A stretch of DNA of 64,000 bases from contig MGSS01000051.1 of the NCBI GenBank assembly GCA_001798595.1, positions 6,270 to 70,269 on the forward strand, in the 5' to 3' direction. The notes under the pieces were generated by a model. That model had not been told where the DNA came from. It saw only the letters and a program-made list of their open reading frames with translations, and did no database searches. A program made the position numbers and the translations under genes. Numbering within the stretch: position 1 is the stretch's first letter; every line of letters starts with the position of its first letter. Positions 1 through 64,000 of this stretch are shown here, piece by piece. Source of the stretch: Deltaproteobacteria bacterium RIFCSPLOWO2_12_FULL_60_19. GTDB lineage: Bacteria; Desulfobacterota; Binatia; UBA9968.

Positions 1-96
1 AACGGCGATGACATTCGCTTTCTGCAGAATCTCGAAACCTCTCTCAAAGACGGAGACAATATCTCGATCGTCCCCGCCATCGCCGGGGGGCTGTAA
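1..96 (+). CDS. C-terminal fragment of a MoaD/ThiS-family sulfur-carrier protein (CysO-like). 5' end lies outside the window. The protein ends ...DGDNISIVPAIAGG-L.
   Basis: Frame 1 translates to NGDDIRFLQNLETSLKDGDNISIVPAIAGGL*. The DGD-x-I-x-I-x-P-x-x-GG tail is the hallmark of ubiquitin-like sulfur carriers. Stop at 94-96, 17 bp before the cysteine synthase start. Confidence 0.45.
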   Translation, partial: NGDDIRFLQNLETSLKDGDNISIVPAIAGGL

Positions 97-113
97 CCTC
101 CAGGATCGCTTTT

Positions 114-1115
114 ATGAGCAAACCGCTCACCGCCCGCTGGGCCGTCGCCGATACTTTCAGAGAGCCGAAAAAGGTGGAGTCGGTCCTCGATCTGATCGGC
201 GACACGCCGTTGGTCGAGATCCGCAAAATCGCTCACAGTATCTCTCCGGCAGTGCGGCTCTTTGCCAAGCTTGAAGGTTTCAATCCCGGCGGCTCGGTGA
301 AAGACCGCGCGGCGTTGAAAATGGTTCGCGAGGGCATCCGCTCCGGCAAGCTCGCGCAGGGGAAGACGATTCTCGATTCCACCTCTGGAAACACCGGGAT
401 CGCCCTGGCGATGATCGGGCGAGCGCTCGGCTTTCCCGTCGAATTGGTCATGCCCTCCAACGTCAGCCTGGAGCGCAAGCGAACCATCAACGCCTACGGG
501 GCGAAGATCATCTACAGCGACCCGCTGGAAGGCTCCGACGGCGCCATACGGCACTGCCGCAAAGTCCTGGAACAGAACCCGGAGAAATACTTCAAGCCGG
601 ATCAGTATTTTAACCCGATGAATCCCCAGGCCCACTACGAGACGACCGGACCGGAGATTTTTCGCCAGACCGACGGGGAGATCACCCACTTCCTCGCCGG
701 CATCGGTACCAGCGGAACCATCATGGGGACCGGCCGCTTTCTCAAGGAAAAAAATCCGCGCATCCGCGTCATCGCAGTCGAGCCGGACGATGCGCTGCAC
801 GGGCTGGAAGGGCTGAAGCACATGGCCAGCTCCATCGTCCCCGGCATCTATCATGAAGCGGAGCTGGATGAAAAAATCTCCGTCTCTACCGAAGACGCCT
901 ACGCGATGGTCTATCGGCTGAGCCAGGAAGAGGGCATCCTGGTCGGGCAATCCGCCGGCGCCGCAATGCACGCGACACTCCAAGTGGCGAGGAAATTAAG
1001 GGCCGGCACGCTGGTGACGGTATTCCCGGATTTCGGCGACAAGTATCTCACCACCAATCTATGGGTCGGTTGGCGCGATCGGATGGCGGTAGGAAACCTT
1101 ACGTTCTCTATCTGA
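114..1115 (+). CDS. cysM: PLP-dependent cysteine synthase (CysK/CysM family, O-acetyl/O-phosphoserine sulfhydrylase)
   Basis: 333-aa ORF. Lys-PLP motif region GFNPGGSVKDRAA, glycine-rich loop STSGNTGIALA, GIGTSGTIMG. Full-length cysteine synthase architecture. Confidence 0.85.
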   Translation: MSKPLTARWAVADTFREPKKVESVLDLIGDTPLVEIRKIAHSISPAVRLFAKLEGFNPGGSVKDRAALKMVREGIRSGKLAQGKTILDSTSGNTGIALAMIGRALGFPVELVMPSNVSLERKRTINAYGAKIIYSDPLEGSDGAIRHCRKVLEQNPEKYFKPDQYFNPMNPQAHYETTGPEIFRQTDGEITHFLAGIGTSGTIMGTGRFLKEKNPRIRVIAVEPDDALHGLEGLKHMASSIVPGIYHEAELDEKISVSTEDAYAMVYRLSQEEGILVGQSAGAAMHATLQVARKLRAGTLVTVFPDFGDKYLTTNLWVGWRDRMAVGNLTFSI

Positions 1116-1126
1116 GGCGGCGAGCC

Positions 1127-1384
1127 ATGAAGTCCCCGAAAGAAAAAGTCTGCGAGCGCGTCTATCTCACCTTTCCGAAGGATCTGGTGAAAGAGCCGAT
1201 CGTCTGCTGGCTGGCGAAAAAGTTCGATATCATCTTCAATATCCGGGGCTCCACGGTCACGTCGGAAATGGGCTTGGTAGCCATCGAAATCGAGGGCGAG
1301 CGCGGCGAGGTCGAGAAAGCCCTTCAGTGGCTGAGAGATAAAGGCGTGCTCGTCGAGCCGATCGAGAAAAACGTCATCGAGTAA
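1127..1384 (+). CDS. Small NIL/ferredoxin-like (ACT-like) domain protein
   Basis: 85 aa counted from the internal Met (MKSPKEK...). Matches standalone NIL-domain proteins (C-terminal domain of MetN). Start chosen to avoid overlap with cysM. Confidence 0.45.
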   Translation: MKSPKEKVCERVYLTFPKDLVKEPIVCWLAKKFDIIFNIRGSTVTSEMGLVAIEIEGERGEVEKALQWLRDKGVLVEPIEKNVIE

Positions 1385-1393
1385 GCCACTGCC

Positions 1394-1873
1394 TTAAGGT
1401 GTCGCGGCGGATATCGAGAAGATAAGAACCCCGCCTTCGTAGGCGGAGCCGCCGATAAGAAAGTTGCCGCGATTCGGCACCCTGACGGTGGTGTCCACGA
1501 TCGGCTTCTCCCCTTCCAGCAGCCGCACTTTCAATGAGATCCTGTTGTTGCGGTACTCTTGTGGCATGACCAGCAGAGAACGCCCGCCGGGGATTTCGAA
1601 CAGAGCGTTGGCCAGCCAGGATACCCTCTGGGAATCTTCTCTGAGCAAGCGGTAACAACGATACTTGATGACCTCGAGCTGCTGCTTCATTTTGGACAGC
1701 AGCGGATCCAGACAGTCCGCCTCGTTTGTGGCGACGATCGTTCCAATCTTCACCTGGACGCCGGGCTGGCTCTTCTCGGCCGCGCGGACAAGCCCGGGCA
1801 GCAAGACAAGCCAGAGACTAAAAAGCAGGGTCGGCGGAAGCAGGTTCAGGGGTGCTTTCTGTTTCGGCCTCAT
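1394..1873 (-). CDS. Secreted hypothetical protein (signal peptide)
   Basis: N-terminus MRPKQKAPLNLLPPTLLFSLWLVLLPGLVRAAE is a typical Sec signal. Lies downstream of the ECF sigma / anti-sigma pair. Confidence 0.4.
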   Translation of the reverse strand: MRPKQKAPLNLLPPTLLFSLWLVLLPGLVRAAEKSQPGVQVKIGTIVATNEADCLDPLLSKMKQQLEVIKYRCYRLLREDSQRVSWLANALFEIPGGRSLLVMPQEYRNNRISLKVRLLEGEKPIVDTTVRVPNRGNFLIGGSAYEGGVLIFSISAATP

Positions 1874-2357
1874 GATCCTCGAATAGCCAGATAATCGTCG
1901 TTTTGGTCTGCGATTCGCGAAGCAGCGCAACGTTCATCCCGTGACCGTCGATCGACTCGACAGACGCCAGGTTCGTTTGGCCGAAACCCAAGCCGGGAAC
2001 GAACCGCTCGAGCGACAGGACGCCTAAAAGCAAAAGGATGACCGCGGGGATGGCCCACGCCAGCCTCGGCGGAGTCAACGTCAGACGGAACCAATCGACG
2101 ACACGGACCTGCCACGACCGCTCCTCGACGATCCGCGCGTGCACGCCCGCCCAAAACGGCGCAAACGGGATGTTTGCGGCCTCGGCCGCCAGCGTGTTTT
2201 TCAGGGTGGAATTGATCCTCTCGATGCGGCCCTTTTCTCCGAGACAAAGAGGACACTGCTTGAGGTGAAGCTCGACCCGCTCTCCTACGACGGGAGCTAA
2301 CTCACCGTCCAGCCACGCCCCAAGGTGTTCCTGAATATTTGCGCAGCTTTCCATCAT
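1818..2357 (-). CDS. Zinc-binding anti-sigma factor (ZAS-type, ChrR/RsrA-like) with one TM helix
   Basis: HLKQCPLC (H-x3-C-x2-C) ZAS motif near the N-terminus. Hydrophobic segment AWAIPAVILLLLGVLSL. Start overlaps the stop of the upstream ECF sigma gene. Confidence 0.6.
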   Translation of the reverse strand: MMESCANIQEHLGAWLDGELAPVVGERVELHLKQCPLCLGEKGRIERINSTLKNTLAAEAANIPFAPFWAGVHARIVEERSWQVRVVDWFRLTLTPPRLAWAIPAVILLLLGVLSLERFVPGLGFGQTNLASVESIDGHGMNVALLRESQTKTTIIWLFEDHEAETESTPEPASADPAF

Positions 2358-2908
2358 AAATCAGAACCAAGTTTTTCCTGCAGCTTCTTCCGCGCGTAAT
2401 GAAGCCGGCTCATGACCGTGCCTTCCGAGCAGCCCACGATCCGGCCGATGTCCTTGTACGATAATCCCTCTATCGCTCTCAACACAATGACCGCTTTATG
2501 ATCGGGGGTCAATCCATCGATCGCCGCGCGCAGCCGGCCCCCAAGCTCCCGGTCCCGCACCTCCCGATAAGGGTCGCTTCCCATCTCTCCCTGGGCGAAC
2601 ATCGCGTCGTCGAAGTTTTCCGTCAGCTCGGTGCCGTTCCGCTTGCGCCGGCGCTGAAAATCGATCGCCAGATTCATCGCAATCCGGTAAAGCCAGGTGT
2701 AAAAACTCGACCCACCCTCGAAACGCTTGATGCTTTTGAAGGCCCGATAGAAAGCCTCTTGCGCCACGTCCATCGCGTCGTCGCGGTGATTCAACACGCC
2801 CAGGACCGCCATAAACACCCTGCGATAATATTTCGCCGAGAGCTCCTCGAAGGCGCCAAGGTCACCGTTCTGACACTTCCGGACGAGATCCCACTCGGCA
2901 AGCTCCAC
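2354..2908 (-). CDS. ECF (sigma-70 family, group 4) RNA polymerase sigma factor
   Basis: 184 aa. Region 2 (FYTWLYRIAMNLAIDFQRR) and region 4 HTH (LSYKDIGRIVGCSEGTVMSRLHYARKKL) are typical of RpoE-like sigma factors. Confidence 0.85.
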   Translation of the reverse strand: MELAEWDLVRKCQNGDLGAFEELSAKYYRRVFMAVLGVLNHRDDAMDVAQEAFYRAFKSIKRFEGGSSFYTWLYRIAMNLAIDFQRRRKRNGTELTENFDDAMFAQGEMGSDPYREVRDRELGGRLRAAIDGLTPDHKAVIVLRAIEGLSYKDIGRIVGCSEGTVMSRLHYARKKLQEKLGSDL

Positions 2909-3062
2909 AGCGATCCTTGCTATTTCGACGCCCTAAAGCGGCCGGTATTCAAACAAAAACGGTTATGCCCATCAAAAAGCTTGAATTTTTCGTTAGTTGC
3001 CATAGAATCTGTTTAGGTTGCGCTTGCCGGCCATAGGATTTCCGCCGGCAGGGAAGGAAACT

Positions 3063-4112
3063 ATGATCGTCCAGTGCCCAAGTTGTCATACCACATATCG
3101 AGTTTCGGACAACCTCATCACGAACGCCAATCCGACCTTCCGCTGCTCGCGGTGCAAGCACGTATTTGTCATCGCCGTCAAGCCTGCTGCGCCGGCTGAG
3201 GAGCCTGAAGCGAAACGGCCTTCACCCCAACCGGCATCTGAAAACCAAGAGTTAAACTTTTCCTTCCCTCCCGCCGAGCCGCCGCAGCCGGCACCGCAGA
3301 GCCGGGAGGATAGCGTCGTTCGTTTCGAGCCCGACGAGACGAGAAAACCTCCGGCAGAAACAGAAGAGCCGTCAACCGACGCTCCGCGCGTGGCGGATTC
3401 CTGGTCCATCGCCTCCCCTGGGCCGGCCAAGGAACAGCCCTTCACGATGATCGCGAAAGAAGATCCCGCGCCGGTCGCGAAGGCTCCCGCGCGGGCTCCC
3501 GTAGCGCGGGAAGAACGGCCCCAGCTTATCGTCAAACCGGCTCCCGCGCTCGAGCCTTCGATCGATTCGCCGCTCGATCAATCCCTCTCCACCGCCCCTT
3601 ATCTTGCGCTGTGCGCGGCGCTGTTCATATTTTTCTCCATCGTCGCGCTTGCTTACAAGGCGCAGCCAGCGCCGGTTGAAAGACTGCTGAAACAAATTCC
3701 CTGGCTCAACTCGTCGCTCTTTAGGAGCAACCACCTGCGCCGCGGTATTACAATCCAGGCGGTCGTCACCCGATTCCAACGAATACAAGGCAACAAAGAC
3801 GTCTTTGTCGTATCCGGACGCGCAGTCAATCACAGTCCCGTCAAGGTGCGCGAGGTCAGAGTGGAGGGCTATACTTTCGGCGCTGACGGGAAAATCATCG
3901 AACAGCAAACCACTATGGTCGGCAATGCTATTTCGGCAAAGATCGTCCGCGACCTCTCGCAGCAGGATATCGTCGCTCTTCAAAAGCAGCCGCCGGTCAA
4001 GCGATTCGAGCTGCCGCCGGAGGAGTCGTTGGGCTTCGCGATCGTGTTTTTCAAGTCAAGCGGCGACATCAAGAGCTTCAGCTTCAGGGTGGTGTCCGCC
4101 GAAGAGGCCTAA
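3063..4112 (+). CDS. Zinc-ribbon (MJ0042-type) domain protein with Pro-rich linker, single TM helix and DUF3426-like C-terminal domain
   Basis: CPSCHTTYRV...FRCSRCKHVF zinc ribbon. PAPAEEP/PQPAPQ low-complexity region. TM LALCAALFIFFSIVALAY. Start taken at MIVQCPSC. Confidence 0.5.
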   Translation: MIVQCPSCHTTYRVSDNLITNANPTFRCSRCKHVFVIAVKPAAPAEEPEAKRPSPQPASENQELNFSFPPAEPPQPAPQSREDSVVRFEPDETRKPPAETEEPSTDAPRVADSWSIASPGPAKEQPFTMIAKEDPAPVAKAPARAPVAREERPQLIVKPAPALEPSIDSPLDQSLSTAPYLALCAALFIFFSIVALAYKAQPAPVERLLKQIPWLNSSLFRSNHLRRGITIQAVVTRFQRIQGNKDVFVVSGRAVNHSPVKVREVRVEGYTFGADGKIIEQQTTMVGNAISAKIVRDLSQQDIVALQKQPPVKRFELPPEESLGFAIVFFKSSGDIKSFSFRVVSAEEA

Positions 4113-4309
4113 GGGGAGTTCTTTTTTTCCTTTTCCTGATCCTGTTTGCTGCCCGGCGTAACGTCGATTTCATCGGACTCCTTGATCGACCGGCGAAAGT
4201 TTCGTATGCCTTTAGCCAGTCCTTCGCCCAGCTCGGGGAGCTTGCGGCTGAACAGGATAAACACGAGCAGTAAGATGATCAGTAGTTCCCAGATTCCCAA
4301 GCCGAACAT
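4109..4309 (-). CDS. tatA: Twin-arginine translocase subunit TatA/E
   Basis: MFGLGIWELLIILLLVFILFSRKLPELGEGLAKGIRNFRRS is the canonical TatA N-terminal TM plus amphipathic helix. Internal Met chosen as start. Confidence 0.8.
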   Translation of the reverse strand: MFGLGIWELLIILLLVFILFSRKLPELGEGLAKGIRNFRRSIKESDEIDVTPGSKQDQEKEKKNSP

Positions 4310-4432
4310 AAATCCTCCGATGGTGGGCCATTCTAGAATACCCTCCCGCAGGATTGCAAGCATGATATCTTTGACAACCGCGACCTTCGCATCTGCCGGC
4401 GTTCCCTGCCGCCGCCACGGCCTTCGGCTCCC

Positions 4433-5500
4433 TTGCCCGATCCGATCGCAGGTCTAGGCATGCCCTTCGATCGACAGCCCACGATTTCCGTGATTGTTCC
4501 GGTGCATAACGGCGGCGAGAGCTTCCACAGGTGCCTGGCGAGCATTTTCCAGGCGACCCCCCCGCAGGAGGTCATCGTAGTCGCGGACGGAGACACCGAC
4601 GGCTCGTGGCTGGTTGCCGATCGTCTGGGCGCGCAGGTCATCCGGCTACCGGTGGCGGGCGGCCCGGGGCGGGCCCGAAATGAGGGCGCCCGCCATGCGG
4701 GCGGTGAGATTCTGTTTTTCGTCGACAGCGACGTCACGGTGCCGGCGGACGCGGTGAGTCGGGTTGCCGATCTCTTTGCGCGCGATCCTTCGCTGACCGC
4801 GCTGATAGGCTCCTATGACGACGAGCCCGCCGCTCCCAATTTTCTCTCCCAATATAAAAACCTGCTCCACCATTACGTCCATCAGTCGGCGCGCGAGGAA
4901 GCCGCGACTTTCTGGGGCGCATGTGGAGCTGTTCGCCGCGATGCTTTCACGGCGGCCGGCGGCTTCGACGAGAGCTATGGCAGGCCTTCGATCGAAGACA
5001 TCGAGTTGGGTTACCGCTTACGTCAGGCCGGCCACAAAATCCTTCTTTGCAAGGAACTTCAGGTAAAGCACCTCAAGCGCTGGGGAGTCTTGTCGCTGCT
5101 TAAATCCGATATCTTCGACCGCGCCGTTCCGTGGACGCAGCTGATGCTCAGGCACCGGCGTCTGCTCAACGATCTCAACCTCCGCACCTCGAGCCGAATG
5201 AGCGGGCTATTGTCTTTCGCGCTCCTCTCCTCGCTCGTCGGAGCGTTGTGGCGGACAGCACTGCTCGCAGCGGCGTTGGCATGCGGCATTCTTTTGTATG
5301 CTTTGAACGCCCCTCTCTTCCGCTTTTTCCGCCGTAAACGGGGGCTTACGTTCGCTCTCCGGGCTCTTCTCTGGCATTGGTTCTACTACCTCTACAGCAG
5401 CGCGGCTTTTGTTGCCGGCGTGCTGTTCTACCCGACTTGCAGGGGCATCTCCCGCGCCTCGCAGCCCGGCAAGCTGACTTCTTCGACAGGGAGACCCTGA
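4433..5500 (+). CDS. Family 2 glycosyltransferase (GT-A fold) with C-terminal membrane segments
   Basis: ISVIVPVHN, VVADGDTDGS, FVDSDV (DXD-like) and the ED-motif region IEDIELGYRL. Hydrophobic C-terminus. Confidence 0.8.
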   Translation: MPDPIAGLGMPFDRQPTISVIVPVHNGGESFHRCLASIFQATPPQEVIVVADGDTDGSWLVADRLGAQVIRLPVAGGPGRARNEGARHAGGEILFFVDSDVTVPADAVSRVADLFARDPSLTALIGSYDDEPAAPNFLSQYKNLLHHYVHQSAREEAATFWGACGAVRRDAFTAAGGFDESYGRPSIEDIELGYRLRQAGHKILLCKELQVKHLKRWGVLSLLKSDIFDRAVPWTQLMLRHRRLLNDLNLRTSSRMSGLLSFALLSSLVGALWRTALLAAALACGILLYALNAPLFRFFRRKRGLTFALRALLWHWFYYLYSSAAFVAGVLFYPTCRGISRASQPGKLTSSTGRP

Positions 5501-5509
5501 GCTTCCTTC

Positions 5510-7273
5510 ATGGATTCCAACCGAGTCGTGGTCATTGGGGGGGGACCCGCCGGCCTCACCGCAGCTTATCAACTGGCGAAGCTGGGGCGGCCTGCCACGG
5601 TGCTGGAAAAGCACCACATCGTCGGCGGCCTGGCCCGCACGGAAGATTACAAAGGCTTCGGCTTCGATATCGGCGGCCACCGCTTTTTCACCAAGGTCGA
5701 AGAGGTCAACCGCATGTGGCAGGAAGTCCTCGGGGAGGACTTCTTACGCCGGCCGCGATTGTCGAGAATCTACTACAACCGCAGGTTTTTCTACTATCCG
5801 CTGCGGCCCGTTAACGCGCTGATCGGCCTCGGTTTGTGGAAGAGCCTGCTGATCGTGCTTAGTTATCTCAAGTGGCAGATTTTCCCGCACCCGCGGGAGG
5901 AGACCTTCGAGCAATGGGTGACGAACCGCTTCGGCAGGAGACTGTTTCAAACGTTCTTCAAGACGTATACCGAAAAGGTCTGGGGCATCCCTTGCTCGGA
6001 GTTGCGCGCGGAATGGGCGGCGCAACGCATCCGCGGCCTCTCGCTGAAGACGGCGCTGCTCAGCATGTTCCTGAAGCCGAACCGAACCATCAAAACGTTG
6101 ATCGACGAGTTTCACTACCCGCGCCTCGGCCCGGGGATGATGTGGGAGAGGGTCAAAAGCGAGATTGAACGCAGCCACGGCACGGTAAAACTCAACTCGG
6201 AGGTCGTCTCGATCCAGCGAGAGGGAGATTTCCTCAGGCGTATCGTCGTTTCCAACCGCGGCCATCAGGAGATCGTAGAGGGTTCGGCGTTCATCTCGAG
6301 CATTCCCATAGGAGAGTTTCTCAAAAAGCTCGACCCTCCTCCGCCGCCTCGCGCATTGGACGCCGCCGAGGGCTTGCGTTATCGCGACCTCCTGGTTGTC
6401 TGTCTCATCCTGGGGCGGCCCCGCCTCTTCCCCGACAACTGGATCTATGTCCACGAGCCGGAGGTCAGAGTCGGACGCATCCAAAACTACAAAAACTGGA
6501 GCCCCGCTATGGTGCCCGACTCGTCCAAGACCAGCCTCGGGCTTGAGTATTTTTGCACTCGCGGGGACGATCTGTGGCGCATGTCGGACACGGAACTGCT
6601 GGAGCAGGGCAAGCGGGAGCTGGCTCGCATCGGTCTGGCGCGCGAGGAGGACGTCGAGGACGGCTGCGTGCTGCGCATCCCCTACGCCTATCCCGTGTAC
6701 GACGCCGGCTACCGCGCCAACCTGGCGCTGGTGCGGGAGTTCGTGGAAGGACTCAAAAATTTTCAAACCATCGGCCGCAACGGCCTGCACCGCTACAACA
6801 ACCAGGATCACGCCATGCTGACCGGCATGATGGCTGCGCGCAATCTGGTCTTTGGCGAGCGCAACGATCTCTGGAGCGTCAACACCGACCAGGAATACCA
6901 CGAGGAAGCTCTGATCGACGGCAAGGCCCTCGAAGAGGCGTTCTCCCGGATTTTTCTCAAGCTCGATCGCACGGCGTTCGGAGTGGCAGCGGGTCTGGTG
7001 TCGGGCGTGTTGCTGTTCCTGGTAACCCTCGGGGTGGTGATCAAGGGCGGCGACCTCATTGGCCCGACGTTGCAGCTCTTGCGCTATTATTTCCCCGGCT
7101 ACACCGTAAGTCCGGCGGGAAGCGTTATCGGGTTATTATATGGTCTAATAACCGGCTTTATCGGAGGCTGGCTCTTTGCGTTTCTACGCAACGCCGCGAT
7201 GTTTCTCTATCTGACCCGGTCGTACCGGAAAGCTCAGCGCGGGTTGCTGCGGCGATTCTTCGACTACACATAG
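5510..7273 (+). CDS. NAD(P)/FAD-dependent oxidoreductase (amine-oxidase/phytoene-desaturase-like fold) fused to a C-terminal 2-TM module
   Basis: N-terminal Rossmann motif VVVIGGGPAGLTAAYQLA...LEK..IVGGLART. The C-terminal ~95 aa contain two TM helices homologous to the downstream small ORF. Confidence 0.7.
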   Translation: MDSNRVVVIGGGPAGLTAAYQLAKLGRPATVLEKHHIVGGLARTEDYKGFGFDIGGHRFFTKVEEVNRMWQEVLGEDFLRRPRLSRIYYNRRFFYYPLRPVNALIGLGLWKSLLIVLSYLKWQIFPHPREETFEQWVTNRFGRRLFQTFFKTYTEKVWGIPCSELRAEWAAQRIRGLSLKTALLSMFLKPNRTIKTLIDEFHYPRLGPGMMWERVKSEIERSHGTVKLNSEVVSIQREGDFLRRIVVSNRGHQEIVEGSAFISSIPIGEFLKKLDPPPPPRALDAAEGLRYRDLLVVCLILGRPRLFPDNWIYVHEPEVRVGRIQNYKNWSPAMVPDSSKTSLGLEYFCTRGDDLWRMSDTELLEQGKRELARIGLAREEDVEDGCVLRIPYAYPVYDAGYRANLALVREFVEGLKNFQTIGRNGLHRYNNQDHAMLTGMMAARNLVFGERNDLWSVNTDQEYHEEALIDGKALEEAFSRIFLKLDRTAFGVAAGLVSGVLLFLVTLGVVIKGGDLIGPTLQLLRYYFPGYTVSPAGSVIGLLYGLITGFIGGWLFAFLRNAAMFLYLTRSYRKAQRGLLRRFFDYT

Positions 7274-7285
7274 GAGGGCTCTGCT

Positions 7286-7603
7286 ATGGCTGATGAAGAG
7301 AAGCGGCTCGAAGAGGTCATTCTCACGCGCCTCGTGCGGCTCAATGCCAAGATCCAGGGGGTCGTGGTCGGCCTGATCGCCGGAATCGGACTCTTCGTTG
7401 CCACCAACTGGCTCGTGTTGAAGGGCGGAAAGGCCGTCGGCCGCCATCTCTCGCTCCTGGGGCAGTTCTTCATCGGCTATAGCGTGACCTTTTCCGGCAG
7501 TTTGCTCGGCTTTGCTTATGCGTTCGTGTGCGGTTATATCATCGGGTATTCGGTGGCTCGAATCTACAATTGGATCGCAGATCTCAAGGAAGGAAAGTCT
7601 TGA
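7286..7603 (+). CDS. Small 2-TM membrane protein, paralogous to the C-terminal module of the preceding oxidoreductase
   Basis: VVVGLIAGIGLFVATNWLVLKGGKAVG...FIGYSVTFSGSLLGFAYAFVCGYIIGY aligns with VAAGLVSGVLLFLVTLGVVIKGGDLIG...FPGYTVSPAGSVIGLLYGLITGFIGGW in the upstream protein. Confidence 0.4.
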   Translation: MADEEKRLEEVILTRLVRLNAKIQGVVVGLIAGIGLFVATNWLVLKGGKAVGRHLSLLGQFFIGYSVTFSGSLLGFAYAFVCGYIIGYSVARIYNWIADLKEGKS

Positions 7604-7646
7604 TGGTGAGTGCCGCACGAGCCCTATCGCCTGACGGAATACGACC

Positions 7647-9257
7647 GTGAAGTTTCTCGATGATCTCAAGATGTACTGGCGCTTTGCCAGCGGGCTGCGT
7701 AGCTTCCTCCGTCATACCATTTCCCTTGAGGAAGCCCGAGCCATCGTGCGCAAGCGTATGGCCGATCGGGAAAAGAATTTCCTGCGCGTTGTTGAGCGCG
7801 GAATTTTCGGCTACCGGCGCAGTCCGTATCTACCGTTGTTGAAGCTTGCTCAAGTTGAATTTGGCGATATTCGGCACATGGTGGGGTCGAAAGGGCTCGA
7901 AGGGACGCTCCGAGCGCTGCGCGACGCGGGAGTTTACATCTCCTTCGAGGAGTTCAAGGGGCGCGCGCCTATCGTGCGGCAAGGACGAGTGATTCCCGTG
8001 CAGGCTCACGATTTTGATAATCCTTACCTCGGCCACTACTACCACGTCGAAACGGGCGGGACGACCGGAGCGGGGACGCGAGTCGAGATCGATCTGGACC
8101 ACCTGGCTGCGATCGCCCCTCTCTACACGTTGGCCGACCACTCCCACGGCGTGCTTTACGTGCCCCGTGTGATTTGGTTCGGCATTCTGCCGGATAGCTC
8201 CGGCGTAAACAATATTCTTGCATACGCGCGCTCAGGCCAGCTTCCCCGGAAGTGGTTCTCGCCCGTCGTCGGTCGTGATATCAAACCGGCGCTCAAGCAT
8301 CGTCTTGCCACTGGTTACCTTGTAGCTATGGGACGAATCTTTGGCGTGCCGGTCCCATGGGCCGAGGCCGTCAGAATCGAAGACGCGGGGACGGTCGCTC
8401 GCTGGGCGGCTGAGACTCTAAAGACGGATGGCAGATGTCTGATCCGCACGCATATCAGCAAGGCGCTGCGCGTCTGTCTGGCCGCGAGGGAGGAAGGACT
8501 CGAGCTCTCCGGCGTTACTTTTGTGGGCGGCGGTGAGCCGCCCACCGCGGGGAAGGTACAGGTCATCATAGGCACCGGGGCGCGCTACGTCCCCAACTAC
8601 TTCTTTACCGAAGCCGGTATCGTAGGAATCGGCTGCGCACGGCCTGCCGCCGTAAACGACATTCACCTCTTCAAAGACGTTCTCGCTCTCATCCAATATC
8701 CGCGTCAAGTGCCCGGCACGGAGATGAGCGTCGACGCTTTCCACTTCACCACTCTGCTGCCGACCGCACCCAAGCTGATGCTCAATGTCGAGAGCGATGA
8801 TTACGGTATCATCGAAACCCGCTCTTGCGGCTGTCCGTTAGAGAGCTACGGTTTCACACAGCACCTCCGTGACATCCGCAGCTTCCGCAAGCTCACCAGC
8901 GAAGGTGTAACGCTGGTAGGCGGCGAAATGATCCGCATCCTGGACGAAGTCCTGCCGGCGAAATTCGGGGGCAGTCCTCTGGACTACCAGTTGGCCGAAG
9001 AAGAAGACGAACAAGGCTTTACCCGGCTAAGCTTGTTGATCAGTCCAAAGATAAAGATTGCCGATGAGGCGGCGGTCATCGAGACTGTGCTGGAGGCGTT
9101 GGGGCGCAGCAGTGTTGCGGCAGACTTGGCCCGAGCGCACTGGAGTCAGGCGAAGACGCTGAGGGTGAAACGGCAAGAGCCGATCTGGACAGCTCGAGGA
9201 AAGCTCATGCCGCTCCATCTCGCAAGACGCGCTGACGGCTCAACCGGTTCCCGTTAA
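7647..9257 (+). CDS. PaaK/coenzyme-F390-synthetase-like adenylate-forming enzyme (ANL superfamily), paralog A; GTG start
   Basis: 536 aa. ETGGTTGAGTRV resembles the SSGTTG P-loop of phenylacetate-CoA ligase-like enzymes. About 70% identical to the ORF at 10376-12025. Confidence 0.55.
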   Translation: MKFLDDLKMYWRFASGLRSFLRHTISLEEARAIVRKRMADREKNFLRVVERGIFGYRRSPYLPLLKLAQVEFGDIRHMVGSKGLEGTLRALRDAGVYISFEEFKGRAPIVRQGRVIPVQAHDFDNPYLGHYYHVETGGTTGAGTRVEIDLDHLAAIAPLYTLADHSHGVLYVPRVIWFGILPDSSGVNNILAYARSGQLPRKWFSPVVGRDIKPALKHRLATGYLVAMGRIFGVPVPWAEAVRIEDAGTVARWAAETLKTDGRCLIRTHISKALRVCLAAREEGLELSGVTFVGGGEPPTAGKVQVIIGTGARYVPNYFFTEAGIVGIGCARPAAVNDIHLFKDVLALIQYPRQVPGTEMSVDAFHFTTLLPTAPKLMLNVESDDYGIIETRSCGCPLESYGFTQHLRDIRSFRKLTSEGVTLVGGEMIRILDEVLPAKFGGSPLDYQLAEEEDEQGFTRLSLLISPKIKIADEAAVIETVLEALGRSSVAADLARAHWSQAKTLRVKRQEPIWTARGKLMPLHLARRADGSTGSR

Positions 9258-9277
9258 GGATTGACGATCGCCGGATA

Positions 9278-10279
9278 ATGCACATCTCCACCTCCGTGAG
9301 CAAGCCCCCTTCCCCCTTCTTCATCGTGGGATGCACGCGGTCAGGCACGACTCTGATCTCCAGAATCTTGGACAGTCATTCCAGGCTGGCGGTCTATCAC
9401 GAGAGCCATTTTTATCATCTCCTGCGCAAGGATCTCCATCGTTATGGAGACTTGCGGCAGCCGGCCAACCTGCGTCGGTTCGTGGCTGATGTTCGGGAGG
9501 TCCTCCGGCGACAGCGAAAAATGGAGCCGCCAGGGGAACAAGAATTTCTCGAAGCGCTGGTCGCGCCTACTTTCGAAGGAGTGTTGGCTACGGTGTTGCA
9601 GCTCTATGCCCGGCTGCAAGGGAAACTCCGGGGGGGCGACAAGACACCGGGGCATCACAGCTATCTCCAAGAGATCACAGAGAAGCTCCCGGACAGTCCG
9701 GTGATCTTTGTGATGCGCGATCCCCGCGATGTCGTGCTCGCGATCCGGGAGAAGTTCGGCATCAGCCTCAAGGGCGCGACCGCGTTGTGGAATGCGGCCT
9801 TTATCAGTTACGAGAAGTTTTCCCATTGGGTTCACCTGGTACGGTACGAAAAGTTTGTGCAACAACCAACGGAAGGCGTGGAGGCGATGTGCGCCTACAT
9901 GGGTGAGCGCTACGAATCCGACATGCTGCGTTTCTACGAGAGAATTCCCGACCGGTTGGCGAGAATCCCATTTAACCAGGATCTCCTGGGACCGGTGGAT
10001 CCCCGGCATATGGGCAGGTTCCGGGAGATGCCGCCCCGGGAGATTGAACGAATTGAAGCCGCCTGCGCGGCTGGGATGGAAACCCTGGGGTACGATTTCA
10101 TCGGCGCGACGCCGAAGGCCTTACCCATTGCGCCCCCAACCAAGTTCGAATTCGTCATGGACCGGCTGCGCTATTATCGATGGGATTGGGGACGTTGGCG
10201 GCGCGGATGGATCCGCTGGAAGATCGTGTTGCGGCTGCGCGCTCGATATTTTTTGTCGTTGGGATGGCTCCGAGATTGA
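9278..10279 (+). CDS. PAPS-dependent sulfotransferase
   Basis: 5'-PSB motif FIVGCTRSGTTL and 3'-PB motif VMRDPRDVV. About 330 aa, typical of bacterial carbohydrate/lipid sulfotransferases. Confidence 0.7.
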   Translation: MHISTSVSKPPSPFFIVGCTRSGTTLISRILDSHSRLAVYHESHFYHLLRKDLHRYGDLRQPANLRRFVADVREVLRRQRKMEPPGEQEFLEALVAPTFEGVLATVLQLYARLQGKLRGGDKTPGHHSYLQEITEKLPDSPVIFVMRDPRDVVLAIREKFGISLKGATALWNAAFISYEKFSHWVHLVRYEKFVQQPTEGVEAMCAYMGERYESDMLRFYERIPDRLARIPFNQDLLGPVDPRHMGRFREMPPREIERIEAACAAGMETLGYDFIGATPKALPIAPPTKFEFVMDRLRYYRWDWGRWRRGWIRWKIVLRLRARYFLSLGWLRD

Positions 10280-10375
10280 GGATGAATGTGCCGCTGGAGC
10301 GCCTGTACCAGCACGCTTGGCCTGACCACGGACTCACTAAACCGCCGTGCCGGTCACAACCAGGAGCGTATAACC

Positions 10376-12025
10376 ATGAGTATCTTCGCTGATCTTAAAA
10401 TGTACTGGAGATTCGCAAGGGGACTGCGCAGTTTCCTCCGTCATACGCTTTCGCTTGAGGAAGCGAAGGCCATCGTGCGCCAGCGTATGGCGGATCGCGA
10501 AAAGAATTTCCTGCGCTTAGTGGACCACGGAATCTTCGGCTACCGGCGCAGTCCCTACCTTCCCTTACTCAAACTCGCCGGTTGCGAGATGGGAGACATC
10601 CGAAACATGGTTCGCTCCAAAGGACTGGAGGGGACGCTGCGCGCCCTGAGGGCAGCCGGGGTTTATATCACGTTCGAGGAGTTCAAGGGCCAGGAACCCA
10701 TCGTGCGCCAGGGGCGCGTGATCCCCGTACATGTTCATGACTTTGACAATCCTTACTTGAGTCACTACTACCAGGCTGAGACCGGTGGGACGACAGGCGC
10801 GGGGACGCGGGTCCAGATCGACTTAGATCACTTGGCGGAACGAGCTTCGTACGACTTGCTAACCTACGACGCCTATGGCGTGCTCGATGCGCCAGCCGCA
10901 ATGTGGCATGGTACCTTACCCGATAGCACGGGTATCAGCCGCATCCTGCGGCGCGCCCGTACGGGCCGTGTTGTGGAGAAGTGGTTCTCGCTCACAACAG
11001 GTCGAGATCTGAGAAGATCTCTCAAAAATCGTCTCGCTACCGAATACGTAATCCTTGCCGGGCGCCTCCTTGGCGTCCCCATTCCTCGCCCCGAACCGGT
11101 GAGTCTGGACCAGGCAGCCATGGTGGCCCTTTGGGCAGCTAAGATGCTGGAGGCTCATGGGGCCTGCCTGATCCATACCCTTGTCAGCAGGGCGGTGCGG
11201 GTATGCGTCGCCGCCCAGGAGAAGGGGCTCAAGCTTACTGGCGCTACCTTCCAGTTTGGCGGTGAACCGCTAACCCAAGCTAAGATGGCAGCGATTACGC
11301 GCACTGGTGCCCGGTGTTACCCGGCGTACCACTTCGAAGAAGCCGGTCCCGTGGGCATCGGTTGTGCCCGGCCGGTTGATGAAAACGATCAGCACTTTCT
11401 GAAGGACGCCTTGGCTTTGATCCAACATCCGCGCCAGGTGCCTGGTGCCGATATCACCGTTGACGCCTTCCACTTCACAACCCTGCTGCCTTCAGCGCCC
11501 AAGCTCATGCTCAACGTGGAAAGCGATGACTACGGCGTTGTAGAGACGCGCTCTTGTGGCTGCCCATTCGAGACCTACGGTTTCACAGAACACCTGCGTG
11601 ACATCCGCAGCTTCAGCAAGCTCACCAGTGAAGGCGTAACGTTGGTAGGCAGTGAAATGGTCCGCATCCTGGAGGAGGTCCTGCCGGCAAAATTCGGTGG
11701 CAGCCCTCTGGATTATCAGTTGATGGAGGAGGAGGATGAACAAGGCTTCACCCGGCTAAATTTGCTGGTAAGTCCGAAGATCGAGATCGCGGATGAGGCG
11801 GCGGTCATCGAGACGGTGCTTGAGGCGCTGGGCCGCAGCAGCGTCGCAGCGGATCTGGCCCGAGCCCATTGGGGCCAGGCCAAGACGCTGAGGGTAAAGC
11901 GGATAGAGCCTATCTGGACCGCCCGAGGCAAATTGATGCCGCTTCATCTGGCACGCCGCCCGGCGGGCCGGGCCAGCGCTTCAACAGAATCCAAGACCGC
12001 CTCAGGTCGCAAACCGAGCAACTAA
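10376..12025 (+). CDS. PaaK/F390-synthetase-like adenylate-forming enzyme, paralog B
   Basis: MSIFADLKMYWRFARGLRSFLRHT... is collinear with paralog A along its whole length (QAETGGTTGAGTRVQIDLDHL). Start placed at the ATG 9 nt after AGGAG rather than at the upstream in-frame ATG at 10286. Confidence 0.55.
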   Translation: MSIFADLKMYWRFARGLRSFLRHTLSLEEAKAIVRQRMADREKNFLRLVDHGIFGYRRSPYLPLLKLAGCEMGDIRNMVRSKGLEGTLRALRAAGVYITFEEFKGQEPIVRQGRVIPVHVHDFDNPYLSHYYQAETGGTTGAGTRVQIDLDHLAERASYDLLTYDAYGVLDAPAAMWHGTLPDSTGISRILRRARTGRVVEKWFSLTTGRDLRRSLKNRLATEYVILAGRLLGVPIPRPEPVSLDQAAMVALWAAKMLEAHGACLIHTLVSRAVRVCVAAQEKGLKLTGATFQFGGEPLTQAKMAAITRTGARCYPAYHFEEAGPVGIGCARPVDENDQHFLKDALALIQHPRQVPGADITVDAFHFTTLLPSAPKLMLNVESDDYGVVETRSCGCPFETYGFTEHLRDIRSFSKLTSEGVTLVGSEMVRILEEVLPAKFGGSPLDYQLMEEEDEQGFTRLNLLVSPKIEIADEAAVIETVLEALGRSSVAADLARAHWGQAKTLRVKRIEPIWTARGKLMPLHLARRPAGRASASTESKTASGRKPSN

Positions 12026-12142
12026 CTGCTCCGGTGCGACACACGCTTCGTTTGTTCCTTCCGAGTTTGACGGGATAATTTCCCTAAGATATTGTAACCG
12101 CCGTATCGCATCCGGGGACACGCCGCTTATTCCAGCACATCA

Positions 12143-13417
12143 ATGATGGACCGACCGTTGCGCTTCTGCATGATCACGACCTTCTACCCGCCTTACAACT
12201 TCGGCGGGGATGGGATCTTTGTCCACCGCCTATCCAACGAGCTGGCGCGCCGCGGCCATCAGGTCGACGTCATCCATTGCCGGGACGCCTACCGGTCCGT
12301 GGCAGGTCGCGACGCTTCCGGCAAATATGACGACCATCCGAATGTGACGGTCCACGGCCTCAAAAGCCCCTTCGGATGGCTTTCCCCGCTGGCAACGCAA
12401 CAAACCGGTTTTCCGTTCTTCAAGTCGACAGCTATTGCTCGAATTCTGGATAAAGGCTTTGATGTCATCCACTGCCATAACATCTCACTGCTCGGGCCAA
12501 AAGTTTTGGAATACGGCTGCGGCGTCAAGCTATACACCATGCATGAATACTGGCTGGTATGCCCCACTCAAGTGCTGTTCAGGTTCAACCGCGCGGCATG
12601 CATTCGGCCGCACTGCTTTCTGTGCACGCTGAGCTATAAGCGGCCGCCGCAGTGGTGGCGTTACACGGCTCTTCTTGAAACCGCGACCAAGCACGTGGAT
12701 GCATTCATCGCCCCGAGCCGTTTCAGCAAAGAAAAACACCGTGAGATGGGACTCGCCATGCCGGTTGTGCATTTGCCCCATTTCTTCTCTTCAGCCGAGG
12801 ACGATTCTGCGCCGAGGACGCAAGGCGCGGCCGCCGAGGCGGCGAAACCCTATTTTCTCTTCGTTGGCCGCCTGGAAAAGCTCAAAGGGCTTCAAACCCT
12901 CATCCCGGTTTTCAAGAGCTACGCGAAGGCTCAGCTGCTCGTCGCGGGCACAGGCACTTACGAGTCAAACCTGAGGCGACTGGCTGCGGGCAGCCCGAAC
13001 ATCCGGTTTCTCGGTCATCTGCCCGAAAGCAAACTGCCGGCCCTCTATCGCCAGGCGGTTGCGGTCATCGTGCCGTCGATCTGCTTCGAGACTTTCGGCC
13101 AGGTCATCATCGAGAGCTTCAGCCAGAAGACGCCAGCCGTGGCGAGAAACCTAGGCGCCATGCCGGAGATCATTGAAGAGAGCGGCGGCGGATTGGTTTA
13201 CGACACGGAAGCCGAGCTGATTGTCGCGATGGATCGCCTGTTGACGGATTCATCGTACCGGCGCACTTTGGGAATCAACGGTCATGAAGCTTACTTGCGG
13301 AACTGGACGCCGGAAGTTCACATGCAGCGTTATTTTGCTTTGATCCACGAGATCCGGCAGCGCAGGCTGACCGCAACTTCGACACGCGGGAGGACTCATT
13401 CAAGTGGACACCTTTAG
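12143..13417 (+). CDS. GT4 (GT-B fold) glycosyltransferase
   Basis: N-terminal FYPPYNFGGDGIFVHRLSNELARRGHQV. C-terminal E-x7-E motif ETFGQVIIESFS. Confidence 0.8.
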   Translation: MMDRPLRFCMITTFYPPYNFGGDGIFVHRLSNELARRGHQVDVIHCRDAYRSVAGRDASGKYDDHPNVTVHGLKSPFGWLSPLATQQTGFPFFKSTAIARILDKGFDVIHCHNISLLGPKVLEYGCGVKLYTMHEYWLVCPTQVLFRFNRAACIRPHCFLCTLSYKRPPQWWRYTALLETATKHVDAFIAPSRFSKEKHREMGLAMPVVHLPHFFSSAEDDSAPRTQGAAAEAAKPYFLFVGRLEKLKGLQTLIPVFKSYAKAQLLVAGTGTYESNLRRLAAGSPNIRFLGHLPESKLPALYRQAVAVIVPSICFETFGQVIIESFSQKTPAVARNLGAMPEIIEESGGGLVYDTEAELIVAMDRLLTDSSYRRTLGINGHEAYLRNWTPEVHMQRYFALIHEIRQRRLTATSTRGRTHSSGHL

Positions 13418-15428
13418 AGATCTGCCGGCGCGAATATTTTATAAGCATCCAAGACTTCTCGCCTTCGTTTTCCTCGCTGCGATCAGCTTTGTCGCTTATG
13501 TTAACGCCCTGCCGAACAGCTTTCATTTTGATGATGTTGTCGGCGTCGTTCGGAATCCCACGATTCGGGATCTAAAATATATACCTTCCTACTTTACTGA
13601 TCCGTCCACCTTTGCTCTTGGCCGCACCCGGGAATGGCGTCCGGTGCTACAGATAACCTACGCGCTGAATTATTCGATCGCCGGCCTCAATCCCATCGTC
13701 TTTCGCGTCTTTAACCTTCTTTTCCATCTAGGAACGGCCTTTTTGATTTTTCTCGTCATCACAGAGATATGCGAGCACCCACCCCGCAAACTGCAGTCGG
13801 ATTCCCGTGTGCCCGTGGCTTTGCCTGCGCTTTTCGCGGCAAGTCTCTTCGCCGTCCATACGGCGAACACCGAAGCCGTGGACTACATCTGGGCGCGGAG
13901 TTCCGTTCTCGCAACCTTCTTTTACCTGCTCGCTTTCTACTGCTTCCTGCGGGGGCCTTTCAGCGACGGGAGGAGCAAACAACTGCCGTGGCATGCAGCG
14001 GGACTGCTCTCGTTTGCATTGGGGGTGGGCACTAAAGCGACCGCTGTTACTTTACCCGCGGTCTTGGTGCTTTACGAAATCCTGTTTCTCAACCCAGCTG
14101 GGAAAAGCCCGCCGCGATTGTTCCTCGACGAACCTCGGCGGATCAAAAAATATATCCCGGTAATCGCGGTTTTTTTCGCCTATCTCGCGATCCGAACGTT
14201 ACTTTTGCCTCGAATGTTCACCAATATCGCGGCGGCTAGAGAAGTTTCATCGCTGTCTTACCTGCTTACTCAATTTCGCGCTTGGATTTACTATCTCAAG
14301 CTCTTTTTATGGCCTCACCCGTTGCTCGTTGATTTCGCCGGCTTCGGCTGGTCCCATTCCCTCTGGGACATCAAAGTCTTGTTGTCGCTCGGGTTGATCA
14401 GCGCGCTTCTCGTTGTCGCGTGGCGCGTGCGCCGGACGAAGCCGCTAATAAGCTTCTTTGCCTTTTGGTACTTTGTCGCGCTGCTGCCCGAGGCAAGCTT
14501 CATCCCGCTGGCCGACGCGGTCGTTGGTTACCGCGCCTATCCCGCGTACATCGCGCTCGCGGTGATCGCCGCGATGCTCGGCCTTGAAGGATGTTTGTGG
14601 CTCTGGAATCGATTCGGTGGATCGGACGAAAGAAACGCCTCGCGGCTTCGGCACCTCTGCGTCATGCTGGGAAGCCTGGTCCTGGCGGCACTCATCGCCG
14701 CCACGATCGCCCGCAATCGGGATTGGCGCGACGGGATGACGCTGTGGAGCGACGTCATCCAAAAGGACCCTGCAAACCCTCGCGCCTATATGATGCTCGG
14801 GGCGCAATTTCTCAATCAGGAAGACTACGAAAATGCTAAAGAGATGCTCGAACATGCAATTAGATTGCGACCCGGACGATCTCATGCCTACGTGCTTCGG
14901 GGATATCTGAACTCACGCCTAAACCGCCATGAGGAGGCCCTGTCGGATCTCGACCGGGCGGTCCAACTGGACTCCCGCGCCCCCTACGCCTACTTCTATC
15001 GCGGGGAACTGCACAGAAGAACGGGCGAATATGAAAAAGCTCTGGCCGATTACCATGCCGCGTTGAGGTTCCTGCCCTTTTACACCGACGCCTACCTCGG
15101 CCTTGCCATGACGCATTTGGAGAAACATGAAACTGCCAAAGCTATCGAGGCTTGCACGAAACTGGTCGGAATCGATCCTGAGGATCGGCGGGGGTACGAT
15201 TGTCTGGGAAACCTTTTCATCGAGCAAGGGCGCTTCCCGGAGGCAGTCGCCTTATATCAACAAGGGACTCGCCGCATCCCGCGAGATAGTGGGCTCTGGT
15301 ATGGCTTGGGAGTCGCCCATGAGAAAAACGGGAATTATGAGGAAGCGGGAAATGCGTTTGAAAAGGCCGGCCGGTTAACGTCTGAAACGAATCAGAGATC
15401 GCCTATAATGATTCCCTTGGTTGAGTAG
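13404..15428 (+). CDS. Polytopic membrane protein with DUF1736/PMT-like N-terminal domain and C-terminal TPR repeats (TMTC-like putative glycosyltransferase)
   Basis: NSFHFDDVVGVVRNPTIRDL motif. About 10 predicted TM helices. C-terminal TPR repeats (AYVLRGYLNSRLNRHEEALSDLDRAVQLD...). Confidence 0.6.
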   Translation: MDTFRDLPARIFYKHPRLLAFVFLAAISFVAYVNALPNSFHFDDVVGVVRNPTIRDLKYIPSYFTDPSTFALGRTREWRPVLQITYALNYSIAGLNPIVFRVFNLLFHLGTAFLIFLVITEICEHPPRKLQSDSRVPVALPALFAASLFAVHTANTEAVDYIWARSSVLATFFYLLAFYCFLRGPFSDGRSKQLPWHAAGLLSFALGVGTKATAVTLPAVLVLYEILFLNPAGKSPPRLFLDEPRRIKKYIPVIAVFFAYLAIRTLLLPRMFTNIAAAREVSSLSYLLTQFRAWIYYLKLFLWPHPLLVDFAGFGWSHSLWDIKVLLSLGLISALLVVAWRVRRTKPLISFFAFWYFVALLPEASFIPLADAVVGYRAYPAYIALAVIAAMLGLEGCLWLWNRFGGSDERNASRLRHLCVMLGSLVLAALIAATIARNRDWRDGMTLWSDVIQKDPANPRAYMMLGAQFLNQEDYENAKEMLEHAIRLRPGRSHAYVLRGYLNSRLNRHEEALSDLDRAVQLDSRAPYAYFYRGELHRRTGEYEKALADYHAALRFLPFYTDAYLGLAMTHLEKHETAKAIEACTKLVGIDPEDRRGYDCLGNLFIEQGRFPEAVALYQQGTRRIPRDSGLWYGLGVAHEKNGNYEEAGNAFEKAGRLTSETNQRSPIMIPLVE

Positions 15429-15456
15429 CCTAAGCAAGGCCCTGTCGGTTTTGCTC

Positions 15457-15488
15457 AAAAAAAAGGGGGGATTTTATCCCCCCCCTCA
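15457..15488. terminator. Bidirectional rho-independent terminator between convergent genes
   Basis: AAAAAAAAGGGGGGATTTTATCCCCCCCC is a perfect G/C stem flanked by an A-run and a T-run. Confidence 0.7.
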
Positions 15489-15544
15489 TAGTACCTTGGT
15501 TAAACTTACGCCGAGTACTTACCCTTGATTCCCCTGGTTAGCCA

Positions 15545-16429
15545 TCAATCAGAATGAGGGGCTGTAAATGAACCCACAGGCTTGGGACCGGCGTCCAGGT
15601 ACTTACGGCGCCAGTCAAGGAGCGACGTCTTGTCCTTGCCGAAAAAGACCCGCACCCCGGATTCATAGCTATAGCGGGAGCGATTGTCCACTGTGAGCTT
15701 GAACACGTTGACCTCAACGTTTTCCAACGGCATCACGGACATGCCAAGGACCGGCCCGACTCCGGCGCTGCGAACCTTGTGACGGTAGGGGCCTCCAAAC
15801 GTGTTGACCTGCAGGCCGACGGTCAGCTCTAGATTATTCTTCTTGTTTCCCGTGAGCACGTTGAGTGCGCCAAGGTCGATTGTAGGGAAATAACTTACAG
15901 TGCCCTGAAGCCGGTTTGTTGGGACCATAAGCCGTTTAGCGTCCTCCTTCCTAAAATGAGTACATTTGTCATCTGCGCAAACCTCCTGTTGCGGGGAGGA
16001 AACCGGCTGAGTGTAGCTAACATTCACATTCATCTGGGGGTAGTAAAGGGCCACTGCTGGAGTGAGCCACAAGTAGTTAGAATCTCTGAGGGTACGGGCC
16101 TGGTAGTTCACAAAAACGCCGGCTTTACCCCCAACCCAGCCGTAAACCGGACCAACGTCTAAACCAAACTTGCTCCCCTGACCTCCAGTGTACTGAGCCC
16201 GTCCCTGAAGACCGAGATTTTGCAAGGCAAACGGGAGCATTCCCAAAGCCTCAATCGAACCTCTAGCGCCGGCTCGACCGACATGGTAACCCTGCGGTAA
16301 ACCTGTTTCCCTCTCTGCGCCAACAGATGCAGCCACGTAACCGAATGTCTCAATCTGCGCCGCGATCCCTCTCGGTACCCAAAGCACAACCGCCATGAAA
16401 ATGGCAAGCGCGCTAGCTAGTAACTTCAT
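15545..16429 (-). CDS. Putative outer-membrane beta-barrel protein (porin-like), signal peptide
   Basis: MKLLASALAIFMAVVLWVPRGIAAQ signal. Alternating hydrophobic/polar beta-strand pattern. Unknown family. Confidence 0.45.
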   Translation of the reverse strand: MKLLASALAIFMAVVLWVPRGIAAQIETFGYVAASVGAERETGLPQGYHVGRAGARGSIEALGMLPFALQNLGLQGRAQYTGGQGSKFGLDVGPVYGWVGGKAGVFVNYQARTLRDSNYLWLTPAVALYYPQMNVNVSYTQPVSSPQQEVCADDKCTHFRKEDAKRLMVPTNRLQGTVSYFPTIDLGALNVLTGNKKNNLELTVGLQVNTFGGPYRHKVRSAGVGPVLGMSVMPLENVEVNVFKLTVDNRSRYSYESGVRVFFGKDKTSLLDWRRKYLDAGPKPVGSFTAPHSD

Positions 16430-16733
16430 AGATGTTTTCCTCCTTATTTAGTTCCGTCTGATCCGTTCACGATGGGTCTATTGCTCGCTTTTACTAAAAT
16501 GGCCTTCCGATGTCAACTCCCCGTGCAGATTCTTTTGTACCTCGAACTTGAGTCCTTATACGAAATCCAGCCCCCCCTTGTCAAGCGAAAAAATCGGGAA
16601 ATCAAACCCTGGTTCAAAAGCATGTCTCACTACACATTTTACGTGTCGGGGGAACAGGAGCGGGGCTGGAAAACCAAAGCGGATAATGCTATCGGTCGAT
16701 CTCTTCAGACGATAACGCGGTCAGGAGAACATC

Positions 16734-18218
16734 ATGGGTCTCACACAAGAGGTTGTGGGTTTCGTACGGAGGACACGCTATAAGGACATGCCCCCTGAGG
16801 TGATCCGCCTGGCTCTGGGGTTTATCCTCGACGGTCTTGGAGTCACCCTGGCGGGGTCAACGGAAAAGGGGTCGCGCATCCTCCAAGCTTACCTGCGGCA
16901 ATTCGCCGGCCGGCCCGAGGCCACGGTCATCGGCGGCGGCTTTATGGCGCCGCAAGCAAAAGCCGGTTTAGCGAACGGCGCCGCCGGCCATGCGATGGAC
17001 TATGACGACACACAACTATCGACTTCCAAGGAAGCGGTTTACGGCCTGCTCACCCATCCGACGGTTCCGGTTCTCGCGGCAGTGCTTGCGGTAGGAGAGA
17101 AGGAGCGTTTAGCGGGGGACGATTTTTTGCTGGCTTATATCTTAGGAGTCGAGGTGGAATGTCGCATCGCCGACGCGGTCAACCCGCGCCACTATCAAGC
17201 CGGCTTTCATTCCACGGCGACGATCGGCGGGCTTGGCGCCGCGATGGCTGTGGGAAAGCTCTTAAACTTGAAAGAAGAGGCGCTGGCGCGCGCTTTGGGC
17301 CTGGCGGCCAGCATGGCCTCCGGCCTGAGAGAAAATTTCGGCACGATGACCAAGCCGCTCCACGCCGGACGGGCCGCGGAAAACGGCGTGACGGCCGCGC
17401 AACTTGCGGCGAAGGGTTTTACCTCAGCCACCAATATCCTCGAAGCAAAGCGGGGCTTCTTCAACGCCGCGGCGGGCGGGTGCGACGAAACGAAGATTGT
17501 CGGCCGGCTCGGCCGCCCCTACTTCATGCAGGAGCCGGGAATCTCGATCAAGCCCTACCCCTCCGGCTCGCTCTCTCATCCGGCGCAGGATGCAATTCTC
17601 GATCTGGTCAGGCGCCACGATCTCAAGGCGGGAGATATCGAATCCGTCGAAGTCGGAACGAATTCCAATGTCCCCAACGCCCTTATCTATCCCATGCCCA
17701 AAACCGCTCTCGAAGGAAAATTCAGCATCCCCTTCTGTATGGCCATCGGGATCCTTGAGCGGAAGGCCGGCATCGCCCAGTTTACCGACCGCAAGGTGCG
17801 CGAGCCTAAAGTCGTGGAGTTGATGAAGCGCGTGACGCTGGTGGTCGATCCCGAGTTGGAAGCGCTAGGTTACGATCAAGTGCGTTCCCGCGTGCGGGTC
17901 AAGCTCAAGGACGGCAAAACCGTCGAGGCCAGGGCGGATGTCGCCAAGGGCCATCCGCTGAAGCCGATGACCTGGGCCGATCTCGGCGAGAAATTCCGTG
18001 ATTGCGCGCGCCTCGTGCTCTCGCGCGCCGCCACCGAGGAGACGATCGAGCTGGTTGCCAACCTAGATAAGATGCGAAGCCTGTCGCCTTTGCTCCGGGT
18101 CCTCGGCGGAGGCAGGCTTCGATCCGTCAATAAATCCGGAAAAGCGAGAGGCAGGAGACCCAGGAACAAAAGATGGAACGGCACTCCGAAAAGATCGCGG
18201 CCTTTATCGGCGGTCTGA
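16734..18218 (+). CDS. MmgE/PrpD family protein (2-methylcitrate dehydratase superfamily), copy 1
   Basis: N-terminal VVGFVRRTRYKDMPPEVIRLALGFILDGLGVTLAGS...AMDYDDT is typical MmgE/PrpD. The 3' end probably lies earlier than the ORF stop, which overlaps the next gene. Confidence 0.75.
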   Translation: MGLTQEVVGFVRRTRYKDMPPEVIRLALGFILDGLGVTLAGSTEKGSRILQAYLRQFAGRPEATVIGGGFMAPQAKAGLANGAAGHAMDYDDTQLSTSKEAVYGLLTHPTVPVLAAVLAVGEKERLAGDDFLLAYILGVEVECRIADAVNPRHYQAGFHSTATIGGLGAAMAVGKLLNLKEEALARALGLAASMASGLRENFGTMTKPLHAGRAAENGVTAAQLAAKGFTSATNILEAKRGFFNAAAGGCDETKIVGRLGRPYFMQEPGISIKPYPSGSLSHPAQDAILDLVRRHDLKAGDIESVEVGTNSNVPNALIYPMPKTALEGKFSIPFCMAIGILERKAGIAQFTDRKVREPKVVELMKRVTLVVDPELEALGYDQVRSRVRVKLKDGKTVEARADVAKGHPLKPMTWADLGEKFRDCARLVLSRAATEETIELVANLDKMRSLSPLLRVLGGGRLRSVNKSGKARGRRPRNKRWNGTPKRSRPLSAV

Positions 18219-19543
18219 AGCTCGAAGCGGTTCCCGGCGAAGTCAGGGAGAAGGCGAAGCTGATCTTCCTCGACACGCTGGGAGTCGCCCTCGCCTCTTC
18301 GACCATGGACTTCGGCCGAATGGCGCTCGACACAGCGCGCGCCCTCGGCGGGAGTTCGCAGAGCCGCCTGATCGGCGCCGCGGAAAAAGTCGTCGCGGCA
18401 AACGCCGTCCTGGCCAACGGGACGCTGGCGCACGGCCTGGACTACGACGACACGTTGGAAGGGGCGATCGTCCACACAGGCTGCTGCGGCGCGATCACGG
18501 CCCTGGCCGTCGGAGAAGCGCTGGCGGCGAGCGGAGAAGCTGTGCTCGTTGCCGGGGTGGCGGGGATCGAAGTTATGTGCAAGATCGGTCTCGCGGCGCC
18601 GGGAAAATTTCACGCGCGCGGCTTTCATCCGACAGCCCTTTGCTCCACGTTCGGCGCGGCGGCGGCGGCAGGCAAGCTCTTCGGCCTCAGCGCCCCGCAG
18701 TTCATCGACGCCTTCGGCATCTGCGGCAGCCAGAGTTCCGGGATTATCGAATACCTGGCCGACGGCACCTGGACCAAGCGGCTGCATCCGGGCTGGTCGT
18801 CTCACGGCGGCATCGTCGCCACTATGCTCGCTCAGCGAGGCTTTCGCGGCCCGGCTTCGGTCTTCGAGGGAGAACACGGCTTTTACCGCGCCTTCGGCGG
18901 AGACCATGCATACGAATTTGAGAAACTGGACGAGCTTGGAACAACCTGGGAGATTCCGCGCATCGCTTTTAAATCCTACCCGTGCGGCTCGATCTCCCAC
19001 GCCTACATGGACTGCGCGCTCACGCTGCGGGAGAAGCATGCCATCAAGCCGGAGGATGTTGCGGAGGTCGTTTGCCGCACGGCTCAAGGGCCGGTGCATA
19101 GGCTGTGGGAGCCGCTCAAGGACAAGCAAATGCCGGCCAGCTCCTACGGCGCGAAATTCAGCCTGCCCTACAGCATCGCCGTCATCCTCGCGCGCGGCAC
19201 GGCGGGTCTAGAGGAATTTTCCGACAGCGCGATCCGTGACGAACGGATTCTTGAGTTGGCGGCAAAGGTCCGTTACGAGTTGGACCCGACGATCGACTAT
19301 CCGCGCCACTTCTCCGGCCACGTCAAGATCAGGCTCAAGGACGGAAGGCTGTTGGAAGAGAACCAACCCTACCCGCGCGGCGGCCTCGAACTGCCGCTCC
19401 CGCCGGAAGAAATCGAGAAAAAATTCCTTGCCAACGCAGCCCTGGCTCTGCCGAGCGCGAAGGCTCAGCAGATCATTGCTATGGTGCGCAGGCTAGAAGA
19501 GCTGCCGAAGATTGCCGCGCTGACAGATCTGTTGGCAGCCTAA
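18173..19543 (+). CDS. MmgE/PrpD family protein, copy 2 (tandem paralog)
   Basis: IAAFIGGLKLEAVPGEVREKAKLIFLDTLGVALASS...GLDYDDT. Same family as the upstream gene. Confidence 0.75.
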   Translation: MERHSEKIAAFIGGLKLEAVPGEVREKAKLIFLDTLGVALASSTMDFGRMALDTARALGGSSQSRLIGAAEKVVAANAVLANGTLAHGLDYDDTLEGAIVHTGCCGAITALAVGEALAASGEAVLVAGVAGIEVMCKIGLAAPGKFHARGFHPTALCSTFGAAAAAGKLFGLSAPQFIDAFGICGSQSSGIIEYLADGTWTKRLHPGWSSHGGIVATMLAQRGFRGPASVFEGEHGFYRAFGGDHAYEFEKLDELGTTWEIPRIAFKSYPCGSISHAYMDCALTLREKHAIKPEDVAEVVCRTAQGPVHRLWEPLKDKQMPASSYGAKFSLPYSIAVILARGTAGLEEFSDSAIRDERILELAAKVRYELDPTIDYPRHFSGHVKIRLKDGRLLEENQPYPRGGLELPLPPEEIEKKFLANAALALPSAKAQQIIAMVRRLEELPKIAALTDLLAA

Positions 19544-19706
19544 TGACGTAGCGGGAGTGGCCTATCAGTCGTTACAGGACGAGCGACGGGCCGCACGCCG
19601 AGCGCCGCCGCTTCATCTCGCCGCACCCTTTTCTATCCGTCTACGATACTGTTTGACATCCGCCGCCAAATCTATAAAATCCATTGCCAATCGCTAAGGC
19701 AGGTCG

Positions 19707-20435
19707 ATGAAAAAACCGCTGCTGATCTTATGGGCTGCGAGCGTGCTCCTCGAAGCCTGTCTTCCTCCGGCTTTCCGCGCCCATCCAACCCTGGCGCAAA
19801 GGACGGCCACGATCAAGACCGTGCTAGTTGCGCCACCCAAGGTCGAGGTATTTGAGCTCGGGGCCGGCGGTGTGCGTGAGAAGATGGACGAATGGTCCGA
19901 TCAAGGTCGAAAAAACATTATCGCCGCACTTGAGAAGTCTATCGCTAATCGAGCCTCCCTACGTATGAGGCTGCTCAACGAAGAGTCTCTCCCGCAAGAG
20001 ACGAAACCCGAGCTGGAACAGACCTCCGCGCTCTTCGAGGCCGTGGACGATGCAATCTTGCGGCATACGTACGGCCCCGAGCCGGAGCGGTTTGGAGATA
20101 AGCTGACCAATTTTGACTATTCACTCGGCGCGGAGGTGCGCGGGTTGAAAACGGAAGAGGCCGAGGCGCTGCTGTTCATTCGAGCGGTCGACCACATATC
20201 GAGTCAAGGTCGGATCGCACAACAGGTTGCCCTTGTGATTGTGGCAGCCGCGATGGGCATACAAGTCATCCCACAGGGAGGCGCCACGGCGCTAAGCGTT
20301 GCTCTCGTCGACGCCGACACCGGCGCCATTTTGTGGCACAAGTTCCTGCGATCAGGAGGCGCTCATGACCTGCGGGATTCAGGCAGCGCGACCCGCTTGA
20401 TGGACCAAGTATTTGCGGACTTCCCCCTCCGTTAA
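19707..20435 (+). CDS. Hypothetical lipoprotein/secreted protein
   Basis: MKKPLLILWAASVLLEAC lipobox-like signal. No recognisable domain. Confidence 0.35.
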   Translation: MKKPLLILWAASVLLEACLPPAFRAHPTLAQRTATIKTVLVAPPKVEVFELGAGGVREKMDEWSDQGRKNIIAALEKSIANRASLRMRLLNEESLPQETKPELEQTSALFEAVDDAILRHTYGPEPERFGDKLTNFDYSLGAEVRGLKTEEAEALLFIRAVDHISSQGRIAQQVALVIVAAAMGIQVIPQGGATALSVALVDADTGAILWHKFLRSGGAHDLRDSGSATRLMDQVFADFPLR

Positions 20436-20442
20436 GAAAAGA

Positions 20443-21639
20443 ATGACAACCTTCGTCGAAAGGCTGTTCGGCATCCTGCTCCTTTTTCTGGGCCTTGGCT
20501 CTTGTACCGCTGCTCTGGCCCCTTTCGGAACCGAAGAGGCTCTTCGCCTTGACAACGATGAGAAGAGAATCTGGAACAGAGCGAAGGAGGAACAAAAGAG
20601 GCTCGATAACAGCGGCCAAATCTATCAAGCTGCCGCATTGACGGCGTATGTGAATGAGGTGGCCGCAAAGATCACTCCCGAGCCCCTCAAGCAAAAGGGT
20701 CTCTCCTTTCAGATTAAGATCATCAAAAACCCCTTGCTCAATGCATTCGCGTTCCCCCATGGAGTTATCTATATCCACACCGGCATGCTTGCCAGGATGG
20801 AGAACGAGGCGCAGCTGGCCGCCATCCTGGGTCATGAAATGAATCACGTGGTCCGCAGACACATGGTTCAGCAAATCAGGGCTGTCCAGAACGCAGCCGG
20901 GACACTTTCAGCGCTCCAGGTGGTGCTTTTACCTCTTGGCGCTGTGGGGTCCATTGGACAGCTGTTGGGCGCGGTAGGCGCCGTCGCGGCCGTTTCCGGC
21001 TATTCCAAGGCGGCTGAGGAAGAATCGGACCGAGAGGGACTCGCCTGGATGGTAGCTGCCGGGTACGATCCTAGAGAGGCGCCAAAACTCTTCGACTATT
21101 TGAAAAGAGATATCGAGGAGTTGAAAAAGGACGAGCCGTTCTTCTTTGGAAGTCACCCTCGTGTTGTGGAAAGGCAGGACAGTTATAACCGTCTCCTACA
21201 GACCAGATATCGCGACGTCAAGGGTATCGCGGAAACTGAGAGATTTATGGACAGCGTTCTTCTCGTTCTGCTAGACAACGCCGCGATGGACCTGTCGTTC
21301 GGCCGGTTCGCCCTCGCACAGGAGACGATTGAAAAGTTCTTAAAAAGACAACCCGATAGCGCGCGAGCTTACTTTACCCTTGGAGAGGTCTACCGTCAGA
21401 GAAATCAAAAAGACGACGTAGAGAAGGCCGAAAAACACTATCGTCAGGCGAGCCAGTTCGACGCCGCGTACGCGCCGCCCTACCGGGGGCTAGGTCTCAT
21501 ATGGCTGAAGCAGGGGCACAAGAAACAAGCCCGGGAAGCCTTCGAGAAATATCTTTCCCTGGCGCCTCAGGCGGAGGATAAGGGATACATCCAGCAATAT
21601 CTGCAGGATCTTCCGAGCAGCGAGGCTAACGCATCATGA
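20443..21639 (+). CDS. M48-family zinc metallopeptidase with C-terminal TPR domain (BepA/YfgC-like)
   Basis: HEMNHVVRRH (HExxH). Signal peptide. TPR-like C-terminus (AYFTLGEVYRQRNQKDD...). Confidence 0.75.
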   Translation: MTTFVERLFGILLLFLGLGSCTAALAPFGTEEALRLDNDEKRIWNRAKEEQKRLDNSGQIYQAAALTAYVNEVAAKITPEPLKQKGLSFQIKIIKNPLLNAFAFPHGVIYIHTGMLARMENEAQLAAILGHEMNHVVRRHMVQQIRAVQNAAGTLSALQVVLLPLGAVGSIGQLLGAVGAVAAVSGYSKAAEEESDREGLAWMVAAGYDPREAPKLFDYLKRDIEELKKDEPFFFGSHPRVVERQDSYNRLLQTRYRDVKGIAETERFMDSVLLVLLDNAAMDLSFGRFALAQETIEKFLKRQPDSARAYFTLGEVYRQRNQKDDVEKAEKHYRQASQFDAAYAPPYRGLGLIWLKQGHKKQAREAFEKYLSLAPQAEDKGYIQQYLQDLPSSEANAS

Positions 21640-22199
21640 AAAGATTCAACCTCTGGCTTCTGGTTCTGGCCATTCTGCCGGCCGGATGCGCCCCATGGAC
21701 AATGGTCGGCGGCAGCTATCTTACGAACTCGGAGAACTACGAGGTCAATCTTCCCAGCGGTTGGCGAAAACATAACCAAAGCCGGGATGTTCTTCGCATA
21801 ACGAGAGACGGGCTGACTGTCCAGGAGATCCTCATCGGCAGATGGCCGTTGGATAAAGACCCTCCGCACACGAAAAAGAAACTTGCGAAGGGCATGTTGC
21901 CACAGGAAGCGGCCGAGGTGGTGGTCGACGATTTTCGCTCGAATAGCAGCCTGGACAACTACCAAATAGCGGAAAACAATCCCTCCAAAGTCGGCGGGCA
22001 CGCGGGCTTTAAACTTGCTTATGGATACCAGACCAAGGCAGGCTTAAAGAAAAAGGGGATCTACTACGGGGTCCTGGTGGACAAGTGGCTCTATTTTCTC
22101 AACTACGAAGCCCCCGATAGGCACTATTTCGGCAAGGACCGCGAGGTTTTCGAAAAGATCAAAGAGAGCTTCAGGGTTCTCAGATCCGGTCAGGCTTAG
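21636..22199 (+). CDS. Hypothetical lipoprotein
   Basis: MKRFNLWLLVLAILPAGCAPW lipobox. Start overlaps the M48 stop (ATGA). Confidence 0.4.
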   Translation: MKRFNLWLLVLAILPAGCAPWTMVGGSYLTNSENYEVNLPSGWRKHNQSRDVLRITRDGLTVQEILIGRWPLDKDPPHTKKKLAKGMLPQEAAEVVVDDFRSNSSLDNYQIAENNPSKVGGHAGFKLAYGYQTKAGLKKKGIYYGVLVDKWLYFLNYEAPDRHYFGKDREVFEKIKESFRVLRSGQA

Positions 22200-22274
22200 C
22201 AGAACCGATCTATCCGCCAAGCGAGGGAAATGCCCAGGCGGCCGCAACACAAACCGCAAACAACCCTGCGCCGC

Positions 22275-24089
22275 TCAGCTTTCGTAGGGCAGCGTCACGG
22301 TGAAAGTCGAACCCGTCCCAGGCTCGCTTTCTACGACAACCTGCCCGCCGAGCATTTCAGTAAATTTCTTAACGATATAAAGTCCCATTCCCACTCCTCC
22401 GAACGCTCTGGTATTCGAACTATCCACCTGGTGGAATCTTTCAAAGATGAGGGGAAGATGCTCCTGGGGAATCCCCACGCCGGAATCCGCGACTTGGAAC
22501 ACGACTTTTTTAGAGCCCGGAACGCATCGAGCTGAGATAGTTACAGCCCCTCGTTGGGTAAACTTGACCGCATTATTTATGAGATTCTGAAGCACATGCT
22601 TGACCTTTTCACTATCGGTTTTGATCACCGGCAGGTCACTTGGATAGTCCCATCTCAAAGTCAGATCCTTTTCCACGGGAACCCAATAGCTGGATCTCAA
22701 ATCCTCCAAGAAAGGAACCAAACCGACCTCGGAGGTCACCAACCTCTCACTTTCGCCTTCCATTTTCGTGACCTCCAAAAGGTCGGTGATCATGGATAAC
22801 TGATCGCCGGCGCGGTCTACGATTTTTTGCAAAACTTCGGCCTGCTTCGGATTGACCTCTCCCAACATCTGCTCTTTCATCAGTTGGGCGTAGCCCACGA
22901 CCACATTCAGCGGCGTGCGCAGCTCGTGGGACATGACGCCGAGAAATTCATCTTTAATTTTGTTTGCTTTGACTATGCGCTCATAGAGCTGAGAGTTGTG
23001 GATGGCTATCGCGGCCTGGCCGGCCAGTGCGGTGAAAAACTGAACCTCTTCACCGCCGAATTCGCGCTCCTCATTGGAATAGAAAACGATATCTCCGATG
23101 GCTTTCCCCTTAACGATCAGCGGCACTCCCAGATAGGAAATAGGATGGGCTGCCTGAAGAAACGCGACGTGGCGGGTGCGCGGATCAGCACGCGCATTCC
23201 GAACCACCAAGGGTGCCTTAGTTTGAAAGACTACGCCCGTCAAGCCAAGCTCTTTTTCCCATTGTGCCAACTTCTGCGGGCTTCCGTCGAACTTGCGGCT
23301 GGCGACGGGTTCTAACTCGCCGGTCGCCGGATTGTATAGCCTGATGACCGCCGCGGCATACGGGAGCAGAGCGTCCAGCTTTTCAAGGAAGAGGTCTAAA
23401 ACTGTTTGGAGGTCAAGTGTCGAAGTCATGGCGCTGCCGATTTCATGGAGAGTGCTGATTCGATCAAGATTCCGCCGGATCTGCTCTTCGGCTCGCTTGC
23501 GGTAGGCAAATTGCTCTGCTTGCTCCTTGGAGATTTTTTGCAGCCATTCAGTCTGGGCGAAGTAACCGTAAAAAATAGCGATCGTGAACGGAAAACTGCT
23601 GCGCAGATAGACGGTCAGATCGCCGATCTCTCCCGATTTAAGAAGAAAGTAGGCGTACAGAACGGGAGCCAAGATGGCGATCCCCAGCAGCGCGCTAAAG
23701 CTCCGACATATGGAAGAGAGAAAAATCGTCACAAAGCACACAAGGTAGAAGTCCGGGCCGGCGCCCCGGCTGACGACCAGGGATGCGGACAGACAAAGGG
23801 TATCGACAACGATCAGGAGCGCATGAAAGGAAAACGTTTCGAAGCGTCGCTCATCGACAAAGTACAGAGCGCAATTGGACAACAGATAAACAACAAGAAA
23901 AGCATGCGTCGTGGCGGGGGTGACCCATCGCAGTTGAGAGAAAAGCAGCAAATAGGAACAGATGATAATCAGCGGCCATCGGATGCGGATGACGGTCATC
24001 TTTCTCGGGGCATCGAGAATTCCGAGCGCCCATGACAGGGCCGGAGAAGAGGTCGTGGTTTGAGCGAGTTCCATTTGCCCTGTACTCAA
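22275..24089 (-). CDS. Sensor histidine kinase: N-terminal multi-TM sensor, GAF domain, HisKA and HATPase_c
   Basis: H-box MSHELRTPLNVVVGYAQLM. N/G1/G2 boxes (NLINNAVKFT, DSGVGIP, GGVGMGLYIV). About 6 N-terminal TM helices. No adjacent response regulator. Confidence 0.8.
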   Translation of the reverse strand: MSTGQMELAQTTTSSPALSWALGILDAPRKMTVIRIRWPLIIICSYLLLFSQLRWVTPATTHAFLVVYLLSNCALYFVDERRFETFSFHALLIVVDTLCLSASLVVSRGAGPDFYLVCFVTIFLSSICRSFSALLGIAILAPVLYAYFLLKSGEIGDLTVYLRSSFPFTIAIFYGYFAQTEWLQKISKEQAEQFAYRKRAEEQIRRNLDRISTLHEIGSAMTSTLDLQTVLDLFLEKLDALLPYAAAVIRLYNPATGELEPVASRKFDGSPQKLAQWEKELGLTGVVFQTKAPLVVRNARADPRTRHVAFLQAAHPISYLGVPLIVKGKAIGDIVFYSNEEREFGGEEVQFFTALAGQAAIAIHNSQLYERIVKANKIKDEFLGVMSHELRTPLNVVVGYAQLMKEQMLGEVNPKQAEVLQKIVDRAGDQLSMITDLLEVTKMEGESERLVTSEVGLVPFLEDLRSSYWVPVEKDLTLRWDYPSDLPVIKTDSEKVKHVLQNLINNAVKFTQRGAVTISARCVPGSKKVVFQVADSGVGIPQEHLPLIFERFHQVDSSNTRAFGGVGMGLYIVKKFTEMLGGQVVVESEPGTGSTFTVTLPYES

Positions 24090-24378
24090 GTCGTGCCGCC
24101 ATCCGTGGCTATGATCGACGGATCGACCTCCGAAGAATCCGCAACGAGCCGCGCCTGCGATGATGACAAATGTCCAACGCCGAACCTAAACCCGCAGGAA
24201 GGTGACAGTGGACGGCGTTTGATCGAGAATAGTCCAAGCGGTTCAAAAATTCCAGGGAAGATAGATGGTGGGCCTGTCTGGAACAATAGAGGAATAGATC
24301 AGTAGACCGCATTTACGCTTTCTCCATTGTTCCAATGTCGAATGCTCCAATGCTCTAAATTTTTCCTACGGAAAAATT

Positions 24379-24455
24379 TGGTGGGCCCACCTGGATTCGA
24401 ACCAGGGACCTACCGGTTATGAGCCGGTGGCTCTAACCAGCTGAGCTATGGGCCC
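24379..24455 (-). tRNA. tRNA-Met (anticodon CAT), elongator-type or tRNA-Ile2 precursor
   Basis: Reverse complement GGGCCCATAGCTCAGCTGGTTAGAGCCACCGGCTCATAACCGGTAGGTCCCTGGTTCGAATCCAGGTGGGCCCACCA. The 7-bp acceptor stem has a G1-C72 pair, so it is not an initiator tRNA. CAT anticodon, encoded CCA. Confidence 0.85.
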
Positions 24456-24460
24456 GTAAG

Positions 24461-24500
24461 AAAATTTTAGATTTTGGATTTTCGATTTTGGATTAAAAGC
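24461..24500. repeat. Short AT-rich heptad repeat tract (same family as copies A-D), next to tRNA-Met
   Basis: AAATTTTAGATTTTGGATTTTCGATTTTGGATT is a tandem (G/A)ATTTT(G/A/C) heptad run. Confidence 0.5.
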
Positions 24501-24547
24501 TCGCAGGTTCGCGCGCGTTTTGCAAGTACGGCATCCCGATCCGTGCG

Positions 24548-26293
<1,746 letters not shown>

Positions 26294-26343
26294 CTCCTTC
26301 TTCCGCGCGATCTGCGGAGAGAGGGAGGTCGGTTTCTCCAGCT

Positions 26344-28146
26344 TCAGCGGATGTCCGTCTTGGCCGCGTGCCGCTGGCGGAGCAGCTGTCGTTCTCTTCG
26401 GACGGCCTCTTGCCATTCGAGCATCCTTTCTCTTTTGGTCTTCTCGTCTTTCACTTCTTCCGCGCGGCGAATCGCCTGCCGCAACTGTCGTTGCAAGTCT
26501 CTCAGATGCCGCCTGCGGAGGTGGGACAGGCAGTCGGCGGCCATTCTTTCGCCGTCTTCTTCGGCGATCTTTTCTCCTTCAAGCATAAGCCCGGCGATCT
26601 CGGCCGCGCGCTCGGAGGAGAGTCTTTGAGAGAATCGCGTCGCTTCCACCTCGCCATATTCCTTCCATTCGGCGAGGATCGCCCCGACCATCTCGCACCA
26701 CGCGGGACTCACCAACCGCTCGAACTCGCCCTCCTGCATCACCTGTTGAATGATGGTAGGGGACCTCAGCATGAGACAGACCAAGGAGCGCTCCGCCATG
26801 TCTTCCCGGGCCGTCAGCGGCGCCTCCTTGGGAGGAGTTCCGCCGGCCGGAGCGCGCTGGGCTGCGCCGGCGCCGGGCATGGGAGCGCGCAACAGGCTCT
26901 CGCGAATTCCCAGCATATCGACCGCCCGCCGGATCAACAGATCGGCCTCGAAAGCGTTGCGGACCTTGGCCAACACCCGCTTGACCTCCTGAGCGATTTG
27001 ACTCTTGGCTTCAAGGCTCCGCCCGAAGCGTTCCTCCAGCCAGGTCAAGTAATAGTCCGCCAGCGGAATCGCTCGATCGATGATCGCTTCCAACGCGTCT
27101 TTCCCCTGGGAATGAATAAACGTATCGGGATCCTCTCCCTTAGGCAAGAAGGCCGCGCGGCCCAACAGTCCTCCTTCGAGAAATATCTCAAAGCTGCGCG
27201 CGGCCGCCTTGCGCCCGGCCTCGTCGCCGTCGAATAGGGCAATGATGTTTTTGGTGTAGCGTCCCAGTATCCGCACATGGTCCGGCGTCAACGCGGTCCC
27301 CAAAGTCGCCGCTGTGTAGGCGACGCCGAATTGCCACAGCGCGATCACGTCGAGGTAGCCCTCCACCACGACCACGCGGTCCTGCTGGCGGATCGCCTCT
27401 TTAGCGTGGAACAGCCCATAGAGCGTCGCTCCCTTGCGGAAGAGCGGAGTCTCCGTGGAGTTCAGATATTTCGGCAGCCCCTCGCCGATCACCCGCCCGC
27501 CGAACCCGACGATCTTGCCGCCCGGCTCGGCGATGGGAAACATCAGGCGGCCGAAAAATTTTTCGCCATAGCGCTCCGCGCCCCGGTCGCTCAGCAGACC
27601 CAGCCGCACGGCATCCTTGAATGAGATGCCCTCGCGCTTGAGATATTCGACCAGGCCCTGGCCGCCCTGCGGCGCGTAGCCGAGATAAAACCTGCGCGCT
27701 GCCTTTTCGTCGACGCCGCGGGCCTTGAGATACTCCAGCGCCCCCTTGCCGCCGGCGCGGCCGAACAGGTTCTCGTGAAAATAGGCGGAGACTTTCTCGT
27801 TGATGCGGAACAGCGACTCCCGCTGCTCGGCCTCGCGCCCGTCGCGCGGCTGGCGTCGCTGTTCGACCACGATCCCGTAGCGCTTGCCGACCCGTTCGAC
27901 CGCTTCAGGAAAGCTCAAATGATCGTATTGCATCAAAAAGTGAAAAACGCTGCCGCCGGCGCCGCAACCGAAACAGTGGAATATCCCTTTTTCTTCGCTG
28001 ACCGTGAAGGAAGGGGTTTTTTCCGAGTGAAACGGGCAGAGCCCAAGGTAGTTCCGGCCGACTTTTCTAAGAGTGAGGTGATCCGAGAGCACCTCGACGA
28101 TGGAGGCCCGGTCGCGGATCTCGATAATCTTTGCTTCGGGAATCAT
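26344..28146 (-). CDS. dnaG: DNA primase DnaG
   Basis: Zinc-binding [11 protein letters not shown]...HCFGCG. TOPRIM region ([13 protein letters not shown]). Confidence 0.9.
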
Positions 28147-28155
28147 GCGGCGTGC

Positions 28156-28683
28156 CTAAATATAACCGTCCTGTTCACCGGAATCCGCGTCGCCGCGCGT
28201 CGGGAGATTCGCGCGGCCGAACAGAATCAACCCCTGGGCGAACTGGCTCAGCAGGGGCGCCAGAAAGGATTGATGGATTTGCTGCGCCGTTTTGGACGGA
28301 AGAAAGGGAGACGAGGTAAGAAAGAAAATGAGCAGCGCCAATAGGGCGGCGCCCTTTCCGGTCCCCACCACCACGCCGCCGATTCGATTGATTCCCTGGA
28401 GGAAGAGCAGCGACGCGGAACGATGGAGCAGCCAGCCCACCAAATTCAAGCCGAAGTATGCCAGGAAGAAGAGCGAGACGAAGGTGATGGCTCGGAGCAG
28501 GAAATATGAGGAGGTCCAGGACGCCGCCCACAGCGCGGCTACGGGCTCGTCGTAACGGACTGCGATCATGAATCCGACAACAAGACCGAGCAAGGAAAAG
28601 ACCTCCCGGAAGAGCCCCTTAAAATAGCCTCTCAAGGCGAACAGGAGCAGGAGACCGAGGAGAATCGGATCGACGATATTCAC
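28156..28683 (-). CDS. cvpA: CvpA-family membrane protein (colicin V production protein-like)
   Basis: MNIVDPILLGLLLLFALRGYFKGLFREVFSLLGLVVGF is typical of CvpA. Confidence 0.7.
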   Translation of the reverse strand: MNIVDPILLGLLLLFALRGYFKGLFREVFSLLGLVVGFMIAVRYDEPVAALWAASWTSSYFLLRAITFVSLFFLAYFGLNLVGWLLHRSASLLFLQGINRIGGVVVGTGKGAALLALLIFFLTSSPFLPSKTAQQIHQSFLAPLLSQFAQGLILFGRANLPTRGDADSGEQDGYI

Positions 28684-28739
28684 TGGCCGGCCACACCTGG
28701 GAAAATCGAAGTCAACGCGCCTCGCTGTCTTTCAAACTC

Positions 28740-29189
28740 TCACGCGCCGCGCAACATCTCTTTGACCAGTTCGCTCACTCGCTTGCCCTCGCTCCTCCCG
28801 GCCACCTTAGGCATCAGGCGCTTCATCACGCTGCCCAGGTCCTGAAGGCCCTTGGCGCCGACCTCTTCAATCGAGCCGCGAATTAGAGCTCGAACTTCTT
28901 CCTCGCCCAAAGCCTCCGGCAGGAAGCGGCGCAGCGCGGCCAGCTCGGCCTCTTCCTGCCGCAACAGGTCCGCCCTTCCGCCCTTGCTGAAATACTCGAT
29001 CGCCTCTTGGCGCTGCTTGCAGAGCGTGGCGATCGTTCTGAGGATCTCGTCCGCGCTGAGCTCCCCGCGCTGCTTGATCTCTTCGTAGTGGACTGCCGAC
29101 AAGAGGAGCCGCAAGGCGGAGACCGTCGGCCGGTCTCCGCCCTTCATCGCGGCCTTCATCGAATCCTGAATATCGGTTTTGAGTCCCAC
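28740..29189 (-). CDS. yqeY: GatB/YqeY domain protein
   Basis: L-x-x-D-x-x-x-AMK start and overall YqeY-like helical sequence. Position between rpsU and dnaG. Confidence 0.7.
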   Translation of the reverse strand: MGLKTDIQDSMKAAMKGGDRPTVSALRLLLSAVHYEEIKQRGELSADEILRTIATLCKQRQEAIEYFSKGGRADLLRQEEAELAALRRFLPEALGEEEVRALIRGSIEEVGAKGLQDLGSVMKRLMPKVAGRSEGKRVSELVKEMLRGA

Positions 29190-29223
29190 GCTCGTGACTG
29201 CGACGCTTTGGGGATGCGCGGCG

Positions 29224-29421
29224 TTAAAAGTAGTGGCTGCGAGAGCGCCGCAGCGCTCTCTTTTTCGCGGCTATCGCCTTTTTCTTCCGCTTGACGCTCG
29301 GCTTTTCGTAGTGTTCGCGCTTGCGCAACTCCGCGAGAATGCCGGCCTTTTCGCACAGCTTTTTGAAGCGCCGGATGGCGCTCTCGATGGATTCGTTTTC
29401 TCTAACTCTGATTCCGGTCAT
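29224..29421 (-). CDS. rpsU: 30S ribosomal protein S21
   Basis: 65 aa. ...[38 protein letters not shown]... Confidence 0.9.
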
Positions 29422-29654
29422 CGGTATGAATCACCCCCCACTCCTCCGTGGCCCAGAAATTTACTGCTCTTAAAATCGCAATTCTAACGGATTCATGCCT
29501 CAAGTCAAGCTAACCATCGGCCCGGATACCGCCGGGGCGCGCGAGCCGCATCTCCGGCGCAGACGGATCTTCCGGAGCGGCCTGAAACGGTCGAGAATCC
29601 TGTCCCACATCGATCGAAGCGGGTTTGCAGCCCGGCACGAGCCGCAGGGTCTCA

Positions 29655-29786
29655 CTAGCAGGACGCTGAAAAAAGCCGCTCGTGCTTCGAGTCAGCACGA
29701 ACGGAAATTCTCCGATGATTTCAATCCATCCTCCGTTCGTCCTGAGCTTTGTCGAAGGATGAACGGAGTTTTTCGGCACCCTCTAG
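29655..29786. repeat. ~133-bp nested-hairpin palindromic repeat, copy 1
   Basis: CTAGCAGGACGCTGAAAAAA-[inner hairpins CGTGCT...AGCACG and CTCCGTTC...GAACGGAG]-TTTTTCGGCACCCTCTAG. 90% identical to the copy at 58213-58347. Confidence 0.75.
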
Positions 29787-29809
29787 TCCGTATGGAACCC
29801 GGTAAGCTC

Positions 29810-30859
29810 TCAGTTATAAAGAACCTCTTTGAGCTTGGCGATCAGCCCCGGGTCGAGCTTGAACAGCCCGGAGATGATCTTCTCCGCTTCGTCGCCGGGC
29901 ACAAGCCGGATTCCCAAATCGGCCTTCTTCGCTTCCGCGATGAACTCCGGGTCCTTCAAAGTCTCCTCAAAGGCCTTGCGCAAAAGCTGCGCGCGGTCTT
30001 TCGGGGTTCCCGGCGGCAGGGTATAAGTGCGGACGATCTCGCTGTCGCCGTGGATTCCGACCTCGATCATCTTACGCCCTTCGTCGCTCTTCGCGAGGCT
30101 CAACGCCTGGGGCACTTTCGGAAGATCGGGGTGAGTCCTGCGGTTGGCCTGTAAGACGACCATCGCGTCGCCCGACTCCAGCGCCTTGCGCCAGGTAACC
30201 CTCACGGACTCCCAACCCCAACAGCCGCCCGCCAACTCTCCGCTCTCCGCCGCCAGCCGGATATCCGCCGTTCCCTTGTACCCGGAGACGAGCTGGATGG
30301 GCAAGCCTGCCGCCGCTTTGATGATCCGGGTGGCATTGTCGGGGGTGGAGGTGCCCGGCCCGACGCCGCCCATTTTAACCGGCGTCTTCGACGCCGCCCA
30401 TCGCTCGACGCTGGTAATGCCACTGGCCTTGGTGAAGGCGCAGACCACGTGGTCCGTCGTCGGTGCGCCGATGAATTCGAATTTTCTGGCGTCGAACTCC
30501 ACGCCTTTCTGCCCCAAGACCTGGCCCAGAAACAGGCCGCCGATGAAATGGCCGATCGTAAGACCGTCCGGCTTAGCTACCTTATAAACATGGTTGGCGG
30601 CGATCAGGCTGCCCGCGCCCGTCATGTTGTCCACGATCACGGTAGGGCTGCCGGGAATGTGTTTGCCGAGATAGCGCGCTAGCGCCCGCGCGTAGGTATC
30701 GAAACCTCCGCCCGCGGAAAAACCCACGACGATCCGTATCGTCTTGCCGCTGTAAAACTGCTCTTGCGCGTAGACCGACGCGGTCAGAGCCAAAACCAGG
30801 AACAGACCGAGGCAACAGAAAACCAAACTCTTGATGCCGGAACCGTATCTAACTTTCAT
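29810..30859 (-). CDS. Tripartite tricarboxylate transporter substrate-binding protein (Bug/TctC family), orphan
   Basis: Signal peptide plus KTIRIVVGFSAGGGFDTYARALARYL...PDGLTIG, characteristic of Bug-family SBPs. No tctA/tctB adjacent. Confidence 0.7.
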   Translation of the reverse strand: MKVRYGSGIKSLVFCCLGLFLVLALTASVYAQEQFYSGKTIRIVVGFSAGGGFDTYARALARYLGKHIPGSPTVIVDNMTGAGSLIAANHVYKVAKPDGLTIGHFIGGLFLGQVLGQKGVEFDARKFEFIGAPTTDHVVCAFTKASGITSVERWAASKTPVKMGGVGPGTSTPDNATRIIKAAAGLPIQLVSGYKGTADIRLAAESGELAGGCWGWESVRVTWRKALESGDAMVVLQANRRTHPDLPKVPQALSLAKSDEGRKMIEVGIHGDSEIVRTYTLPPGTPKDRAQLLRKAFEETLKDPEFIAEAKKADLGIRLVPGDEAEKIISGLFKLDPGLIAKLKEVLYN

Positions 30860-30932
30860 ATCAACCTCCTCGGCGAAACCGCGTGAGATGCCGTCATCTA
30901 AATCATAAAACTCTGTCGTGTCAAGCCGCGCA

Positions 30933-31670
30933 TTACTTTCTCTTCAGTCTTATCTTCCAGAACTTCTCCGGGTAGTCTGAGATCAGGCCGTCGACGCCGA
31001 GGGCGAGGAATTTTTCCATCTCGCGGAGGTCGTTGACGGTCCAGACGAAGGTTTTGAGGCCGGCCTCGGCGGCCTTTTCCAGCGCGCCGGGGCTCACCAG
31101 CTCTTTCTGCATGTGGATGGAATAGGCCCCGAGCTCGCGCGCGACCTGGAACGGGTTCTCCTTGCTTCCTCTGCCGTAGAGAACGCCGAGGGTCGCCTCC
31201 GGCGCGAACTCCCTTACCCGGCGCAGCGAGCGGTAGTCGAACGACGAAACGATGGCCCGCTTGAGATATTTATAGTGGCTGAGAATGAAGAGAGTTTTGA
31301 GTTCGATTCCGAGGGGCCCCTTCGGGAAAGTCTTGACTTCGATGTCGAGCGCCGCCTTGCCGACCACAATCTCCATCGCCTCTTCGAGCGTGAGAATCCG
31401 CTCGTTCTTGAGGGATTTCTTAAACCACGAGCCGACATCGAGCTGCTTGAGCTGCTTGAGGGTCTTGGCTCTGACCGTGCCGCTCGCGCGCGCCGTGCGC
31501 TTAAGGCTCTCGTCGTGAAACACGACCACATGGCCGTCCTTCGAGAGCTGGCAATCCACCTCGACCACGTCCACGCCGGCGGCCAGCGCCTTCTCGATGG
31601 CGATGCGCGTATTCTCCGGATAAGCGCCGGAGCTGCCGCGGTGAGCGATCCTCAAGAAGCTCGCCTTCAT
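30933..31670 (-). CDS. Glycerophosphodiester phosphodiesterase (GDPD/UgpQ family)
   Basis: IAHRGSSGAYPENT...VEVDCQLSKDGHVVVFHDESL is typical GDPD active-site sequence. Confidence 0.8.
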   Translation of the reverse strand: MKASFLRIAHRGSSGAYPENTRIAIEKALAAGVDVVEVDCQLSKDGHVVVFHDESLKRTARASGTVRAKTLKQLKQLDVGSWFKKSLKNERILTLEEAMEIVVGKAALDIEVKTFPKGPLGIELKTLFILSHYKYLKRAIVSSFDYRSLRRVREFAPEATLGVLYGRGSKENPFQVARELGAYSIHMQKELVSPGALEKAAEAGLKTFVWTVNDLREMEKFLALGVDGLISDYPEKFWKIRLKRK

Positions 31671-31716
31671 GATGTTTCAGGCTCCGGCGGAATGTCGAGA
31701 TGCCTTAAACTGAATC

Positions 31717-32466
31717 TTACGCAGTTCGGTCCGCTTTGCGCAAGTAGATGAAGAATTCTTTGTTCCCCTTCGGGCCGAGCAGCGGCGATTCCACCACTCC
31801 GAGCGCTTCGAATCCGAACGCGACAGCCGCAGCCTTGATCTCTTCGATCACGCGCGCGTGCTCCCCGGCGTCGCGCACGACGCCGCCTTTGCCCACTTTT
31901 CCCTTGCCGACTTCAAATTGCGGCTTGATCAGCGCCACGACCTCGCCGCGCGGCGCGAGCAGATCGCGGACCTTGGGAAGGACCAGGCGAAGCGAGATAA
32001 AAGAGACATCGATCGTGGCGAGTTGTGGAGCCTGGGGAAGCTCTGCGGGTTCAAGAAAGCGGATATTTCTCTTTTCCAGGACGACGACGCGCGGATCGTT
32101 TCGGAGTTTCCAGTCGAGCTGGCCGTAGCCCACGTCCACCGCGAAGACCTGCCGGGCGCCGAAGGTGAGGAGACAGTGCGTAAAGCCGCCAGTCGATGCG
32201 CCCACGTCGAGGACAAACTTATCTTCGACGTCCATGCCGAACTCTCTCAGCGCCTTCTCCAGCTTAACGCCGCCGCGGCTGACGTAAGGCGGCGCGCCGC
32301 CCTTCAGCCGGATCGCCGCGTCCGGATCGATCAAGCTGCCGGCCTTGGTCGCGGGGCGGTCGCCGACGAAAACCTCGCCTGCCAGAATTCGGGCCCGCCC
32401 CTCCTCCCGGCTCTGAACCAGCCCGCGCTCGACCAACAGCTTGTCTAGGCGCTCCCTCTTTCCCAT
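31717..32466 (-). CDS. tlyA: TlyA-family rRNA 2'-O-methyltransferase (S4 domain plus FtsJ-like MTase)
   Basis: RLDKLLVERGLVQSREE (S4). VLDVGASTGGFTHCLL (SAM-binding). Confidence 0.8.
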   Translation of the reverse strand: MGKRERLDKLLVERGLVQSREEGRARILAGEVFVGDRPATKAGSLIDPDAAIRLKGGAPPYVSRGGVKLEKALREFGMDVEDKFVLDVGASTGGFTHCLLTFGARQVFAVDVGYGQLDWKLRNDPRVVVLEKRNIRFLEPAELPQAPQLATIDVSFISLRLVLPKVRDLLAPRGEVVALIKPQFEVGKGKVGKGGVVRDAGEHARVIEEIKAAAVAFGFEALGVVESPLLGPKGNKEFFIYLRKADRTA

Positions 32467-34364
32467 CCCTCCTTTTTTCTCTTCTTCTCGGCCCGGACCA
32501 TTTGTATCGCCGCTTGCGCAATCGCGTCCTTGTCGATGGCGCAGATTTTTTTAAGCTCGTCTTGCGTGCCGTGAGCGATGAATCGGTCCGGCACGCCGAG
32601 GCGCCTAACCGTCACGCCGGTCAGCCCTTCATCCGCCAACAATTCCAAGACCGCGCTGCCGAAGCCGCCCTGCATGACGTGGTCCTCTACGGTGATGACT
32701 CGAGAAATTTGAGTCACCACGCTCAGCAGCAGCTCACGATCGAGCGGCTTGACGAAGCGGGCATTGACCACCGCCGCGTCGATTCCCAACTGGGCAAGGT
32801 CGCGCGCCGCCTTAAGAGCGGGAATGACGGTGTTGCCGATCCCCAGGATCGCCACGTCCTTGCCCGGCCTGAGCAGCTCGCCCTTGCCGATCTCCAGCGC
32901 GCGAATATCGCCGTCCAGCTCGACGCCGAAACCCTCTCCCCTGGGATAACGCAGCGCAATCGGCCCTTGATGCTCGATCGCGGTCTTGAGCATCTGCTGC
33001 AGCTCGTTTTCGTCTTTCGGCGCCATGACGACCATATTGGGAATAGAGCGGAGATAGGCGAAATCGAAGACACCGTGATGCGTCGGGCCGTCGGCGCCGA
33101 CCAGCCCGCCGCGATCGAGCGCGAAGACGACGTGCAGATTCTGCAGGCAGACGTCGTGCAGAATCTCGTCGTAGCCCCGCTGGAGAAACGTGGAATAAAT
33201 CGCGACGACCGGAACCCAGCCCTCCGTCGCCATGCCGGCGGCGAACGTCACGGCGTGCTGTTCGGCGATGCCGACGTCGTAGGAGCGCTCCGGCAGCTCG
33301 CGCGACAATTTGTCGATGCCCGTGCCGCTCCCCATCGCGGCGGTGATGCCTACCACCTTCGGATTCTCTTTGGCGAGGCGAATCAACGCGCCGGCGAAGA
33401 CGTCCGTATAGGTCGGGATCGGGCTCTTGGCTTTCTTCGCCTTGCCCGTGAGGACATGGAAAGGTGTCACACTGTGATATTTGATCGGGTCCTCTTCGGC
33501 CGGCTGGTATCCTTTTCCCTTCTTGGTGATGACATGGATGAGCGTCGGGTGCTCGAGCTTCTTGACGTTCTGGAAAGTTTGAATCATCTCCTCCAGGTCG
33601 TAACCGTCGATCGGGCCGACGTATTGAAAGCCGAGCGCCTCGAAGAGAAAACCCGGCGTCACCAGGCCGATGAAGGATTCTTTGAACTTGTGCGCGAGAT
33701 GGTAGAGGTTCTCGCCCACTTTGGGTAACGTCCGCAGCAGATGGACCAGATTTTTTTGCAGCCGCACCGCCAGGTCCGTCGTCAACTGTTTGCTGAGAAA
33801 CGAGGAGAAGGCGCCGACGCGCGGGTCGATGAAGATGGCGTTGTCGTTGAGCACGACGATCAGATCCTTGGCCAGGTGGCCGGCCTGGTTGAGCCCTTCG
33901 TACGTCAGACCGGCGGTCATGCCGCCGTCGCTGATCACCGAGACGACCTTGCGCTTTGAGCCTTGCAGCGCGTTCGCCACAACCATGCCGAGCGCGGCGG
34001 AGACCGACGTGCCGGCGTGTCCGGCGCCGAAGACATCGTATTCGCTCTCCTCGCGGCTCAAAAAGCCGCTGAGCCCGCCCAACTGGCGCAGCGTCGGGAG
34101 CTTCTCCCGCCGGCCGCAGATCAACTTGTGGGCGTAGCCCTGGTGGCCCGTGTCCCACACGATGCGGTCGTCCGGCGTGTTGAAGGCGTAGTGCAGCGCC
34201 AGCGTCAGCTCCACCGCGCCGAGCGTGGACGCGAGATGGCCGCCCACCTCGGAGACGACCGACAGAATCTCCTCGCGCACCTCTTGCGCGAGCGCAGGCA
34301 GCTCCGCGACCGCGAGCTTGCGAAGGTCGGCAGGTTCGTGGATCTTGTCAAGCAGCTTGGTCAT
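32445..34364 (-). CDS. dxs: 1-deoxy-D-xylulose-5-phosphate synthase
   Basis: 639 aa. TPP motif GDG..TAG. ...WDTGHQGYAHKLICGRRE... typical Dxs. Confidence 0.9.
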   Translation of the reverse strand: MTKLLDKIHEPADLRKLAVAELPALAQEVREEILSVVSEVGGHLASTLGAVELTLALHYAFNTPDDRIVWDTGHQGYAHKLICGRREKLPTLRQLGGLSGFLSREESEYDVFGAGHAGTSVSAALGMVVANALQGSKRKVVSVISDGGMTAGLTYEGLNQAGHLAKDLIVVLNDNAIFIDPRVGAFSSFLSKQLTTDLAVRLQKNLVHLLRTLPKVGENLYHLAHKFKESFIGLVTPGFLFEALGFQYVGPIDGYDLEEMIQTFQNVKKLEHPTLIHVITKKGKGYQPAEEDPIKYHSVTPFHVLTGKAKKAKSPIPTYTDVFAGALIRLAKENPKVVGITAAMGSGTGIDKLSRELPERSYDVGIAEQHAVTFAAGMATEGWVPVVAIYSTFLQRGYDEILHDVCLQNLHVVFALDRGGLVGADGPTHHGVFDFAYLRSIPNMVVMAPKDENELQQMLKTAIEHQGPIALRYPRGEGFGVELDGDIRALEIGKGELLRPGKDVAILGIGNTVIPALKAARDLAQLGIDAAVVNARFVKPLDRELLLSVVTQISRVITVEDHVMQGGFGSAVLELLADEGLTGVTVRRLGVPDRFIAHGTQDELKKICAIDKDAIAQAAIQMVRAEKKRKKEGWERGSA

Positions 34365-34458
34365 AAATTAGATGCCGTGGCTCGTGCTCGCGCTCGTTAA
34401 AAACACGAACACGAAGCTTCGAAGGACTACCCCGCAGCAGCACGAACACGATCGCTTT

Positions 34459-35346
34459 CTATAACGCCCGTTCCACGATGGTGCGAGCGATGGCTCTGAG
34501 CGGGTCTGCATCTTTACCAAAAGGGTCAAGCTCCTTCAAGCAGCGGTCAAGCAGCTCCCGCGCGCGCTTTCTCGCCGCGCCGAGGCCCGCGACCGATGGG
34601 TAGGTCGCCTTTTTCTTCTCGCTCCCGGCGCGCCCTTCACCTCCATGCCCGGCCGCGTCCATGATGTCATCGGCGATTTGAAAAGCCAAGCCCAAATAAC
34701 CTCCGTAGCGCTCGACCCGGCGAAGCTCCTGCCGCGTAGCGCCGCCGATTTTCGCCCCCACTTTCGCGCAGACGCAAATCAACGCGCCCGTCTTTCGCGC
34801 ATGGATGTGTTCGACGGCGGCCGTGTCCGCTTGCTTGTCCTCCGCCTCAAGGTCCACGGCCTGCCCGCCGACCAGCCCATCGGCGCCCGCGGCTCGAGAG
34901 ATGTCGTAAATCAGCTCCAGAACCAACCCCGGTTTCAACGATCGGACTGCCTCGGGCCGGCTCATCAGCTGGAAGGCCTCCGTGAGCAGCGCGTCGCCGG
35001 CCAATAGAGCGATGCCCTCGCCGAATAACTTGTGGGTTGCCGGCTCGCCTCGTCGAAAATCGTCGTTATCCAGGGCCGGGAGATCGTCATGGACGAGGGA
35101 ATAGGCATGAATCAGCTCAAGCGCGCAGGCAAAGAGCAGCAACTGTTTGCGCTCTGCACCGAACAGCTCCCCGGATGCCAATGTCAAAATCGGCCGCAGC
35201 CGCTTGCCGCCGGACAACACGCCATAGCGCATCGCCTTGACAATCGTCCGCGGGCGCTGTTCGGATTGTTTGAGATAGCGCTCCAGGCTGCGGTCGATGA
35301 GCGCCTTGCGCTCGCTGAGATAGGCTTCGATGTCGAGCTTCGGCAC
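34459..35346 (-). CDS. ispA: Polyprenyl diphosphate synthase (farnesyl/geranylgeranyl diphosphate synthase)
   Basis: FARM LVHDDLPALDNDDFRRG and SARM FQIADDIMD motifs. Confidence 0.85.
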   Translation of the reverse strand: MPKLDIEAYLSERKALIDRSLERYLKQSEQRPRTIVKAMRYGVLSGGKRLRPILTLASGELFGAERKQLLLFACALELIHAYSLVHDDLPALDNDDFRRGEPATHKLFGEGIALLAGDALLTEAFQLMSRPEAVRSLKPGLVLELIYDISRAAGADGLVGGQAVDLEAEDKQADTAAVEHIHARKTGALICVCAKVGAKIGGATRQELRRVERYGGYLGLAFQIADDIMDAAGHGGEGRAGSEKKKATYPSVAGLGAARKRARELLDRCLKELDPFGKDADPLRAIARTIVERAL

Positions 35347-35349
35347 GGG

Positions 35350-35619
35350 CTAAGATTCCTCGTCCTCCGAATCCTCGCCGGCCGTCTGTTCCATAGACTT
35401 GAGCTGGAGCTTGCCTTCTTTGTCTTTCACCAGCACCTCGATTTTCTTCTCCACCTCGGTCAGCTTCTGATTGCAGAGATTGACCAGCTTGACTCCCTCT
35501 TCGAAAGCCGCCAGCGACTCCTCCAGCGAAAGCTCGCCCGACTCCAGCCGCTCCACCACTTTTTCCAATTCTTTCAGGGCCTGTTCGAATTTTTTCTTCT
35601 CTTGGTCCTTCTTGGCCAT
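35350..35619 (-). CDS. xseB: Exodeoxyribonuclease VII small subunit
   Basis: 89 aa. FEQALKELEKVVERLESGELSLEESLAAFEEGVKL. Confidence 0.85.
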   Translation of the reverse strand: MAKKDQEKKKFEQALKELEKVVERLESGELSLEESLAAFEEGVKLVNLCNQKLTEVEKKIEVLVKDKEGKLQLKSMEQTAGEDSEDEES

Positions 35620-35681
35620 CCCCCGTCTCCCTTAAGCACGCAAGGGCGCGATGAATCGCACCCCTACACTTTGCGATCTGC

Positions 35682-36623
35682 CTACTGCCTGCCCTGAGCT
35701 TCGTCGAAGGGCCTGCTACCTACTTCAGCCATAGGCTGATCCGCCTTTGGCGGAGCCTCCTGCCTGCCCGCTATCTTAAGCAGCTCCATCGGATCCACTC
35801 GCGCGCCGTTCAACCGCGCGCCCCAGTGCAGGTGCGGGCCGGTCACCCGACCCGTCATGCCCGCCAGGCCGATGATATCGCCCTTGCGGACCTCCGCATT
35901 TTTCTCCACGCGAAACTCCGAGAGATGAAAATACATGGTGTAGACGCCCCCGCCGTGGTCGAGGACGATGCTCTTCCCGCTAAAATAAAAATCGTCCCGC
36001 AGCGCCACGCGGCCGTGGTTGGCGGCGGCAATCTCCGTGCCCAGTTGCGCCTTCAAGTCAACCCCGCCGTGGGGAGCGCGCGGCGAGCTGTTGATCACCC
36101 GGCGCAGACCGAAAGGCGAGGTGATCTGGACGGCGACCGGCGCGAGAAAGCCTCCATCCCACAGGCGGCTCGCCGTCCGCGTTTTCCACAGCCGGTCGAA
36201 CTCGGCCTGCTCGCGCTTGATCCGTTTCATTGTAGCCGCATCGATCTGGTCGAAAGAGGGCGACACCGAGAAGGCTTCGCTGGGATATTCCCTGGTCAGC
36301 ACGGATACGGTGGCGCGGCGCTCCCATTGCTGCCCGGCGCCGGTGCGACCCCGAACGGAGATTTCTACGGCGCCCGGGGGCCTTTCCAGGTCCACTCCAA
36401 CCAATGCCGCATAGGAGCCGTCCGGCATGGGAAACGGCACGATCTCCGTACCGCCGAAAAAGACCTTTGCTCCCGCGACCTCTTTTCCAGTGAAGGTGAC
36501 GACGGCGATTCCTCCCTGGGGGATCTCCGCCGGCTCGACCGTGATTGTCCCCGGCCCCTCTTGGGCAAAAACGGAGGTCCACAGGAGGAGACAGTAAAGC
36601 GGGATGATCCGCGCCGCCTTCAT
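35682..36623 (-). CDS. M23-family metallopeptidase (LytM-type) with signal peptide, inserted between xseA and xseB
   Basis: HGGVDL...HLHWG M23 catalytic motifs. N-terminal MKAARIIPLYCLLLWTSVFA signal. The start ATG overlaps the xseA stop (ATGA). Confidence 0.7.
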   Translation of the reverse strand: MKAARIIPLYCLLLWTSVFAQEGPGTITVEPAEIPQGGIAVVTFTGKEVAGAKVFFGGTEIVPFPMPDGSYAALVGVDLERPPGAVEISVRGRTGAGQQWERRATVSVLTREYPSEAFSVSPSFDQIDAATMKRIKREQAEFDRLWKTRTASRLWDGGFLAPVAVQITSPFGLRRVINSSPRAPHGGVDLKAQLGTEIAAANHGRVALRDDFYFSGKSIVLDHGGGVYTMYFHLSEFRVEKNAEVRKGDIIGLAGMTGRVTGPHLHWGARLNGARVDPMELLKIAGRQEAPPKADQPMAEVGSRPFDEAQGRQ

Positions 36624-37855
36624 TCTTTCTGCTCGATCCGGCAAAGCACCCTGCCGCGCGCAAAGGAAACGCGCAGCAGATCGCCGATACTGATAGCGAC
36701 GCTGTCTTTCACGACCGACTGCTCGGGCATTTTTTGGGCGATACTGTAGCCGCGGTCGAGGACCGCGAGCGGACTTAGACCGTTCAGCCGCTCCGACCCG
36801 TGCGCCAGCCGGTCGCTGAGCCGCGCCACGTGATCGCGGAAGCGCCGCCACAGGCTGAGCGACAACTCGTCGAGCCTGAGCTGGTTCTCGCGCAGGCGCC
36901 GGCTCGGATCGCTCAACCGGCGCGCCAACCCTTGCCAGGCCCCTCGTTCGGATTCCGCCCGGCTCTGCATGGCCCGCAGGAGCCGGCTCCCATGACTTTC
37001 GAGCTCCTCGACCAACTCCTCCCGGCGCGGCACCGCCATCTCCGCGGCCGCCGTCGGCGTCGGCGCTCGATGGTCGGCGACAAAATCGGCTATGGTAAAA
37101 TCCACCTCATGACCGACGGCGGAGATGACCGGGACCGGCGCGGCAAAAATCGCTCGCGCGACCACTTCCTCGTTAAACGCCCACAGATCCTCCAACGATC
37201 CGCCGCCGCGCCCGACGATCATCATGTCTACCAGCCCCGAGCCGCCCAGGTCGGAAATTCCTTCGGCGATCTCCTGAGCGGCGCCGTCGCCCTGCACCCG
37301 GACGGGCCGGACTATGACCCTGCGGGCCAGGAAACGGTCATGCAGGATGCGGAGCATGTCGCGCAGCGCCGCTCCGTGGAGCGAGGTGACGATGCCGATC
37401 GCGGCGGGCAAAAACGGCAGCTCCCGCTTGCGCTCGGCGGCGAACAGCCCTTCTTCCCCGAGCTTTTTCTTAAGCTGCTCGAAGGCGAGGTAGAGCGCGC
37501 CCTTTCCCCTCGGCTCCATGATCTCCACATAGAGCTGCAAGTCGCCGCGCGCCTGATAGAGACTGACGCGGCCGAAGCAGAGCGCCTCCATCCCGTCCTC
37601 GGGCTTAAACTTAAGACTCGTCCCCTGGCGGCGGAACATCACCGCGGCGATCTGGCTCTTGTCGTCTTTGAGCGTGAAGTAGATATGGCCCGACGGCGGC
37701 ACGCGGAAGTTGGAGACCTCGCCTACCACCCAGAGCGCGTCCAGCTCGCGCTCCAGCGTTCCTTTGATGATCTGGCTCAACTCGCTGACGGTGAGATATC
37801 TGCGCGACTCCCTGGCAAACAAAGGCAGGCCGCTCTCCCCTTTTCCCTGTCGCAT
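36620..37855 (-). CDS. xseA: Exodeoxyribonuclease VII large subunit
   Basis: OB-fold N-terminus (YLTVSELSQIIKGTLE...VVGEVSNF) and ExoVII-large catalytic core. Confidence 0.85.
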   Translation of the reverse strand: MRQGKGESGLPLFARESRRYLTVSELSQIIKGTLERELDALWVVGEVSNFRVPPSGHIYFTLKDDKSQIAAVMFRRQGTSLKFKPEDGMEALCFGRVSLYQARGDLQLYVEIMEPRGKGALYLAFEQLKKKLGEEGLFAAERKRELPFLPAAIGIVTSLHGAALRDMLRILHDRFLARRVIVRPVRVQGDGAAQEIAEGISDLGGSGLVDMMIVGRGGGSLEDLWAFNEEVVARAIFAAPVPVISAVGHEVDFTIADFVADHRAPTPTAAAEMAVPRREELVEELESHGSRLLRAMQSRAESERGAWQGLARRLSDPSRRLRENQLRLDELSLSLWRRFRDHVARLSDRLAHGSERLNGLSPLAVLDRGYSIAQKMPEQSVVKDSVAISIGDLLRVSFARGRVLCRIEQKE

Positions 37856-37896
37856 TCCAGTCCCGCAAAACGACTAGCCCTCCGGGCGGAGGGCTA

Positions 37897-37990
37897 ATGA
37901 AAATGCAAAATGAAAATTGCAAAGTGTAAAGATCAAGAGAATTTCCTGTCCCTCATTTTACAATTTGCATTTTGAGATTTGCATTCGGTC
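37897..37990. repeat. AT-rich heptad palindromic element (TGCAAAA/TTTTGCA family), copy A
   Basis: AATGAAAATGCAAAATGAAAATTGCAAAGTGTAAAG ... CATTTTACAATTTGCATTTTGAGATTTGCATTC inverted arms. About 30% GC in a ~63% GC genome. Adjacent GC hairpin GCCCTCCGGGCGGAGGGC at 37877-37894. Confidence 0.7.
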
Positions 37991-38001
37991 CTTTGACCGG
38001 C

Positions 38002-39351
38002 CTACTTGTTCACCACCTGCTTGAACACGTCCCACCCCTTCAGCAACTCCAACGCGCGCCTGAGTTGGGCGTCGTTTTCGGGCGTCATCTCGCTCATCGG
38101 CGGCACCGGTCTCTCCGTCTCCTTCTCCTTGTCCCTCTCTTTGTCCTTAAGCTCCTGCGGCGCCTGCTGGTTCTGCAAATGGCCCGGCAGATTCTCTTCC
38201 CGGACCACCGGACGCTTCCGTTCGTCTCCCTTCGTATCCGGCGGCGGCGTGTTTTCGATGACGATGTCGGGGACGATCCCGGAGGCCTGTATCGAGCGGC
38301 CCTTGGGAGTGAAGTAACGGGCCGTCGTGAGGCGGAGCGCCGAGCTGTCGTCCAGCGGCAAAATAGTCTGAACCGATCCCTTGCCGAAGGTCTTGGTTCC
38401 CAGGATCAAGGCCCGTTTGTGATCCTGCAAGGCGCCGGCGACGATCTCCGAGGCGCTCGCGCTCCCCGCGTTGACCAACACCACGATCGGGAATCCGGTC
38501 CACGAGCCCTCTTTGTGCGCGAAATATTTTTGCTTCTGGCTCTCCAGACGGCCGTCCGTATAGACGATCATCCCGGAGTCGAGAAAGAGATCGGTCACCC
38601 TGACCGCCTGGGTCAGCAGACCGCCCGGATTATTGCGCATATCCAGCACCAGCCCCTTGAGCCCGCCTTTTTCCTGGCTGAGTTTCTCCAAGGCCCGCTG
38701 GAGGTCCCGGTCGGTCCGCTCCTGAAACTGCGCGAGGCGGATATAACCGTAACCTTCCTCGAGCACGCGGCTGCGCACGCTCTGCACGCGAATGACGTCG
38801 CGCACAAGAGTAAAATTCAGCAGCTCCGGCACGCCTTCCCGCTTGACCGAGATCGTGACCTTGCTGCCCCTGTTGCCGCGCATCCGCTTGACGGCCTCCA
38901 TCAAAGACATGTCCTTGGTGAAGTCATCTTCGATCTTGATGATCTGATCCCCGGATTTCACTCCCGCGCGATAGGCCGGCGTGTCCTCGATCGGCGAAAC
39001 CACCGTCAGCACGCCGGTGCGCACCGTGATCTCGATGCCGAGGCCGCCGAATCTCCCCTGCGTGTCCATCTGCAGCTCTTTGTAGAGATCGGGGGTGAGG
39101 TAGGCGCTGTGAGGATCGAGGCCGTTCAGCATGCCGTTGATCGCGCCCGATATCAGATCCTTGGCGTTCACGTCTTCGACGTAGTTCTTTTTGACGATAG
39201 AGAGGATATTGGTGAAGGTCTCCAGGCTCTCGTAATCCTCGCGCGGCACGGCCGAGACGTTTGTCACGACATGCCCGCTTAGGATGAAACCCAGGCCGAG
39301 ACCAACCAGGAGAAATACGATCGACGCTCTATGCTTCCAAAGCACCTTCAT
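38002..39351 (-). CDS. ctpA: Carboxyl-terminal processing protease (S41 family, PDZ domain)
   Basis: PDZ (GDQIIKIEDDF). S41 catalytic region (GSASASEI ... TFGKGSVQ). Confidence 0.85.
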   Translation of the reverse strand: MKVLWKHRASIVFLLVGLGLGFILSGHVVTNVSAVPREDYESLETFTNILSIVKKNYVEDVNAKDLISGAINGMLNGLDPHSAYLTPDLYKELQMDTQGRFGGLGIEITVRTGVLTVVSPIEDTPAYRAGVKSGDQIIKIEDDFTKDMSLMEAVKRMRGNRGSKVTISVKREGVPELLNFTLVRDVIRVQSVRSRVLEEGYGYIRLAQFQERTDRDLQRALEKLSQEKGGLKGLVLDMRNNPGGLLTQAVRVTDLFLDSGMIVYTDGRLESQKQKYFAHKEGSWTGFPIVVLVNAGSASASEIVAGALQDHKRALILGTKTFGKGSVQTILPLDDSSALRLTTARYFTPKGRSIQASGIVPDIVIENTPPPDTKGDERKRPVVREENLPGHLQNQQAPQELKDKERDKEKETERPVPPMSEMTPENDAQLRRALELLKGWDVFKQVVNK

Positions 39352-39415
39352 GGCCTATCTCCTTAACGGAAATCTAGTAGATTTTTAATTTATCTCAAAC
39401 CGCGCCAAATATCCA

Positions 39416-40533
39416 TCACTTTCTAAACCAGGGAATGGGGTCCAAGGGCTTACCGTCCTTGCGGATTTCAAAATACAGCCGGGCGCCGGCGAGCGAGTCG
39501 CTGTCCCCCACCTGGGCGATCGGTTCCCCCCGGCGCACCGGCTCGCCCGGTCTTTTCAACAACTCCGAGAGATGGGCGTAGAGCGTGTAGTACCTCTGGC
39601 CGTGATCGATGATCATCATCTTGCCATAGCCCGAAAAACGGTCCGCGAAGATGACTTTGCCGCCCTCGACCGCCTTGACCTCGTCCCCCAACGACGCCTC
39701 GATGTCGATGCCTTTGCGGAACAGCTCGGCGGCAAACTCCGGGTGGCGGGTCTTGCCGAAGGTCCCTACCAGAGCGCCCTTGACCGGATAGTCCAACCGC
39801 CCGCGCATCGTCTCAAAGCCGGTCCCGGCCGGGACATCTTTCGAAATCGCCGCCGATTTGCGGTTCATCTCGTCGATCATCTTCTGGAGCTTCAGGGCCG
39901 CCTGTTCCAGCTCTTTGAGCGCCCTCTGGCGCGATTCTTTTTCGCGCCGCAAGCCGGCTAGCACCTCTTTTTTCTTCTCGCGCTCAACGCGGATCGATTC
40001 CTTGATCTCGATCAGGCTCCTTCTCTGCCGGTCCACCTCCGCCCTTCTCTGCTCCAGCTCTTTTTTTATCGCCAGCTGGCGCTGCGACTCGTCGCTCAGC
40101 CGGTCGACGAGCTTGCGGTCGTAGGCGAGCGTCACTTCCAGATAGCGCTTGCTCCGCATCAGCCCGGCCACGGAGCCGGCGCCGTTGAGCAGTATAAAAG
40201 GGCTGCCGCCGCGCTGCCATTTGTAGAGCGCCCGCGCCCGTTGTTTCAAAAGTTTCCTCCGGTCCCCGAGAGAACTGAGGAGGCGCTTCGCTTCCTCCTC
40301 TTTTTTCTGCAGATTCGCTAGAATCGTTTCGAGGATCGCGTTGACCTTCCCTAAGTCCTTTGTCTTTCGGTCGAGGCTCTCGTCGATCTTCGCGAGGCTC
40401 TCCAGGACCGAGCCTTCCTGCCGCTTGACCTTGGCGATCCCCTGCCGCTCCTTCTCGATCTTTTGTTTGATGCCTCCAAGCTCCCGCTCGACCGCGGCGC
40501 CACGCGCGATCAAGGGCAAGAGCAGGCTCATTG
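39416..40533 (-). CDS. envC: Coiled-coil M23 peptidase-domain protein (EnvC-like murein hydrolase activator)
   Basis: Long coiled-coil N-terminal region followed by an M23 domain (DHGQRYYTLYAHLSE). Lies downstream of ftsEX. The start is ambiguous (40533, or further upstream through the AT-rich element). Confidence 0.65.
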
Positions 40534-40626
40534 CAAAATGAAAAATGCAAAATGCAAAAGTTAAAACGGGTTGGAGTTTCCGTCTTTCAATTTGAATTTT
40601 GCACTTTGCAATTTTCATTTTACACT
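40531..40626. repeat. AT-rich heptad palindromic element, copy B
   Basis: TGCAAAATGAAAAATGCAAAATGCAAAAG ... CAATTTGAATTTTGCACTTTGCAATTTTCATTTTACA. Confidence 0.7.
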
Positions 40627-40647
40627 CGCGCGTCTTCGGCGCGCGCA

Positions 40648-41553
40648 TCACCATCTCTTGAGAAATCGGCGCAACGAGAGCAGGCTCCCAAGCGTTCCCA
40701 TCACCCACCCCAGGCCGACCAGGAGCAACAGGCTGTCGGGGGCGAGAAACTGAAGCTGCGCGCGCTCGGCCAGGATTCCCAACGAAGCCGGGAGCTGAGA
40801 AGTCAACGAGACAAAGAGCTGCCACAGACAGAGCACGGCGAGCCCCGCGCCAAGCAGCCCCTGCACCATCCCCTCGAGCACAAACGGCGCTTTGATCAGC
40901 AACCGGCGCGCGCCCACGAGCTGCATGATTTCGATCTCGTCTTTGCGCGCGAGGATCGCCAATTTCACCGTGTTGCCGATAATGAGCAACGTGGCGGCGA
41001 AGAGAAAGCCGCCCAGCACCCATTGCGCCCACTGAACTCCGAGCAACACCAGGCCGAACTTTTCCATCCATTCTTCCGGATATTCCACCTCGCCGATGCC
41101 CTTCTCCGCGCGCAGCCGCTTGACCACCTCCGCCAAGGCGCCGTGGCTGCGGTAAGCCGTCTTGAGTGTGATCTCGAGCGAGGCGGGGAGGATCTCGGCC
41201 GAGAGCCCTTCCAGCACGCCCGATTGGCTCCCCAGCGATCTTTTGAACCCGTCCCACGCCTCCTTCTGCGAAACGAACCGCGAGCGCTCGATCTCGGGGT
41301 ACGAGTTCACGCGGGCCAAAAGAGACTCCGTGTCCGCCGCGGGAACCGAAGTCTCGAGATAGGCGAAAATCTGAATCCGGCTGCCCCAGCCCTTCAGCAA
41401 ACCCTGAAGATTTTCTTGAATGAGCAGGAAGCCGCCGAAAATGAACAGCGTCACCGCCATGGTTCCAGACGTCAGAAGGTGCGTCCAGAACACTTCTCTA
41501 AAGCTTTTAAGAACGCGACGGACGATAAACGCAATCTGAGCCCACTTCATCAT
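40648..41553 (-). CDS. ftsX: Cell-division ABC transporter permease FtsX
   Basis: 4-TM FtsX topology with a large periplasmic loop. Start taken at MMKWAQIAF. Confidence 0.8.
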   Translation of the reverse strand: MMKWAQIAFIVRRVLKSFREVFWTHLLTSGTMAVTLFIFGGFLLIQENLQGLLKGWGSRIQIFAYLETSVPAADTESLLARVNSYPEIERSRFVSQKEAWDGFKRSLGSQSGVLEGLSAEILPASLEITLKTAYRSHGALAEVVKRLRAEKGIGEVEYPEEWMEKFGLVLLGVQWAQWVLGGFLFAATLLIIGNTVKLAILARKDEIEIMQLVGARRLLIKAPFVLEGMVQGLLGAGLAVLCLWQLFVSLTSQLPASLGILAERAQLQFLAPDSLLLLVGLGWVMGTLGSLLSLRRFLKRW

Positions 41554-41554
41554 T

Positions 41555-42235
41555 TCAAACGCCCGCCGGACATTCCTTGCGGCCGCCGGCCACACGGCCT
41601 TGCTGGAGCAACACAACCCGGTGATGAAAGCGCTCGAGCAGCCCGGTGTTATGGGTCGCGACCACCACGGTCGTGCCGCGCTGGTGCATCTGCGCGAACA
41701 GTCTCATCGTCTCGTCCGCCATTTCAGGGTCCAGGTTGCCGGTCGGCTCGTCCGCCAGCACCAACAGTGGATCGTTGACCAGCGCGCGCGCAATCGCCAC
41801 GCGCTGCTGCTCGCCGCCGGATAGGGCGGGCGGCTTGGCATTGTGGCGGTCCTTAAGCCCCAACTCGCGCAGCAGATGGAAGGCCTTTCGCCGGCTCTCG
41901 CGCCGGGCCATTCCGACCACTTCCGCCGCCAGAGCGACGTTATCGAGCGCCGTGAGCCGCGCGAGCAGCCGGAAATCTTGAAACACCAGGCCGATCTCCT
42001 GGCGCAGCCGCGCAACTCCCTTGTTGCTGAGCCGCGCCACGTTGCGGCCGTTGACGACCACCTGGCCGTCGGTCGCCTCTTCTTCCCGGAAGAGCAGCTT
42101 GAGCAGCGTCGTCTTGCCGGCGCCGCTCGGACCGCTTAGAAAAACGAATTCGCCCTTCTCGATGTCGAGTTGGATATCCGTCAGGGCGGGATAACTAGGG
42201 GGGTAGATCTTGGAAACGGTAAAGAGATGGACCAT
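41555..42235 (-). CDS. ftsE: Cell-division ABC transporter ATPase FtsE
   Basis: Walker [10 protein letters not shown]. Signature [14 protein letters not shown]. Walker [10 protein letters not shown]. Confidence 0.85.
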
Positions 42236-42354
42236 TCAAGGATGAAGCTATCAGCACTCAGCCTTCAGCGAAACCCCATTTATAGCTTGACATGTACCTG
42301 GGCCGCTGTTAGAGTTCGTCAAACTCGCGGAATAGATTAATTTATTTATAAAGT

Positions 42355-44622
42355 ATGTTGAACCAACTTACAAGCAACGCTTCAACAGCGCTAAAACCTT
42401 CGCATCCCGGAATCGACCGCTTCCGGATCGTCTTGATCAAACCCTCCAAGTACGACGACGACGGCTATGTCATCCGCTTCTGGAAAGGCGTCCTGCCGAG
42501 CAACACGCTTAATGTTTTGAATGGACTCACGCAGGACGTGATCCGGCGCGGCGTTTTGGGCGATCTCAAAATCGAGGTCGTGACTTTCGATGAAACGGCG
42601 GAAAAGCTGCCGGTCAACAAAATCATCCGCTGGAGCCGCCGGAGCGGCCTCAAGCTCGTCGTCGGATTGGTCGGCGTTCAGACCAACCAGTTTCCTCGCG
42701 CCCTGGATCTCGCGCGGCAGTTTCGCGTCGTGGGAATCGACGTTATCATGGGCGGCTTTCACACTAGCGGCACCGTCAACATGCTGGGGGCCGACGAGCC
42801 GGATATCCAGGAGCTGATGCGCGAAGGCATCACGGTTGTGTCGGGTGAGGTCGAAGGTAAATGGGATGGCATTCTGTCCGATTGCCTGCATGGGCGGCTG
42901 AAGCCGCTCTACTCCTACGCTTACAACCTGCAAGATCTCGTCGATATCAGCGATGCGCCGCTGCCCGTGACCAGCCGAAAGACCATGAAACACTTTGCCG
43001 AGCCGGCCTTCGGCACGGCGGATACCTCGCGCGGCTGTCCCTTCTCCTGCTCGTTCTGTACGATCATCAACGTCCAGGGGCGCAAGATGCGCGAACGCAG
43101 CCCCGAGAGCATCGTCGAGCTGCTCAGGCGGAATTACCGCGAGCACGGCATCTCGTTCTACTTTTTCACCGACGACAATTTCGCGCGTAAAAAACTCTGG
43201 CGCGAGACCTTCGATGCGATCATCCGCTTGCGCAAAGAAGAGGGAATCAAAGTCTCCTTCATGATGCAGGTGGACCTGGCAAAAAAACCCAAGGAGTTTG
43301 TCCCGCTCGCGGCAGAGGCGGGATGCACCCAGGTCTTCATCGGCATGGAGAGCGTCAACCCGCAGAACCTCAAGGCGGAAGGCAAAGCGCAGAACAAAGT
43401 CGAGGAATACCAGGGTATCATTAAAGAATGGCACGATGCGGGCGTGGTCGTCCACACCGGCTACATCGTCGGCCTTCCCTGGGACACGAAGGAGCAAGTC
43501 GGGAAAGATATCCAGTATCTCCTGGATATCATCCAGCCCGACCAGGCCTCGTTCTTCATGCTGACCCCTCTTCCCGGCTCACACGATCATAAGGAGATGA
43601 AAGGACGCGGCGAGTGGATGGATCCGGATTTCAACAAGCGGGATTCGTTCCACGCCACCATCAAGCACCCCAACATGACGGCGGAAGAATGGACGGAGTC
43701 CTACCTCGACGCGTGGAAGACCTTCTACAGCAAAGAGAACCTGATCCGCATCCTGTCGCGCTGGAAGGATAATCCCAAGGTCTATTGGAACCTGATGGCC
43801 GTCTACTTCTGGTACAAAAACGCGGCCCTGATCGAGAAAGAGCATCCCATGATCGCCGGCTTTTTCCGGCTGAAGGACCGGCGCGCGCGGCGGCCCGGCT
43901 TCGCCGTCGATCCTCTGTGGACGCATCTATGGAAGCGCAGCAAAGAAGTCATCCAGCTTTTCATCGCCTGGGCGAAGTTTGTCAAAGAAATGGAAGAGGT
44001 CTGGCTCCAGACCCGCAGACGAAGCGAAAAAGAGGAGCGCTGGCTCCAGGAGATTCAAAGAGTCCAGGGCGAAGTCTGGCAGACGCTTCGCATCGCCGAG
44101 TGGCAGAAACTCTATACCGACGCCAAAGCGGCGTTGCCCGTCAAGGCCAAGGCGCTGCTCGACCCCTTCGAGGAGATGTGCTCGAAGGTCCTGGTCACGC
44201 CCAAAGATTTGAAGGCCTTCTTAACACAATGGGAACGCGTCCAGAGCCGAATCCAGGAGCTGCGCAGCCAGCTGACTCCGGACGGCGAGGCCGCCCGGCG
44301 ATGGCTTGACGAAATGGCGAAGCTTCAGATGAGCGTCAGGCTGGGAGAGAAAATCCAGGACTGGCAGGAGGCCTATGCCCGGCTAAGGGACAACCTTCCC
44401 GCGCAAGTTCACCTGCTGCACGCGAAATTTGACCTGTTGACCAACCGCGCGGTCTATTCCCGCCAGGAACTTCAACAGTTCTGGACGGAAACCGTGGATC
44501 ACGTTCGCGCCTTGAGATGGTGGCAGATCCGTCCCTTGAAGCTCATCGCCAACCTGGCGCGGGACTTCTTCCTCACCACCTCCTTCGCCGTCAACTTCAA
44601 GTCGGCGAGGAACCCCGAATAG
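42355..44622 (+). CDS. B12-binding-domain radical SAM protein with long alpha-helical C-terminal extension (DUF4070-like)
   Basis: N-terminal cobalamin-binding Rossmann region (RIVLIKPSKYDDDGYV). CPFSCSFC (CxxxCxxC) radical-SAM cluster motif. About 330-aa helical C-terminus. Confidence 0.7.
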   Translation: MLNQLTSNASTALKPSHPGIDRFRIVLIKPSKYDDDGYVIRFWKGVLPSNTLNVLNGLTQDVIRRGVLGDLKIEVVTFDETAEKLPVNKIIRWSRRSGLKLVVGLVGVQTNQFPRALDLARQFRVVGIDVIMGGFHTSGTVNMLGADEPDIQELMREGITVVSGEVEGKWDGILSDCLHGRLKPLYSYAYNLQDLVDISDAPLPVTSRKTMKHFAEPAFGTADTSRGCPFSCSFCTIINVQGRKMRERSPESIVELLRRNYREHGISFYFFTDDNFARKKLWRETFDAIIRLRKEEGIKVSFMMQVDLAKKPKEFVPLAAEAGCTQVFIGMESVNPQNLKAEGKAQNKVEEYQGIIKEWHDAGVVVHTGYIVGLPWDTKEQVGKDIQYLLDIIQPDQASFFMLTPLPGSHDHKEMKGRGEWMDPDFNKRDSFHATIKHPNMTAEEWTESYLDAWKTFYSKENLIRILSRWKDNPKVYWNLMAVYFWYKNAALIEKEHPMIAGFFRLKDRRARRPGFAVDPLWTHLWKRSKEVIQLFIAWAKFVKEMEEVWLQTRRRSEKEERWLQEIQRVQGEVWQTLRIAEWQKLYTDAKAALPVKAKALLDPFEEMCSKVLVTPKDLKAFLTQWERVQSRIQELRSQLTPDGEAARRWLDEMAKLQMSVRLGEKIQDWQEAYARLRDNLPAQVHLLHAKFDLLTNRAVYSRQELQQFWTETVDHVRALRWWQIRPLKLIANLARDFFLTTSFAVNFKSARNPE

Positions 44623-44769
44623 CCGCTTTTCCGTCAACCTCGACCGCAACGCAATCAAATTTCCTTCCGGGCGATAGCCAGGGCCGCGCGCGCGAGGTCG
44701 ATCTTGTCGTCGGGAAGTTCGACAGCCTCGCGAAAGATCTTGTGGCCATCATCGCTCATTGATTGTCCC

Positions 44770-46545
44770 TCACCGCGGTTCCGAGATCACATCGACCAGC
44801 GCGGGAAGATTTTTCTCCTTGACGAACTTGAGCGCCCGCTCGATGGCGGGTCGCACATCCGACGGCTTTTCGATCGGGCCTTCGGCGTGAACTCCGAAGC
44901 CTCTGGCCACCGCGGCGTAATCGACCAGCGGCTCGCTTACGTGCGTGCCGATGCCGGCGTTCTCCACCGGCCGTTTGCGGAACTTGGCGAGCTCGATGCC
45001 GTGCTCTTCGGAATTGTAGAAGGACTGGTTATTGTGCATGACGATGAGCATCGGAATCTTGTGCTTGGCCGCCGTCCAGAGCGCGCTTGACGTCATCAGC
45101 AGATCGCCGTCCGCCTGAATGTCCACACAAAGCTTGCCGCTTCCCTTCATCGCGAGCGAAGCTCCGATGGACGCGCTCATGCCGTAGCCGACGCCGGCGC
45201 CGCCGCTCGTGCCGAGATGTTGTCGCGGCTTGGTAAAATCCCAGAGCCGCCGCACCCAGCCGTTGGCGCTGCCGTTGACCAGGATCCAGTCTTCCTTTTT
45301 GATCGCCTCGCCCAGCTCGTAAGCGAGAAAGGCAGTTGAGACCGCCTTCTGTCCGGCTTTGGCGCGCGCGTCGGTGAGCCATTTGGACCTGAGATCTTCG
45401 TGCCGTTTTTTGATCTCGCCAAAGCGCGCGTCGATCGCGGCTTTTTTGTTGCGGTCGTTGCCGAGCATCTCCCGGCACAGCCTCGTCAGCTCCGGCACGA
45501 CGACGGAGCTGTCGGCCGAGATCGGCACATCCACCGCCTGCAAAACCTGATAGTCGCCGCACCAGCTTCTGACCAGCATATCGGCGAGCGTGACGTGGAT
45601 GATCTTGGCCGGGCCGATCACGTATTCGGAGACGCGAGTCGTCCGGTTGACGCGGGTCAGAGAGCCATAGAGATCGACGACATCGAGCCCGAGAATCACG
45701 TCCGCCTTTTCCAGCAACTCTTTCGCGCCGTCGGTCACGTCCAGCGGATGGCCGTTAGGAAAGTTCATGCGGTTCCCTTTGTCGATGACCGGAATCGCCA
45801 GCAACTCGGCCAAACCCACCAACGACGCCATCGCCGCCGGGTTGCGCCCGAACATGTCGGCGACGATGAGCGGCGCGTTCGCTTCGACGAGAAGCTGCGC
45901 GGCCCGGCGCAGGGCTTCCGGATTCGCTTGCATCGGTGCGGGCGGCGCGTAGCGGCTAATGTCGGGAATGTCGATCCCGCCTTTGTACGGATCTTCCTGG
46001 AGATCGGCGTCGTAGTTGATGTAGATCGGCGCCATCGGCTCGGTGGTCGCGATGCGGTAGCCGCGGATGAAAGATTCCGGCACGCTGGCGAGCGTATAGG
46101 GCTGATCGTCCCATTTCACGTAGTCCCGCACCTGATTCCCCTGGACCAGAGCGGTGTGAATCCAGTCGATCCTCGGCCGGCGGCGCGTCGTATCCATCGG
46201 CCCCGTTCCGCCCAGGACGATAATCGGCACGCGGTCGCACCAGGCGTTGAAAATCGCCATGCTGGCGTGCTGGAGGCCGACGATGTTGTGGACGATGGCG
46301 ATCATCGGCTTGCCCTTGGCCTTGGCGTAGCCGTGCGCCAGCGCGACGGAAATCTCCTCGTGAAAGCAGAAGATCACCTCGGGCTTGTAGTTCCCGCCGT
46401 AGTTGACGATCGAGTCGTGGATGCCGCGAAAGGTCGCCCCCGGATTGAATGCCGCGTACTCGATGTCGAACGCCTTCATCAAATCGACGACGATGTCGGA
46501 GCCGTATTCCGGCCTCTTTTTTTCCACTGGCGCTGTCTTAGCCAT
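44770..46545 (-). CDS. Thiamine-pyrophosphate-dependent enzyme (acetolactate synthase / sulfoacetaldehyde acetyltransferase-like)
   Basis: 591 aa. TPP N-terminal (Pyr), central and C-terminal (PP) domains. GDG-x24-NN-like motif region (ADGDLLMTSSALWTAAKHKIPMLIVMHNN). Confidence 0.7.
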   Translation of the reverse strand: MAKTAPVEKKRPEYGSDIVVDLMKAFDIEYAAFNPGATFRGIHDSIVNYGGNYKPEVIFCFHEEISVALAHGYAKAKGKPMIAIVHNIVGLQHASMAIFNAWCDRVPIIVLGGTGPMDTTRRRPRIDWIHTALVQGNQVRDYVKWDDQPYTLASVPESFIRGYRIATTEPMAPIYINYDADLQEDPYKGGIDIPDISRYAPPAPMQANPEALRRAAQLLVEANAPLIVADMFGRNPAAMASLVGLAELLAIPVIDKGNRMNFPNGHPLDVTDGAKELLEKADVILGLDVVDLYGSLTRVNRTTRVSEYVIGPAKIIHVTLADMLVRSWCGDYQVLQAVDVPISADSSVVVPELTRLCREMLGNDRNKKAAIDARFGEIKKRHEDLRSKWLTDARAKAGQKAVSTAFLAYELGEAIKKEDWILVNGSANGWVRRLWDFTKPRQHLGTSGGAGVGYGMSASIGASLAMKGSGKLCVDIQADGDLLMTSSALWTAAKHKIPMLIVMHNNQSFYNSEEHGIELAKFRKRPVENAGIGTHVSEPLVDYAAVARGFGVHAEGPIEKPSDVRPAIERALKFVKEKNLPALVDVISEPR

Positions 46546-46737
46546 CGATGTCCTCCCTTTTTGTCGGCCGCTGAAAAAGGCCCACCTACTGCGTTGCGCT
46601 TCGAATCGCCTCGCTCGACGTACTGCAAAGAGTACGCCTGCGCTCGGCCGTTGATTTTCCGCGCGCCTTGTGGCTATCTCAACTTGGACCTTTTTGAGCG
46701 GCCTAAAAGAATTTAATTTCCGACTATGTTCATCTCC

Positions 46738-46880
46738 GCCGGCCCGCCTGGGGGTCTCTCGGAGGGCCTATGCGTGGGACGCGAAGTGCCAATCGTATCT
46801 CCCGGCTACTCCCATCCTTTAGGAGCAGCGCAGCAGCGACGTATCGCATAGGCCCGGAGGGAGATTCCCAGGCGGGCCGG
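46738..46880. repeat. Long imperfect inverted repeat (36-bp arms, ~70-bp spacer)
   Basis: CCGGCCCGCCTGGGGGTCTCTCGGAGGGCCTATGCG versus the reverse complement of CGCATAGGCCCGGAGGGAGATTCCCAGGCGGGCCGG. 14 + 9 terminal bp are identical. The centre is G:U-compatible. Confidence 0.65.
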
Positions 46881-46899
46881 GTCATTGTCAAACTACATC

Positions 46900-47805
46900 C
46901 TAATCTTTCTCCTGCAGCAATCCTCTCTGAAAAAACAACTCCAAAGTTTCCAGCAAATCCCCTTCTCTGCCGCCTGTCTCCGACGGTTTTCCGCAATCGA
47001 GCGACGCGATCTGCTCCAGAACCTTCTGCGTCGCCGGAGCGATCACCGCTTTAAGTCCGTGGTGATGGAAAGTCGCGCGCAGCTCGCGCATCTCCTCCGC
47101 CCGCCGACCAGCGTGGACCGGCAGCGCCGCGATGCTGCGGCCGACCTTGCCCACGAGGCCGGGGAAACTTTCTTCGTAGCGCCGCATGATCTCCGGCAAC
47201 AGGTCGAATTTCCTCGCGCCGACCAACAGCTCTGTGAGCAAACCTTGCAGTCCTTTGGTCAACCCGGCGTAAACGACCTTGAAAGCCGAGGCCTGCCCGG
47301 TCGCTTGCCCGAGCACCTCAACCGAGAAGCCGGAATCTTGCAGCCCGCGCAGCTCTTCCGCTCTGGGACCGGACACGTAAACGGTGGCGTCGGTCAATTT
47401 AGCCGCCGAGCCGATGATACAGCCGTCGACGAAGCTCGCCTCAGCCGGCGCGAGAATCCGATCGATATCGCCGGCGGTCATGGGAGAGATGGCGTTGGCG
47501 TCGAGATACAAACAGTCTTTCCTTCCTACCTTTAGGAGCGCCTTGGCGACCTGAGCGGCGACCTTCTTTGCCGCCGATGGAACAACGATTGAAACTATCA
47601 GATCGGCCTCCGACACCAGCCGCGCTATCGGCGCCGACCGCACGCCGGCATTCTCCGCGCGCTTTTGTGTGATCTCGCTCCGTCCCCTGCCGGACGTCAT
47701 CACCTCCACACCGCGCTCCTTCAACAGCCGCGCCCAGTGATACCCCATCTCGCCAATGCTCAAGATCCCCACGCGCTGAAACGCCATAGGCCCACCTCCG
47801 CTCAA
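46900..47805 (-). CDS. NAD(P)-binding Rossmann protein (DUF1932 / ProC-like dehydrogenase family)
   Basis: RVGILSIGEMGYHWARLLKERGVEV NAD-binding motif. 6PGDH-like helical C-terminus. Confidence 0.5.
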   Translation of the reverse strand: MSGGGPMAFQRVGILSIGEMGYHWARLLKERGVEVMTSGRGRSEITQKRAENAGVRSAPIARLVSEADLIVSIVVPSAAKKVAAQVAKALLKVGRKDCLYLDANAISPMTAGDIDRILAPAEASFVDGCIIGSAAKLTDATVYVSGPRAEELRGLQDSGFSVEVLGQATGQASAFKVVYAGLTKGLQGLLTELLVGARKFDLLPEIMRRYEESFPGLVGKVGRSIAALPVHAGRRAEEMRELRATFHHHGLKAVIAPATQKVLEQIASLDCGKPSETGGREGDLLETLELFFQRGLLQEKD

Positions 47806-48842
47806 TTTTGCTCGTTGATCATGTCGATCATCTGCCTTAAGCGGCCGAAGTCTCTGCGGTTGAACGGGACCAGCAGACGGGGATACGAGAGCGTGTCGGG
47901 ATCGTCGGACTCCTCCGGCAGGGCCTCGGTCCTCCGAATGTCGCCGCCGGTCAAGAGATCTTGAAAAGCGTCGTTGAGTTTGGCCACCAACGCCTCGGTG
48001 GGCGGCTGCTGCACGCGAATCACAAGATCCTGTTTGACGAAGCGATAGGAGTGGTAGTTGCGGTAGAAGTTTTTGATTTGGGCGACCGCCGCGGCGACAT
48101 CCTCGACGATCTCAAACAGCCCCAAATCCTGCGGCGAGATAAAACCGGTGTCGAGCAGCCGCCGCTTCAGAAACGATTCCCAGTCTCTCCAGTAACCTTT
48201 GCCCGGCAGATCGACGAGCAGGATCGGAACGACCTGGCTCTTTCCCGTCTGGGCCAACGTGAGCGCCTCGATAGCCTCGTCATGCGTGCCGAATCCTCCA
48301 GGAAAGAAAACGAACGCGTCCCCTTCTTTGACGAAGATGAGCTTGCGGGTAAAAAAGAAATGAAAGGTCATGAGCTTCGGGTCGCCGGCGATAAACCGGT
48401 TGGCCCGCTGGCGGAAGGGCAATTCGATATTGACGCCGAAGCTTTTTTCTCTTCCGGCGCCCTCATGGCCGGCGGCCATGATCCCGTCGCCGGCGCCCGT
48501 GATGACCATGAAGCCTTCTTGGATCAGGCGGCGCGCCATCTCGGCGGCCATCTCGTAGTAGGGTTCCCCTTTGCGAACCCTGGTTGAGCCGAACATGCTC
48601 ACCTTGCGAACCGAGCGATAGGGCGCGAAGATCTCAAAAGCGTGACTCAACTCCTTCAGCGCGCGAACCAGAATCTTCAAATCTCCCCGGTCCCGTTCTT
48701 CTCCGGAGAGCTTGAGAATCTTCTGCAGCATCTCGACGACGAGGTCGTCGTTGGGAGAGCCTTGCCGGGTCAGAAGCCAATCCTGGAGTTCGCGTGCAAC
48801 GTTGTCCGGGATTGCCTTTTCCCTTTTGATTGCGCGGGCCAT
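47802..48842 (-). CDS. LOG-family protein (TIGR00730 Rossmann fold, nucleotide 5'-monophosphate nucleosidase-like) with N-terminal extension
   Basis: MFGSTRV...AAEMARRLIQEGFMVITGAGDGIMAAGHEGA...PGGFGTHDE are LOG family signatures (GxGxxG, PGGxGTxxE). Confidence 0.6.
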   Translation of the reverse strand: MARAIKREKAIPDNVARELQDWLLTRQGSPNDDLVVEMLQKILKLSGEERDRGDLKILVRALKELSHAFEIFAPYRSVRKVSMFGSTRVRKGEPYYEMAAEMARRLIQEGFMVITGAGDGIMAAGHEGAGREKSFGVNIELPFRQRANRFIAGDPKLMTFHFFFTRKLIFVKEGDAFVFFPGGFGTHDEAIEALTLAQTGKSQVVPILLVDLPGKGYWRDWESFLKRRLLDTGFISPQDLGLFEIVEDVAAAVAQIKNFYRNYHSYRFVKQDLVIRVQQPPTEALVAKLNDAFQDLLTGGDIRRTEALPEESDDPDTLSYPRLLVPFNRRDFGRLRQMIDMINEQN

Positions 48843-48918
48843 ATCTCCAAAGGTCTATGGCACATCCGCGTAGAAAATTAAAGGAGATGGAACCATCGGA
48901 CGGGCTAACAATCGGTTC

Positions 48919-48944
48919 TGGTGCCCGGAGCCGGGGTCGAACCG
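48919..48944 (-). repeat. 26-nt exact copy of the 3' end of tRNA-Leu (candidate att site / direct repeat)
   Basis: TGGTGCCCGGAGCCGGGGTCGAACCG is identical to 50743-50768, the 3' end of the intact tRNA-Leu. The sequence diverges immediately after. Confidence 0.7.
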
Positions 48945-49096
48945 ACGAGTAAGGCAAAGTTGATCATGCGGTTTGATTGATGCGCCGCTCCAGATCCCGC
49001 ACGGACTCCAATACGTTCTGAATAGGCGGGTTTACATTGAATCAACGCTCGGCCAATTCGCGGAACAACGAGTGCATCCAGTCCACGGCTTCACTT

Positions 49097-49130
49097 TCTG
49101 TCAGAAAAACTACACACTTTTTCTGACAAA
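49097..49130. promoter_or_regulatory. Palindromic operator-like site (13/14-bp arms, 8-bp spacer) upstream of the islet ORFs
   Basis: TTCTGTCAGAAAAA-CTACACAC-TTTTTCTGACAAA. Confidence 0.45.
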
Positions 49131-49333
49131 ATTTAACACGCGATACAAGGCTAAAACCGTCGTTACGGTGAGACTGCCATTACAGGCCACTGGTTCGCCT
49201 TGACACGGACGCCTGCCTCCCCTACGATACAGGGCCATGACACGAACCACACCATCTACCAGACGAGGCACGCTCGAAGGCGCCATCTAATAAGTGGTCG
49301 TTATCAAAGGGTTTTTAGTATTCAGGCTGAAAG

Positions 49334-49705
49334 TTGGCGGAAACCGATTGGCAGGAGCCAAAGTGGGTGGGCATAAAGAAGCATCGCCCCCCGCCAGGAG
49401 TCCCGTGGGAGGATGTGGTCAAAGCCACCGCAGGGAAAAAGCCAGCTCGTTATCACCCGACGTATTCCTTGGACCGTGCGCGCGAGGAGTTGGAGCTCCG
49501 TTGCGTGCGACAAGGAACGGAATTGAGCATGAGTGGCACTGACCCGCAGACGAAGAGATGTTTTTTTATGAGGATGAACGCGGTAATCGGCGCGAGTAAC
49601 GGGGAAGAAACGGAGTATGTGTTTGGCGAATACTTGGTCAGCGGAGAGGTCCACGGCCGTCCAATCACAGTTCAAGAGCTTCGGAGAAAGGGGGCGGAAA
49701 TATGA
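49334..49705 (+). CDS. Hypothetical protein, islet ORF1. Start uncertain; ATG at 49528 with an AAGGAA RBS is an alternative.
   Basis: Open frame ending 1 nt after the ORF2 start (stop/start overlap ATGA). No recognisable motif. Confidence 0.3.
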   Translation: MAETDWQEPKWVGIKKHRPPPGVPWEDVVKATAGKKPARYHPTYSLDRAREELELRCVRQGTELSMSGTDPQTKRCFFMRMNAVIGASNGEETEYVFGEYLVSGEVHGRPITVQELRRKGAEI

Positions 49706-50076
49706 AAGTTGAGCTGCATCTGCCGGAAAACGTCGTGGTCAAAGGAGCGCTGTATACGACGACCGATCCCGCTTATCTGGTCCAGGACATGCTCGAGATC
49801 GACCTGCCAAACGGCATTACTATCGATGTCGGCTGGTATCCGGAATCCGACCCCGCGGGTTCGTTTCAGGTCGTCGTGTTCCGAGATCATTGGGATAACC
49901 AACTCAGAGAACCCTTTGAGACAAAATCTATCGAAGATGTGACACGCGAAGTGAAGCGTCTGGCGGAGGAATACCAAAACCGTACTGTTACATTGCCTTG
50001 TTCCGCAACCAGCATATCGTCGTTCAAACCGCCGCAGTCGGAAAAGGGCTTCGATCTTCAGTTGGCGGCTGCGTAG
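49702..50076 (+). CDS. Hypothetical protein, islet ORF2 (124 aa)
   Basis: Strong RBS GGGGGCGGAAAT before the ATG. Local GC ~52%. No recognisable family. Confidence 0.45.
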   Translation: MKVELHLPENVVVKGALYTTTDPAYLVQDMLEIDLPNGITIDVGWYPESDPAGSFQVVVFRDHWDNQLREPFETKSIEDVTREVKRLAEEYQNRTVTLPCSATSISSFKPPQSEKGFDLQLAAA

Positions 50077-50077
50077 T

Positions 50078-50521
50078 ATGCCTAAGCCGGTCTATATCAT
50101 TTGTTCCCAGGGCGGATCAGAGGACAAGAATACCGGCTTGGTAAGCCTATTCAACGTAGTCGAAAAAATCCAGATCATAGAGAGCCCGCCACCTGCGTCT
50201 GGACAGCAACCCCCTCCTAAAACACCCACCTTTCGCACACTGGCTGTGTGGATGAGAGCCGATTCGGATAAACCGGAGGACGAATTCGAATTCGAAGTTG
50301 CCCTGTCTGTGCCGCCGACCGATCGAGAAATCGTTGGCGGCACGGGACGTTTCTCATTTACAAAACCGCTGCACAGGTTTTTCCTTGACTTTTTTGGTCT
50401 ACCCATCGAGGGGCCGGGAACCTTGCTCGTGGAAAGTAGGATTCGAAAAGTTGGCGACAAGGAATGGCTCAGACAGAGCTATCCTATTTTTTTGGAACGA
50501 GTACAAGAGCAAACGAAGTGA
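50078..50521 (+). CDS. Hypothetical protein, islet ORF3 (147 aa), distant paralog of 51069-51476
   Basis: Starts 2 nt after the ORF2 stop. Shares MP-x6-C...K-x-G-x-VSL...FR...FE-EV pattern with the ORF on the other side of tRNA-Leu. Confidence 0.45.
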   Translation: MPKPVYIICSQGGSEDKNTGLVSLFNVVEKIQIIESPPPASGQQPPPKTPTFRTLAVWMRADSDKPEDEFEFEVALSVPPTDREIVGGTGRFSFTKPLHRFFLDFFGLPIEGPGTLLVESRIRKVGDKEWLRQSYPIFLERVQEQTK

Positions 50522-50742
50522 AGGCTTCGTTAGGGTAGGCATAGAGTCACTAAGGACGAACAAATTCGGCCAAACCCATACCTGGCACATACAATAATCG
50601 CGCACTCAAGGAACCCCATACCGTTAGCAATGCCCCTGGATAGCGCAACGCTCCAGTTATCTTCTTCCGCATACCGGTCTCTTTCGGCTCCGATGAACTC
50701 AGAGAGGGCGTTCACAGCATTAGACAAATTCATTATCGCTTT

Positions 50743-50833
50743 TGGTGCCCGGAGCCGGGGTCGAACCGGCACGGAGCCTTGCGGCTCCTCGGGATTTTAA
50801 GTCCCGTGTGTCTACCAATTTCACCATCCGGGC
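50743..50833 (-). tRNA. tRNA-Leu (anticodon TAA), class II with long variable arm
   Basis: Reverse complement GCCCGGATGGTGAAATTGGTAGACACACGGGACTTAAAATCCCGAGGAGCCGCAAGGCTCCGTGCCGGTTCGACCCCGGCTCCGGGCACCA. The acceptor stem GCCCGGA/TCCGGGC pairs perfectly. Anticodon loop CTTAAAA. Confidence 0.85.
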
Positions 50834-51068
50834 GCGTGCAGAAAAGGCAGAAGGCCCCTCGACCGTTCGACGGCGCTCACGGCTCAAGGCAGACAAAAGG
50901 CAGGAGGCAAGAGGCCCCCTACCCCCACCGCCAACAGGATTGTAGACTACACAAATGAGCGAGAAATGAAAACCGGCGTAATCCAGCTCCGAAGCAACCA
51001 AACAGCGGTGTCACGGCCTGGGCAACCGGAATGTTCAAATCTTTAGAGGAGGCAGACCTGAAGCGTGA

Positions 51069-51476
51069 TCACTGAACTAAAGGAGGGCGGAGGACCTCTG
51101 CCTCGAATGGCAGAACGTGGAATGTTTGGCTATCAGAAAGAAAAGCAAACTCGTAGCCGCCGGGCCTCGGCAGCTTAAGGCTATCCATCCCCAGATTAAT
51201 ATCGGCAGTATAAAGATTTGTTACTTGGTCCCGTGTTTCAACGTGTGCGACGCCACGAATCTGGAAAATTCTCTGTCCTTCAGCGCTGCGGAGTTCCACC
51301 ACGATTTGATGATCTCCTTCACCTTCAAAACCCAGCTTCGCAAAAATCCGAAACGGCGGCATCGGTTGACTGAAGTCCGTCACCAAGAACCTACTAAAAA
51401 TTCCCATTAGGCTGACCTTTCCCTTGAGTTCCTGCCTCACATCGTCACAAAGGGCAGCCATTAACGCTCTTGGCAT
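51069..51476 (-). CDS. Hypothetical protein (135 aa), distant paralog of islet ORF3
   Basis: MPRALMAALCDDVRQELKGKVSLMGIF...FRIFAKLGFEGEGDHQIVVEL aligns with MPKPVYIICSQGGSEDKNTGLVSLFNV...FRTLAVWMRADSD...FEFEVAL. Confidence 0.4.
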   Translation of the reverse strand: MPRALMAALCDDVRQELKGKVSLMGIFSRFLVTDFSQPMPPFRIFAKLGFEGEGDHQIVVELRSAEGQRIFQIRGVAHVETRDQVTNLYTADINLGMDSLKLPRPGGYEFAFLSDSQTFHVLPFEAEVLRPPLVQ

Positions 51477-51477
51477 G

Positions 51478-51879
51478 CTAGATACTACCTTCCATATCCT
51501 TGGACCGTTTCATTGCAACTTTCGCCGCTTCCGTCGCACATGTTGCCATCTCTGCCCCTTTATTCTCCGGTCTTAGATCCTCAGGCAAGACAAGCGACAG
51601 CTGCGTGAGAAGGGGGTCCTTGCCCACATAACTGCGATCTATTATTACAAGTGGCACCACTCCACCTTCTTGAACAGGGGTTGGAAGGTTAAATCCTTTG
51701 TCTTTGGCCGTTTCCAGCCATGCATGCAACGCCTCTCTCAGCTCCTTCACCGCTTCCGCTAAAGTCGAGCCAAGGCCGGATAACTCTGGAAGTTCTACAA
51801 AAGTAGCTACAAACTCCCTATCTTCTGGCGACCAAGAAATGTAGTAGCTGTATTGAGGAAGCTCCATTTGCTCTTCCAT
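51478..51879 (-). CDS. hicB: HicB-family antitoxin (UPF0150 N-terminal fold)
   Basis: YSYYISWSPEDREFVATFVELPELSGLGSTLAEAVKELREALHAWLE matches the HicB N-terminal domain. Lies downstream of the HicA-like gene. Confidence 0.6.
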   Translation of the reverse strand: MEEQMELPQYSYYISWSPEDREFVATFVELPELSGLGSTLAEAVKELREALHAWLETAKDKGFNLPTPVQEGGVVPLVIIDRSYVGKDPLLTQLSLVLPEDLRPENKGAEMATCATEAAKVAMKRSKDMEGSI

Positions 51880-51905
51880 GACTACCGCCTCCTTCTTGAA
51901 CTCTC

Positions 51906-52175
51906 TCAGGCTATTATCCCCAACTCCCGTGCCATTTCCAACATCTGGCGAACCTGGTAAGCCTTGGCCTTACCGTTGGGTCCTTTTTGAAGGTTCAAAG
52001 GCCTGGGATACGTGCTGCGTAATTGATGACCGCGTGGATGAAAAAATACAACGTGGCTGCCCCTTCGTCTCGACTCAATCCAGCCCAATTGTGTAGCTAA
52101 CTTGACTGCGTCATCAAACCAGACGTCTTCCGGGTTGCTTTTCGCTGCTCTAAGAAGTGCCTCGTCTATAGCCAT
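51906..52175 (-). CDS. hicA: HicA-family mRNA interferase toxin (YcfA-like)
   Basis: ...LGWIESRRRGSHVVFFHPRG... matches the HicA G-S-H-x-x-F-x-HP core. 89 aa. Confidence 0.6.
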   Translation of the reverse strand: MAIDEALLRAAKSNPEDVWFDDAVKLATQLGWIESRRRGSHVVFFHPRGHQLRSTYPRPLNLQKGPNGKAKAYQVRQMLEMARELGIIA

Positions 52176-52517
52176 TCACACGCACCGCTTATAGCAGGTC
52201 AGCTTTAATATGCAACCTGACCACACGTATGTGTTGACATTCGGGTGGCCGCCGGCGGATCGTCGCCTTTGCCGCCCCTAGGTGGATACAAATTGCGTTC
52301 CTGAGTTCAAGAACCTACGCCGGATCTGGTAAGGACACCGGAGAGCTTGCTCGGATTCACCGCTTTTAGGCCGCGCAATCGTTACAGACTATCTATTAAA
52401 AAACCCTGCTTCCAGGCGGGTCAAAAAGGCCGGACCTGAGCTAAGCCGAAGGTTCCCAGTTGCAAGGCGCACGAAGGTTCGCGAATGGCAAATGGGCCTT
52501 TTTCAACCGCCTGCGAC

Positions 52518-54665
52518 TCAAACAAACAGCGGCGCAAGGACGAGCGTGATCGTGCTCAAAAGCTTGATCAACACGTGGAGGCTCGGCCCCGCCGTGTCTT
52601 TGAACGGATCGCCGACCGTATCGCCGACCACTGCTGCCTTGTGAGTGTCCGAGCCCTTGCCGCCATATTGCCCCATCTCGATAAATTTCTTCGCGTTATC
52701 CCAGGCGCCGCCACTGTTGTTCAGGAACAGCGCCATGAGTATCCCGGCGATGGTGCCGACCATCAAGAAAGCCGCTACCGCCTCGGCGCCGACACCCAGG
52801 AAGCGAAAGGTCACGCCGACGGCGACCGGCATTCCGACAGCGAGAAGACCCGGAACCACCATCTCCTTCAAAGCGCCTACGGTGACGATGTCCACGCACT
52901 TGCCATAGTCCGGCTTGGAGGTGCCCTTGAGAATGCCGGGGTTCTCCTTGAACTGTCTTCGGACTTCGTTGATCACGTAGTAAGCGGCCTTGCCCACGGC
53001 GCGAATGGCGAGCGCGGAAAAGAGAAAGACCAGCATCGCGCCGAGAAGTCCGCCGACAAAAACTTCCGGCTTGGCGATGTTGACCGATTCCAATTTCGCG
53101 CCGTAATGCGCCACCTCGTCGAGATAGGCCGAGAAAAGAAGAAAAGCCGCCAGCGCCGCCGAGCCGATGGCGTATCCCTTGGTGAGTGCCTTGGTGGTAT
53201 TTCCGACCGCGTCGAGACGATCGGTCTTGCGGCGCACCTCCTCCGGCTGCTGGCTCATCTCGACGATTCCGCCGGCATTATCCGTGATGGGACCAAATGT
53301 GTCCATCGCTAAAATATAGGCGGCGGTGCCTAACATACCCATGGTCGCGACCGCGGTGCCGAACAGGCCGGCGTGTGGAACGCCGCTCGCCAGGCCTAAA
53401 TAATAAGAAGCGACGATGGAGATGGAGATAACGACGACGGGAATGGCCGTGCATTCCAGCCCAACCGCCATGCCGGTGATGATGTTGGTCGCCGGTCCGG
53501 TTTGGGAAGCCTCGGCAATGGATCTCACCGGGCGGAATTTGTATTCCGTATAGTACTGCGTGATGTAGACAAACGCCTGGGCCATAGCGATGCCGATGAC
53601 TCCGCAAAGGAAAAAGTAGAACCACGCCGATTCGGCTTCGGGGTGGACTACGGCATCGACGGTGAGAAGCCAACGCGTGGCAATGAAAAATCCGATGACG
53701 GCGAGGAACGTCGTCACGTAGTAGCCGCGGTTGAGAGCGGCCATCGGGTCGCCTTTTTCCTCGGTCTTGACGACCATGACGCCGACGATGGAAGCGATCA
53801 ATCCTAAAGCGCGGGCGACCAGGGGAAACAAAATGCCCTTCAGTCCGAAGTACGGGAACAGGCCGACGCCGAGGATCATCGCGCCGATATTTTCCGCGGC
53901 GGTGGACTCGAAGAGGTCGGCGCCTCTGCCGGCGCAATCCCCGACGTTGTCTCCCACAAGGTCGGCGATGACCGCCGGATTGCGCGGATCGTCTTCCGGT
54001 ATCCCCGCCTCAACTTTCCCCACTAGATCGGCCCCCACGTCCGCCGCCTTGGTGTAGATGCCGCCGCCCAACTGAGCGAACAAAGCGACAAACGAAGCGC
54101 CGAAGCCATAGCCGACGATCGTGAACGGGATTTTCTGCGGGTCGTGGCCCATCGATTGGAGCAGAGCGTAGAGTCCGCCGACCCCGAGCAGGCTCATCGC
54201 GACTACGAACAATCCGGAAACCGCGCCGCCGCGCAGCGCGATGCGCAGCGCGTCATTCAAACTTGTTCTTACGGCCGAGGCGGTGCGGATGTTGGCCCGG
54301 ATCGACACCCACATGCCGATATAGCCAGCGATCACCGAGCACAGCGCGCCGAGCACGAAGGAAAGAGTCGTCCAGAAGGCCAGCTCAAGGGGCGGGACAG
54401 GATCGGCCGAATTCGGCGCGCGCACGAAACCATAAAGGATGAAGATCAACGCCGCCAGCACGACGGCCAGCGTAACGATGGTTTTGTTCTGCCGCGCCAG
54501 AAAGGCCTCCGCGCCTTCTTTGATGGCGTTGGAGATGTCCTGCATCGCTTGTGTTCCCGTGTCCCTACGCAACACCCAGCGCGCCAGGTACACGGCGAAC
54601 ACCAAGGATACAAGACTGATGACGATGACGAATGGGATCATGAGCCAATCCTTTCTCGAAGACAA
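52518..54665 (-). CDS. hppA: Membrane-bound proton/sodium-translocating pyrophosphatase
   Basis: 715 aa, ~16 TM. Conserved GGG/DNVGDNVGD-like motifs (DLVGDNVGDCAGRGADLFES, AVVGDTVGDPFKDTAGPSL). Confidence 0.9.
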   Translation of the reverse strand: MSSRKDWLMIPFVIVISLVSLVFAVYLARWVLRRDTGTQAMQDISNAIKEGAEAFLARQNKTIVTLAVVLAALIFILYGFVRAPNSADPVPPLELAFWTTLSFVLGALCSVIAGYIGMWVSIRANIRTASAVRTSLNDALRIALRGGAVSGLFVVAMSLLGVGGLYALLQSMGHDPQKIPFTIVGYGFGASFVALFAQLGGGIYTKAADVGADLVGKVEAGIPEDDPRNPAVIADLVGDNVGDCAGRGADLFESTAAENIGAMILGVGLFPYFGLKGILFPLVARALGLIASIVGVMVVKTEEKGDPMAALNRGYYVTTFLAVIGFFIATRWLLTVDAVVHPEAESAWFYFFLCGVIGIAMAQAFVYITQYYTEYKFRPVRSIAEASQTGPATNIITGMAVGLECTAIPVVVISISIVASYYLGLASGVPHAGLFGTAVATMGMLGTAAYILAMDTFGPITDNAGGIVEMSQQPEEVRRKTDRLDAVGNTTKALTKGYAIGSAALAAFLLFSAYLDEVAHYGAKLESVNIAKPEVFVGGLLGAMLVFLFSALAIRAVGKAAYYVINEVRRQFKENPGILKGTSKPDYGKCVDIVTVGALKEMVVPGLLAVGMPVAVGVTFRFLGVGAEAVAAFLMVGTIAGILMALFLNNSGGAWDNAKKFIEMGQYGGKGSDTHKAAVVGDTVGDPFKDTAGPSLHVLIKLLSTITLVLAPLFV

Positions 54666-54669
54666 CTTC

Positions 54670-55398
54670 TCACGTTTGTTTGCGCCATATATAGGCGACC
54701 CCGATACTTAAGAGGTAGAGCAGAAGCATGGGCAGGGCCAGCAGCGTCTGGTTGACGATATCCGGCGTGGGCGTCAGTATCGCGGCGATGACGAAAACCA
54801 AAACAACCGCATAGCGGCACGACCACCACATCGAGCGGTAGTTTACCAGCCCGACCCGCACCAGAAAGAAAGTAAAAACCGGCAGCTCGAAGGTAACGCC
54901 GAAGGCCAGCACCATGCGGAAAAAGAAGCTGAAGTATTCGCCGATGCGGATCTCCGGCGCGACTGCGAGCGAGCGGTACTGATCGATGAAGTAGCCGAAG
55001 GCGACCGGAAGCACCACGCGATAGCAGAAATAGGCGCCGCCGATAAAGAAGAAGGTAGCGCAGAGCACGAAGGGGACGACCATCCGCTTCTCCCCGCCGA
55101 GCAGCCCGGGCGCGACGAAGCGCCAGATCTGATAGAAAACCAGCGGCGACGCCAAAAAGAGCCCCGCGACCAGAGCTACTTTCATTTCAATGAAGAACGC
55201 CTCGGCGACGCCGGTGCCGATAAGGCTCTGGTCCGGCCGAAGCGTCTGTTTTAAAGGAGCGACCATAAAGGCGAAAATCTGATCCGAAACAGCGTAACTC
55301 AGCACAAAAGCGACGACGACCGCCGCAAAGGCTTTCAGCAGGCGCCACCGGAGCTCTTCCAGGTGATCCGTAAACGTCAGGTAAGAATCCATCGTCAC
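54670..55398 (-). CDS. tatC: Twin-arginine translocase subunit TatC
   Basis: LTFTDHLEELRWRLLK start. 6-TM TatC pattern. Confidence 0.85.
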   Translation of the reverse strand: MTMDSYLTFTDHLEELRWRLLKAFAAVVVAFVLSYAVSDQIFAFMVAPLKQTLRPDQSLIGTGVAEAFFIEMKVALVAGLFLASPLVFYQIWRFVAPGLLGGEKRMVVPFVLCATFFFIGGAYFCYRVVLPVAFGYFIDQYRSLAVAPEIRIGEYFSFFFRMVLAFGVTFELPVFTFFLVRVGLVNYRSMWWSCRYAVVLVFVIAAILTPTPDIVNQTLLALPMLLLYLLSIGVAYIWRKQT

Positions 55399-55495
55399 AC
55401 CGCCTCTGCCCTACCTGAAAAACATACAAAAAAGGGGAAGGATACGAACCCTTCCCCTTTCTAGGCCACGGAAACCAACTAAGGTAAAATGACCC

Positions 55496-55756
55496 TTACT
55501 TGGATTTCTTCGTCTCGGCTTTCTTCTCCATCGGCTTGCTCTCGGCAGGCGCCATCGGCGCTGCCGGGGCCGCCTCGCCGGCTGGAGCAGGAGCCATCGC
55601 ACCCGGCTCGCCGGGCGCTGCAGCTTCCGGTGCCGCCGGCGCCATCGGCGCGGGGGCCGGAGCAGGCGCTGGTTCTTCTTTCTTACCGCAACCGGCGGAT
55701 GCCAGGGTTAAACTGAACAGGGCCGCTGCTGACCATAAAATAACTTTATTTCCCAT
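55496..55756 (-). CDS. Small Ala/Pro-rich lipoprotein
   Basis: Lipobox LTLASAGCGKK followed by (PAPA/APAAP) low-complexity repeats. 86 aa. Confidence 0.4.
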   Translation of the reverse strand: MGNKVILWSAAALFSLTLASAGCGKKEEPAPAPAPAPMAPAAPEAAAPGEPGAMAPAPAGEAAPAAPMAPAESKPMEKKAETKKSK

Positions 55757-55961
55757 CTTTGTTCACCTCCTTTCCAAAAATCGAAAAGCTTTTTACTAAG
55801 CATTTTGTATTGCATAACTCCACGCCACTTGCAAGCGCAAGGGCGGCATCCCGTGGGAATCGAGAACGCAACTGAACAACCGAGTGAGCCTTTGGAAGCG
55901 GAATTTCGACCTTTCATCTGCGAGTCTGCACTCGCTTCACAAGCGCGACGTTTTCTTCTTC

Positions 55962-55999
55962 GGAAAAAAAGCGGCAAAAAGTTGCGCGCCGCTTTTTAG
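55962..55999. terminator. Bidirectional terminator-like hairpin in a ~470-bp intergenic region
   Basis: AAAAAAAGCGGCAAAAAGTTGCGCGCCGCTTTTTAGCGG. GC stem flanked by A-run and T-run. Confidence 0.5.
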
Positions 56000-56223
56000 C
56001 GGAACACAACAAAGTCAGTTGGAGCGGCAACTCGACAGAGAAAATTTTCTCCAACCCTTGGGGGTAGAACGACTATCGGCCGGTCGGCCGAAGGCTTAGC
56101 AACACCGAAGCTGTTTATAAGTTGTTGATAAGTCCTGCCGAAGGCGGGTCGCAAGCCGAAAAATAGCTTGGCGGAGCGGATTGCCCAGATTCTCATCAGA
56201 TAAACAATAGCAATATTAGTAGG

Positions 56224-57885
56224 TTAAGTAGTTTTTCCTAGAAGTCGCCCTCTCGCCCAACGCAGTAAAGCTTCCACTATCCTATGCTCCGGCCCTCGAA
56301 TCACGAAAGTCAGCGCCAGATAGATGACCACCCCGCTTCCCAGCATGACTAAAAAAACCGCACCGCGCGTAAGCAGGCTGTTCCCGGCTCCCAGCCAGTC
56401 GATGCGCCCGGCAAGCAAGACAAGAGGGGCCGCCATGAGCGACGAACTGAGCAGACTGCGGCCGAACGAGCGCCAAAATTCATTCCACGGAAAGCCGCCG
56501 AGGCGGCGATCGAGAATCAAAAGCAGGACGAGGAACTGGCATGTGGAAGATACGGACGTAGCCAAAGCCAACCCGCCATGCGACAGAGAAAACAGGTTGA
56601 GGCTCTGAGACAGCGCCGCGACCGAGCGCAGGAGTAAGTTGGATTCCGGCGAGACCGAGATCGGCCCCATAAAAACCAGGCTCAAAAGTAAGTTGAAAAC
56701 GAAAGACCAAAAACCGACCCATACCGGAGTCCGGGTGTCTTCCATGGCGTAAAACACCGGAATCACCAACTTCGCCCCTGAAACCCCCCACAAACCGAGA
56801 GAAAAATAGATGAGCGCCTGCGCGGTGCTGAGCGTCGTTTGCGCGTCGAAGGCGCCGCGCTGAAACAGGAGGGAGAGGACGGGAACCGCGAGGACCATCA
56901 GGCCCAAAGTGCACGGCAGGGAGATGCAGTTCGAGATCTGGAGCGAATAGGAAAGCGTCGATTTCAGCTCCTCATGTTCCCTTCTGGCCACCAACGAAGA
57001 AAAGCTCGGCAGCACGGCCGTTCCCAAAGCGACCGCGAAAACCCCCAAAGGAAATTGCAGGAACCGGTCCGCATAATAAAGGTAGGAGACGCTGCCTTCC
57101 GGCAGCATGGAGGCCAAAACAGTGCTGACCAGGACGTTCACTTGATAGACGGCGGCGCCGAAGACCGTCGGCGCCATGAGAAGGAGCAGCCGCTTGAGCG
57201 CCGGATCTCGGAAATGATAATCCGGAGCATAGCGGAGCCCTTCGCGCGACAGGTAGGGCAATTGCAACAGGAGCTGGACGACTCCTCCCAGCAGCACGCC
57301 GTAGCCCAGGCTGACCGCCGGCTCGTCGAGCAACGGCGGAAGCAAGAACGCGCACAGGATAATAGAGAGGTTGAGCAGGACCGGCGAGAGGGCCGGCGCC
57401 ATGAAGTGCCGTATCGAGTTAAGCACCCCCATCGCCAGGGCCACCAGACTGATAAAAAAAATATAGGGGAACATCAGCCGCGTGAGAAAAACCGTGAGGG
57501 AGAATTTTTCCGGATCCGTCGCGAACCCGGGGGCGAACAGACGCGTCAAGGGCGCCGCAAAAATCATCCCCAGAACCGTCACGGCCCCCAACGTCACGAC
57601 GGCGAATGTGGCGATGACGCGCGTGATTCTCAACGCCTCGTCTTTGCCCCGCCTGGTTAAATAGTCGGTAAAGATCGGAACGAATCCGGTGGTCAGCGCG
57701 CCCTCAGCGGTCAACCGGCGCAACAAGTTGGGAATCCGAAAGGCTACATAGAAGGCATCGGCGACTCCCTGCGCCCCGAACAGATAGCCCACCGCCATGT
57801 CGCGGAGCAACCCCATGATCCGGCTGAGCAAGGTGAAGAACCCAATCACCCCGGCCGCTCGCGCGATCCTTCCGGTCTCATCCAT
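56224..57885 (-). CDS. murJ: Lipid II flippase MurJ (MviN)
   Basis: 553 aa, ~14 TM. MurJ-type N-terminus (FFTLLSRIMGLLRDMAVGYLFGA). Confidence 0.8.
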   Translation of the reverse strand: MDETGRIARAAGVIGFFTLLSRIMGLLRDMAVGYLFGAQGVADAFYVAFRIPNLLRRLTAEGALTTGFVPIFTDYLTRRGKDEALRITRVIATFAVVTLGAVTVLGMIFAAPLTRLFAPGFATDPEKFSLTVFLTRLMFPYIFFISLVALAMGVLNSIRHFMAPALSPVLLNLSIILCAFLLPPLLDEPAVSLGYGVLLGGVVQLLLQLPYLSREGLRYAPDYHFRDPALKRLLLLMAPTVFGAAVYQVNVLVSTVLASMLPEGSVSYLYYADRFLQFPLGVFAVALGTAVLPSFSSLVARREHEELKSTLSYSLQISNCISLPCTLGLMVLAVPVLSLLFQRGAFDAQTTLSTAQALIYFSLGLWGVSGAKLVIPVFYAMEDTRTPVWVGFWSFVFNLLLSLVFMGPISVSPESNLLLRSVAALSQSLNLFSLSHGGLALATSVSSTCQFLVLLLILDRRLGGFPWNEFWRSFGRSLLSSSLMAAPLVLLAGRIDWLGAGNSLLTRGAVFLVMLGSGVVIYLALTFVIRGPEHRIVEALLRWARGRLLGKTT

Positions 57886-57946
57886 CTTTATTGACTCCCT
57901 CGGAAGCAGATGATAAGGGAAAGTAAAAAGTTAGCGGAGGTAACCT

Positions 57947-58216
57947 TTGATTATACACCCATCAGCCATCAAACGTCACCGGCAAAGCCTGAAGAAAAGG
58001 GCTAAGAACAAGGAAGCCAAGTCCCGGATACGAACCCTGATTAAGAAAGTCCATCAGGCGATAGAGGCAAAGAACCGAGAGGTCGCCTCGCTTCATCTGA
58101 GAGAGGTCAACCGGGCTCTCGGTAAAGCGGTAAGTCAAGGGATTCTGAAGCGAAACACCGCGTCCCGCTGGTTGTCTCGCCTCGCCCGCTCGGCCAGCCA
58201 ACTCGTCGCCGCCTAG
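57947..58216 (+). CDS. rpsT: 30S ribosomal protein S20
   Basis: ...SAIKRHRQSLKKRAKNKEAKSRIRTLIKKVHQAIEAKN... Start codon position uncertain. The TAG stop lies inside the terminal CTAG of the repeat. Confidence 0.8.
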   Translation: MIIHPSAIKRHRQSLKKRAKNKEAKSRIRTLIKKVHQAIEAKNREVASLHLREVNRALGKAVSQGILKRNTASRWLSRLARSASQLVAA

Positions 58217-58347
58217 CAGGATGCTGAAAAAAACCACTCGTGCTTCGAGAGCCAGCACGAACGGAAATTCTCCAATGATTTCAATCCATCCTCCGTTCGG
58301 CCTGAGCTTTGTCGAAGGATGAACGGAGTTTTTCAGCAACCTGCTAG
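58213..58347. repeat. ~135-bp nested-hairpin palindromic repeat, copy 2
   Basis: CTAGCAGGATGCTGAAAAAAA...TTTTTCAGCAACCTGCTAG. Both terminal CTAGs coincide with the stop codons of the convergent rpsT (+) and lptE-like (-) genes. Confidence 0.75.
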
Positions 58348-58915
58348 AACATCTCAAGCATTCGTTGGAGCATATCCCGCGACGCCCGCTCCATCAGCCG
58401 GTCGCGCGCCTCCTGCTTAAGAGTCTCGGTGAGTTGCACGTCCGTGAAGCGCGGCACATCCGCCGCGTTCAGCGGGCGCGATTTGAACTCCGAGGAAGTT
58501 GTCACCACCGCTCCCCTCGATCCGCTGTAAACCTCGGCGAACCGGATGCCTTGGGTCCGCCAAAGGACTTCGTCGGGAGCCCGCCGTCGCAAAGTCATGT
58601 CTAAAACCATCGTCAGCTCATACTGCAGCGCCTCGTCGTTGCGGTTGGTGCCGACCGCGCGGCTGTCGTAACTGCGCACGACCCCGCTGACGATCGCATC
58701 CGCCTGATCCAGCTGGGTGACCAACCTAAGGTGCCTCTTTTGGCGTAGCTCGTTTTTGAGCGCCGCCGTGACCTCCCCTTCGACCCCCACCTCCCGCGTC
58801 CGGTTGACCAAAGTCTCAACGAAAACCTTCTGCACGTCTTTGGGAAACGCCTCGCCCTTCGCAGAAAAGCCGTAGCCGCAACCAGCCACCACCAACCCCA
58901 CCAAGGCAAGCAAGC
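58344..58915 (-). CDS. lptE: LptE-like LPS-assembly lipoprotein (start uncertain, probably non-ATG)
   Basis: Lipobox LVGLVVAGCGYG. Position immediately downstream of leuS (conserved leuS-lptE pairing). About 180-aa mature protein. The 5' part of the annotated ORF lies in the AT-rich repeat. Confidence 0.5.
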
Positions 58916-58923
58916 CCCCCGTC

Positions 58924-59016
58924 CAATTTTGAATTTTGAATTTTGAATTTTGAATTTTAGATTTTAGATTCCAATTACAAACTAAAAACTCAAAACTTAA
59001 AACTTTTGCATTTTGC
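58924..59016. repeat. AT-rich heptad palindromic element, copy C
   Basis: AATTTTGAATTTTGAATTTTGAATTTTAGATTTTAGATT ... CTTTTGCATTTTGCATTTTGCC. Confidence 0.7.
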
Positions 59017-59038
59017 ATTTTGCCGTGTCCTCTCATCT

Positions 59039-61636
59039 TTATCCCTCCAAAACGATATTCACCAGCCGCCGCGGCACTTGAACGATTCGTTGAATCTTCC
59101 GCCCCTGCAAAAAGCTTGTCACCCTGGAATCGCGCAGCGCCTCGGCTTCTATTGACTCCCCGCTGGCATCCCCCGGCACGGTGATCTTGCCGCGCACTCT
59201 GCCGTCGACCTGCACCACGATCAGCAGCCGCTCCGGCTCGATTACTTTTTCAGCATACGCGGGCCAGCCCGTCTCGTCCAGGCTTTTTTCGCTGGCGATC
59301 TCCGTCCATAGCTCGCTCACCAGATGAGGCACAAAGGGATACAGCAAAACCAGGATCGTTTTCAAGCTCTCGCGAACGACTCCTCCGCCCTCTTGCCAGG
59401 CCGCCTCCTCTCGCGCCGCCTGGCCGACCGCGTTGAACAGCTCCATCACCGCGGCGATCGCCGCATTAAAGTGAAACCGCTCTTCCATATCCTCCGTCAC
59501 CTTCTTAATAGTCCGGTGAGTCAACCGGCGCAACTCCCTGAGCGGCGCCGGGAGATCCTTTTTGGGAACATCCGATCTGGCTGCGGCCAACGCCTCACCG
59601 TGCTGAGAAACGAAGCGCCAGAGCCGGGTAAGAAACCGGTAAGCTCCCTCGACCCCCTGGTCGCTCCATTCGAGGTCTTTTTCCGGCGGGGCGGCGAAAA
59701 GTGTGAAGAGACGAGCCGTGTCCGCGCCGTAGCGGGCGATCAGATCTTCCGGGTCGATGATGTTCTTTTTGGATTTCGACATCTTCTCGACGCGCCCCTT
59801 CTCGACCGGCCCGTCGCACTGGGGACAGCGCCACCCCTCCTGCTCGGAGCCGAGGAGATCCGTGGGCAACAGCCAGTCGTGCCGGCCGCAGCGGTAGGTC
59901 TCCTTGCAGACCATCCCCTGCGTCAGCAGATTGGCGAACGGTTCGTCGACTTTTACGAGCTTCAGATCTCTCAGCGCTTTGGTGAAGAAGCGCGCGTAGA
60001 GAAGATGCAGCACCGCGTGCTCGACGCCGCCGATATACTGATCGACCGGCATCCAATAAGCCGCGCTCTTGGAGTCGAACGGCGCCTGGTCGAAGTCCGA
60101 CGAAACATAGCGGAGAAAATACCAGGACGAATCCACAAAGGTGTCCATCGTATCGGTCTCGCGCCGCGCCGCGCCGCCGCACCGGGCGCAGGCGGTCTCC
60201 AGAAAAGCCCGGCTCTCCACCAGAGGCGAACCCCCCTTGCCGGTAAACGGCACGTGGCGCGGCAGCTCCACCGGCAGGTCGGCTTCCGGGACGGGAACAA
60301 CGCCGCACCTGGCGCAGTAGAGGATGGGGATCGGCGTTCCCCAGTAGCGCTGCCTGGAGATTCCCCAATCGCGCAAGCGAAAACGGATATCCTTTTTTCC
60401 CCAGCCCTTTTCCTCAAGATACGCCGCAATATTCTCTTTTCCCGCGCCGCTCGAAAGTCCGGTGAAGGGGCCGCTCTCCACCATCACCCCGTCATCGACG
60501 TAGGCTTCGGTCATCCGATCGGCGGCCAGCGTGCGATCCTTTGGTTGGATCACCACGCGGATCAGCAGGCCGCATTTCTTGGCAAACTCAAAATCCCGTT
60601 GGTCGTGCGCCGGTACCGCCATCACCGCGCCGGTCCCGTACTCCATGAGGACGAAGTTGGCGAGGTAGATGGGAATCGTCTCGCCGGTGAAAGGATTCTT
60701 GCAATAGGCGCCGGTGAAAACGCCTTCTTTCTCCATCCCCTCTTCGCCCCGGCGGGACTGGCTCGTCTGCTTGATCCGATCGACGAATTCTTCGACGGCC
60801 TGCTCTTGCGGCGTCCCCCGCGCCAGCTCCAACGCCAGCGGATGCTCGACCGCAAGAGAGACGAAGGTCGCGCCGTACACGGTGTCCTGGCGCGTCGTAA
60901 AGATCGTGAGCCCGCCTTCCCGGCCGGCAAACGGGAAGAGAATCTCCGCGCCGATCGACTTGCCGATCCAGTTGCGCTGCATGATGCGGACTTTCTCCGG
61001 CCAGCCCTCGAGACGATCGATGTCCCGCAGCAGCTCTTCGGCGTAAGCGGTAGTGCGGAAAAACCACTGCTCCAGCTCTTTCTGCGCCACCGCCGAGTCG
61101 CAGCGCCAGCAGGCGCCGTCGATCACCTGCTCGTTGGCGAGAACCGTTTGGCAGGACGGGCACCAGTTGACCGCCGAGCTTTTCTTGTAGGCCAACCCCC
61201 GCTTATACAACTGCAAAAAGATCCATTGATTCCAGCGGTAGTAGTCGGGGGAACAGGTCGCCACCTCGCGTTCCCAGTCGTACGAGAAACCCAGCCGCTT
61301 CAGCTGGGTCTTCATGTAGAGGATATTCTCCCGGGTCCAGCTCTCCGGATGGACGCCCCGCTCGATCGCCGCGTTCTCCGCCGGGAGGCCGAAGGCGTCC
61401 CAACCCATCGGGTGGAGCACGTTCAAGCCTTTCATCCGCTTGTAGCGCGCGACCACGTCGCCGATCGAATAGTTGCGCACGTGTCCCATGTGGATCCGGC
61501 CCGAGGGGTAGGGAAACATTTCCAGGACGTAGTATTTGGGCAACCTGCCGTTCTCGGCGGCGCGGAAGCTCTTTTGCTCTTCCCAAATCCGCTGCCACTT
61601 GAGTTCGACTTCGTTGGGATCGTAGCGTTTTTCCAT
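59039..61636 (-). CDS. leuS: Leucyl-tRNA synthetase
   Basis: HMGH ([15 protein letters not shown]) and KMSKS motifs. About 865 aa from [15 protein letters not shown]. Confidence 0.9.
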
Positions 61637-61646
61637 CGCCTGCCGG

Positions 61647-62063
61647 CTACTCCGATTTCGCGCCGCTTGAGTGCGCCACCTGGTCCAATATTCCGTTGAT
61701 GAATGTGGCCGAATCACCCGACCCGTACCGTTTGCCGATCTCGATCGCTTCGTCGAGGCTCACGTTGACCGGGATATCGGGGCAAAAGAGCAATTCGTAA
61801 GCCGCCATGCGGAGAATCGTCAGATCCACCTTGGCCATCCGGCTGAGCTTCCAGTGTTCCGCGGCGCGCTCGATGACTTGATCGATCTCCGCCTGGCGGG
61901 CGCCGACCCCGGCGATCAGGCGCCGGGCGAAATCTTTGGCCTCCGGGCCGCCCTCGAAATGGCTCAAAAAAAGCTCGACCGCTCTCGGCGAGCTGTCACC
62001 GGTCATCGCCAACTGATAGAGCGCTTGCAGCGCCAACTCTCTTCCTTTGCGTCGGGGTCCCAT
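61647..62063 (-). CDS. nusB: Transcription antitermination factor NusB
   Basis: [14 protein letters not shown] start. 138 aa. Confidence 0.85.
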
Positions 62064-62139
62064 GAAAAACAGGCAACAGGCGTGAGGCGTGAGTTTTTTC
62101 TCCCCCCTACCGCCTTCTGCCTCTCGCCTTTCGCCTAGT

Positions 62140-62607
62140 TTACGGAATCGTCCGGTTCAGCCTCGCCATCTCGATGGCGGTCAGCGCCGATTCGAATCCT
62201 TTGTTCTCCATCTTGGCGCCGGCTCGCTCCATCGCCTGCTCAACGTTGTTGGTGGTGAGGACGCCGAACGCCACCGGCAGCCGATGTTCCAGCATGACCC
62301 GGCTCAGGCCGCTGGTGACCGCCTCCGCGATGTAGTCGAAATGGGGAGTGTCGCCGCGAATCACCGCGCCCAGGCAAACCAGCGCGTCGTACTTGCCGCC
62401 GGCAGCCAGCTTCTCGGCCATCAGGGGAATCTCAAACGCTCCCGGCACGCGGACCACGTCGATGTTCTCGTCCGCTGCTCCATGCATCTTGAGCGCGTCC
62501 AGCGCCCCCTCGAGCAGTCTGTCCGTCACAAAGTTGTTGAAGCGGCTGACGATCACTCCAAATTTCAGCCCGCTTGCGTCGAGCTTGCCCTCGATTACCT
62601 TGGCCAT
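62140..62607 (-). CDS. ribH: 6,7-dimethyl-8-ribityllumazine synthase
   Basis: 155 aa. [19 protein letters not shown]...[10 protein letters not shown]. Confidence 0.9.
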
Positions 62608-62608
62608 A

Positions 62609-62733
62609 AACTCTGCAATGCAAAAGGAAAATTGAAAAGTGTCAAAGTCGAAATATCTGATTCCGGGCGGCCGGATTTCGGACAGGACTTCCTAAAACTT
62701 TTGCATTTTTCATTTTGCACTTTGCATTTTGGA
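62609..62733. repeat. AT-rich heptad palindromic element, copy D (with central GC hairpin)
   Basis: TGCAAAAGGAAAATTGAAAAGTGTCAAAG ... CTTTTGCATTTTTCATTTTGCACTTTGCATTTTGG. Central TCCGGGCGGCCGGA. Confidence 0.7.
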
Positions 62734-62744
62734 TTGACCGGTTG

Positions 62745-63962
62745 TTATTCCGGTTTGACGTTGAGACTGGAAAACAGATGGCCCAACTTCTCTTGCTTGG
62801 TGCGCAGGTAGGCGATATTGGAGGCGTGCGGCGGAGTCTCCAGCGGAACACGCTCCACGACGGTGAGACCGTAGCCCTCCACCCCGATGATTTTGCGCGG
62901 ATTATTCGTCAACAGTCTGAGTTTCTGAACGCCAAGGTCGCGCAGAATCTGCGCCCCCAGGCCGTAATCTCTCAGGTCTTCCTTGAAGCCCAGCTCGAGG
63001 TTGGCCTGCACCGTGTCCAGTCCCTGGTCCTGCAAGGCATAGGCCCTGATTTTGTTGGTCAGCCCAATGCCGCGCCCTTCCTGATTCATATAGACCAGGA
63101 CCCCTTTGCCTTCGGCGTCGATCAACTTGAGGCTCTGACGAATCTGATCGCCGCAGTCGCACCGCTCCGAGCCGAACACATCCCCGGTCAGACATTCCGA
63201 ATGCATCCTCACCAGCACGGCGTCGTCCGGGCGAATCTCATTTTTCACCAGGGCGATGTGCTCGTGAGCATCGACGTTGTTGCGGTAGACGATCGCTCTA
63301 TAGGCCCCGCCGTGAATGGTCGGGAAGTCGGCCTCGGTCACCCGCTTCACGAGACACTCGCTGCGCAGGCGGTAGGCGATCAGCTCGGCGATGGAGGCCG
63401 TCTTCAACCGATGCCGCTCGGCGAACGTCTCCAGGTAAGGCGCAAATGCGACCGCGCCGTCCTCCTGGAGAATCTGGCAAATAACACCCGACGGGTGGAG
63501 GCCGGCGATACGAGCGAGATCAACCGCGGTTTCCACCTGGCCGGAGCGGACCAATACACCGCCGTTCTTCGCCTGTATCGGGAAGACGTAACCCGGAGTC
63601 ACAAAATCGCTGCGCCTGGCGGCGCCGGCCGCTGCGGCCCGGATCGTGTGCGCCCGGCTGGCAGCCGACGCTCCAGAGGCGTCGGCCCGATGCGCAATCG
63701 AGACGCCGAACGTGCTCCCTTGCGTCGAGCTGCATTCCTGCACCATGAGTGGTATCTCAAGCTGCTTCATCCGCTCTTCGGTCAAGGCCACGGAGACCAG
63801 GCCGCGGCCATGGAGCAGCATGAAGTTTACCGTTTCGGGCGTGATCTTTTCCGCCGCCGCGCAAAGATAGCCTTCGCTGTCGGGTGTATCGTCGTCGATC
63901 AGGACAACGACGCGGCCGTTTCGGATCTCCGCTACGACTTCATCGACGCTTGCGAGTTTCAT
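62745..63962 (-). CDS. ribBA: Bifunctional 3,4-dihydroxy-2-butanone-4-phosphate synthase / GTP cyclohydrolase II
   Basis: DHBP synthase N-terminal half ([15 protein letters not shown]). GCH-II C-terminal half with the zinc site CDCG in SERCDCGDQ. Confidence 0.85.
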
Positions 63963-64000
63963 GTTTTGATGGAACCAACTTCTGGATATATTTACCGATT

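What the first reader, a model, noticed from the sequence alone, without database searches (positions are those of the whole stretch)
4433..15428. Glycoconjugate-modification locus: GT2, FAD oxidoreductase, duplicated PaaK-like adenylating enzymes around a sulfotransferase, GT4, PMT/TPR membrane protein
Eight co-directional genes with short gaps suggest one pathway that builds and decorates a glycolipid or polysaccharide. Decoration is by sulfation (PAPS sulfotransferase with canonical 5'-PSB and 3'-PB motifs) and probably acylation or amidation (two PaaK/F390-synthetase-like adenylate-forming enzymes). An adenylating-enzyme paralog pair bracketing a sulfotransferase is not an arrangement I know from characterised O-antigen, capsule or EPS loci. 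The terminal DUF1736/TPR protein resembles eukaryotic TMTC/PMT-type glycosyltransferases.
Basis: partly seen in the sequence, partly recalled or inferred. Interest (0 to 1): 0.65.

Follow-up and report, generated by a model that had tools for sequence, protein, structure and literature searches.

The report
Sulfating, acylating glycoconjugate operon, uncultured bacteria
Eight co-directional genes form a conserved operon of uncultured soil and groundwater bacteria that most likely builds, sulfates, acylates and exports a membrane-linked sugar, and its two "unknown" genes belong to a large unannotated branch of the PaaK adenylate-forming ligases.

Summary
Window 4433-15428 carries eight + strand genes with gaps of -14 to 117 nt: GT2, a membrane-anchored UDP-galactopyranose-mutase-like flavoprotein, a 105-aa 2-TM protein, PaaK-like ligase 1, a PAPS-type sulfotransferase, PaaK-like ligase 2, GT4, and a multi-TM + TPR protein.

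The two ligases (73% identical) hit nothing in Pfam or NCBIfam. A family profile finds PaaK-family chains in the PDB (E = 1e-10), and a pLDDT-92 model matches PaaK1/PaaK2/BT_0428/NatL2 first (E = 3e-17). They also keep the Cys3His zinc site of NatL2. The PaaK call is therefore right. The family is large (2,328 50%-identity clusters), named only "hypothetical", and the 80 genome loci returned (of 207 relatives found) were all MAGs.

The gene order GT2-flavoprotein-smallTM-ligase-sulfotransferase-GT4-TM/TPR recurs in at least 7 other MAGs, with one ligase each. Only this window has the ligase-sulfotransferase-ligase bracket, which looks like a local duplication.

Across 82 loci the ligase's usual neighbour is an SsuA/TauA-type binding lipoprotein plus an ABC importer (48 loci), sometimes with a TonB receptor. 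This suggests the ligase activates a small carboxylic acid.

"DUF1736" is not confirmed by HMM; TMTC motifs are only partly present. The product and substrates are inferred, not shown.

The parts
4433..5500 (+). GT2 glycosyltransferase with hydrophobic C-terminal segments. The likely true start is ATG 4460.
   Evidence: PF00535 E = 2e-25, 90 bits against a cut-off of 23.3. PF13632 and PF13506 cover aa 86-313. All NCBIfam equivalog hits are far below their cut-offs. PDB hits are generic GT2 enzymes; DPM synthase 5mlz reaches only 4e-4. Start codon read.
5510..7273 (+). FAD flavoprotein of the PRK07208 family, related to UDP-galactopyranose mutase, with a C-terminal 2-TM tail (aa ~470-587).
   Evidence: NF005548 scores 670.7 bits against a cut-off of 389. 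The best PDB relatives are eukaryote-type UDP-galactopyranose mutases (3ukh, E = 4.9e-20). The UGM equivalog TIGR00031 scores only 29.9 bits against 303.75. The tail is homologous to the next gene.
7286..7603 (+). 105-aa 2-TM protein, a paralogue of the flavoprotein's C-terminal tail. Candidate membrane partner or flippase subunit (inferred).
   Evidence: 37% identity, E = 1e-17 to aa 470-587 of the flavoprotein. No Pfam or PHROGs family. The NCBIfam holin_4 hit is below cut-off, 39 bits against 70. It follows the flavoprotein in 21 of the loci examined.
7647..9257 (+). PaaK-like adenylate-forming ligase, copy 1 (536 aa), with a NatL2-type Cys3His site.
   Evidence: No Pfam, NCBIfam or PDB hit as a single sequence. 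The family profile against the PDB finds 9s3l at 1.1e-10, 4r1l at 2e-8 and NatL2 6siw at 8e-7. The model has pLDDT 91.9. Foldseek finds PaaK1 2y27 at 3e-17 and PaaK2 and BT_0428 at TMt 0.63. Invariant residues include C330, H340, D385, C394 and K519.
9278..10279 (+). PAPS-type sulfotransferase (Sulfotransfer_3) with a conserved Arg/Trp-rich C-terminal amphipathic tail.
   Evidence: PF13469 E = 1.1e-26. CurM sulfotransferase is the nearest solved chain. The PSB and PB residues and the tail residues R296, R298, W307, R308, R313, L318, R319 and R321 are invariant in 8 homologues.
10286..12025 (+). PaaK-like ligase, copy 2. The ORF starts at 10286; the likely start is ATG 10376, preceded by AGGAG.
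   Evidence: 73% identical to copy 1, aligned from its residue 31. Sequence context. Ligases of the sulfotransferase-type operons in other MAGs score slightly higher against this copy than against copy 1.
12143..13417 (+). GT4 (GT-B fold) glycosyltransferase.
   Evidence: PF00534 at 9e-26 and PF13439 at 3e-17. There are weak, sub-threshold similarities to MshA, BshA and GlgA-type models.
13404..15428 (+). Multi-TM protein (aa 1-~435) fused to a C-terminal TPR domain. Probable GT-C-type, TMTC-like transferase; membership not established.
   Evidence: TPR families score E = 1e-31. The TM part has no Pfam hit at E <= 10. D43-D44 follow TM1 directly and are invariant in 12 homologues. TMTC motifs M1-M7 are partly present and collinear. 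JGI names several homologues 'protein O-mannosyl-transferase'.
15462..15487 (.). G/C hairpin between the operon's end and the convergent gene 15545-16429. It marks the 3' boundary.
   Evidence: 10-bp stem with 6 GC pairs, T-run on the - strand only.

Best explanation
The region is one operon, conserved in Binatia-like and related uncultured bacteria. It most likely assembles a lipid-linked sugar at the inner face of the cytoplasmic membrane, decorates it, and hands it to an acceptor outside the cytoplasm.

Shown:
- The gene families.
- The block synteny.
- The two unknown proteins are zinc-site-bearing PaaK-type adenylate-forming enzymes of a large unannotated family.
- The flavoprotein is UGM-like and carries a 2-TM tail that is paralogous to the next small protein.
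- The sulfotransferase keeps its PAPS-binding residues and a conserved cationic Trp-rich tail.

Inferred mechanism:
1. The GT2 (with its own membrane segments) and the GT4 put one or two sugars on a membrane lipid carrier.
2. The membrane-anchored UGM-like flavoenzyme remodels a sugar, by ring contraction or a redox step.
3. The sulfotransferase, held at the membrane surface by its amphipathic tail, adds sulfate from PAPS.
4. Each PaaK-like ligase adenylates a small carboxylic acid and transfers it to a hydroxyl or amine of the intermediate. This could be direct, as in the CoA-independent PaaK-type enzyme NatL2, or via CoA.
5. The 2-TM pair helps anchor or flip the intermediate.
6. The TM/TPR protein acts as a GT-C-type transferase whose TPR domain selects the periplasmic acceptor.

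The ligase-sulfotransferase-ligase bracket is a local duplication. It probably gives two acyl specificities, and is not a new architecture.
For: Operon:
- Short gaps and no intergenic + strand terminators.
- Identical order in L013, L022, L024, L036, L039, L018 and L007, and in L026 and L030 without the sulfotransferase.

Ligase family:
- Profile against the PDB finds only PaaK-family chains.
- The pLDDT 91.9 model matches PaaK1, PaaK2, BT_0428, HCL and NatL2 at E = 3e-17 to 1e-12, ahead of other ANL enzymes at about 1e-8.
- The P-loop TGGTTG, Y318/E322, D385 and K519 are conserved.
- C330/H340/C394/C396 align with the structural zinc ligands C248/H254/C308/C310 of NatL2 (PMC7204872).

Small-acid substrate:
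- In 48 of 82 loci an SsuA-family lipoprotein follows the ligase. It is often translationally coupled (4-nt overlap).
- There are up to four ligase-binding-protein pairs ahead of a single TauB/TauC-like ABC pair.
- 16 loci add a TonB-dependent receptor.

Membrane and export side:
- 2-TM tail and its paralogue.
- Conserved Arg/Trp tail on the sulfotransferase.
- DD motif and TPR in the last protein.
- Recurrent Wzx, PMT_2, CE4 deacetylase and GT4 genes in related loci.
- Precedent for lipid-linked-donor synthase + flippase + GT-C systems (PMC11127046).
Against: - No substrate, product or activity is known for any of the eight proteins.
- The GT2 is not demonstrably a polyprenyl-phosphate glycosyltransferase.
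- The TM domain of the last protein fails every HMM or profile test for PMT, PMT_2 and DUF1736. It also replaces the metal-binding Glu of TMTC motif M4 with Ala.
- Many ligase loci have no glycosylation genes at all, and the third paralogue of this same MAG stands alone. The ligase family is therefore not intrinsically a glycan-modifying family.
- The window holds no PAPS-synthesis genes.
- A promoter-like hexamer pair lies in the 117-nt gap before the GT4 gene, so sub-operonic transcription is possible.
Confidence: 0.5

Rival explanations
1. The PaaK-like ligases are uptake-coupled acid-CoA ligases for assimilating a scavenged organic acid or organosulfonate. Their presence among glycosylation genes reflects shared regulation or accident, not chemistry on the glycan.
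For: - The dominant context is ligase > SsuA-like lipoprotein > (TonB receptor) > TauB/TauC-like ABC pair, in 48, 16 and 40 of 82 loci respectively.
- Many such loci lack any glycosyltransferase.
- Paralogue P0077 of this MAG is monocistronic.
- L086 has a 4HBT thioesterase nearby.
- The archetype PaaK is a catabolic CoA ligase.
Against: - In 10 loci the ligase sits in a fixed slot between the small TM gene and the GT4 gene, with tight spacing.
- No conserved downstream catabolic enzymes appeared in an all-against-all clustering of neighbouring ORFs.
- Glycan genes (CE4 deacetylase, GT4, Wzx, PMT_2) also recur in the transporter-type loci.
Confidence: 0.2
2. The locus makes a soluble small glycoside, such as a mycothiol- or bacillithiol-like cofactor or a compatible solute. 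The logic is GT4 glycosylation followed by ATP-dependent ligation of an acid, here with added sulfation. It does not make an envelope glycoconjugate.
For: - The GT4 has weak similarity to MshA (1.7e-14) and BshA (4.9e-13) models.
- Related loci add a deacetylase (15 of 82), and L006 adds a GNAT-like gene. This reproduces the GT4-deacetylase-ligase-acetyltransferase order of Msh/Bsh pathways. The Msh/Bsh pathway logic is from established knowledge.
Against: - All those NCBIfam scores are far below their cut-offs.
- The deacetylase is of the CE4/NodB type, not LmbE, and it is absent from this window.
- The membrane anchors, Wzx and PMT_2 genes, and the TM/TPR protein argue for a membrane or periplasmic destination.
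Confidence: 0.1
3. The system is specifically a bacterial protein O-glycosylation pathway of the TMTC type. The TPR domain recruits periplasmic or envelope proteins, and the other seven genes only make the lipid-linked, sulfated or acylated donor.
For: - TM + TPR architecture, the DD motif, and partial collinear TMTC motifs M1-M7.
- JGI names homologues protein O-mannosyl-transferase.
- L022, L036 and L039 carry a second TM/TPR paralogue directly upstream of the operon.
Against: - DUF1736, PMT and PMT_2 HMMs do not match and the profile comparisons are negative.
- The M4 Glu and M5 Trp are replaced.
- The acceptor type cannot be read from sequence.
Confidence: 0.15
4. The eight genes are neighbours by chance and are independently regulated.
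For: A promoter-like match lies in the 117-nt gap before the GT4 gene. Promoter-like matches were no more frequent than in shuffled sequence.
Against: - Block synteny across at least 9 other MAGs assigned to different lineages.
- No intergenic terminators.
- A 14-nt overlap between the last two genes.
Confidence: 0.03

Closest known systems
PaaK family of ANL adenylate-forming enzymes: phenylacetate-CoA ligase PaaK1/PaaK2, BT_0428, 2-hydroxyisobutyryl-CoA ligase, NatL2/AjiA1
   Same: - Two-domain fold, with best Foldseek hits at E = 3e-17 to 1e-12.
- The profile hits only these chains in the PDB.
- The P-loop, Y..E, Asp and C-terminal Lys are conserved.
- The Cys3His site aligns with the structural zinc of NatL2.
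   Different: - About 100 residues longer (536 aa against about 430-440).
- 14-16% identity to the solved chains.
- Invisible to the Pfam and NCBIfam models.
- The genomic partners are binding-protein/ABC importers, glycosyltransferases or a sulfotransferase, not paa catabolic or benzoxazole genes.
- Substrate and CoA dependence are unknown.
Three-component periplasmic glycosylation systems (GtrA/GtrB/Gtr*, ArnC/ArnD/ArnE-F/ArnT, and the C. youngae pentofuranose system of PMC11127046)
   Same: - A membrane-associated GT2, small membrane proteins and a large multi-TM transferase candidate in one operon.
- Related loci add a CE4 deacetylase (in the ArnD position) and PMT_2 proteins.
   Different: - The GT2 is not shown to be a polyprenyl-phosphate glycosyltransferase.
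- The small TM proteins are unrelated to GtrA, ArnE/F or MATE.
- The GT-C assignment is unproven.
- There are extra enzymes (GT4, UGM-like flavoprotein, sulfotransferase, PaaK-like ligases) with no counterpart in those systems.
Eukaryotic TMTC1-4 O-mannosyltransferases (GT-C/PMT clan)
   Same: - An N-terminal multi-TM domain followed by TPR repeats.
- A DD motif right after TM1.
- Collinear partial matches to M2 (..WRP), M3 (R165), M4 (K211.T..T216), M5 (D310) and M7 (R377.Y379), at positions similar to TMTC1.
   Different: - The DUF1736 HMM is not matched.
- M4 Glu is replaced by Ala, M5 Trp by Phe, and the M3 Asp and M7 Glu are absent.
- It is bacterial, and the donor is unlikely to be dolichyl-P-mannose.
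Bacterial PAPS-dependent sulfotransferases acting on glycoconjugates or lipids (NoeE/NodH of Nod factors, mycobacterial Stf0, CurM ST)
   Same: Sulfotransfer_3 fold and PAPS-binding motifs. There is weak similarity to NoeE (2.7e-7) and CurM ST.
   Different: - Below every equivalog cut-off.
- It carries a conserved Arg/Trp-rich C-terminal tail.
- It sits next to a PaaK-like ligase, a pairing not found in the papers searched.
Mycothiol/bacillithiol biosynthesis (MshA-MshB-MshC-MshD; BshA-B-C)
   Same: The logic of GT4 glycosylation, deacetylation and ATP-dependent ligation of an acid to the freed amine is mirrored in related loci (GT4 + CE4 deacetylase + ligase + GNAT-like).
   Different: - The ligase and deacetylase families are different.
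- This window has no deacetylase.
- Membrane and export components are present.

Membership tests
ANL superfamily / PaaK family | Two-domain adenylate-forming fold closest to PaaK-type structures | tested here: met
   The model has pLDDT 91.9 and pTM 0.90. The top Foldseek PDB hits are PaaK1 2y27 (3.2e-17), PaaK2 2y4o (5e-16, TMt 0.63), BT_0428 (TMt 0.63), HCL and NatL2. Other ANL enzymes follow at about 1e-8. The first, poorer model (pLDDT 73.7) also hit only ANL enzymes.
ANL superfamily / PaaK family | Significant sequence-profile similarity to characterised members | tested here: met
   hmmsearch of the 122-sequence profile against the PDB: 9s3l 1.1e-10, 4r1l 2.1e-8, 6siw 8e-7, 6wuq 9e-6, 2y4o 0.026. 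Nothing else scores below E = 1.
ANL superfamily / PaaK family | Match to curated family HMMs (Pfam AMP-binding and relatives; NCBIfam PaaK or F390-synthetase models) | tested here: not met
   Zero Pfam families at E <= 10 and zero NCBIfam families at E <= 0.01 for both copies. None of the homologues listed in the two searches carries a precomputed Pfam domain.
ANL superfamily / PaaK family | Core motifs: P-loop (A3), Y..TE (A5), ribose-binding Asp (A7), catalytic Lys (A10) | tested here: inconclusive
   - A3: TGGTTGAGTR at aa 136-145, but only G138 is >= 90% conserved family-wide.
- A5: Y318 and E322 are >= 90% conserved and align with YG.TE of PaaK chains.
- A7: D385 is invariant and aligns with the GD/RD of PaaK chains.
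- A10: K519 is invariant in a GK context 17 residues from the C-terminus, but its equivalence to PaaK Lys422 was not shown in a printed alignment.
ANL superfamily / PaaK family | NatL2-type structural zinc site (Cys3His) | tested here: met
   C330, H340 and C394 are invariant and C396 is >= 90% conserved in 122 sequences. They align with C248, H254, C308 and C310 of 6siw, which are the zinc ligands (PMC7204872). Metal binding itself was not tested.
ANL superfamily / PaaK family | ATP-dependent adenylation of a carboxylate; CoA or other acceptor | not testable with these tools
   Needs an enzyme assay.
PAPS-dependent sulfotransferase (Sulfotransfer_3) | Family HMM above cut-off and conserved 5'-PSB / 3'-PB residues | tested here: met
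   PF13469 scores 94.9 bits against a cut-off of 27. G18, R21, G23, T24, T25, R147, D148 and R150 are invariant in 8 homologues. They align with the corresponding CurM ST segments.
UDP-galactopyranose mutase | Equivalog-level similarity to UGM | tested here: not met
   TIGR00031 scores 29.9 bits against a cut-off of 303.75, and Pfam GLF reaches only 0.0087. Still, the closest solved relatives are eukaryote-type UGMs at E = 5e-20. It belongs to the uncharacterised PRK07208 group (NF005548, 670.7 bits against 389).
TMTC / PMT-clan GT-C glycosyltransferase | Pfam DUF1736, PMT or PMT_2 HMM match | tested here: not met
   No Pfam family at E <= 10 for aa 1-438. None of the listed homologues has a Pfam domain in the TM part. 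The profile against the PDB gives no hit. hhalign against PMT_2-type proteins gives probability 1.5%.
TMTC / PMT-clan GT-C glycosyltransferase | TMTC motifs M1-M7 (DD, SHKSYRP, RxD, KE(T/Q)xxT, DW, PxxP, ERxxY) plus a C-terminal TPR domain | tested here: inconclusive
   - M1: D43-D44 are invariant.
- M2: ..W78-R79-P80.
- M3: R165, but no Asp.
- M4: K211-A-T213-..-T216 (Glu replaced by Ala).
- M5: D310-F.
- M6: P362......P369, with different spacing.
- M7: R377-A-Y379.
The order and approximate positions are as in TMTC1, and the TPR domain is present. The motif matching was done by eye.
Three-component periplasmic glycosylation system | Polyprenyl-phosphate glycosyltransferase + flippase + GT-C transferase | tested here: inconclusive
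   A GT2 with membrane segments is present, but similarity to PpgS, DPM or AglJ-type models is weak (E = 1e-5 to 5e-4, far below cut-off). The flippase role of the 2-TM pair is conjecture. The GT-C assignment is unproven (see the rows above).
GT2 and GT4 glycosyltransferases | Family HMMs above cut-off | tested here: met
   PF00535 scores 90.1 bits against 23.3. PF00534 scores 90.9 against 26.4 and PF13439 scores 63.6 against 28.5.

The most novel reading that the evidence does not exclude
The unannotated PaaK-like family defines a widespread 'capture-and-attach' system of uncultured bacteria. Dedicated ligases, each paired with its own SsuA/TauA-type binding protein (plus an ABC importer and sometimes a TonB receptor), would activate scavenged small acids, possibly sulfonated ones. 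They would ligate them, without CoA as in NatL2, onto lipid-linked envelope glycans. In the Binatia-type operon the importer is replaced by a sulfotransferase, so the charged decoration would be made inside the cell. The membrane-anchored UGM-like flavoenzyme would then be acting on a lipid-linked sugar rather than a nucleotide sugar.
Probability: 0.15. Interest if true: 0.8.

Novelty: new variant of a known kind. Interest (0 to 1): 0.55.

Why it matters
Three points.

1. A protein family with more than 2,300 50%-identity clusters can now be placed as a zinc-site PaaK-type ligase. Members are 60-75% identical across phyla. Pfam and NCBIfam do not recognise it, and the 80 genome loci returned (of 207 relatives found) were all MAGs. 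Its fixed pairing with binding proteins gives a direct experimental handle: the ligand of the binding protein should reveal the ligase substrate.

2. The operon combines a sulfotransferase, ATP-dependent acylation, a membrane-tethered mutase-like flavoenzyme and a TMTC-like TM/TPR protein. This points to anionic, sulfated envelope glycoconjugates in Binatia-like bacteria. Sulfated glycans are uncommon in bacteria, and nothing is known about the envelopes of these lineages.

3. It supplies bacterial relatives of the TMTC architecture in a defined donor-synthesis context.

Tried and rejected
- Single-sequence searches of the ligase (Pfam at E <= 10, NCBIfam, PDB phmmer) gave nothing or noise: riboflavin synthase at E = 0.55.
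- The first structure model, from a shallow 31-sequence alignment, was mediocre (pLDDT 73.7). It gave only generic ANL hits with TM 0.2-0.38. It was replaced by a 122-sequence alignment.
The closer one worked.
- For the TM/TPR protein, Pfam on the TM part, the PDB profile search and hhalign against three PMT_2-type proteins were all negative.
- Literature searches for PaaK + sulfotransferase + glycosyltransferase, and for F390 synthetase in polysaccharide clusters, found nothing relevant.
- A single-linkage clustering of neighbouring ORFs over-counted the binding protein (70 of 82 loci). Stop-to-stop ORFs chained through conserved alternative frames of the ligase gene. It was replaced by HMM searches with a coverage filter, giving 48 of 82.
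- The idea that the small TM protein is a holin (NCBIfam holin_4) was rejected. The score is below cut-off, there is no PHROGs hit, and the context is not phage-like.
- The idea that the sulfotransferase functionally substitutes for the binding-protein/ABC module, because both concern sulfur oxyanion compounds, is kept only as a hypothesis. The SsuA/NMT1 family binds many non-sulfur ligands, and L071 has both.

Full report
**Source and layout.** The best database match to the first ligase is 100% identical to a hypothetical protein of "Deltaproteobacteria bacterium RIFCSPLOWO2_12_FULL_60_19", a groundwater MAG. The second ligase and a third paralogue are from the same MAG.

The window has eight + strand ORFs at 4433-5500, 5510-7273, 7286-7603, 7647-9257, 9278-10279, 10286-12025, 12143-13417 and 13404-15428. 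Upstream lies a divergent tatA-like gene (4109-4363, - strand; PF02416, 1.6e-11). Downstream lies a convergent gene behind a G/C hairpin at 15462-15487.

None of the five weak + strand terminator-like matches lies in an intergenic gap. Promoter-like matches are no more frequent than in shuffled sequence. One of them (9 of 12 matches) sits in the 117-nt gap before the GT4 gene. The rest of the window is housekeeping: rpoD, dnaG, dxs, ispA, xseA, leuS, murJ, H+-PPase and ribBA. The locus is therefore chromosomal and not on an obvious island. GC content is even across it.

**Family assignments that hold.**
- The GT2, GT4, Sulfotransfer_3 and TPR assignments are above Pfam cut-offs.
- The flavoprotein belongs to the uncharacterised PRK07208 group (NF005548, 670.7 bits). 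Its closest solved relatives are eukaryote-type UDP-galactopyranose mutases (E = 5e-20). It fails the UGM equivalog model, so "UGM-like" is a resemblance and not membership.
- The flavoprotein's last ~118 residues form a 2-TM unit that is 37% identical (E = 1e-17) to the following 105-aa protein. This gives a fused and a free copy of the same membrane module.
- The sulfotransferase keeps the PAPS-binding residues. All eight homologues compared carry an Arg/Trp-rich C-terminal tail with eight invariant residues. I read this tail as an interfacial membrane anchor; that is an inference.

**The two "PaaK-like" proteins.**
- They are 73% identical.
- As single sequences they match nothing in Pfam (E <= 10), NCBIfam or the PDB.
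- The family is very large. There are 2,090 hits among the candidates scored in the 90%-clustered collection, and 2,328 50%-identity clusters at E <= 1e-3 (782 at <= 1e-30). All named members are called hypothetical, and none has a Pfam domain.
- A 122-sequence profile searched against the PDB finds only PaaK-family chains: 9s3l at 1.1e-10, BT_0428 4r1l at 2e-8, NatL2 6siw at 8e-7, AjiA1 at 9e-6 and PaaK2 at 0.026.
- A model built on that alignment has pLDDT 91.9 and pTM 0.90. Its top Foldseek matches are PaaK1, PaaK2, BT_0428, 2-hydroxyisobutyryl-CoA ligase and NatL2 (E = 3e-17 to 1e-12; TM up to 0.63 on the target). Generic ANL enzymes follow at about 1e-8.
- The family-invariant residues are R41, C330, H340, N380, D385, C394, G442, Q448 and K519.
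- C330, H340, C394 and C396 align with C248, H254, C308 and C310 of NatL2. These are its tetrahedral structural zinc ligands (PMC7204872).
- NatL2 is a PaaK-type enzyme that forms an ester without CoA. CoA-independent transfer is therefore a live possibility here, though untested.
- Conclusion: the PaaK/ANL assignment is correct, and the family is a deep branch missing from both annotation libraries searched.

**Context in other genomes.** A scan of one genome per GTDB species found 207 relatives, and 80 loci were returned. All 80 are MAGs: Binatia, Syntrophaceae, Methylomirabilis, Rokubacteria, Acidobacteriota, Gemmatimonadota, Verrucomicrobiota, Chloroflexota, Eisenbacteria and Brocadiia. 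I searched all ORFs of 82 non-redundant sources, first with the window's proteins and then with HMMs built from the hits.

| Neighbour of the ligase | Loci (of 82) |
|---|---|
| SsuA/NMT1-type binding protein | 48 |
| ABC ATPase | 40 |
| ABC permease | 31 |
| GT4 | 25 |
| UGM-like flavoprotein | 22 |
| GT2 | 18 |
| TonB-dependent receptor | 16 |
| CE4 deacetylase | 15 |
| PF01663 phosphodiesterase | 11 |
| TM/TPR protein | 10 |
| Sulfotransferase | 9 (plus a truncated one in L018) |

Many contigs are short, so these counts are lower bounds.

Two context types stand out.
- **Transporter type.** The order is ligase > lipoprotein binding protein (SsuA family, 6e-22) > ABC pair closest to TauB/TauC and SsuB/SsuC. 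The ligase and binding-protein genes often overlap by 4 nt. Up to four ligase-binding-protein pairs precede a single ABC pair. Some loci add a TonB receptor.
- **Window type.** The order is GT2 > flavoprotein > small TM > ligase > sulfotransferase > GT4 > (a ~230-aa P-loop protein in some loci) > TM/TPR. It occurs in L013, L018, L022, L024, L036 and L039. L007 has the order sulfotransferase > ligase. L026 and L030 lack the sulfotransferase.

Hybrid loci join the two types. An example is L006: GT2-flavoprotein-smallTM-ligase-binding protein-ABC-deacetylase-GNAT-GT4-GT2-GT11-PMT_2.

Only the window has two ligases flanking the sulfotransferase. Ligases of the other sulfotransferase-type operons are 2-4 points of identity closer to copy 2 than to copy 1. 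The bracket is therefore a local duplication or insertion in an otherwise conserved operon.

**The last protein.** The TPR domain is clear. The TM domain has no Pfam match at E <= 10. A 12-sequence profile finds nothing in the PDB. A profile-profile comparison with three PMT_2-type proteins from related loci is negative (probability 1.5%). "DUF1736" is thus not confirmed.

Against the seven TMTC motifs of Eisenhaber et al. (PMC7801869), the family shows the following:

| TMTC motif | Here |
|---|---|
| M1 DD | D43-D44 right after TM1, invariant |
| M2 SHKSYRP | W78-R79-P80 |
| M3 RxD | R165, no Asp |
| M4 KE(T/Q)xxT | K211-A-T213-..-T216 (metal-binding Glu is Ala) |
| M5 DW | D310-F (Trp is Phe) |
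| M7 ERxxY | R377-A-Y379 |

These are collinear, at positions close to those of TMTC1. JGI names about a dozen homologues "protein O-mannosyl-transferase". I treat a GT-C role as likely but unproven.

**Mechanism.** What is shown: the families, the operon, the synteny, the membrane modules and the ligase's partners.

What is inferred: a lipid-linked sugar is built by the GT2 and GT4 and remodelled by the tethered UGM-like flavoenzyme. It is sulfated from PAPS and acylated by the PaaK-like ligase(s) with a small carboxylic acid. It is then transferred outside the cytoplasm by the TM/TPR protein. This is the logic of lipid-donor synthase + flippase + GT-C systems (PMC11127046).

The one-to-one pairing of ligase paralogues with binding-protein paralogues elsewhere is the best clue that the ligase substrate is a small, specific acid. 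In this window, which has no importer, the acid would come from the cell's own metabolism.

In the sulfotransferase-type operons the gene directly after the ligase is the sulfotransferase. In the transporter-type loci a sulfonate/taurine-family importer's binding protein holds that place. This is suggestive but not evidence of equivalence. The SsuA/NMT1 family binds many ligands, and L071 has both.

**Rivals.**
- An uptake-coupled catabolic CoA ligase merely adjacent to glycan genes (0.2).
- A soluble mycothiol-like glycoside pathway (0.1).
- A strictly protein-directed TMTC-type O-glycosylation system, which is a special case of the main model (0.15).
- Chance adjacency (0.03), contradicted by the synteny.

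**Novelty and score.** Every enzyme class here is known, and glycan loci with "F390-synthetase/PaaK-like" genes have been annotated before. I file the finding as a new variant of a known kind. Three things are new:
- A very large ligase subfamily, unnamed by any source, is recognised and placed.
- It has consistent partnerships with binding proteins, a sulfotransferase and glycan genes.
- There is a conserved operon in Binatia-like MAGs that combines it with a membrane-tethered UGM-like enzyme and a TMTC-like protein.

Interest is 0.55. The family assignments are solid and there is a testable handle, but there is no functional evidence.

Noticed in passing
L001 9660-11282 (same MAG, another contig): A third PaaK-like paralogue (P0077, 68% identical to copy 1) stands alone. 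It lies between a divergent cupin gene and a convergent NMT1/SsuA-type binding-protein gene, with no glycosylation genes nearby.
   Followed up: partly
JGI contig of P0069 (no DNA held); L004 10001-16906: Tandem arrays of ligase-binding-protein pairs precede a single ABC ATPase/permease pair. There are four pairs on the JGI contig and two in L004. Polysaccharide deacetylase, GT4, GT2, GT11 or Wzx genes follow.
   Followed up: partly
L083 12601-14709; L057 12780-15005; L060 14169-16328; L067 7615-9981: In Gemmatimonadota, Eisenbacteria and Thermoanaerobaculales MAGs a TonB-dependent receptor is inserted in, or lies next to, the ligase-binding-protein-ABC module. Together these give a complete outer-membrane-to-cytoplasm uptake route beside the ligase.
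   Followed up: partly
L022 13983-14672 (similar ~700-nt gaps in L018, L026, L030, L036, L039): Related operons carry an extra ~230-aa gene between GT4 and TM/TPR. It has a Walker-A-like GPTAAGKST motif and no Pfam family. It is absent from the window, where GT4 and TM/TPR overlap by 14 nt.
   Followed up: partly
L018 3028-3315: The sulfotransferase slot of this Binatia MAG holds only a 96-codon fragment. This could be a pseudogene or an assembly or frameshift artefact.
   Followed up: no
L022 3558-5579; L036 3769-5778; L039 3757-5787: A second TM/TPR paralogue sits about 1 kb upstream of the GT2 gene in three related operons. The window has none at that position.
   Followed up: no
window 4109-4363 (-): A small TatA/E-family gene lies divergent from the operon. 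The likely start gives a 66-aa protein (PF02416, 1.6e-11).
   Followed up: yes
window 1394-4112: An ECF sigma factor (2354-2908, -) with a zf-HC2 anti-sigma gene (1818-2357, -), and a divergent 364-aa zinc-ribbon protein with a hydrophobic segment (3018-4112, +), lie just upstream of the operon. A regulatory link to the operon was not examined.
   Followed up: no
window 16734-19543 (+): Two tandem MmgE/PrpD-family paralogues (494 and 456 aa) overlap by 46 nt, downstream of the operon.
   Followed up: no
window 15545-16429 (-); 19707-20435 (+); 29810-30859 (-): Three ORFs of 294, 242 and 349 aa have no Pfam family: the first two at E <= 10, the third at E <= 1e-8.
   Followed up: no
window 42355-44622 (+): A 755-aa radical SAM protein (PF04055, 1e-19) of unassigned subfamily lies among housekeeping genes.
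   Followed up: no
window 48842-52485: A stretch of about 3.6 kb has lower GC (0.52-0.55) and only short ORFs (<= 147 aa), plus one tRNA at 50746-50833 (-). A second tRNA is at 24382-24455 (-).
   Followed up: no
L086 12399-12809 (-): On a 3.6-Mb metagenome contig a distant family member (P0446) sits next to a methyltransferase, a 4HBT thioesterase and Rieske proteins. This is a different context that could hint at CoA-thioester chemistry in that branch.
   Followed up: no

Follow-up and report, generated by a model that had tools for sequence, protein, structure and literature searches.

Two copies of a small non-coding MITE with IS5-type ends and CTAG insertion sites in an uncultured Binatia genome

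The window, which is the whole 64 kb stretch of DNA that was analysed, contains two copies of a palindromic element, one close to rpsU and the other between rpsT and lptE. Copy 1 (29655-29786) lies 23 nt past the stop codon of a TctC/Bug-type gene and upstream of a promoter-like site for rpsU; an earlier description of this DNA (the initial annotation) had placed it between the Bug-family gene and the rpsU leader. The promoter-like site is sigma-70-like and strong, with 10 of 12 matches. Copy 2 (58213-58347) occupies the entire gap between the convergent genes rpsT and lptE. Both copies are flanked by CTAG tetramers. The genes and features at the two loci are as follows.

29224-29421, minus strand: rpsU
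29481..29508, minus strand: rpsU promoter-like site TTGACT-16-TAGAAT, downstream of and outside copy 1
29655..29658, no strand: CTAG, target-site duplication of copy 1, one side
29659..29782, minus strand: body of MITE copy 1, subfamily B, reading (C)AGGGTGCCGAAAAA...TTTTTTCAGCGTCCTG
29666..29704, minus strand: terminator-like site in copy 1, with an 11-bp stem (7 G-C), a 7-nt loop and CTTTTTT
29783..29786, no strand: CTAG, target-site duplication of copy 1, other side
29810..30859, minus strand: TctC/Bug-type periplasmic binding protein gene, upstream of copy 1
57947..58216, plus strand: rpsT, ribosomal protein S20 (PF01649 on orthologues)
58213..58216, no strand: CTAG, target-site duplication of copy 2; 58214-58216 is the TAG stop of rpsT (plus strand)
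58217..58343, minus strand: body of MITE copy 2, subfamily B, with ends CAGGATGCTGAAAAA (plus strand) and CAGGTTGCTGAAAAA (minus strand)
58227..58264, minus strand: hairpin CCGTTCGTGCT-(9-nt loop)-AGCACGAGTGG followed by T7 in copy 2, in the lptE direction
58291..58333, plus strand: hairpin CTCCGTTC...GAACGGAG followed by T5, with an 8-bp stem and a large, partly paired loop, in the rpsT direction
58344..58347, no strand: CTAG, target-site duplication of copy 2; 58344-58346 is the TAG stop of lptE (minus strand)
58344..59036, minus strand: lptE (PF04390), convergent with rpsT

The two copies are 132 nt and 135 nt long with their CTAGs and are 91.9% identical over 135 aligned columns, in good agreement with the value of about 90% given in the initial annotation. 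In MITE copies the body between the duplicated targets measures 125-127 bp. When 30 nt of flanking DNA was included in the alignment, the similarity was confined to the CTAG-bounded stretch and the flanks were unrelated. No third copy was found within the 64 kb window. Terminal inverted repeats are present in both copies, as CAGGATGCTGAAAAA and CAGGTTGCTGAAAAA in copy 2 and in a slightly decayed form in copy 1, where the TTTTTTCAGCGTCCTG tip is affected. The CTAGs of copy 1 are not the stop of any real gene, and those of copy 2 coincide, as had been noticed before, with the TAG stops of rpsT on the plus strand and lptE on the minus strand.

RNA folding predicts that either strand of each copy forms one long imperfect hairpin, with dG values of -54.6 to -63.1 kcal/mol and z scores of -4.8 to -9.1 relative to dinucleotide shuffles, and none of 200 shuffles folded as well. 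The hairpin folding described in the initial annotation is seen in both copies and on both strands, as is the T-run that it had placed after the last hairpin. Its outer stem with two inner hairpins is an alternative pairing of the bases that form the single long hairpin; in 38 members of the family, 88% of cells are paired in this layout. The left inner hairpin also varies in length at its apex: variants of copy 1 (L010:1676-1740, L007 and L216) carry an extra hairpin of 65 nt at this position, and internal hairpin additions of 24 nt or of other kinds are found there in L019, L045, L067, L068, L051, L052 and L070.

The element has no coding capacity, and the ORFs that run across it are spurious and not conserved between the copies. 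Two such ORFs, one of 89 aa at 29510-29779 and one of 131 aa at 57962-58357, both on the minus strand, are artefacts of the repeat. The former has been annotated publicly as a hypothetical gene, for example at L009:2544-2813.

The distribution of the element was determined by scanning a 19-base exact core pattern over 185,579 species-representative genomes, which returned 77 loci. Of these, 66 proved in a profile search to carry the complete element, and the remaining 11 are chance matches inside genes. These 66 further copies are spread over 24 MAGs (at most 13 per MAG with the 19-base exact seed), and their flanks are unrelated to each other. The host MAGs are mostly labelled Candidatus Binatia or 'Deltaproteobacteria', and homologues of the window LptE also carry the name Candidatus Binatia. 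Contigs of the same population from several metagenomes contain both window copies, and in many cases the contig end falls within the element, because assemblies break at repeats. The earlier proposal of a mobile, dispersed, MITE-type unit is therefore well founded, on the evidence of copy number, unrelated insertion contexts, target-site duplications (see below) and assembly breaks.

The window itself displays only two copies, as would be seen if a local terminator had undergone segmental duplication in this genome; such an origin is scarcely credible, since the similarity stops exactly at the CTAGs and dozens of copies elsewhere have unrelated flanks. The two copies are neither the only ones nor embedded in longer duplicated sequence, and a third, diverged copy is located just outside the window. 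The unrelated flanks among the 66 copies exclude segmental duplication. The third copy (L001:1139-1268, about 3.8 kb past the 3' end of the window) belongs to subfamily A, with ends GATTCTGCTGAAAAA; it starts 1 base after the TAA stop of ribD, and its other end is 22 nt short of the ATG of an ABC substrate-binding gene. Two hybrid arrangements were observed in ERZ27254836: at L006:11074-11321 the Bug-type gene and a hybrid element are joined to a different flank, and at L216:2080-2290 an EamA gene and a hybrid element are joined to rpsU. Either MITE copies have recombined with each other to give these hybrids, or the assemblies are chimeric at the repeat.

Searches of Rfam at gathering and permissive thresholds gave nothing relevant; the best match was a plant miRNA precursor (27.9 bits versus a cut-off of 130), a sub-threshold hit explained by the element being a long hairpin. 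No similar DNA was found in a plasmid collection, and the literature searched for the terminal repeat sequence and for Binatia MITEs contained no mention of either. The repeat family from uncultured Binatia thus appears to be undescribed, though its kind is well known.

Both window copies adjoin a ribosomal-protein gene, rpsU or rpsT, as the initial annotation emphasised. The observation is correct and the link is coincidental, as neither gene was found near the element at any of the 66 other loci, each covering a few kb. The adjacency and the strong fold could be taken as signs of a structured RNA gene, or of a ribosomal-protein leader RNA duplicated beside rpsU and rpsT. This reading is highly improbable, given that copy 1 lies upstream of the rpsU promoter-like site, copy 2 follows the rpsT stop, orthologous rpsT loci do not carry the element, other loci lack rpsT and rpsU, and no Rfam family is matched.

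Members of the family have in common the sub-terminal sequence TGCTGAAAAA and a core with about 80-85% identity, and fall into two types, A and B. Subfamily A is the commoner type and ends in GATTCTGCTGAAAAA. Subfamily B, to which both window copies belong, ends in CAGGNTGCTGAAAAA and is flanked by CTAG on both sides or, in L026, by CTAA/CTAA. Subfamily A has about 80% core identity with the window copies and has the sub-terminal TGCTGAAAAA in common with them, but its tip bases are GATT instead of CAGG, and its duplication is 6-7 bp long and AT-rich, in contrast to the 4-bp YTAR duplication of the window copies. Exact 6-7 bp AT-rich direct repeats lie directly outside the ends in 18 of 38 distinct full copies of subfamily A, and several more copies have direct repeats with one mismatch. 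When left and right ends are paired by shuffling, fewer than 0.1% of the pairings have direct repeats of this kind, which shows that transposition moves the shared core.

A full-length partner of subfamily A was sought in two ways: no inverted pairs of its ends at IS distance were found in the related loci, and a scan of viral contigs gave chance matches only. The idea that subfamily A targets the loops of pre-existing hairpins was discarded, as 18 reconstructed empty sites were not unusually structured (mean z -0.2). Short tandem repeats border several subfamily A sites (GTTCAAG x3, TGAACACCT x3, GGGTCAG and GTGTCC), for example at L046:3900-4100, L045:1790-1835, L040:400-440 and L049:6400-6450.

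Elements with the ends of subfamily B were identified by scanning metagenome contigs with CTAGCAGGNTGCTGAAAAA, which gave at least 120 matches. Among the matches listed, at least 22 full-length elements of 1.26-1.38 kb are bounded by the same inverted ends, and about 60 elements of MITE size have these ends and diverse interiors. The 1.26-1.38 kb elements contain a single ORF of 364-369 aa with DUF772 and DDE_Tnp_1 domains, and the ORF scores 254-274 bits against NF033581 (NCBIfam 'IS5 family transposase'; cut-off 140). Among the named elements in annotated records, ISAzs10 from Azospirillum sp. B510 is the closest, with 61% identity. The 15-nt repeat of the ISAzs10 clade is CAGGNTGC(T/G)GAAAAA, and insertion sequences of Methylocella tundrae and Bradyrhizobium ottawaense carry the exact repeat of the MITE, CAGGCTGCTGAAAAA. 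For this clade, the ends and flanks were also read in cultured isolates, where they are free of any bias from the search pattern.

ISAzs10 (Azospirillum sp. B510): repeat CAGGCCGCGGAAAAA, flanks TTAG/TTAG
Bradyrhizobium ottawaense element: repeat CAGGCTGCTGAAAAA, flanks TTAG/TTAG
Azospirillum brasilense element: repeat CAGGGTGCGGAAAAA, flanks CTAA/CTAA
Methylocella tundrae element: repeat CAGGCTGCTGAAAAA, flanks CTAG/CTAG
Skermanella sp. TT6 element: repeat CAGGCTGCGGAAAAA, flanks CTAG/CTAG
Skermanella mucosa element: repeat CAGGCTGCGGAAGAA, flanks CTAG/TTAG

The MITEs display the same variation, with CTAA/CTAA in L026, TTAG/TTAG in L156 and CTAG/CTAG at both window copies. The terminal repeat of E. 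coli IS5, an autonomous element of 1.2 kb, is GGAAGGTGCGAATAAG, which is different from that of the MITE. E. coli IS5 belongs to the same family and has the same 4-bp duplication, of 5'-YTAR-3' (PMC5009759). The flanking tetramer co-varies on the two sides; thus, it represents a 4-bp YTAR target-site duplication, and neither a part of the element nor a TA duplication. The CTAGs, which the initial annotation regarded as the termini of the element, are instead the duplicated target of an IS5-family system. At L161:1367-1400, two IS5-type element ends abut head to head with one CTAG in common, as expected if one element had inserted into the duplicated target of another.

A different assignment was considered, in which the element would be a MITE of the IS630/Tc1-mariner type that targets CTAG, duplicates only the central TA and itself extends from GCAGG to CCTGC. 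IS630 inserts at CTAG with duplication of TA, and TA is also duplicated by Correia elements. Among the metagenome matches listed, mixed flanks (CTAG/CTAA in four cases and TTAG/CTAG in one) fit such a model without any mutation; however, the search that yielded them demanded CTAG at one of the two ends, and each differs by a single transition. The full-length elements with these ends encode IS5-family and not IS630-family transposases, and in the samples free of search bias the tetramer co-varies, with TTAG/TTAG twice and CTAA/CTAA twice. The TA-duplication model was rejected on these two grounds and is left with very little probability.

The intergenic position, the palindromic shape and the length of about 130 nt are also reminiscent of a REP/BIME-like palindrome moved by a RAYT (IS200/IS605-type), or of a Correia or ERIC repeat, and the initial annotation had described the unit as REP-like. 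REP/BIME sequences are palindromes of 20-40 nt with a GTAG head and no target duplication, whereas the present palindrome is about 130 nt long, has target-site duplications and no 5' GTAG head, and bears terminal repeats that match DDE-type IS5 elements. The duplications and the IS5 partners rule out a REP/BIME origin, Rfam and the plasmid collection offered no similarity, and the whole group of explanations merits almost no credence. The element is not a Correia or ERIC repeat. Correia-type elements and the window MITE are alike in being short, dispersed, palindromic intergenic repeats with terminator-like hairpins, and such repeats can affect neighbouring transcripts (PMC10969869, a review). 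Correia elements and the pneumococcal SPRITE are functional analogues only (PMC10969869); their sequences and hosts are unrelated.

The copies are ordinary small non-coding MITEs with IS5-family ends and a CTAG insertion site, and the two in the window are very probably 125-127 bp MITEs whose CTAG targets were duplicated on insertion. They share with the ISAzs10 clade the 15-nt repeat, identical in the Methylocella and Bradyrhizobium elements, and the 4-bp YTAR duplication. The insertion sequences of this clade, including those of Skermanella, encode a transposase; the window MITE does not. Its hosts are uncultured Binatia, in which no partner IS has yet been seen: a search of the 64 kb window and of about 0.6 Mb of related Binatia loci for an IS5-type transposase found none. 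More than 8000 transposase homologues are listed without taxon labels. Only the 15-nt repeat is common to the MITE and the full-length IS examined, and the sub-terminal sequence differs. Therefore, the MITE is not a simple internal-deletion derivative of these IS.

A comparison with orthologous loci, which had been proposed as a check, is possible at copy 2, where element-free rpsT/lptE loci were found. LptE orthologues with 94% (L089-L091), 87% (L213), 79% (L214) and 65% (L092) identity all end in ...LEMF-stop at the same codon, with TAG or TAA as the stop. In L089-L091 and L092 the rpsT gene also keeps the position of its stop, with the ending ...(V/T)AA-stop, and this stop lies within CTAG or TTAG; the end of rpsT is readable only in the 94% and 65% loci, whose contigs reach this gene. 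Since the orthologues stop at the same codons, the element created neither stop, and the suggestion in the initial annotation that insertion had created or replaced both of them is not tenable.

The relatives carry an unrelated spacer of 77-89 nt between the two stops, starting TAAACAGTGCTGAG. In L090 this spacer (L090:1660-1748) is 89 nt long, is predicted to form a hairpin of -36 kcal/mol and is presumably the native terminator. The spacer, present also in L089, L091, L213 and L214, is built from GCTGAG-like short repeats and is locus-specific, with no occurrence elsewhere among the sequences compared. Because the 94%, 87% and 79% relatives have it in common, the spacer is ancestral, and its removal took place in the window lineage. 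By this comparison of sequences, the MITE appears to have replaced an ancestral hairpin spacer. The junctions of the four relatives are not clean empty sites, as they have no element and a different spacer. For copy 1, no empty site was found. It was also considered that rpsT and lptE might once have had overlapping stops within one CTAG, duplicated by a single insertion; this was rejected because the four relatives have the 77-89 nt spacer.

The simplest route to the arrangement at copy 2 would comprise two steps. A transposase of the ISAzs10 clade, acting in trans, would cut the element out and insert it at a YTAR site, in this case CTAG, so that a copy of the site flanks the element on either side. 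Both stops, of rpsT and of lptE, are ancestral and lay in YTAR sites 89 nt apart, and the element would have entered one of them. The old spacer would then have been lost, either through a deletion between the CTAG/TAG repeats on its two sides or when the transposase made an adjacent deletion that reached the second YTAR site. Either route would give TTC-TAG-[element]-CTA-GGC, and the duplicated CTAGs would now coincide with both stops as a result of the spacer loss.

As CTAG reads TAG on both strands, duplication of a CTAG that contains a stop codon keeps a stop facing the gene, and insertions that preserve the stop in this way survive selection. For the elements among the metagenome matches listed, an ORF of 200 codons or more has its stop in the flank and directly adjoins the element at 21 of 194 ends, compared with 79 of 2034 other CTAGs in the same loci (odds ratio 3.0, p = 8e-5). 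The stop coincidence is thus an expected by-product of target choice and purifying selection. In the window, CTAG is 6.5-fold under-represented, with 36 sites, four of them MITE flanks, where base composition predicts 235; the related tetramers are commoner (CTAA 82, TTAG 50 and TTAA 76). A site at 32445, where a convergent gene pair seemed to share a CTAG, proved to be a tandem overlap with an antisense ORF.

Each strand of the element contains a hairpin followed by a T-run, and a role as a terminator is plausible from these predicted structures. The site at 29666..29704 passes a terminator scan and is oriented to stop the upstream TctC/Bug-type gene. Of the two copies, only copy 1 has a site scored by the scan; the hairpin at 58227..58264 in copy 2 has the same stem, with a loop that exceeds the scanner limit of 8 nt. 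Terminator shapes on the plus strand are weaker than those on the minus strand. Copy 2 is the only sequence left between the two convergent genes, and its replacement of a native hairpin spacer points, suggestively only, to a terminator role. From the modelled hairpins, the element may well now terminate its flanking genes, a prediction held at roughly even confidence. The T-runs belong to the terminal repeat of the transposon and need not have been selected for termination.

A stronger version of this idea would make the double-hairpin core a mobile terminator module, kept by selection on its structure for termination or RNA stability and fitted with two sets of transposon tips, CAGG with the 4-bp YTAR duplication and GATT with the 6-7 bp duplication, that spreads in Binatia genomes through host benefit by replacing native terminators, with rpsT/lptE as an example. 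Several observations are consistent with it. The same core, about 80% identical, bears both tip and duplication types; the 11-bp stem abuts the T-run in the window copies; copy 2 took the place of a hairpin spacer between convergent genes; neighbouring genes present their 3' ends to the element more often than their 5' ends (48 versus 33), with few intergenic sites of the divergent type (1 of 23), both estimated from a crude ORF call. The inner hairpins owe some of their continued pairing to compensatory changes (13 doubly changed cells versus 3.2 in shuffles), but this covariation is weak and derives from few independent events. Moreover, in subfamily A many copies are located within probable operons, only a few bases ahead of a start codon, and strong termination there would do harm; the family consensus separates the stem and the T-run by 5-8 nt; and the inverted repeats alone account for the palindromy and the A/T runs. 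A host-selected terminator cassette is accordingly regarded as unlikely, and the preferred reading is that of an ordinary MITE.

The repeat family fragments Candidatus Binatia assemblies and may drive rearrangements in these genomes. The element should be masked or modelled in binning, assembly and annotation, as spurious ORFs of 89-131 aa are otherwise called across it. The rpsT/lptE junction provides one clear case, as judged from sequence comparison, of a MITE lying in place of a native hairpin between convergent essential genes, and it bears on the exaptation of mobile elements as terminators. Transposons that duplicate YTAR, above all at the palindrome CTAG, can enter a stop codon without destroying it; such elements accumulate at gene ends and can seem to 'donate' stops.

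What the first reader, a model, noticed from the sequence alone, without database searches (positions are those of the whole stretch)
37897..37990. Family of AT-rich palindromic elements built from TGCAAAA/TTTTGCA heptads, inserted immediately upstream of start codons inside operons
At least five copies occur (37897-37990, 40531-40626, 58924-59016, 62609-62733, and a short tract at 24461-24500). Each is ~90-125 bp at ~25-30% GC in a ~63% GC background. Each is an imperfect inverted repeat whose arms are tandem heptads (CAAAATG on one strand). Two copies carry a central or adjacent GC hairpin. Every full copy lies within 0-40 bp of the start codon of the downstream gene in a co-directional operon (xseA, envC, lptE, ribH). 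Some create spurious N-terminal extensions in ORF calls (MQNEKCKMQKLK..., MKIAKCKIQ..., MQNAKVLSFEF...). Possible roles are internal promoters/UP elements, nucleoid-protein binding arrays, RNA processing sites, or a MITE family with a strong insertion preference for the RBS-proximal region.
Basis: seen in the sequence. Interest (0 to 1): 0.6.

Follow-up and report, generated by a model that had tools for sequence, protein, structure and literature searches.

The report
Hairpin-forming heptanucleotide repeat arrays
The AT-rich elements are real, but they are fast-turning-over tandem 7-base repeats arranged as hairpins at gene boundaries, a known and poorly understood class of bacterial simple repeats; they are not a mobile-element family or promoters, and two of them appear to be translated as the start of exported proteins.

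Summary
All five reported sites exist. They are tandem TNCAAAA/TTTTGNA heptads at 27-34% GC in a 58.6% GC window. Local shuffles give no such arrays. Four sites are inverted twin arrays that fold into long AU-rich hairpins. I found a sixth, GC-richer heptad palindrome at 62065-62137.

The copies share only heptad composition. Their centres are unrelated and filled/empty-site comparisons show no target duplication, so this is not a MITE or REP-type family. Rfam, promoter and terminator scans are negative.

Turnover is fast. The envC-side and ribH-side elements are missing from a sister species about 92% identical in DNA, and from outgroups. The lptE and nusB sites carry different heptads in each species.

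The lptE and envC-like elements lie downstream of conserved start codons and stay in frame. The A-rich arm encodes a Lys-rich signal-peptide n-region, so those N-terminal extensions are probably real. The xseA element sits 5' of a conserved terminator hairpin.

Arrays of the same heptad occur in many phyla and in viral contigs. An A-rich arm upstream of the T-rich arm is favoured 31:5.

Best reading: heptanucleotide simple-sequence repeats like those of Nostoc, Beggiatoaceae and Xanthomonas, generated by slippage and arm-to-arm template switching. Any effect on mRNA is secondary and untested.

The parts
24459..24498 (-). el5: a single array of about 5 heptads (sense strand: AATCCAA AATCGAA AATCCAA AATCTAA AAT). 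It lies between the rpoD stop (24548) and the 5' end of tRNA-Met (24455). It has no inverted partner.
37896..37988 (-). el1: a 93-nt heptad hairpin in the 3' untranslated region of ctpA (S41 peptidase). The A-rich arm is 37950-37986, the loop 37931-37949 and the T-rich arm 37897-37930.
   Evidence: (z -4.8)
37875..37896 (-). GC hairpin TAGCCCTCCG/CGGAGGGCTA followed by GTCGTTTTG. It is conserved in an outgroup, where it carries a clear T-tract, so it is the ancestral terminator between ctpA and xseA. It is not part of the heptad element.
   Evidence: (40/41 identical to sister)
40532..40626 (-). el2: a 95-nt heptad hairpin (A-rich arm 40591-40626, T-rich arm 40532-40566). It lies inside the open frame of the envC-like M23 peptidase gene, downstream of the conserved ATGGTG start that overlaps the ftsX stop.
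   Evidence: (z -6.8)
40627..40647 (-). GC hairpin GCGCGCGCCGAAGACGCGCG immediately 5' (sense strand) of el2. It is part of the 90 nt that the sister species lacks.
58920..59026 (-). el3: a composite A(3)-T(4)-A(7) heptad array inside the 5' coding region of lptE, between the conserved SD+ATG (59036) and the lipobox Cys. It is translated as MRGHGKMQNAKVLSFEFLVCNWNLKSKIQNSKFKIQNW...
62065..62137 (-). el6 (new): a GC-richer heptad palindrome that fills the ribH>nusB spacer. Sense strand: AGGCGAA AGGCGAG AGGCAGA AGGCGGT ... CTCACGC CTCACGC CTGTTGC CTGTTTT TC-ATG.
   Evidence: (-33.9 kcal/mol)
62612..62735 (-). el4: a 124-nt heptad hairpin with a central CCGG-CCGC-CCGG hairpin. It fills the ribBA>ribH spacer and ends 8 nt before the ribH ATG.
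   Evidence: (z -3.3)

Best explanation
The elements are heptanucleotide simple-sequence repeats. This is the class of 7-nt tandem repeats that is over-represented in many prokaryotes, for example the cyanobacterial STRR/heptamer repeats, the Beggiatoaceae TAACTGA repeats and the Xanthomonas GGGAATC repeats. Here they are organised as inverted twin arrays around an unrelated centre.

Shown:
- They are not copies of one master sequence.
- They are gained, lost and re-written between genomes that are about 92% identical.
- They sit only where extra DNA is tolerated: intercistronic spacers, a 3' untranslated region ahead of a terminator, the leader of a tRNA, and the 5' ends of two genes for exported proteins. 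In those two genes they stay in frame, and the A-rich arm supplies a Lys-rich signal-peptide n-region.

Inferred:
- The arrays grow and homogenise by replication slippage in 7-nt steps.
- The two arms are kept complementary by intrastrand template switching (quasi-palindrome correction), by selection on the hairpin, or by both.
- On the mRNA they fold into AU-rich stems of roughly 25-37 base pairs. These probably alter processing, stability or translational coupling at the cistron boundary, in the way REP-like stem-loops do. This would be a by-product rather than the reason they exist.
For: - Period 7 is the only non-coding period enriched in the window.
- Arms differ in the order and variant of their heptads, and the centres are unrelated.
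- el4 is absent from sister-species contigs, where the spacer is 15 nt (L210-L213, L637-L639). It is also absent from four more distant relatives.
- el2 is absent from the sister species and from outgroups, where the spacer is 8-11 nt and the signal peptide is canonical.
- The lptE site carries CAAAATT arrays in the window, CAAAAYT in L130 and YGAAACC/AGAAGGC/NTATCGN in L211. More distant relatives have no heptad arrays there.
- The nusB site carries AGGCGAG/CTCACGC in the window and AGTCAGC/GCTGAGA in L211. Within-species arm pairing is better than cross-species pairing.
- Coding frames stay open: the M23 insertion is exactly +90 nt, and only the lptE frame lacks stop codons.
- The same heptad array occurs in more than 120 loci from many phyla and 110 viral contigs. 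Five other T4NNN permutations are similarly common, at 32-109 contigs.
- The literature reports heptamers as the most abundant long simple-sequence-repeat class, explained there by polymerase slippage. It also reports heptamer repeats next to start codons in other lineages, including (TTCAAAA)3-4 in Nostoc (PMC4679880; PMC4692102; bioRxiv 10.1101/2022.06.06.494920).
Against: - No length polymorphism was seen. el3, el4 and el6 are identical in six independent metagenome assemblies, so the arrays are not hypermutable on short time scales.
- The el1 arms differ from the sister species at 8.5% of sites and the adjacent hairpin plus leader at 2.4%, against 13-19% at four-fold sites of the two flanking genes (ctpA, xseA) and 30% in ftsX. 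Its loop differs at 63%. That pattern, with stems kept and loop free, suggests constraint on the hairpin.
- The strong 31:5 excess of A-arm-first over T-arm-first pairs across phyla is not predicted by slippage alone.
- Appearance of whole arrays at previously empty sites, and in frame inside conserved genes such as leuS in other lineages, is hard to explain by stepwise 7-nt slippage.
- Slippage and template switching were not observed directly.
Confidence: 0.6

Rival explanations
1. The elements are selected RNA structures. The long AU-rich hairpins would be functional intercistronic or 3'UTR elements. They could act as REP-like barriers to 3' exonucleases, as RNase III or RNase E processing sites that uncouple cistron stabilities, or as stems that gate translation initiation. 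The heptads might also act as binding units for S1, Csp or Hfq-type proteins. In this view the heptad repeat is only the raw material.
For: - Hairpins are far more stable than shuffled sequence for el1, el2 and el4, and for el1 in the sister species.
- The el1 stems are more conserved than synonymous sites, while the loop is free to change.
- The arms at the nusB site changed sequence but still pair.
- Sense-strand RNA is more stable than antisense in 5 of 7 comparisons.
- In sister-species contig L210, three T-arm/A-arm stems enclose the Shine-Dalgarno sequence and AUG in their loops.
- MacGregor 2015 proposed S1, Csp or CsrA binding for heptamer repeats next to start codons.
Against: - el2 and el4 are absent from a genome 92% identical in DNA with the same operons, so they are dispensable.
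- The contexts are heterogeneous: 3'UTR, coding region, spacer and tRNA leader.
- el3 and el5 do not fold better than shuffles.
- No clean compensatory pairs were seen in el1.
- Arm complementarity can be maintained by template switching without selection.
- The sense/antisense difference is not significant.
Confidence: 0.25
2. The elements are a miniature inverted-repeat transposable element (MITE or foldback) family. Its terminal inverted repeats would be heptad arrays, mobilised in trans, with a preference for sites near ribosome-binding sites.
For: - The architecture is an inverted repeat of 90-125 nt.
- Presence and absence differ between sister genomes.
- The location between genes resembles that of REP elements and MITEs.
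Against: - Copies are not alignable outside their heptad composition, and their centres are unrelated.
- There is no target-site duplication or sharp boundary at the el2 and el4 filled versus empty sites. The flanking spacer is rewritten as well.
- Different heptads occupy the same site in sister species, which is turnover in place rather than insertion.
- The same arrays occur in many phyla and in viruses, and every T4NNN permutation is similarly frequent.
- Single-arm arrays exist (el5).
Confidence: 0.05
3. The elements are DNA-level protein-binding arrays. They would serve as UP-element or internal promoters, or as nucleoid-protein or regulator binding sites made of iterated heptads in AT-rich islands.
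For: - AT-rich islands in a GC-rich genome are typical targets of nucleoid proteins.
- Heptamer direct repeats bind regulators in some systems (cited).
Against: - No sigma-70-like hexamer pair falls in any element.
- el1 lies upstream of a terminator hairpin, so it cannot drive xseA.
- el2 and el3 are inside coding frames.
- The elements are dispensable in the sister species.
- Heptad sequences differ between species at the same site, which argues against a sequence-specific binding protein.
Confidence: 0.06
4. The elements are expanded intrinsic (bidirectional) terminators or attenuators. The A-rich arm, centre and T-rich arm would be an overgrown A-tract/hairpin/U-tract.
For: - The A-arm-first orientation dominates 31:5 in 120 loci from many phyla, with arm gaps typical of terminator hairpins (median 33 nt).
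- Some centres are GC hairpins (L011, L014, L112; el4).
- el1 abuts a conserved terminator.
Against: - The terminator scan finds none on the sense strand at the window elements.
- Many centres have no hairpin.
- el4, el6 and el2 sit between or inside genes of tightly packed essential operons (ribBA-ribH-nusB, ftsX-envC), where termination would be harmful.
- The stems are AU-rich and 25-37 bp long, unlike canonical terminators.
Confidence: 0.04

Closest known systems
Cyanobacterial heptamer repeats (STRR; Nostoc PCC 7120 (TTCAAAA)3-4 and GACYAAT repeats near start codons)
   Same: Both are tandem 7-nt units dispersed at many intergenic sites, often within a few bases of, or overlapping, a start codon. 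The Nostoc heptad TTCAAAA is one of the units used here (window el3). Function is unknown in both, and a role in translation or transcription has only been speculated (STRR from my own knowledge of Mazel et al. 1990).
   Different: Here the arrays mostly come as inverted pairs that form long hairpins, in a GC-rich non-cyanobacterial MAG (probably Binatia). The STRR1-3 consensus heptamers are different sequences. Two arrays here are translated.
TAACTGA heptamer direct repeats of marine Beggiatoaceae, some Cyanobacteria and Bacteroidetes (MacGregor 2015, PMC4679880)
   Same: Both are 2-6 or more tandem heptamers located directly upstream of start codons, in place of a Shine-Dalgarno sequence. 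Both have a scattered phylogenetic distribution. Strain differences are mostly 7-nt indels. Other heptamers share the same spacers.
   Different: The Beggiatoaceae set has a single conserved heptamer, oriented toward the start codon, with only 1 of 170 sets inverted. Here there are variable heptads, paired inverted arms, and no consistent relation to the start codon.
GGGAATC / GGGGAYT heptameric simple-sequence repeats of Xanthomonas and Nostoc (Rehm 2015, PMC4692102)
   Same: Both are intergenic heptamer arrays, most often of about 4 units. Sister species carry them between the same genes but with extensive length and sequence variation. Some are arranged as inverted repeats able to form stem-loops.
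   Different: Those are G-rich and form quadruplexes. The arrays here are mostly A4/T4-based and cannot form G4 structures.
REP / BIME / REPIN elements
   Same: Both are extragenic palindromes placed between co-directional genes and in 3' untranslated regions. Both form stem-loops on the mRNA and differ in presence between relatives.
   Different: REPs are a conserved sequence family of about 20-40 nt tied to a RAYT transposase (PMC3116915 listed; details from my own knowledge). The elements here share no conserved core, and no RAYT could be looked for.
MITEs (e.g. Correia, RUP, ERIC, Nezha)
   Same: Size (about 100 nt), terminal inverted repeats and intergenic location.
   Different: MITE copies are near-identical and carry target-site duplications. 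Neither is seen here.
Bidirectional intrinsic terminators
   Same: Both have the A-rich / hairpin / T-rich order, which is the dominant orientation of these palindromes across phyla.
   Different: There is no GC stem directly followed by a U-tract within the window elements, and they lie inside operons and coding regions.

Membership tests
Heptanucleotide long simple-sequence repeats (STRR-like) | Head-to-tail tandem copies of a 7-nt unit, at least 3 units | tested here: met
   Tandem Repeats Finder reports period 7 with 2.4-5.3 copies at every site. The pattern and lag-7 scans agree, with 0 arrays in shuffles.
Heptanucleotide long simple-sequence repeats (STRR-like) | Many dispersed loci per genome, mostly non-coding | tested here: met
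   There are six sites in 64 kb. Further arrays lie in the 6.5 kb beyond the window in the same species (L001), and seven segments lie in 9.7 kb of the sister-species contig L210.
Heptanucleotide long simple-sequence repeats (STRR-like) | Rapid change of unit number or sequence between close relatives, with homogenisation inside an array | tested here: met
   The lptE and nusB sites carry different, internally homogeneous heptads in the window, L130, L211 and L637. Against this, there was no variation among six assemblies of the same species.
Heptanucleotide long simple-sequence repeats (STRR-like) | Identity to the named STRR1-3 consensus heptamers (CCCCAGT, TTGGTCA, CAACAGT) | tested here: not met
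   The units here are TNCAAAA variants and AGGCGAG/CTCACGC. This is the same kind of repeat, not the same named families.
MITE | Near-identical copies with a conserved internal sequence | tested here: not met
   The centres of el1, el2 and el4 are unrelated, and the arms differ in heptad order.
MITE | Target-site duplication and sharp boundaries at filled versus empty sites | tested here: not met
   The alignments of el2 (window vs L207) and el4 (window vs L211) show rewritten flanks and no duplication.
REP/REPIN | Conserved palindromic core shared by all copies | tested here: not met
   No shared core exists beyond heptad composition.
REP/REPIN | Cognate RAYT (IS200/IS605-like) transposase in the genome | not testable with these tools
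   Only about 75 kb of this MAG can be reached.
Intrinsic terminator | GC-rich stem immediately followed by a U-tract on the transcribed strand | tested here: not met
   The scan flags no sense-strand site at any heptad element. The separate GC hairpin at 37875-37896 is terminator-like, and its outgroup homologue has a T-tract.
Sigma-70 promoter / UP element | -35 and -10 hexamers with 16-18 nt spacing | tested here: not met
   None of the promoter-like matches falls in an element. Other promoter types were not covered.
Any described RNA family (Rfam 15) | Covariance-model match at or above the gathering score | tested here: not met
   Only the two tRNAs match at gathering score. In E-value mode, el2 gives sub-threshold look-alikes of eukaryotic miRNA precursors (24-31 bits against 60-83 needed), and the second searched region (el3, el6, el4) gives no match.

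The most novel reading that the evidence does not exclude
Inverted twin arrays of heptads around an arbitrary centre may be a recurrent, cross-phylum structural module rather than repeat debris. Several observations point that way:
- The A-arm-first orientation is favoured 31:5 in 120 unrelated genomes.
- The arms co-evolve at a fixed site.
- The stems are more conserved than synonymous sites.
- Whole arrays appear in one step at empty sites and in frame inside conserved genes.

Two readings would fit. One is an unrecognised templated repeat-adding or fold-back synthesis process. The other is a general RNA-level function at cistron boundaries, with the A-rich arm repeatedly co-opted as the Lys-rich n-region of signal peptides (the KSKIQN..KW motif in LptE, a substrate-binding protein and small membrane proteins).
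Probability: 0.18. Interest if true: 0.7.

Novelty: new member of a known kind. Interest (0 to 1): 0.4.

Why it matters
- **Annotation.** Start codons and N-termini of exported proteins such as LptE and the EnvC-like peptidase are easily mis-set around these arrays. The elements could also be mistaken for MITEs, small RNAs or promoters.
- **Biology.** The window gives a clean natural experiment, with filled and empty sites in genomes 92% identical. It shows how heptanucleotide repeats arise, are rewritten in place, keep their two arms complementary, and can be absorbed into coding sequence as new signal-peptide segments.
- **Open question.** Heptamer repeats have been known to be over-represented in prokaryotes since 2007, and neither their mechanism nor their function has been established. 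A GC-rich lineage where they stand out as AT islands, inside well-known essential operons (ftsEX-envC, ribBA-ribH-nusB, leuS-lptE), is a convenient place to test both.

Tried and rejected
- **Rfam.** Searches at gathering score and at permissive E-value found nothing relevant.
- **Promoter and terminator scans.** The elements give no hits.
- **MITE test.** Filled/empty-site alignment shows no target duplication.
- **Literature search for the literal repeat.** No relevant paper contains it.
- **Is TGCAAAA a special heptad?** No. All six T4NNN permutations give 32-110 viral contigs. The heptad is stop-free in all six frames, but that does not make it uniquely common.
- **Compensatory substitutions in el1.** None are clear. 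The pairing register simply shifts by a heptad.
- **Sense versus antisense RNA stability.** The result is 5 of 7 in favour of sense, which is not significant.
- **Position relative to genes in 120 foreign loci.** My crude ORF caller gave a heterogeneous picture: 30 co-directional, 13 convergent, 7 divergent and many inside ORFs. This is too rough to support a positional preference.
- **A covariance model of the "family".** Not attempted, because the copies are not homologous column by column.
- **DNA for the RibH variant P0006.** It could not be retrieved. Its ribBA>ribH spacer is about 150 nt, so it seems to carry an el4-like element.

Full report
**1. The observation**

All five sites exist at the stated coordinates. 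They are the most extended low-GC islands in the window, at 27-34% GC against a window mean of 58.6%.

Tandem Repeats Finder reports period-7 arrays at each site. A scan for three TTTTGNA units with up to 3 mismatches finds only these sites, and none in 20 locally shuffled windows. A looser lag-7 scan gives 10 segments, against 1, 0, 1 and 0 for periods 5, 8, 10 and 11.

Four sites are imperfect inverted repeats with arms of 29-34 nt at 77-85% complementarity. Folded as RNA, el1, el2 and el4 are far more stable than shuffled sequence (z = -4.8, -6.8 and -3.3). The lptE copy (z = -0.9) and the short tract next to the tRNA (z = -0.1) are not.

It is a GC-richer heptad palindrome that fills the ribH>nusB spacer at 62065-62137.

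**2. Gene context**

All genes involved are on the minus strand. The order is:

- ftsX > el2 > envC-like M23 peptidase > ctpA (S41 peptidase) > el1 > xseA
- leuS > el3 > lptE
- ribBA > el4 > ribH > el6 > nusB
- rpoD > el5 > tRNA-Met

The record is an NCBI MAG labelled "Deltaproteobacteria bacterium" (proteins OGQ82497-82509). Its FtsX homologues at 55-67% identity are named Candidatus Binatia.

On the sense strand, el1, el2 and el4 read as A-rich arm, centre, then T-rich arm. el3 reads A(3)-T(4)-A(7).

**3. Not a sequence family**

The copies share heptad composition only. The order of heptad variants differs from copy to copy and the centres are unrelated.

- Rfam finds nothing. At gathering score only the two tRNAs match. 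In E-value mode only sub-threshold look-alikes of eukaryotic miRNA precursors appear, on el2.
- No sigma-70-like promoter or sense-strand terminator consensus falls in any element.
- No relevant paper in the library contains the literal repeat.

**4. Turnover between relatives**

Six independent metagenome assemblies of the same species carry identical el3 and el4 and identical arrays at the el6 site in L001. A sister species about 91-92% identical in DNA (L207-L213, from GCA_041483675.1 and GCA_041490805.1) differs sharply, site by site.

- **el4.** It is absent from the sister species, where the ribBA>ribH spacer is 15 nt. It is also absent from L637-L639 and from relatives at 62-77% RibBA identity (L127, L128, L140, L161), whose spacers are 17-37 nt. 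It is therefore a recent gain. One further close relative (P0006) has a spacer of about 150 nt and probably a related element, but no DNA was available for it.
- **el2.** It is absent from the sister species and from outgroups, which have an 8-11 nt spacer and a canonical signal peptide. It too is a gain.
- **el1.** It is present in both species and is 93 nt in each. The arms are 65/71 identical and the adjacent GC hairpin plus xseA leader 40/41. The loop is only 7/19 identical and the 5' flank 3/15. Four-fold sites differ by 13% in xseA, 19% in ctpA and 30% in ftsX. The stems therefore change more slowly than synonymous sites and the loop much faster. Both versions fold equally well, but in registers shifted by one heptad and without clean compensatory pairs.
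- **el3 site.** Three species carry three different, internally homogeneous arrays. The window has CAAAATT. L130 (80% LeuS identity) has CAAAAYT. L211 has YGAAACC plus AGAAGGC and NTATCGN. Relatives at 73% LeuS identity or less (L127, L128, L129 and further) show no heptad arrays there.
- **el6 site.** The window has AGGCGAG.../...CTCACGC. L211 has AGTCAGC.../...GCTGAGA. L637 has yet another palindrome. Distant relatives have no repeats there. Within-species arm duplexes (-29.9 and -24.5 kcal/mol) are more stable than cross-species ones (-23.2 and -17.2), which suggests the arms co-evolve.

The filled versus empty alignments for el2 and el4 show no target-site duplication. The flanking spacer is rewritten as well.

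**5. Two elements are probably translated**

*lptE.* A GGAGGG Shine-Dalgarno sequence and a start codon directly after the leuS stop are conserved in the window, L211, L130, L128 and L127. In the window, only the lptE frame is free of stop codons from that ATG through el3 to the lipobox Cys. The five other frames have 2-4 stops. L130 has an ATG immediately before its A-rich array, and the same reading frame gives KIQNSKLKIQN, against KIQNSKFKIQN in the window.

*M23 peptidase.* The ancestral ATGGTG start overlapping the ftsX stop is retained. The window is exactly 90 nt longer than the sister species. The frame is open and reads MVMRAPKTRECKMKIAKCKIQIERRKLQPVLTFAFCIFHFAMSLLLPLIARGAAVERE, against MVKTAAISLSLLLSFGACLARAAEVERE in the sister. 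The A-rich arm gives a Lys-rich n-region and the T-rich arm gives a hydrophobic stretch.

In sister-species contig L210, three more genes read an A-arm as ...RKSKIQNLKW followed by a hydrophobic segment.

No proteomic evidence exists for either.

**6. el1 is not in front of xseA in the functional sense**

The GC hairpin at 37875-37896 is conserved in outgroup L635, where it is followed by a clear T-tract. el1 therefore sits in the 3' untranslated region of the ftsEX-envC-ctpA unit, just 5' of its ancestral terminator.

**7. The same thing elsewhere**

These come from Planctomycetota, Acidobacteriota, Bacteroidota, Clostridia, candidate phyla radiation lineages, Omnitrophota, Nostocales, Nitrospirae and even a halobacterial MAG. 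Other heptad arrays are often adjacent.

Viral contigs hold 110 such loci. The five other permutations of TTTT+{G,C,A} give 32-109, so TGCAAAA is not special.

In 80 unbiased leuS loci, period-7 arrays of many different sequences outnumber period-8 and period-9 arrays. Some are paired as inverted arrays, and some sit in frame inside leuS.

Among the 120 loci, 31 have an A4-heptad array within 250 nt upstream of the T-array and only 5 have one downstream. The background is about 0.03 per 250 nt. The centres have a median length of 33 nt and are heterogeneous; only some are GC hairpins. This orientation bias is the one feature that slippage does not explain. It matches the A-tract/hairpin/U-tract order of bidirectional terminators.

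Inside long ORFs, the A-rich, Lys-coding sense orientation predominates (crude gene calls).

**8. What is known**

- Heptanucleotide repeats are reported as the most abundant long simple-sequence-repeat class in most prokaryotic genomes. The proposed cause is polymerase slippage over a roughly 7-nt contact (Mrazek 2007, as summarised in PMC4679880 and PMC4692102).
- TAACTGA repeats lie directly upstream of start codons in Beggiatoaceae. S1, Csp and CsrA were proposed as binders.
- Xanthomonas GGGAATC arrays lie between the same genes in sister species, with extensive length and sequence variation. Some form inverted pairs.
- Geobacter metallireducens has several four- and five-heptad "regulatory" families.

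The window's elements are another instance of this kind. They are made conspicuous by their AT-richness in a GC-rich genome and by their twin-arm arrangement.

**9. Verdict**

It is best explained as heptanucleotide simple-sequence repeats organised as quasi-palindromes. They are generated and homogenised by slippage and arm-to-arm template switching. They are tolerated at cistron boundaries and in signal-peptide coding segments. Probable effects on the mRNA are secondary and untested.

A selected RNA-hairpin role cannot be excluded, and the conservation pattern of el1 supports it to a degree. MITE, promoter and terminator readings are disfavoured.

Novelty is modest: a new member of a known but poorly understood class. 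The side observations may deserve a proper survey. These are co-option into signal peptides, rewriting of arrays in place, and the cross-phylum orientation bias.

Noticed in passing
window 62065-62137: A sixth heptad palindrome, GC-richer, fills the ribH>nusB spacer and ends TTTTTC-ATG. The sister species has different heptads at the same site, and a third relative (L637) has a different long palindrome there.
   Followed up: yes
L210 960-1135, 2060-2225, 3270-3440: The sister species has three modules of T-rich heptad arm, then Shine-Dalgarno sequence plus ATG, then about 45 nt, then A-rich heptad arm. They fold at -44 to -65 kcal/mol with the initiation region in the loop. The ORFs read the A-arm as RKSKIQNLKW followed by a hydrophobic segment, the same n-region motif as the window's LptE. 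The modules lie around an insertion encoding two PIN-domain proteins and an AF2212-like protein, which is absent from the window species.
   Followed up: partly
L001 2382-2425 and 3265-3301 (same species, just beyond window end): GTGAGGN heptad arrays start 0-4 nt after the stop codons of two paralogous ABC substrate-binding protein genes, and are followed by CTCAGCC/GGCTGA-type palindromes.
   Followed up: no
L042; L170 1258-1335; L180 2399-2435; L184 758-795; L098: Heptad arrays sit inside conserved coding regions in other lineages: the leuS match region in L170, L180 and L184, and long ORFs in L042 (leuS-like by eye) and L098. In L042 the inserted residues read ECKMQNAKCKIM. An in-frame array in an essential gene implies gain of about 21 nt in one step rather than stepwise 7-nt slippage.
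   Followed up: no
window 37875-37896 and L635 ~8590-8625: The GC hairpin AGCCCTCC..GGAGGGCT between ctpA and xseA is conserved down to an outgroup with 66% FtsX identity, where it has a canonical T-tract. A terminator therefore separates xseA from the ftsEX-envC-ctpA genes.
   Followed up: partly
window 24322-24378: Directly 3' of tRNA-Met lies an AT hairpin (AATTTTTCC-GTA-GGAAAAATT), followed by four or more octamer repeats (AGCATTGG-like, period 8).
   Followed up: no
window 38111-38148: A hexamer/12-mer repeat (TCTCCT-like, about 6 copies) lies inside the 3' part of the ctpA coding region, giving a low-complexity C-terminal segment.
   Followed up: no
L138 374-434 and 4716-4815; L147 6589-6660 and 7557-7585; L169 3199-3566: Unrelated lineages in the leuS neighbourhood carry inverted pairs of other heptads (GCGGAAT/ATTCCGA, GGCAGTA/CTGCCCA, CGTATTG/ACGATAT). 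In L147 the pair flanks lptE. Twin-arm heptad arrays are therefore not limited to A4/T4 units.
   Followed up: no
window-wide; The NCBI label is 'Deltaproteobacteria bacterium', but the nearest named FtsX homologues are Candidatus Binatia. The organism is probably a member of Binatota from Rifle-type groundwater samples.
   Followed up: partly
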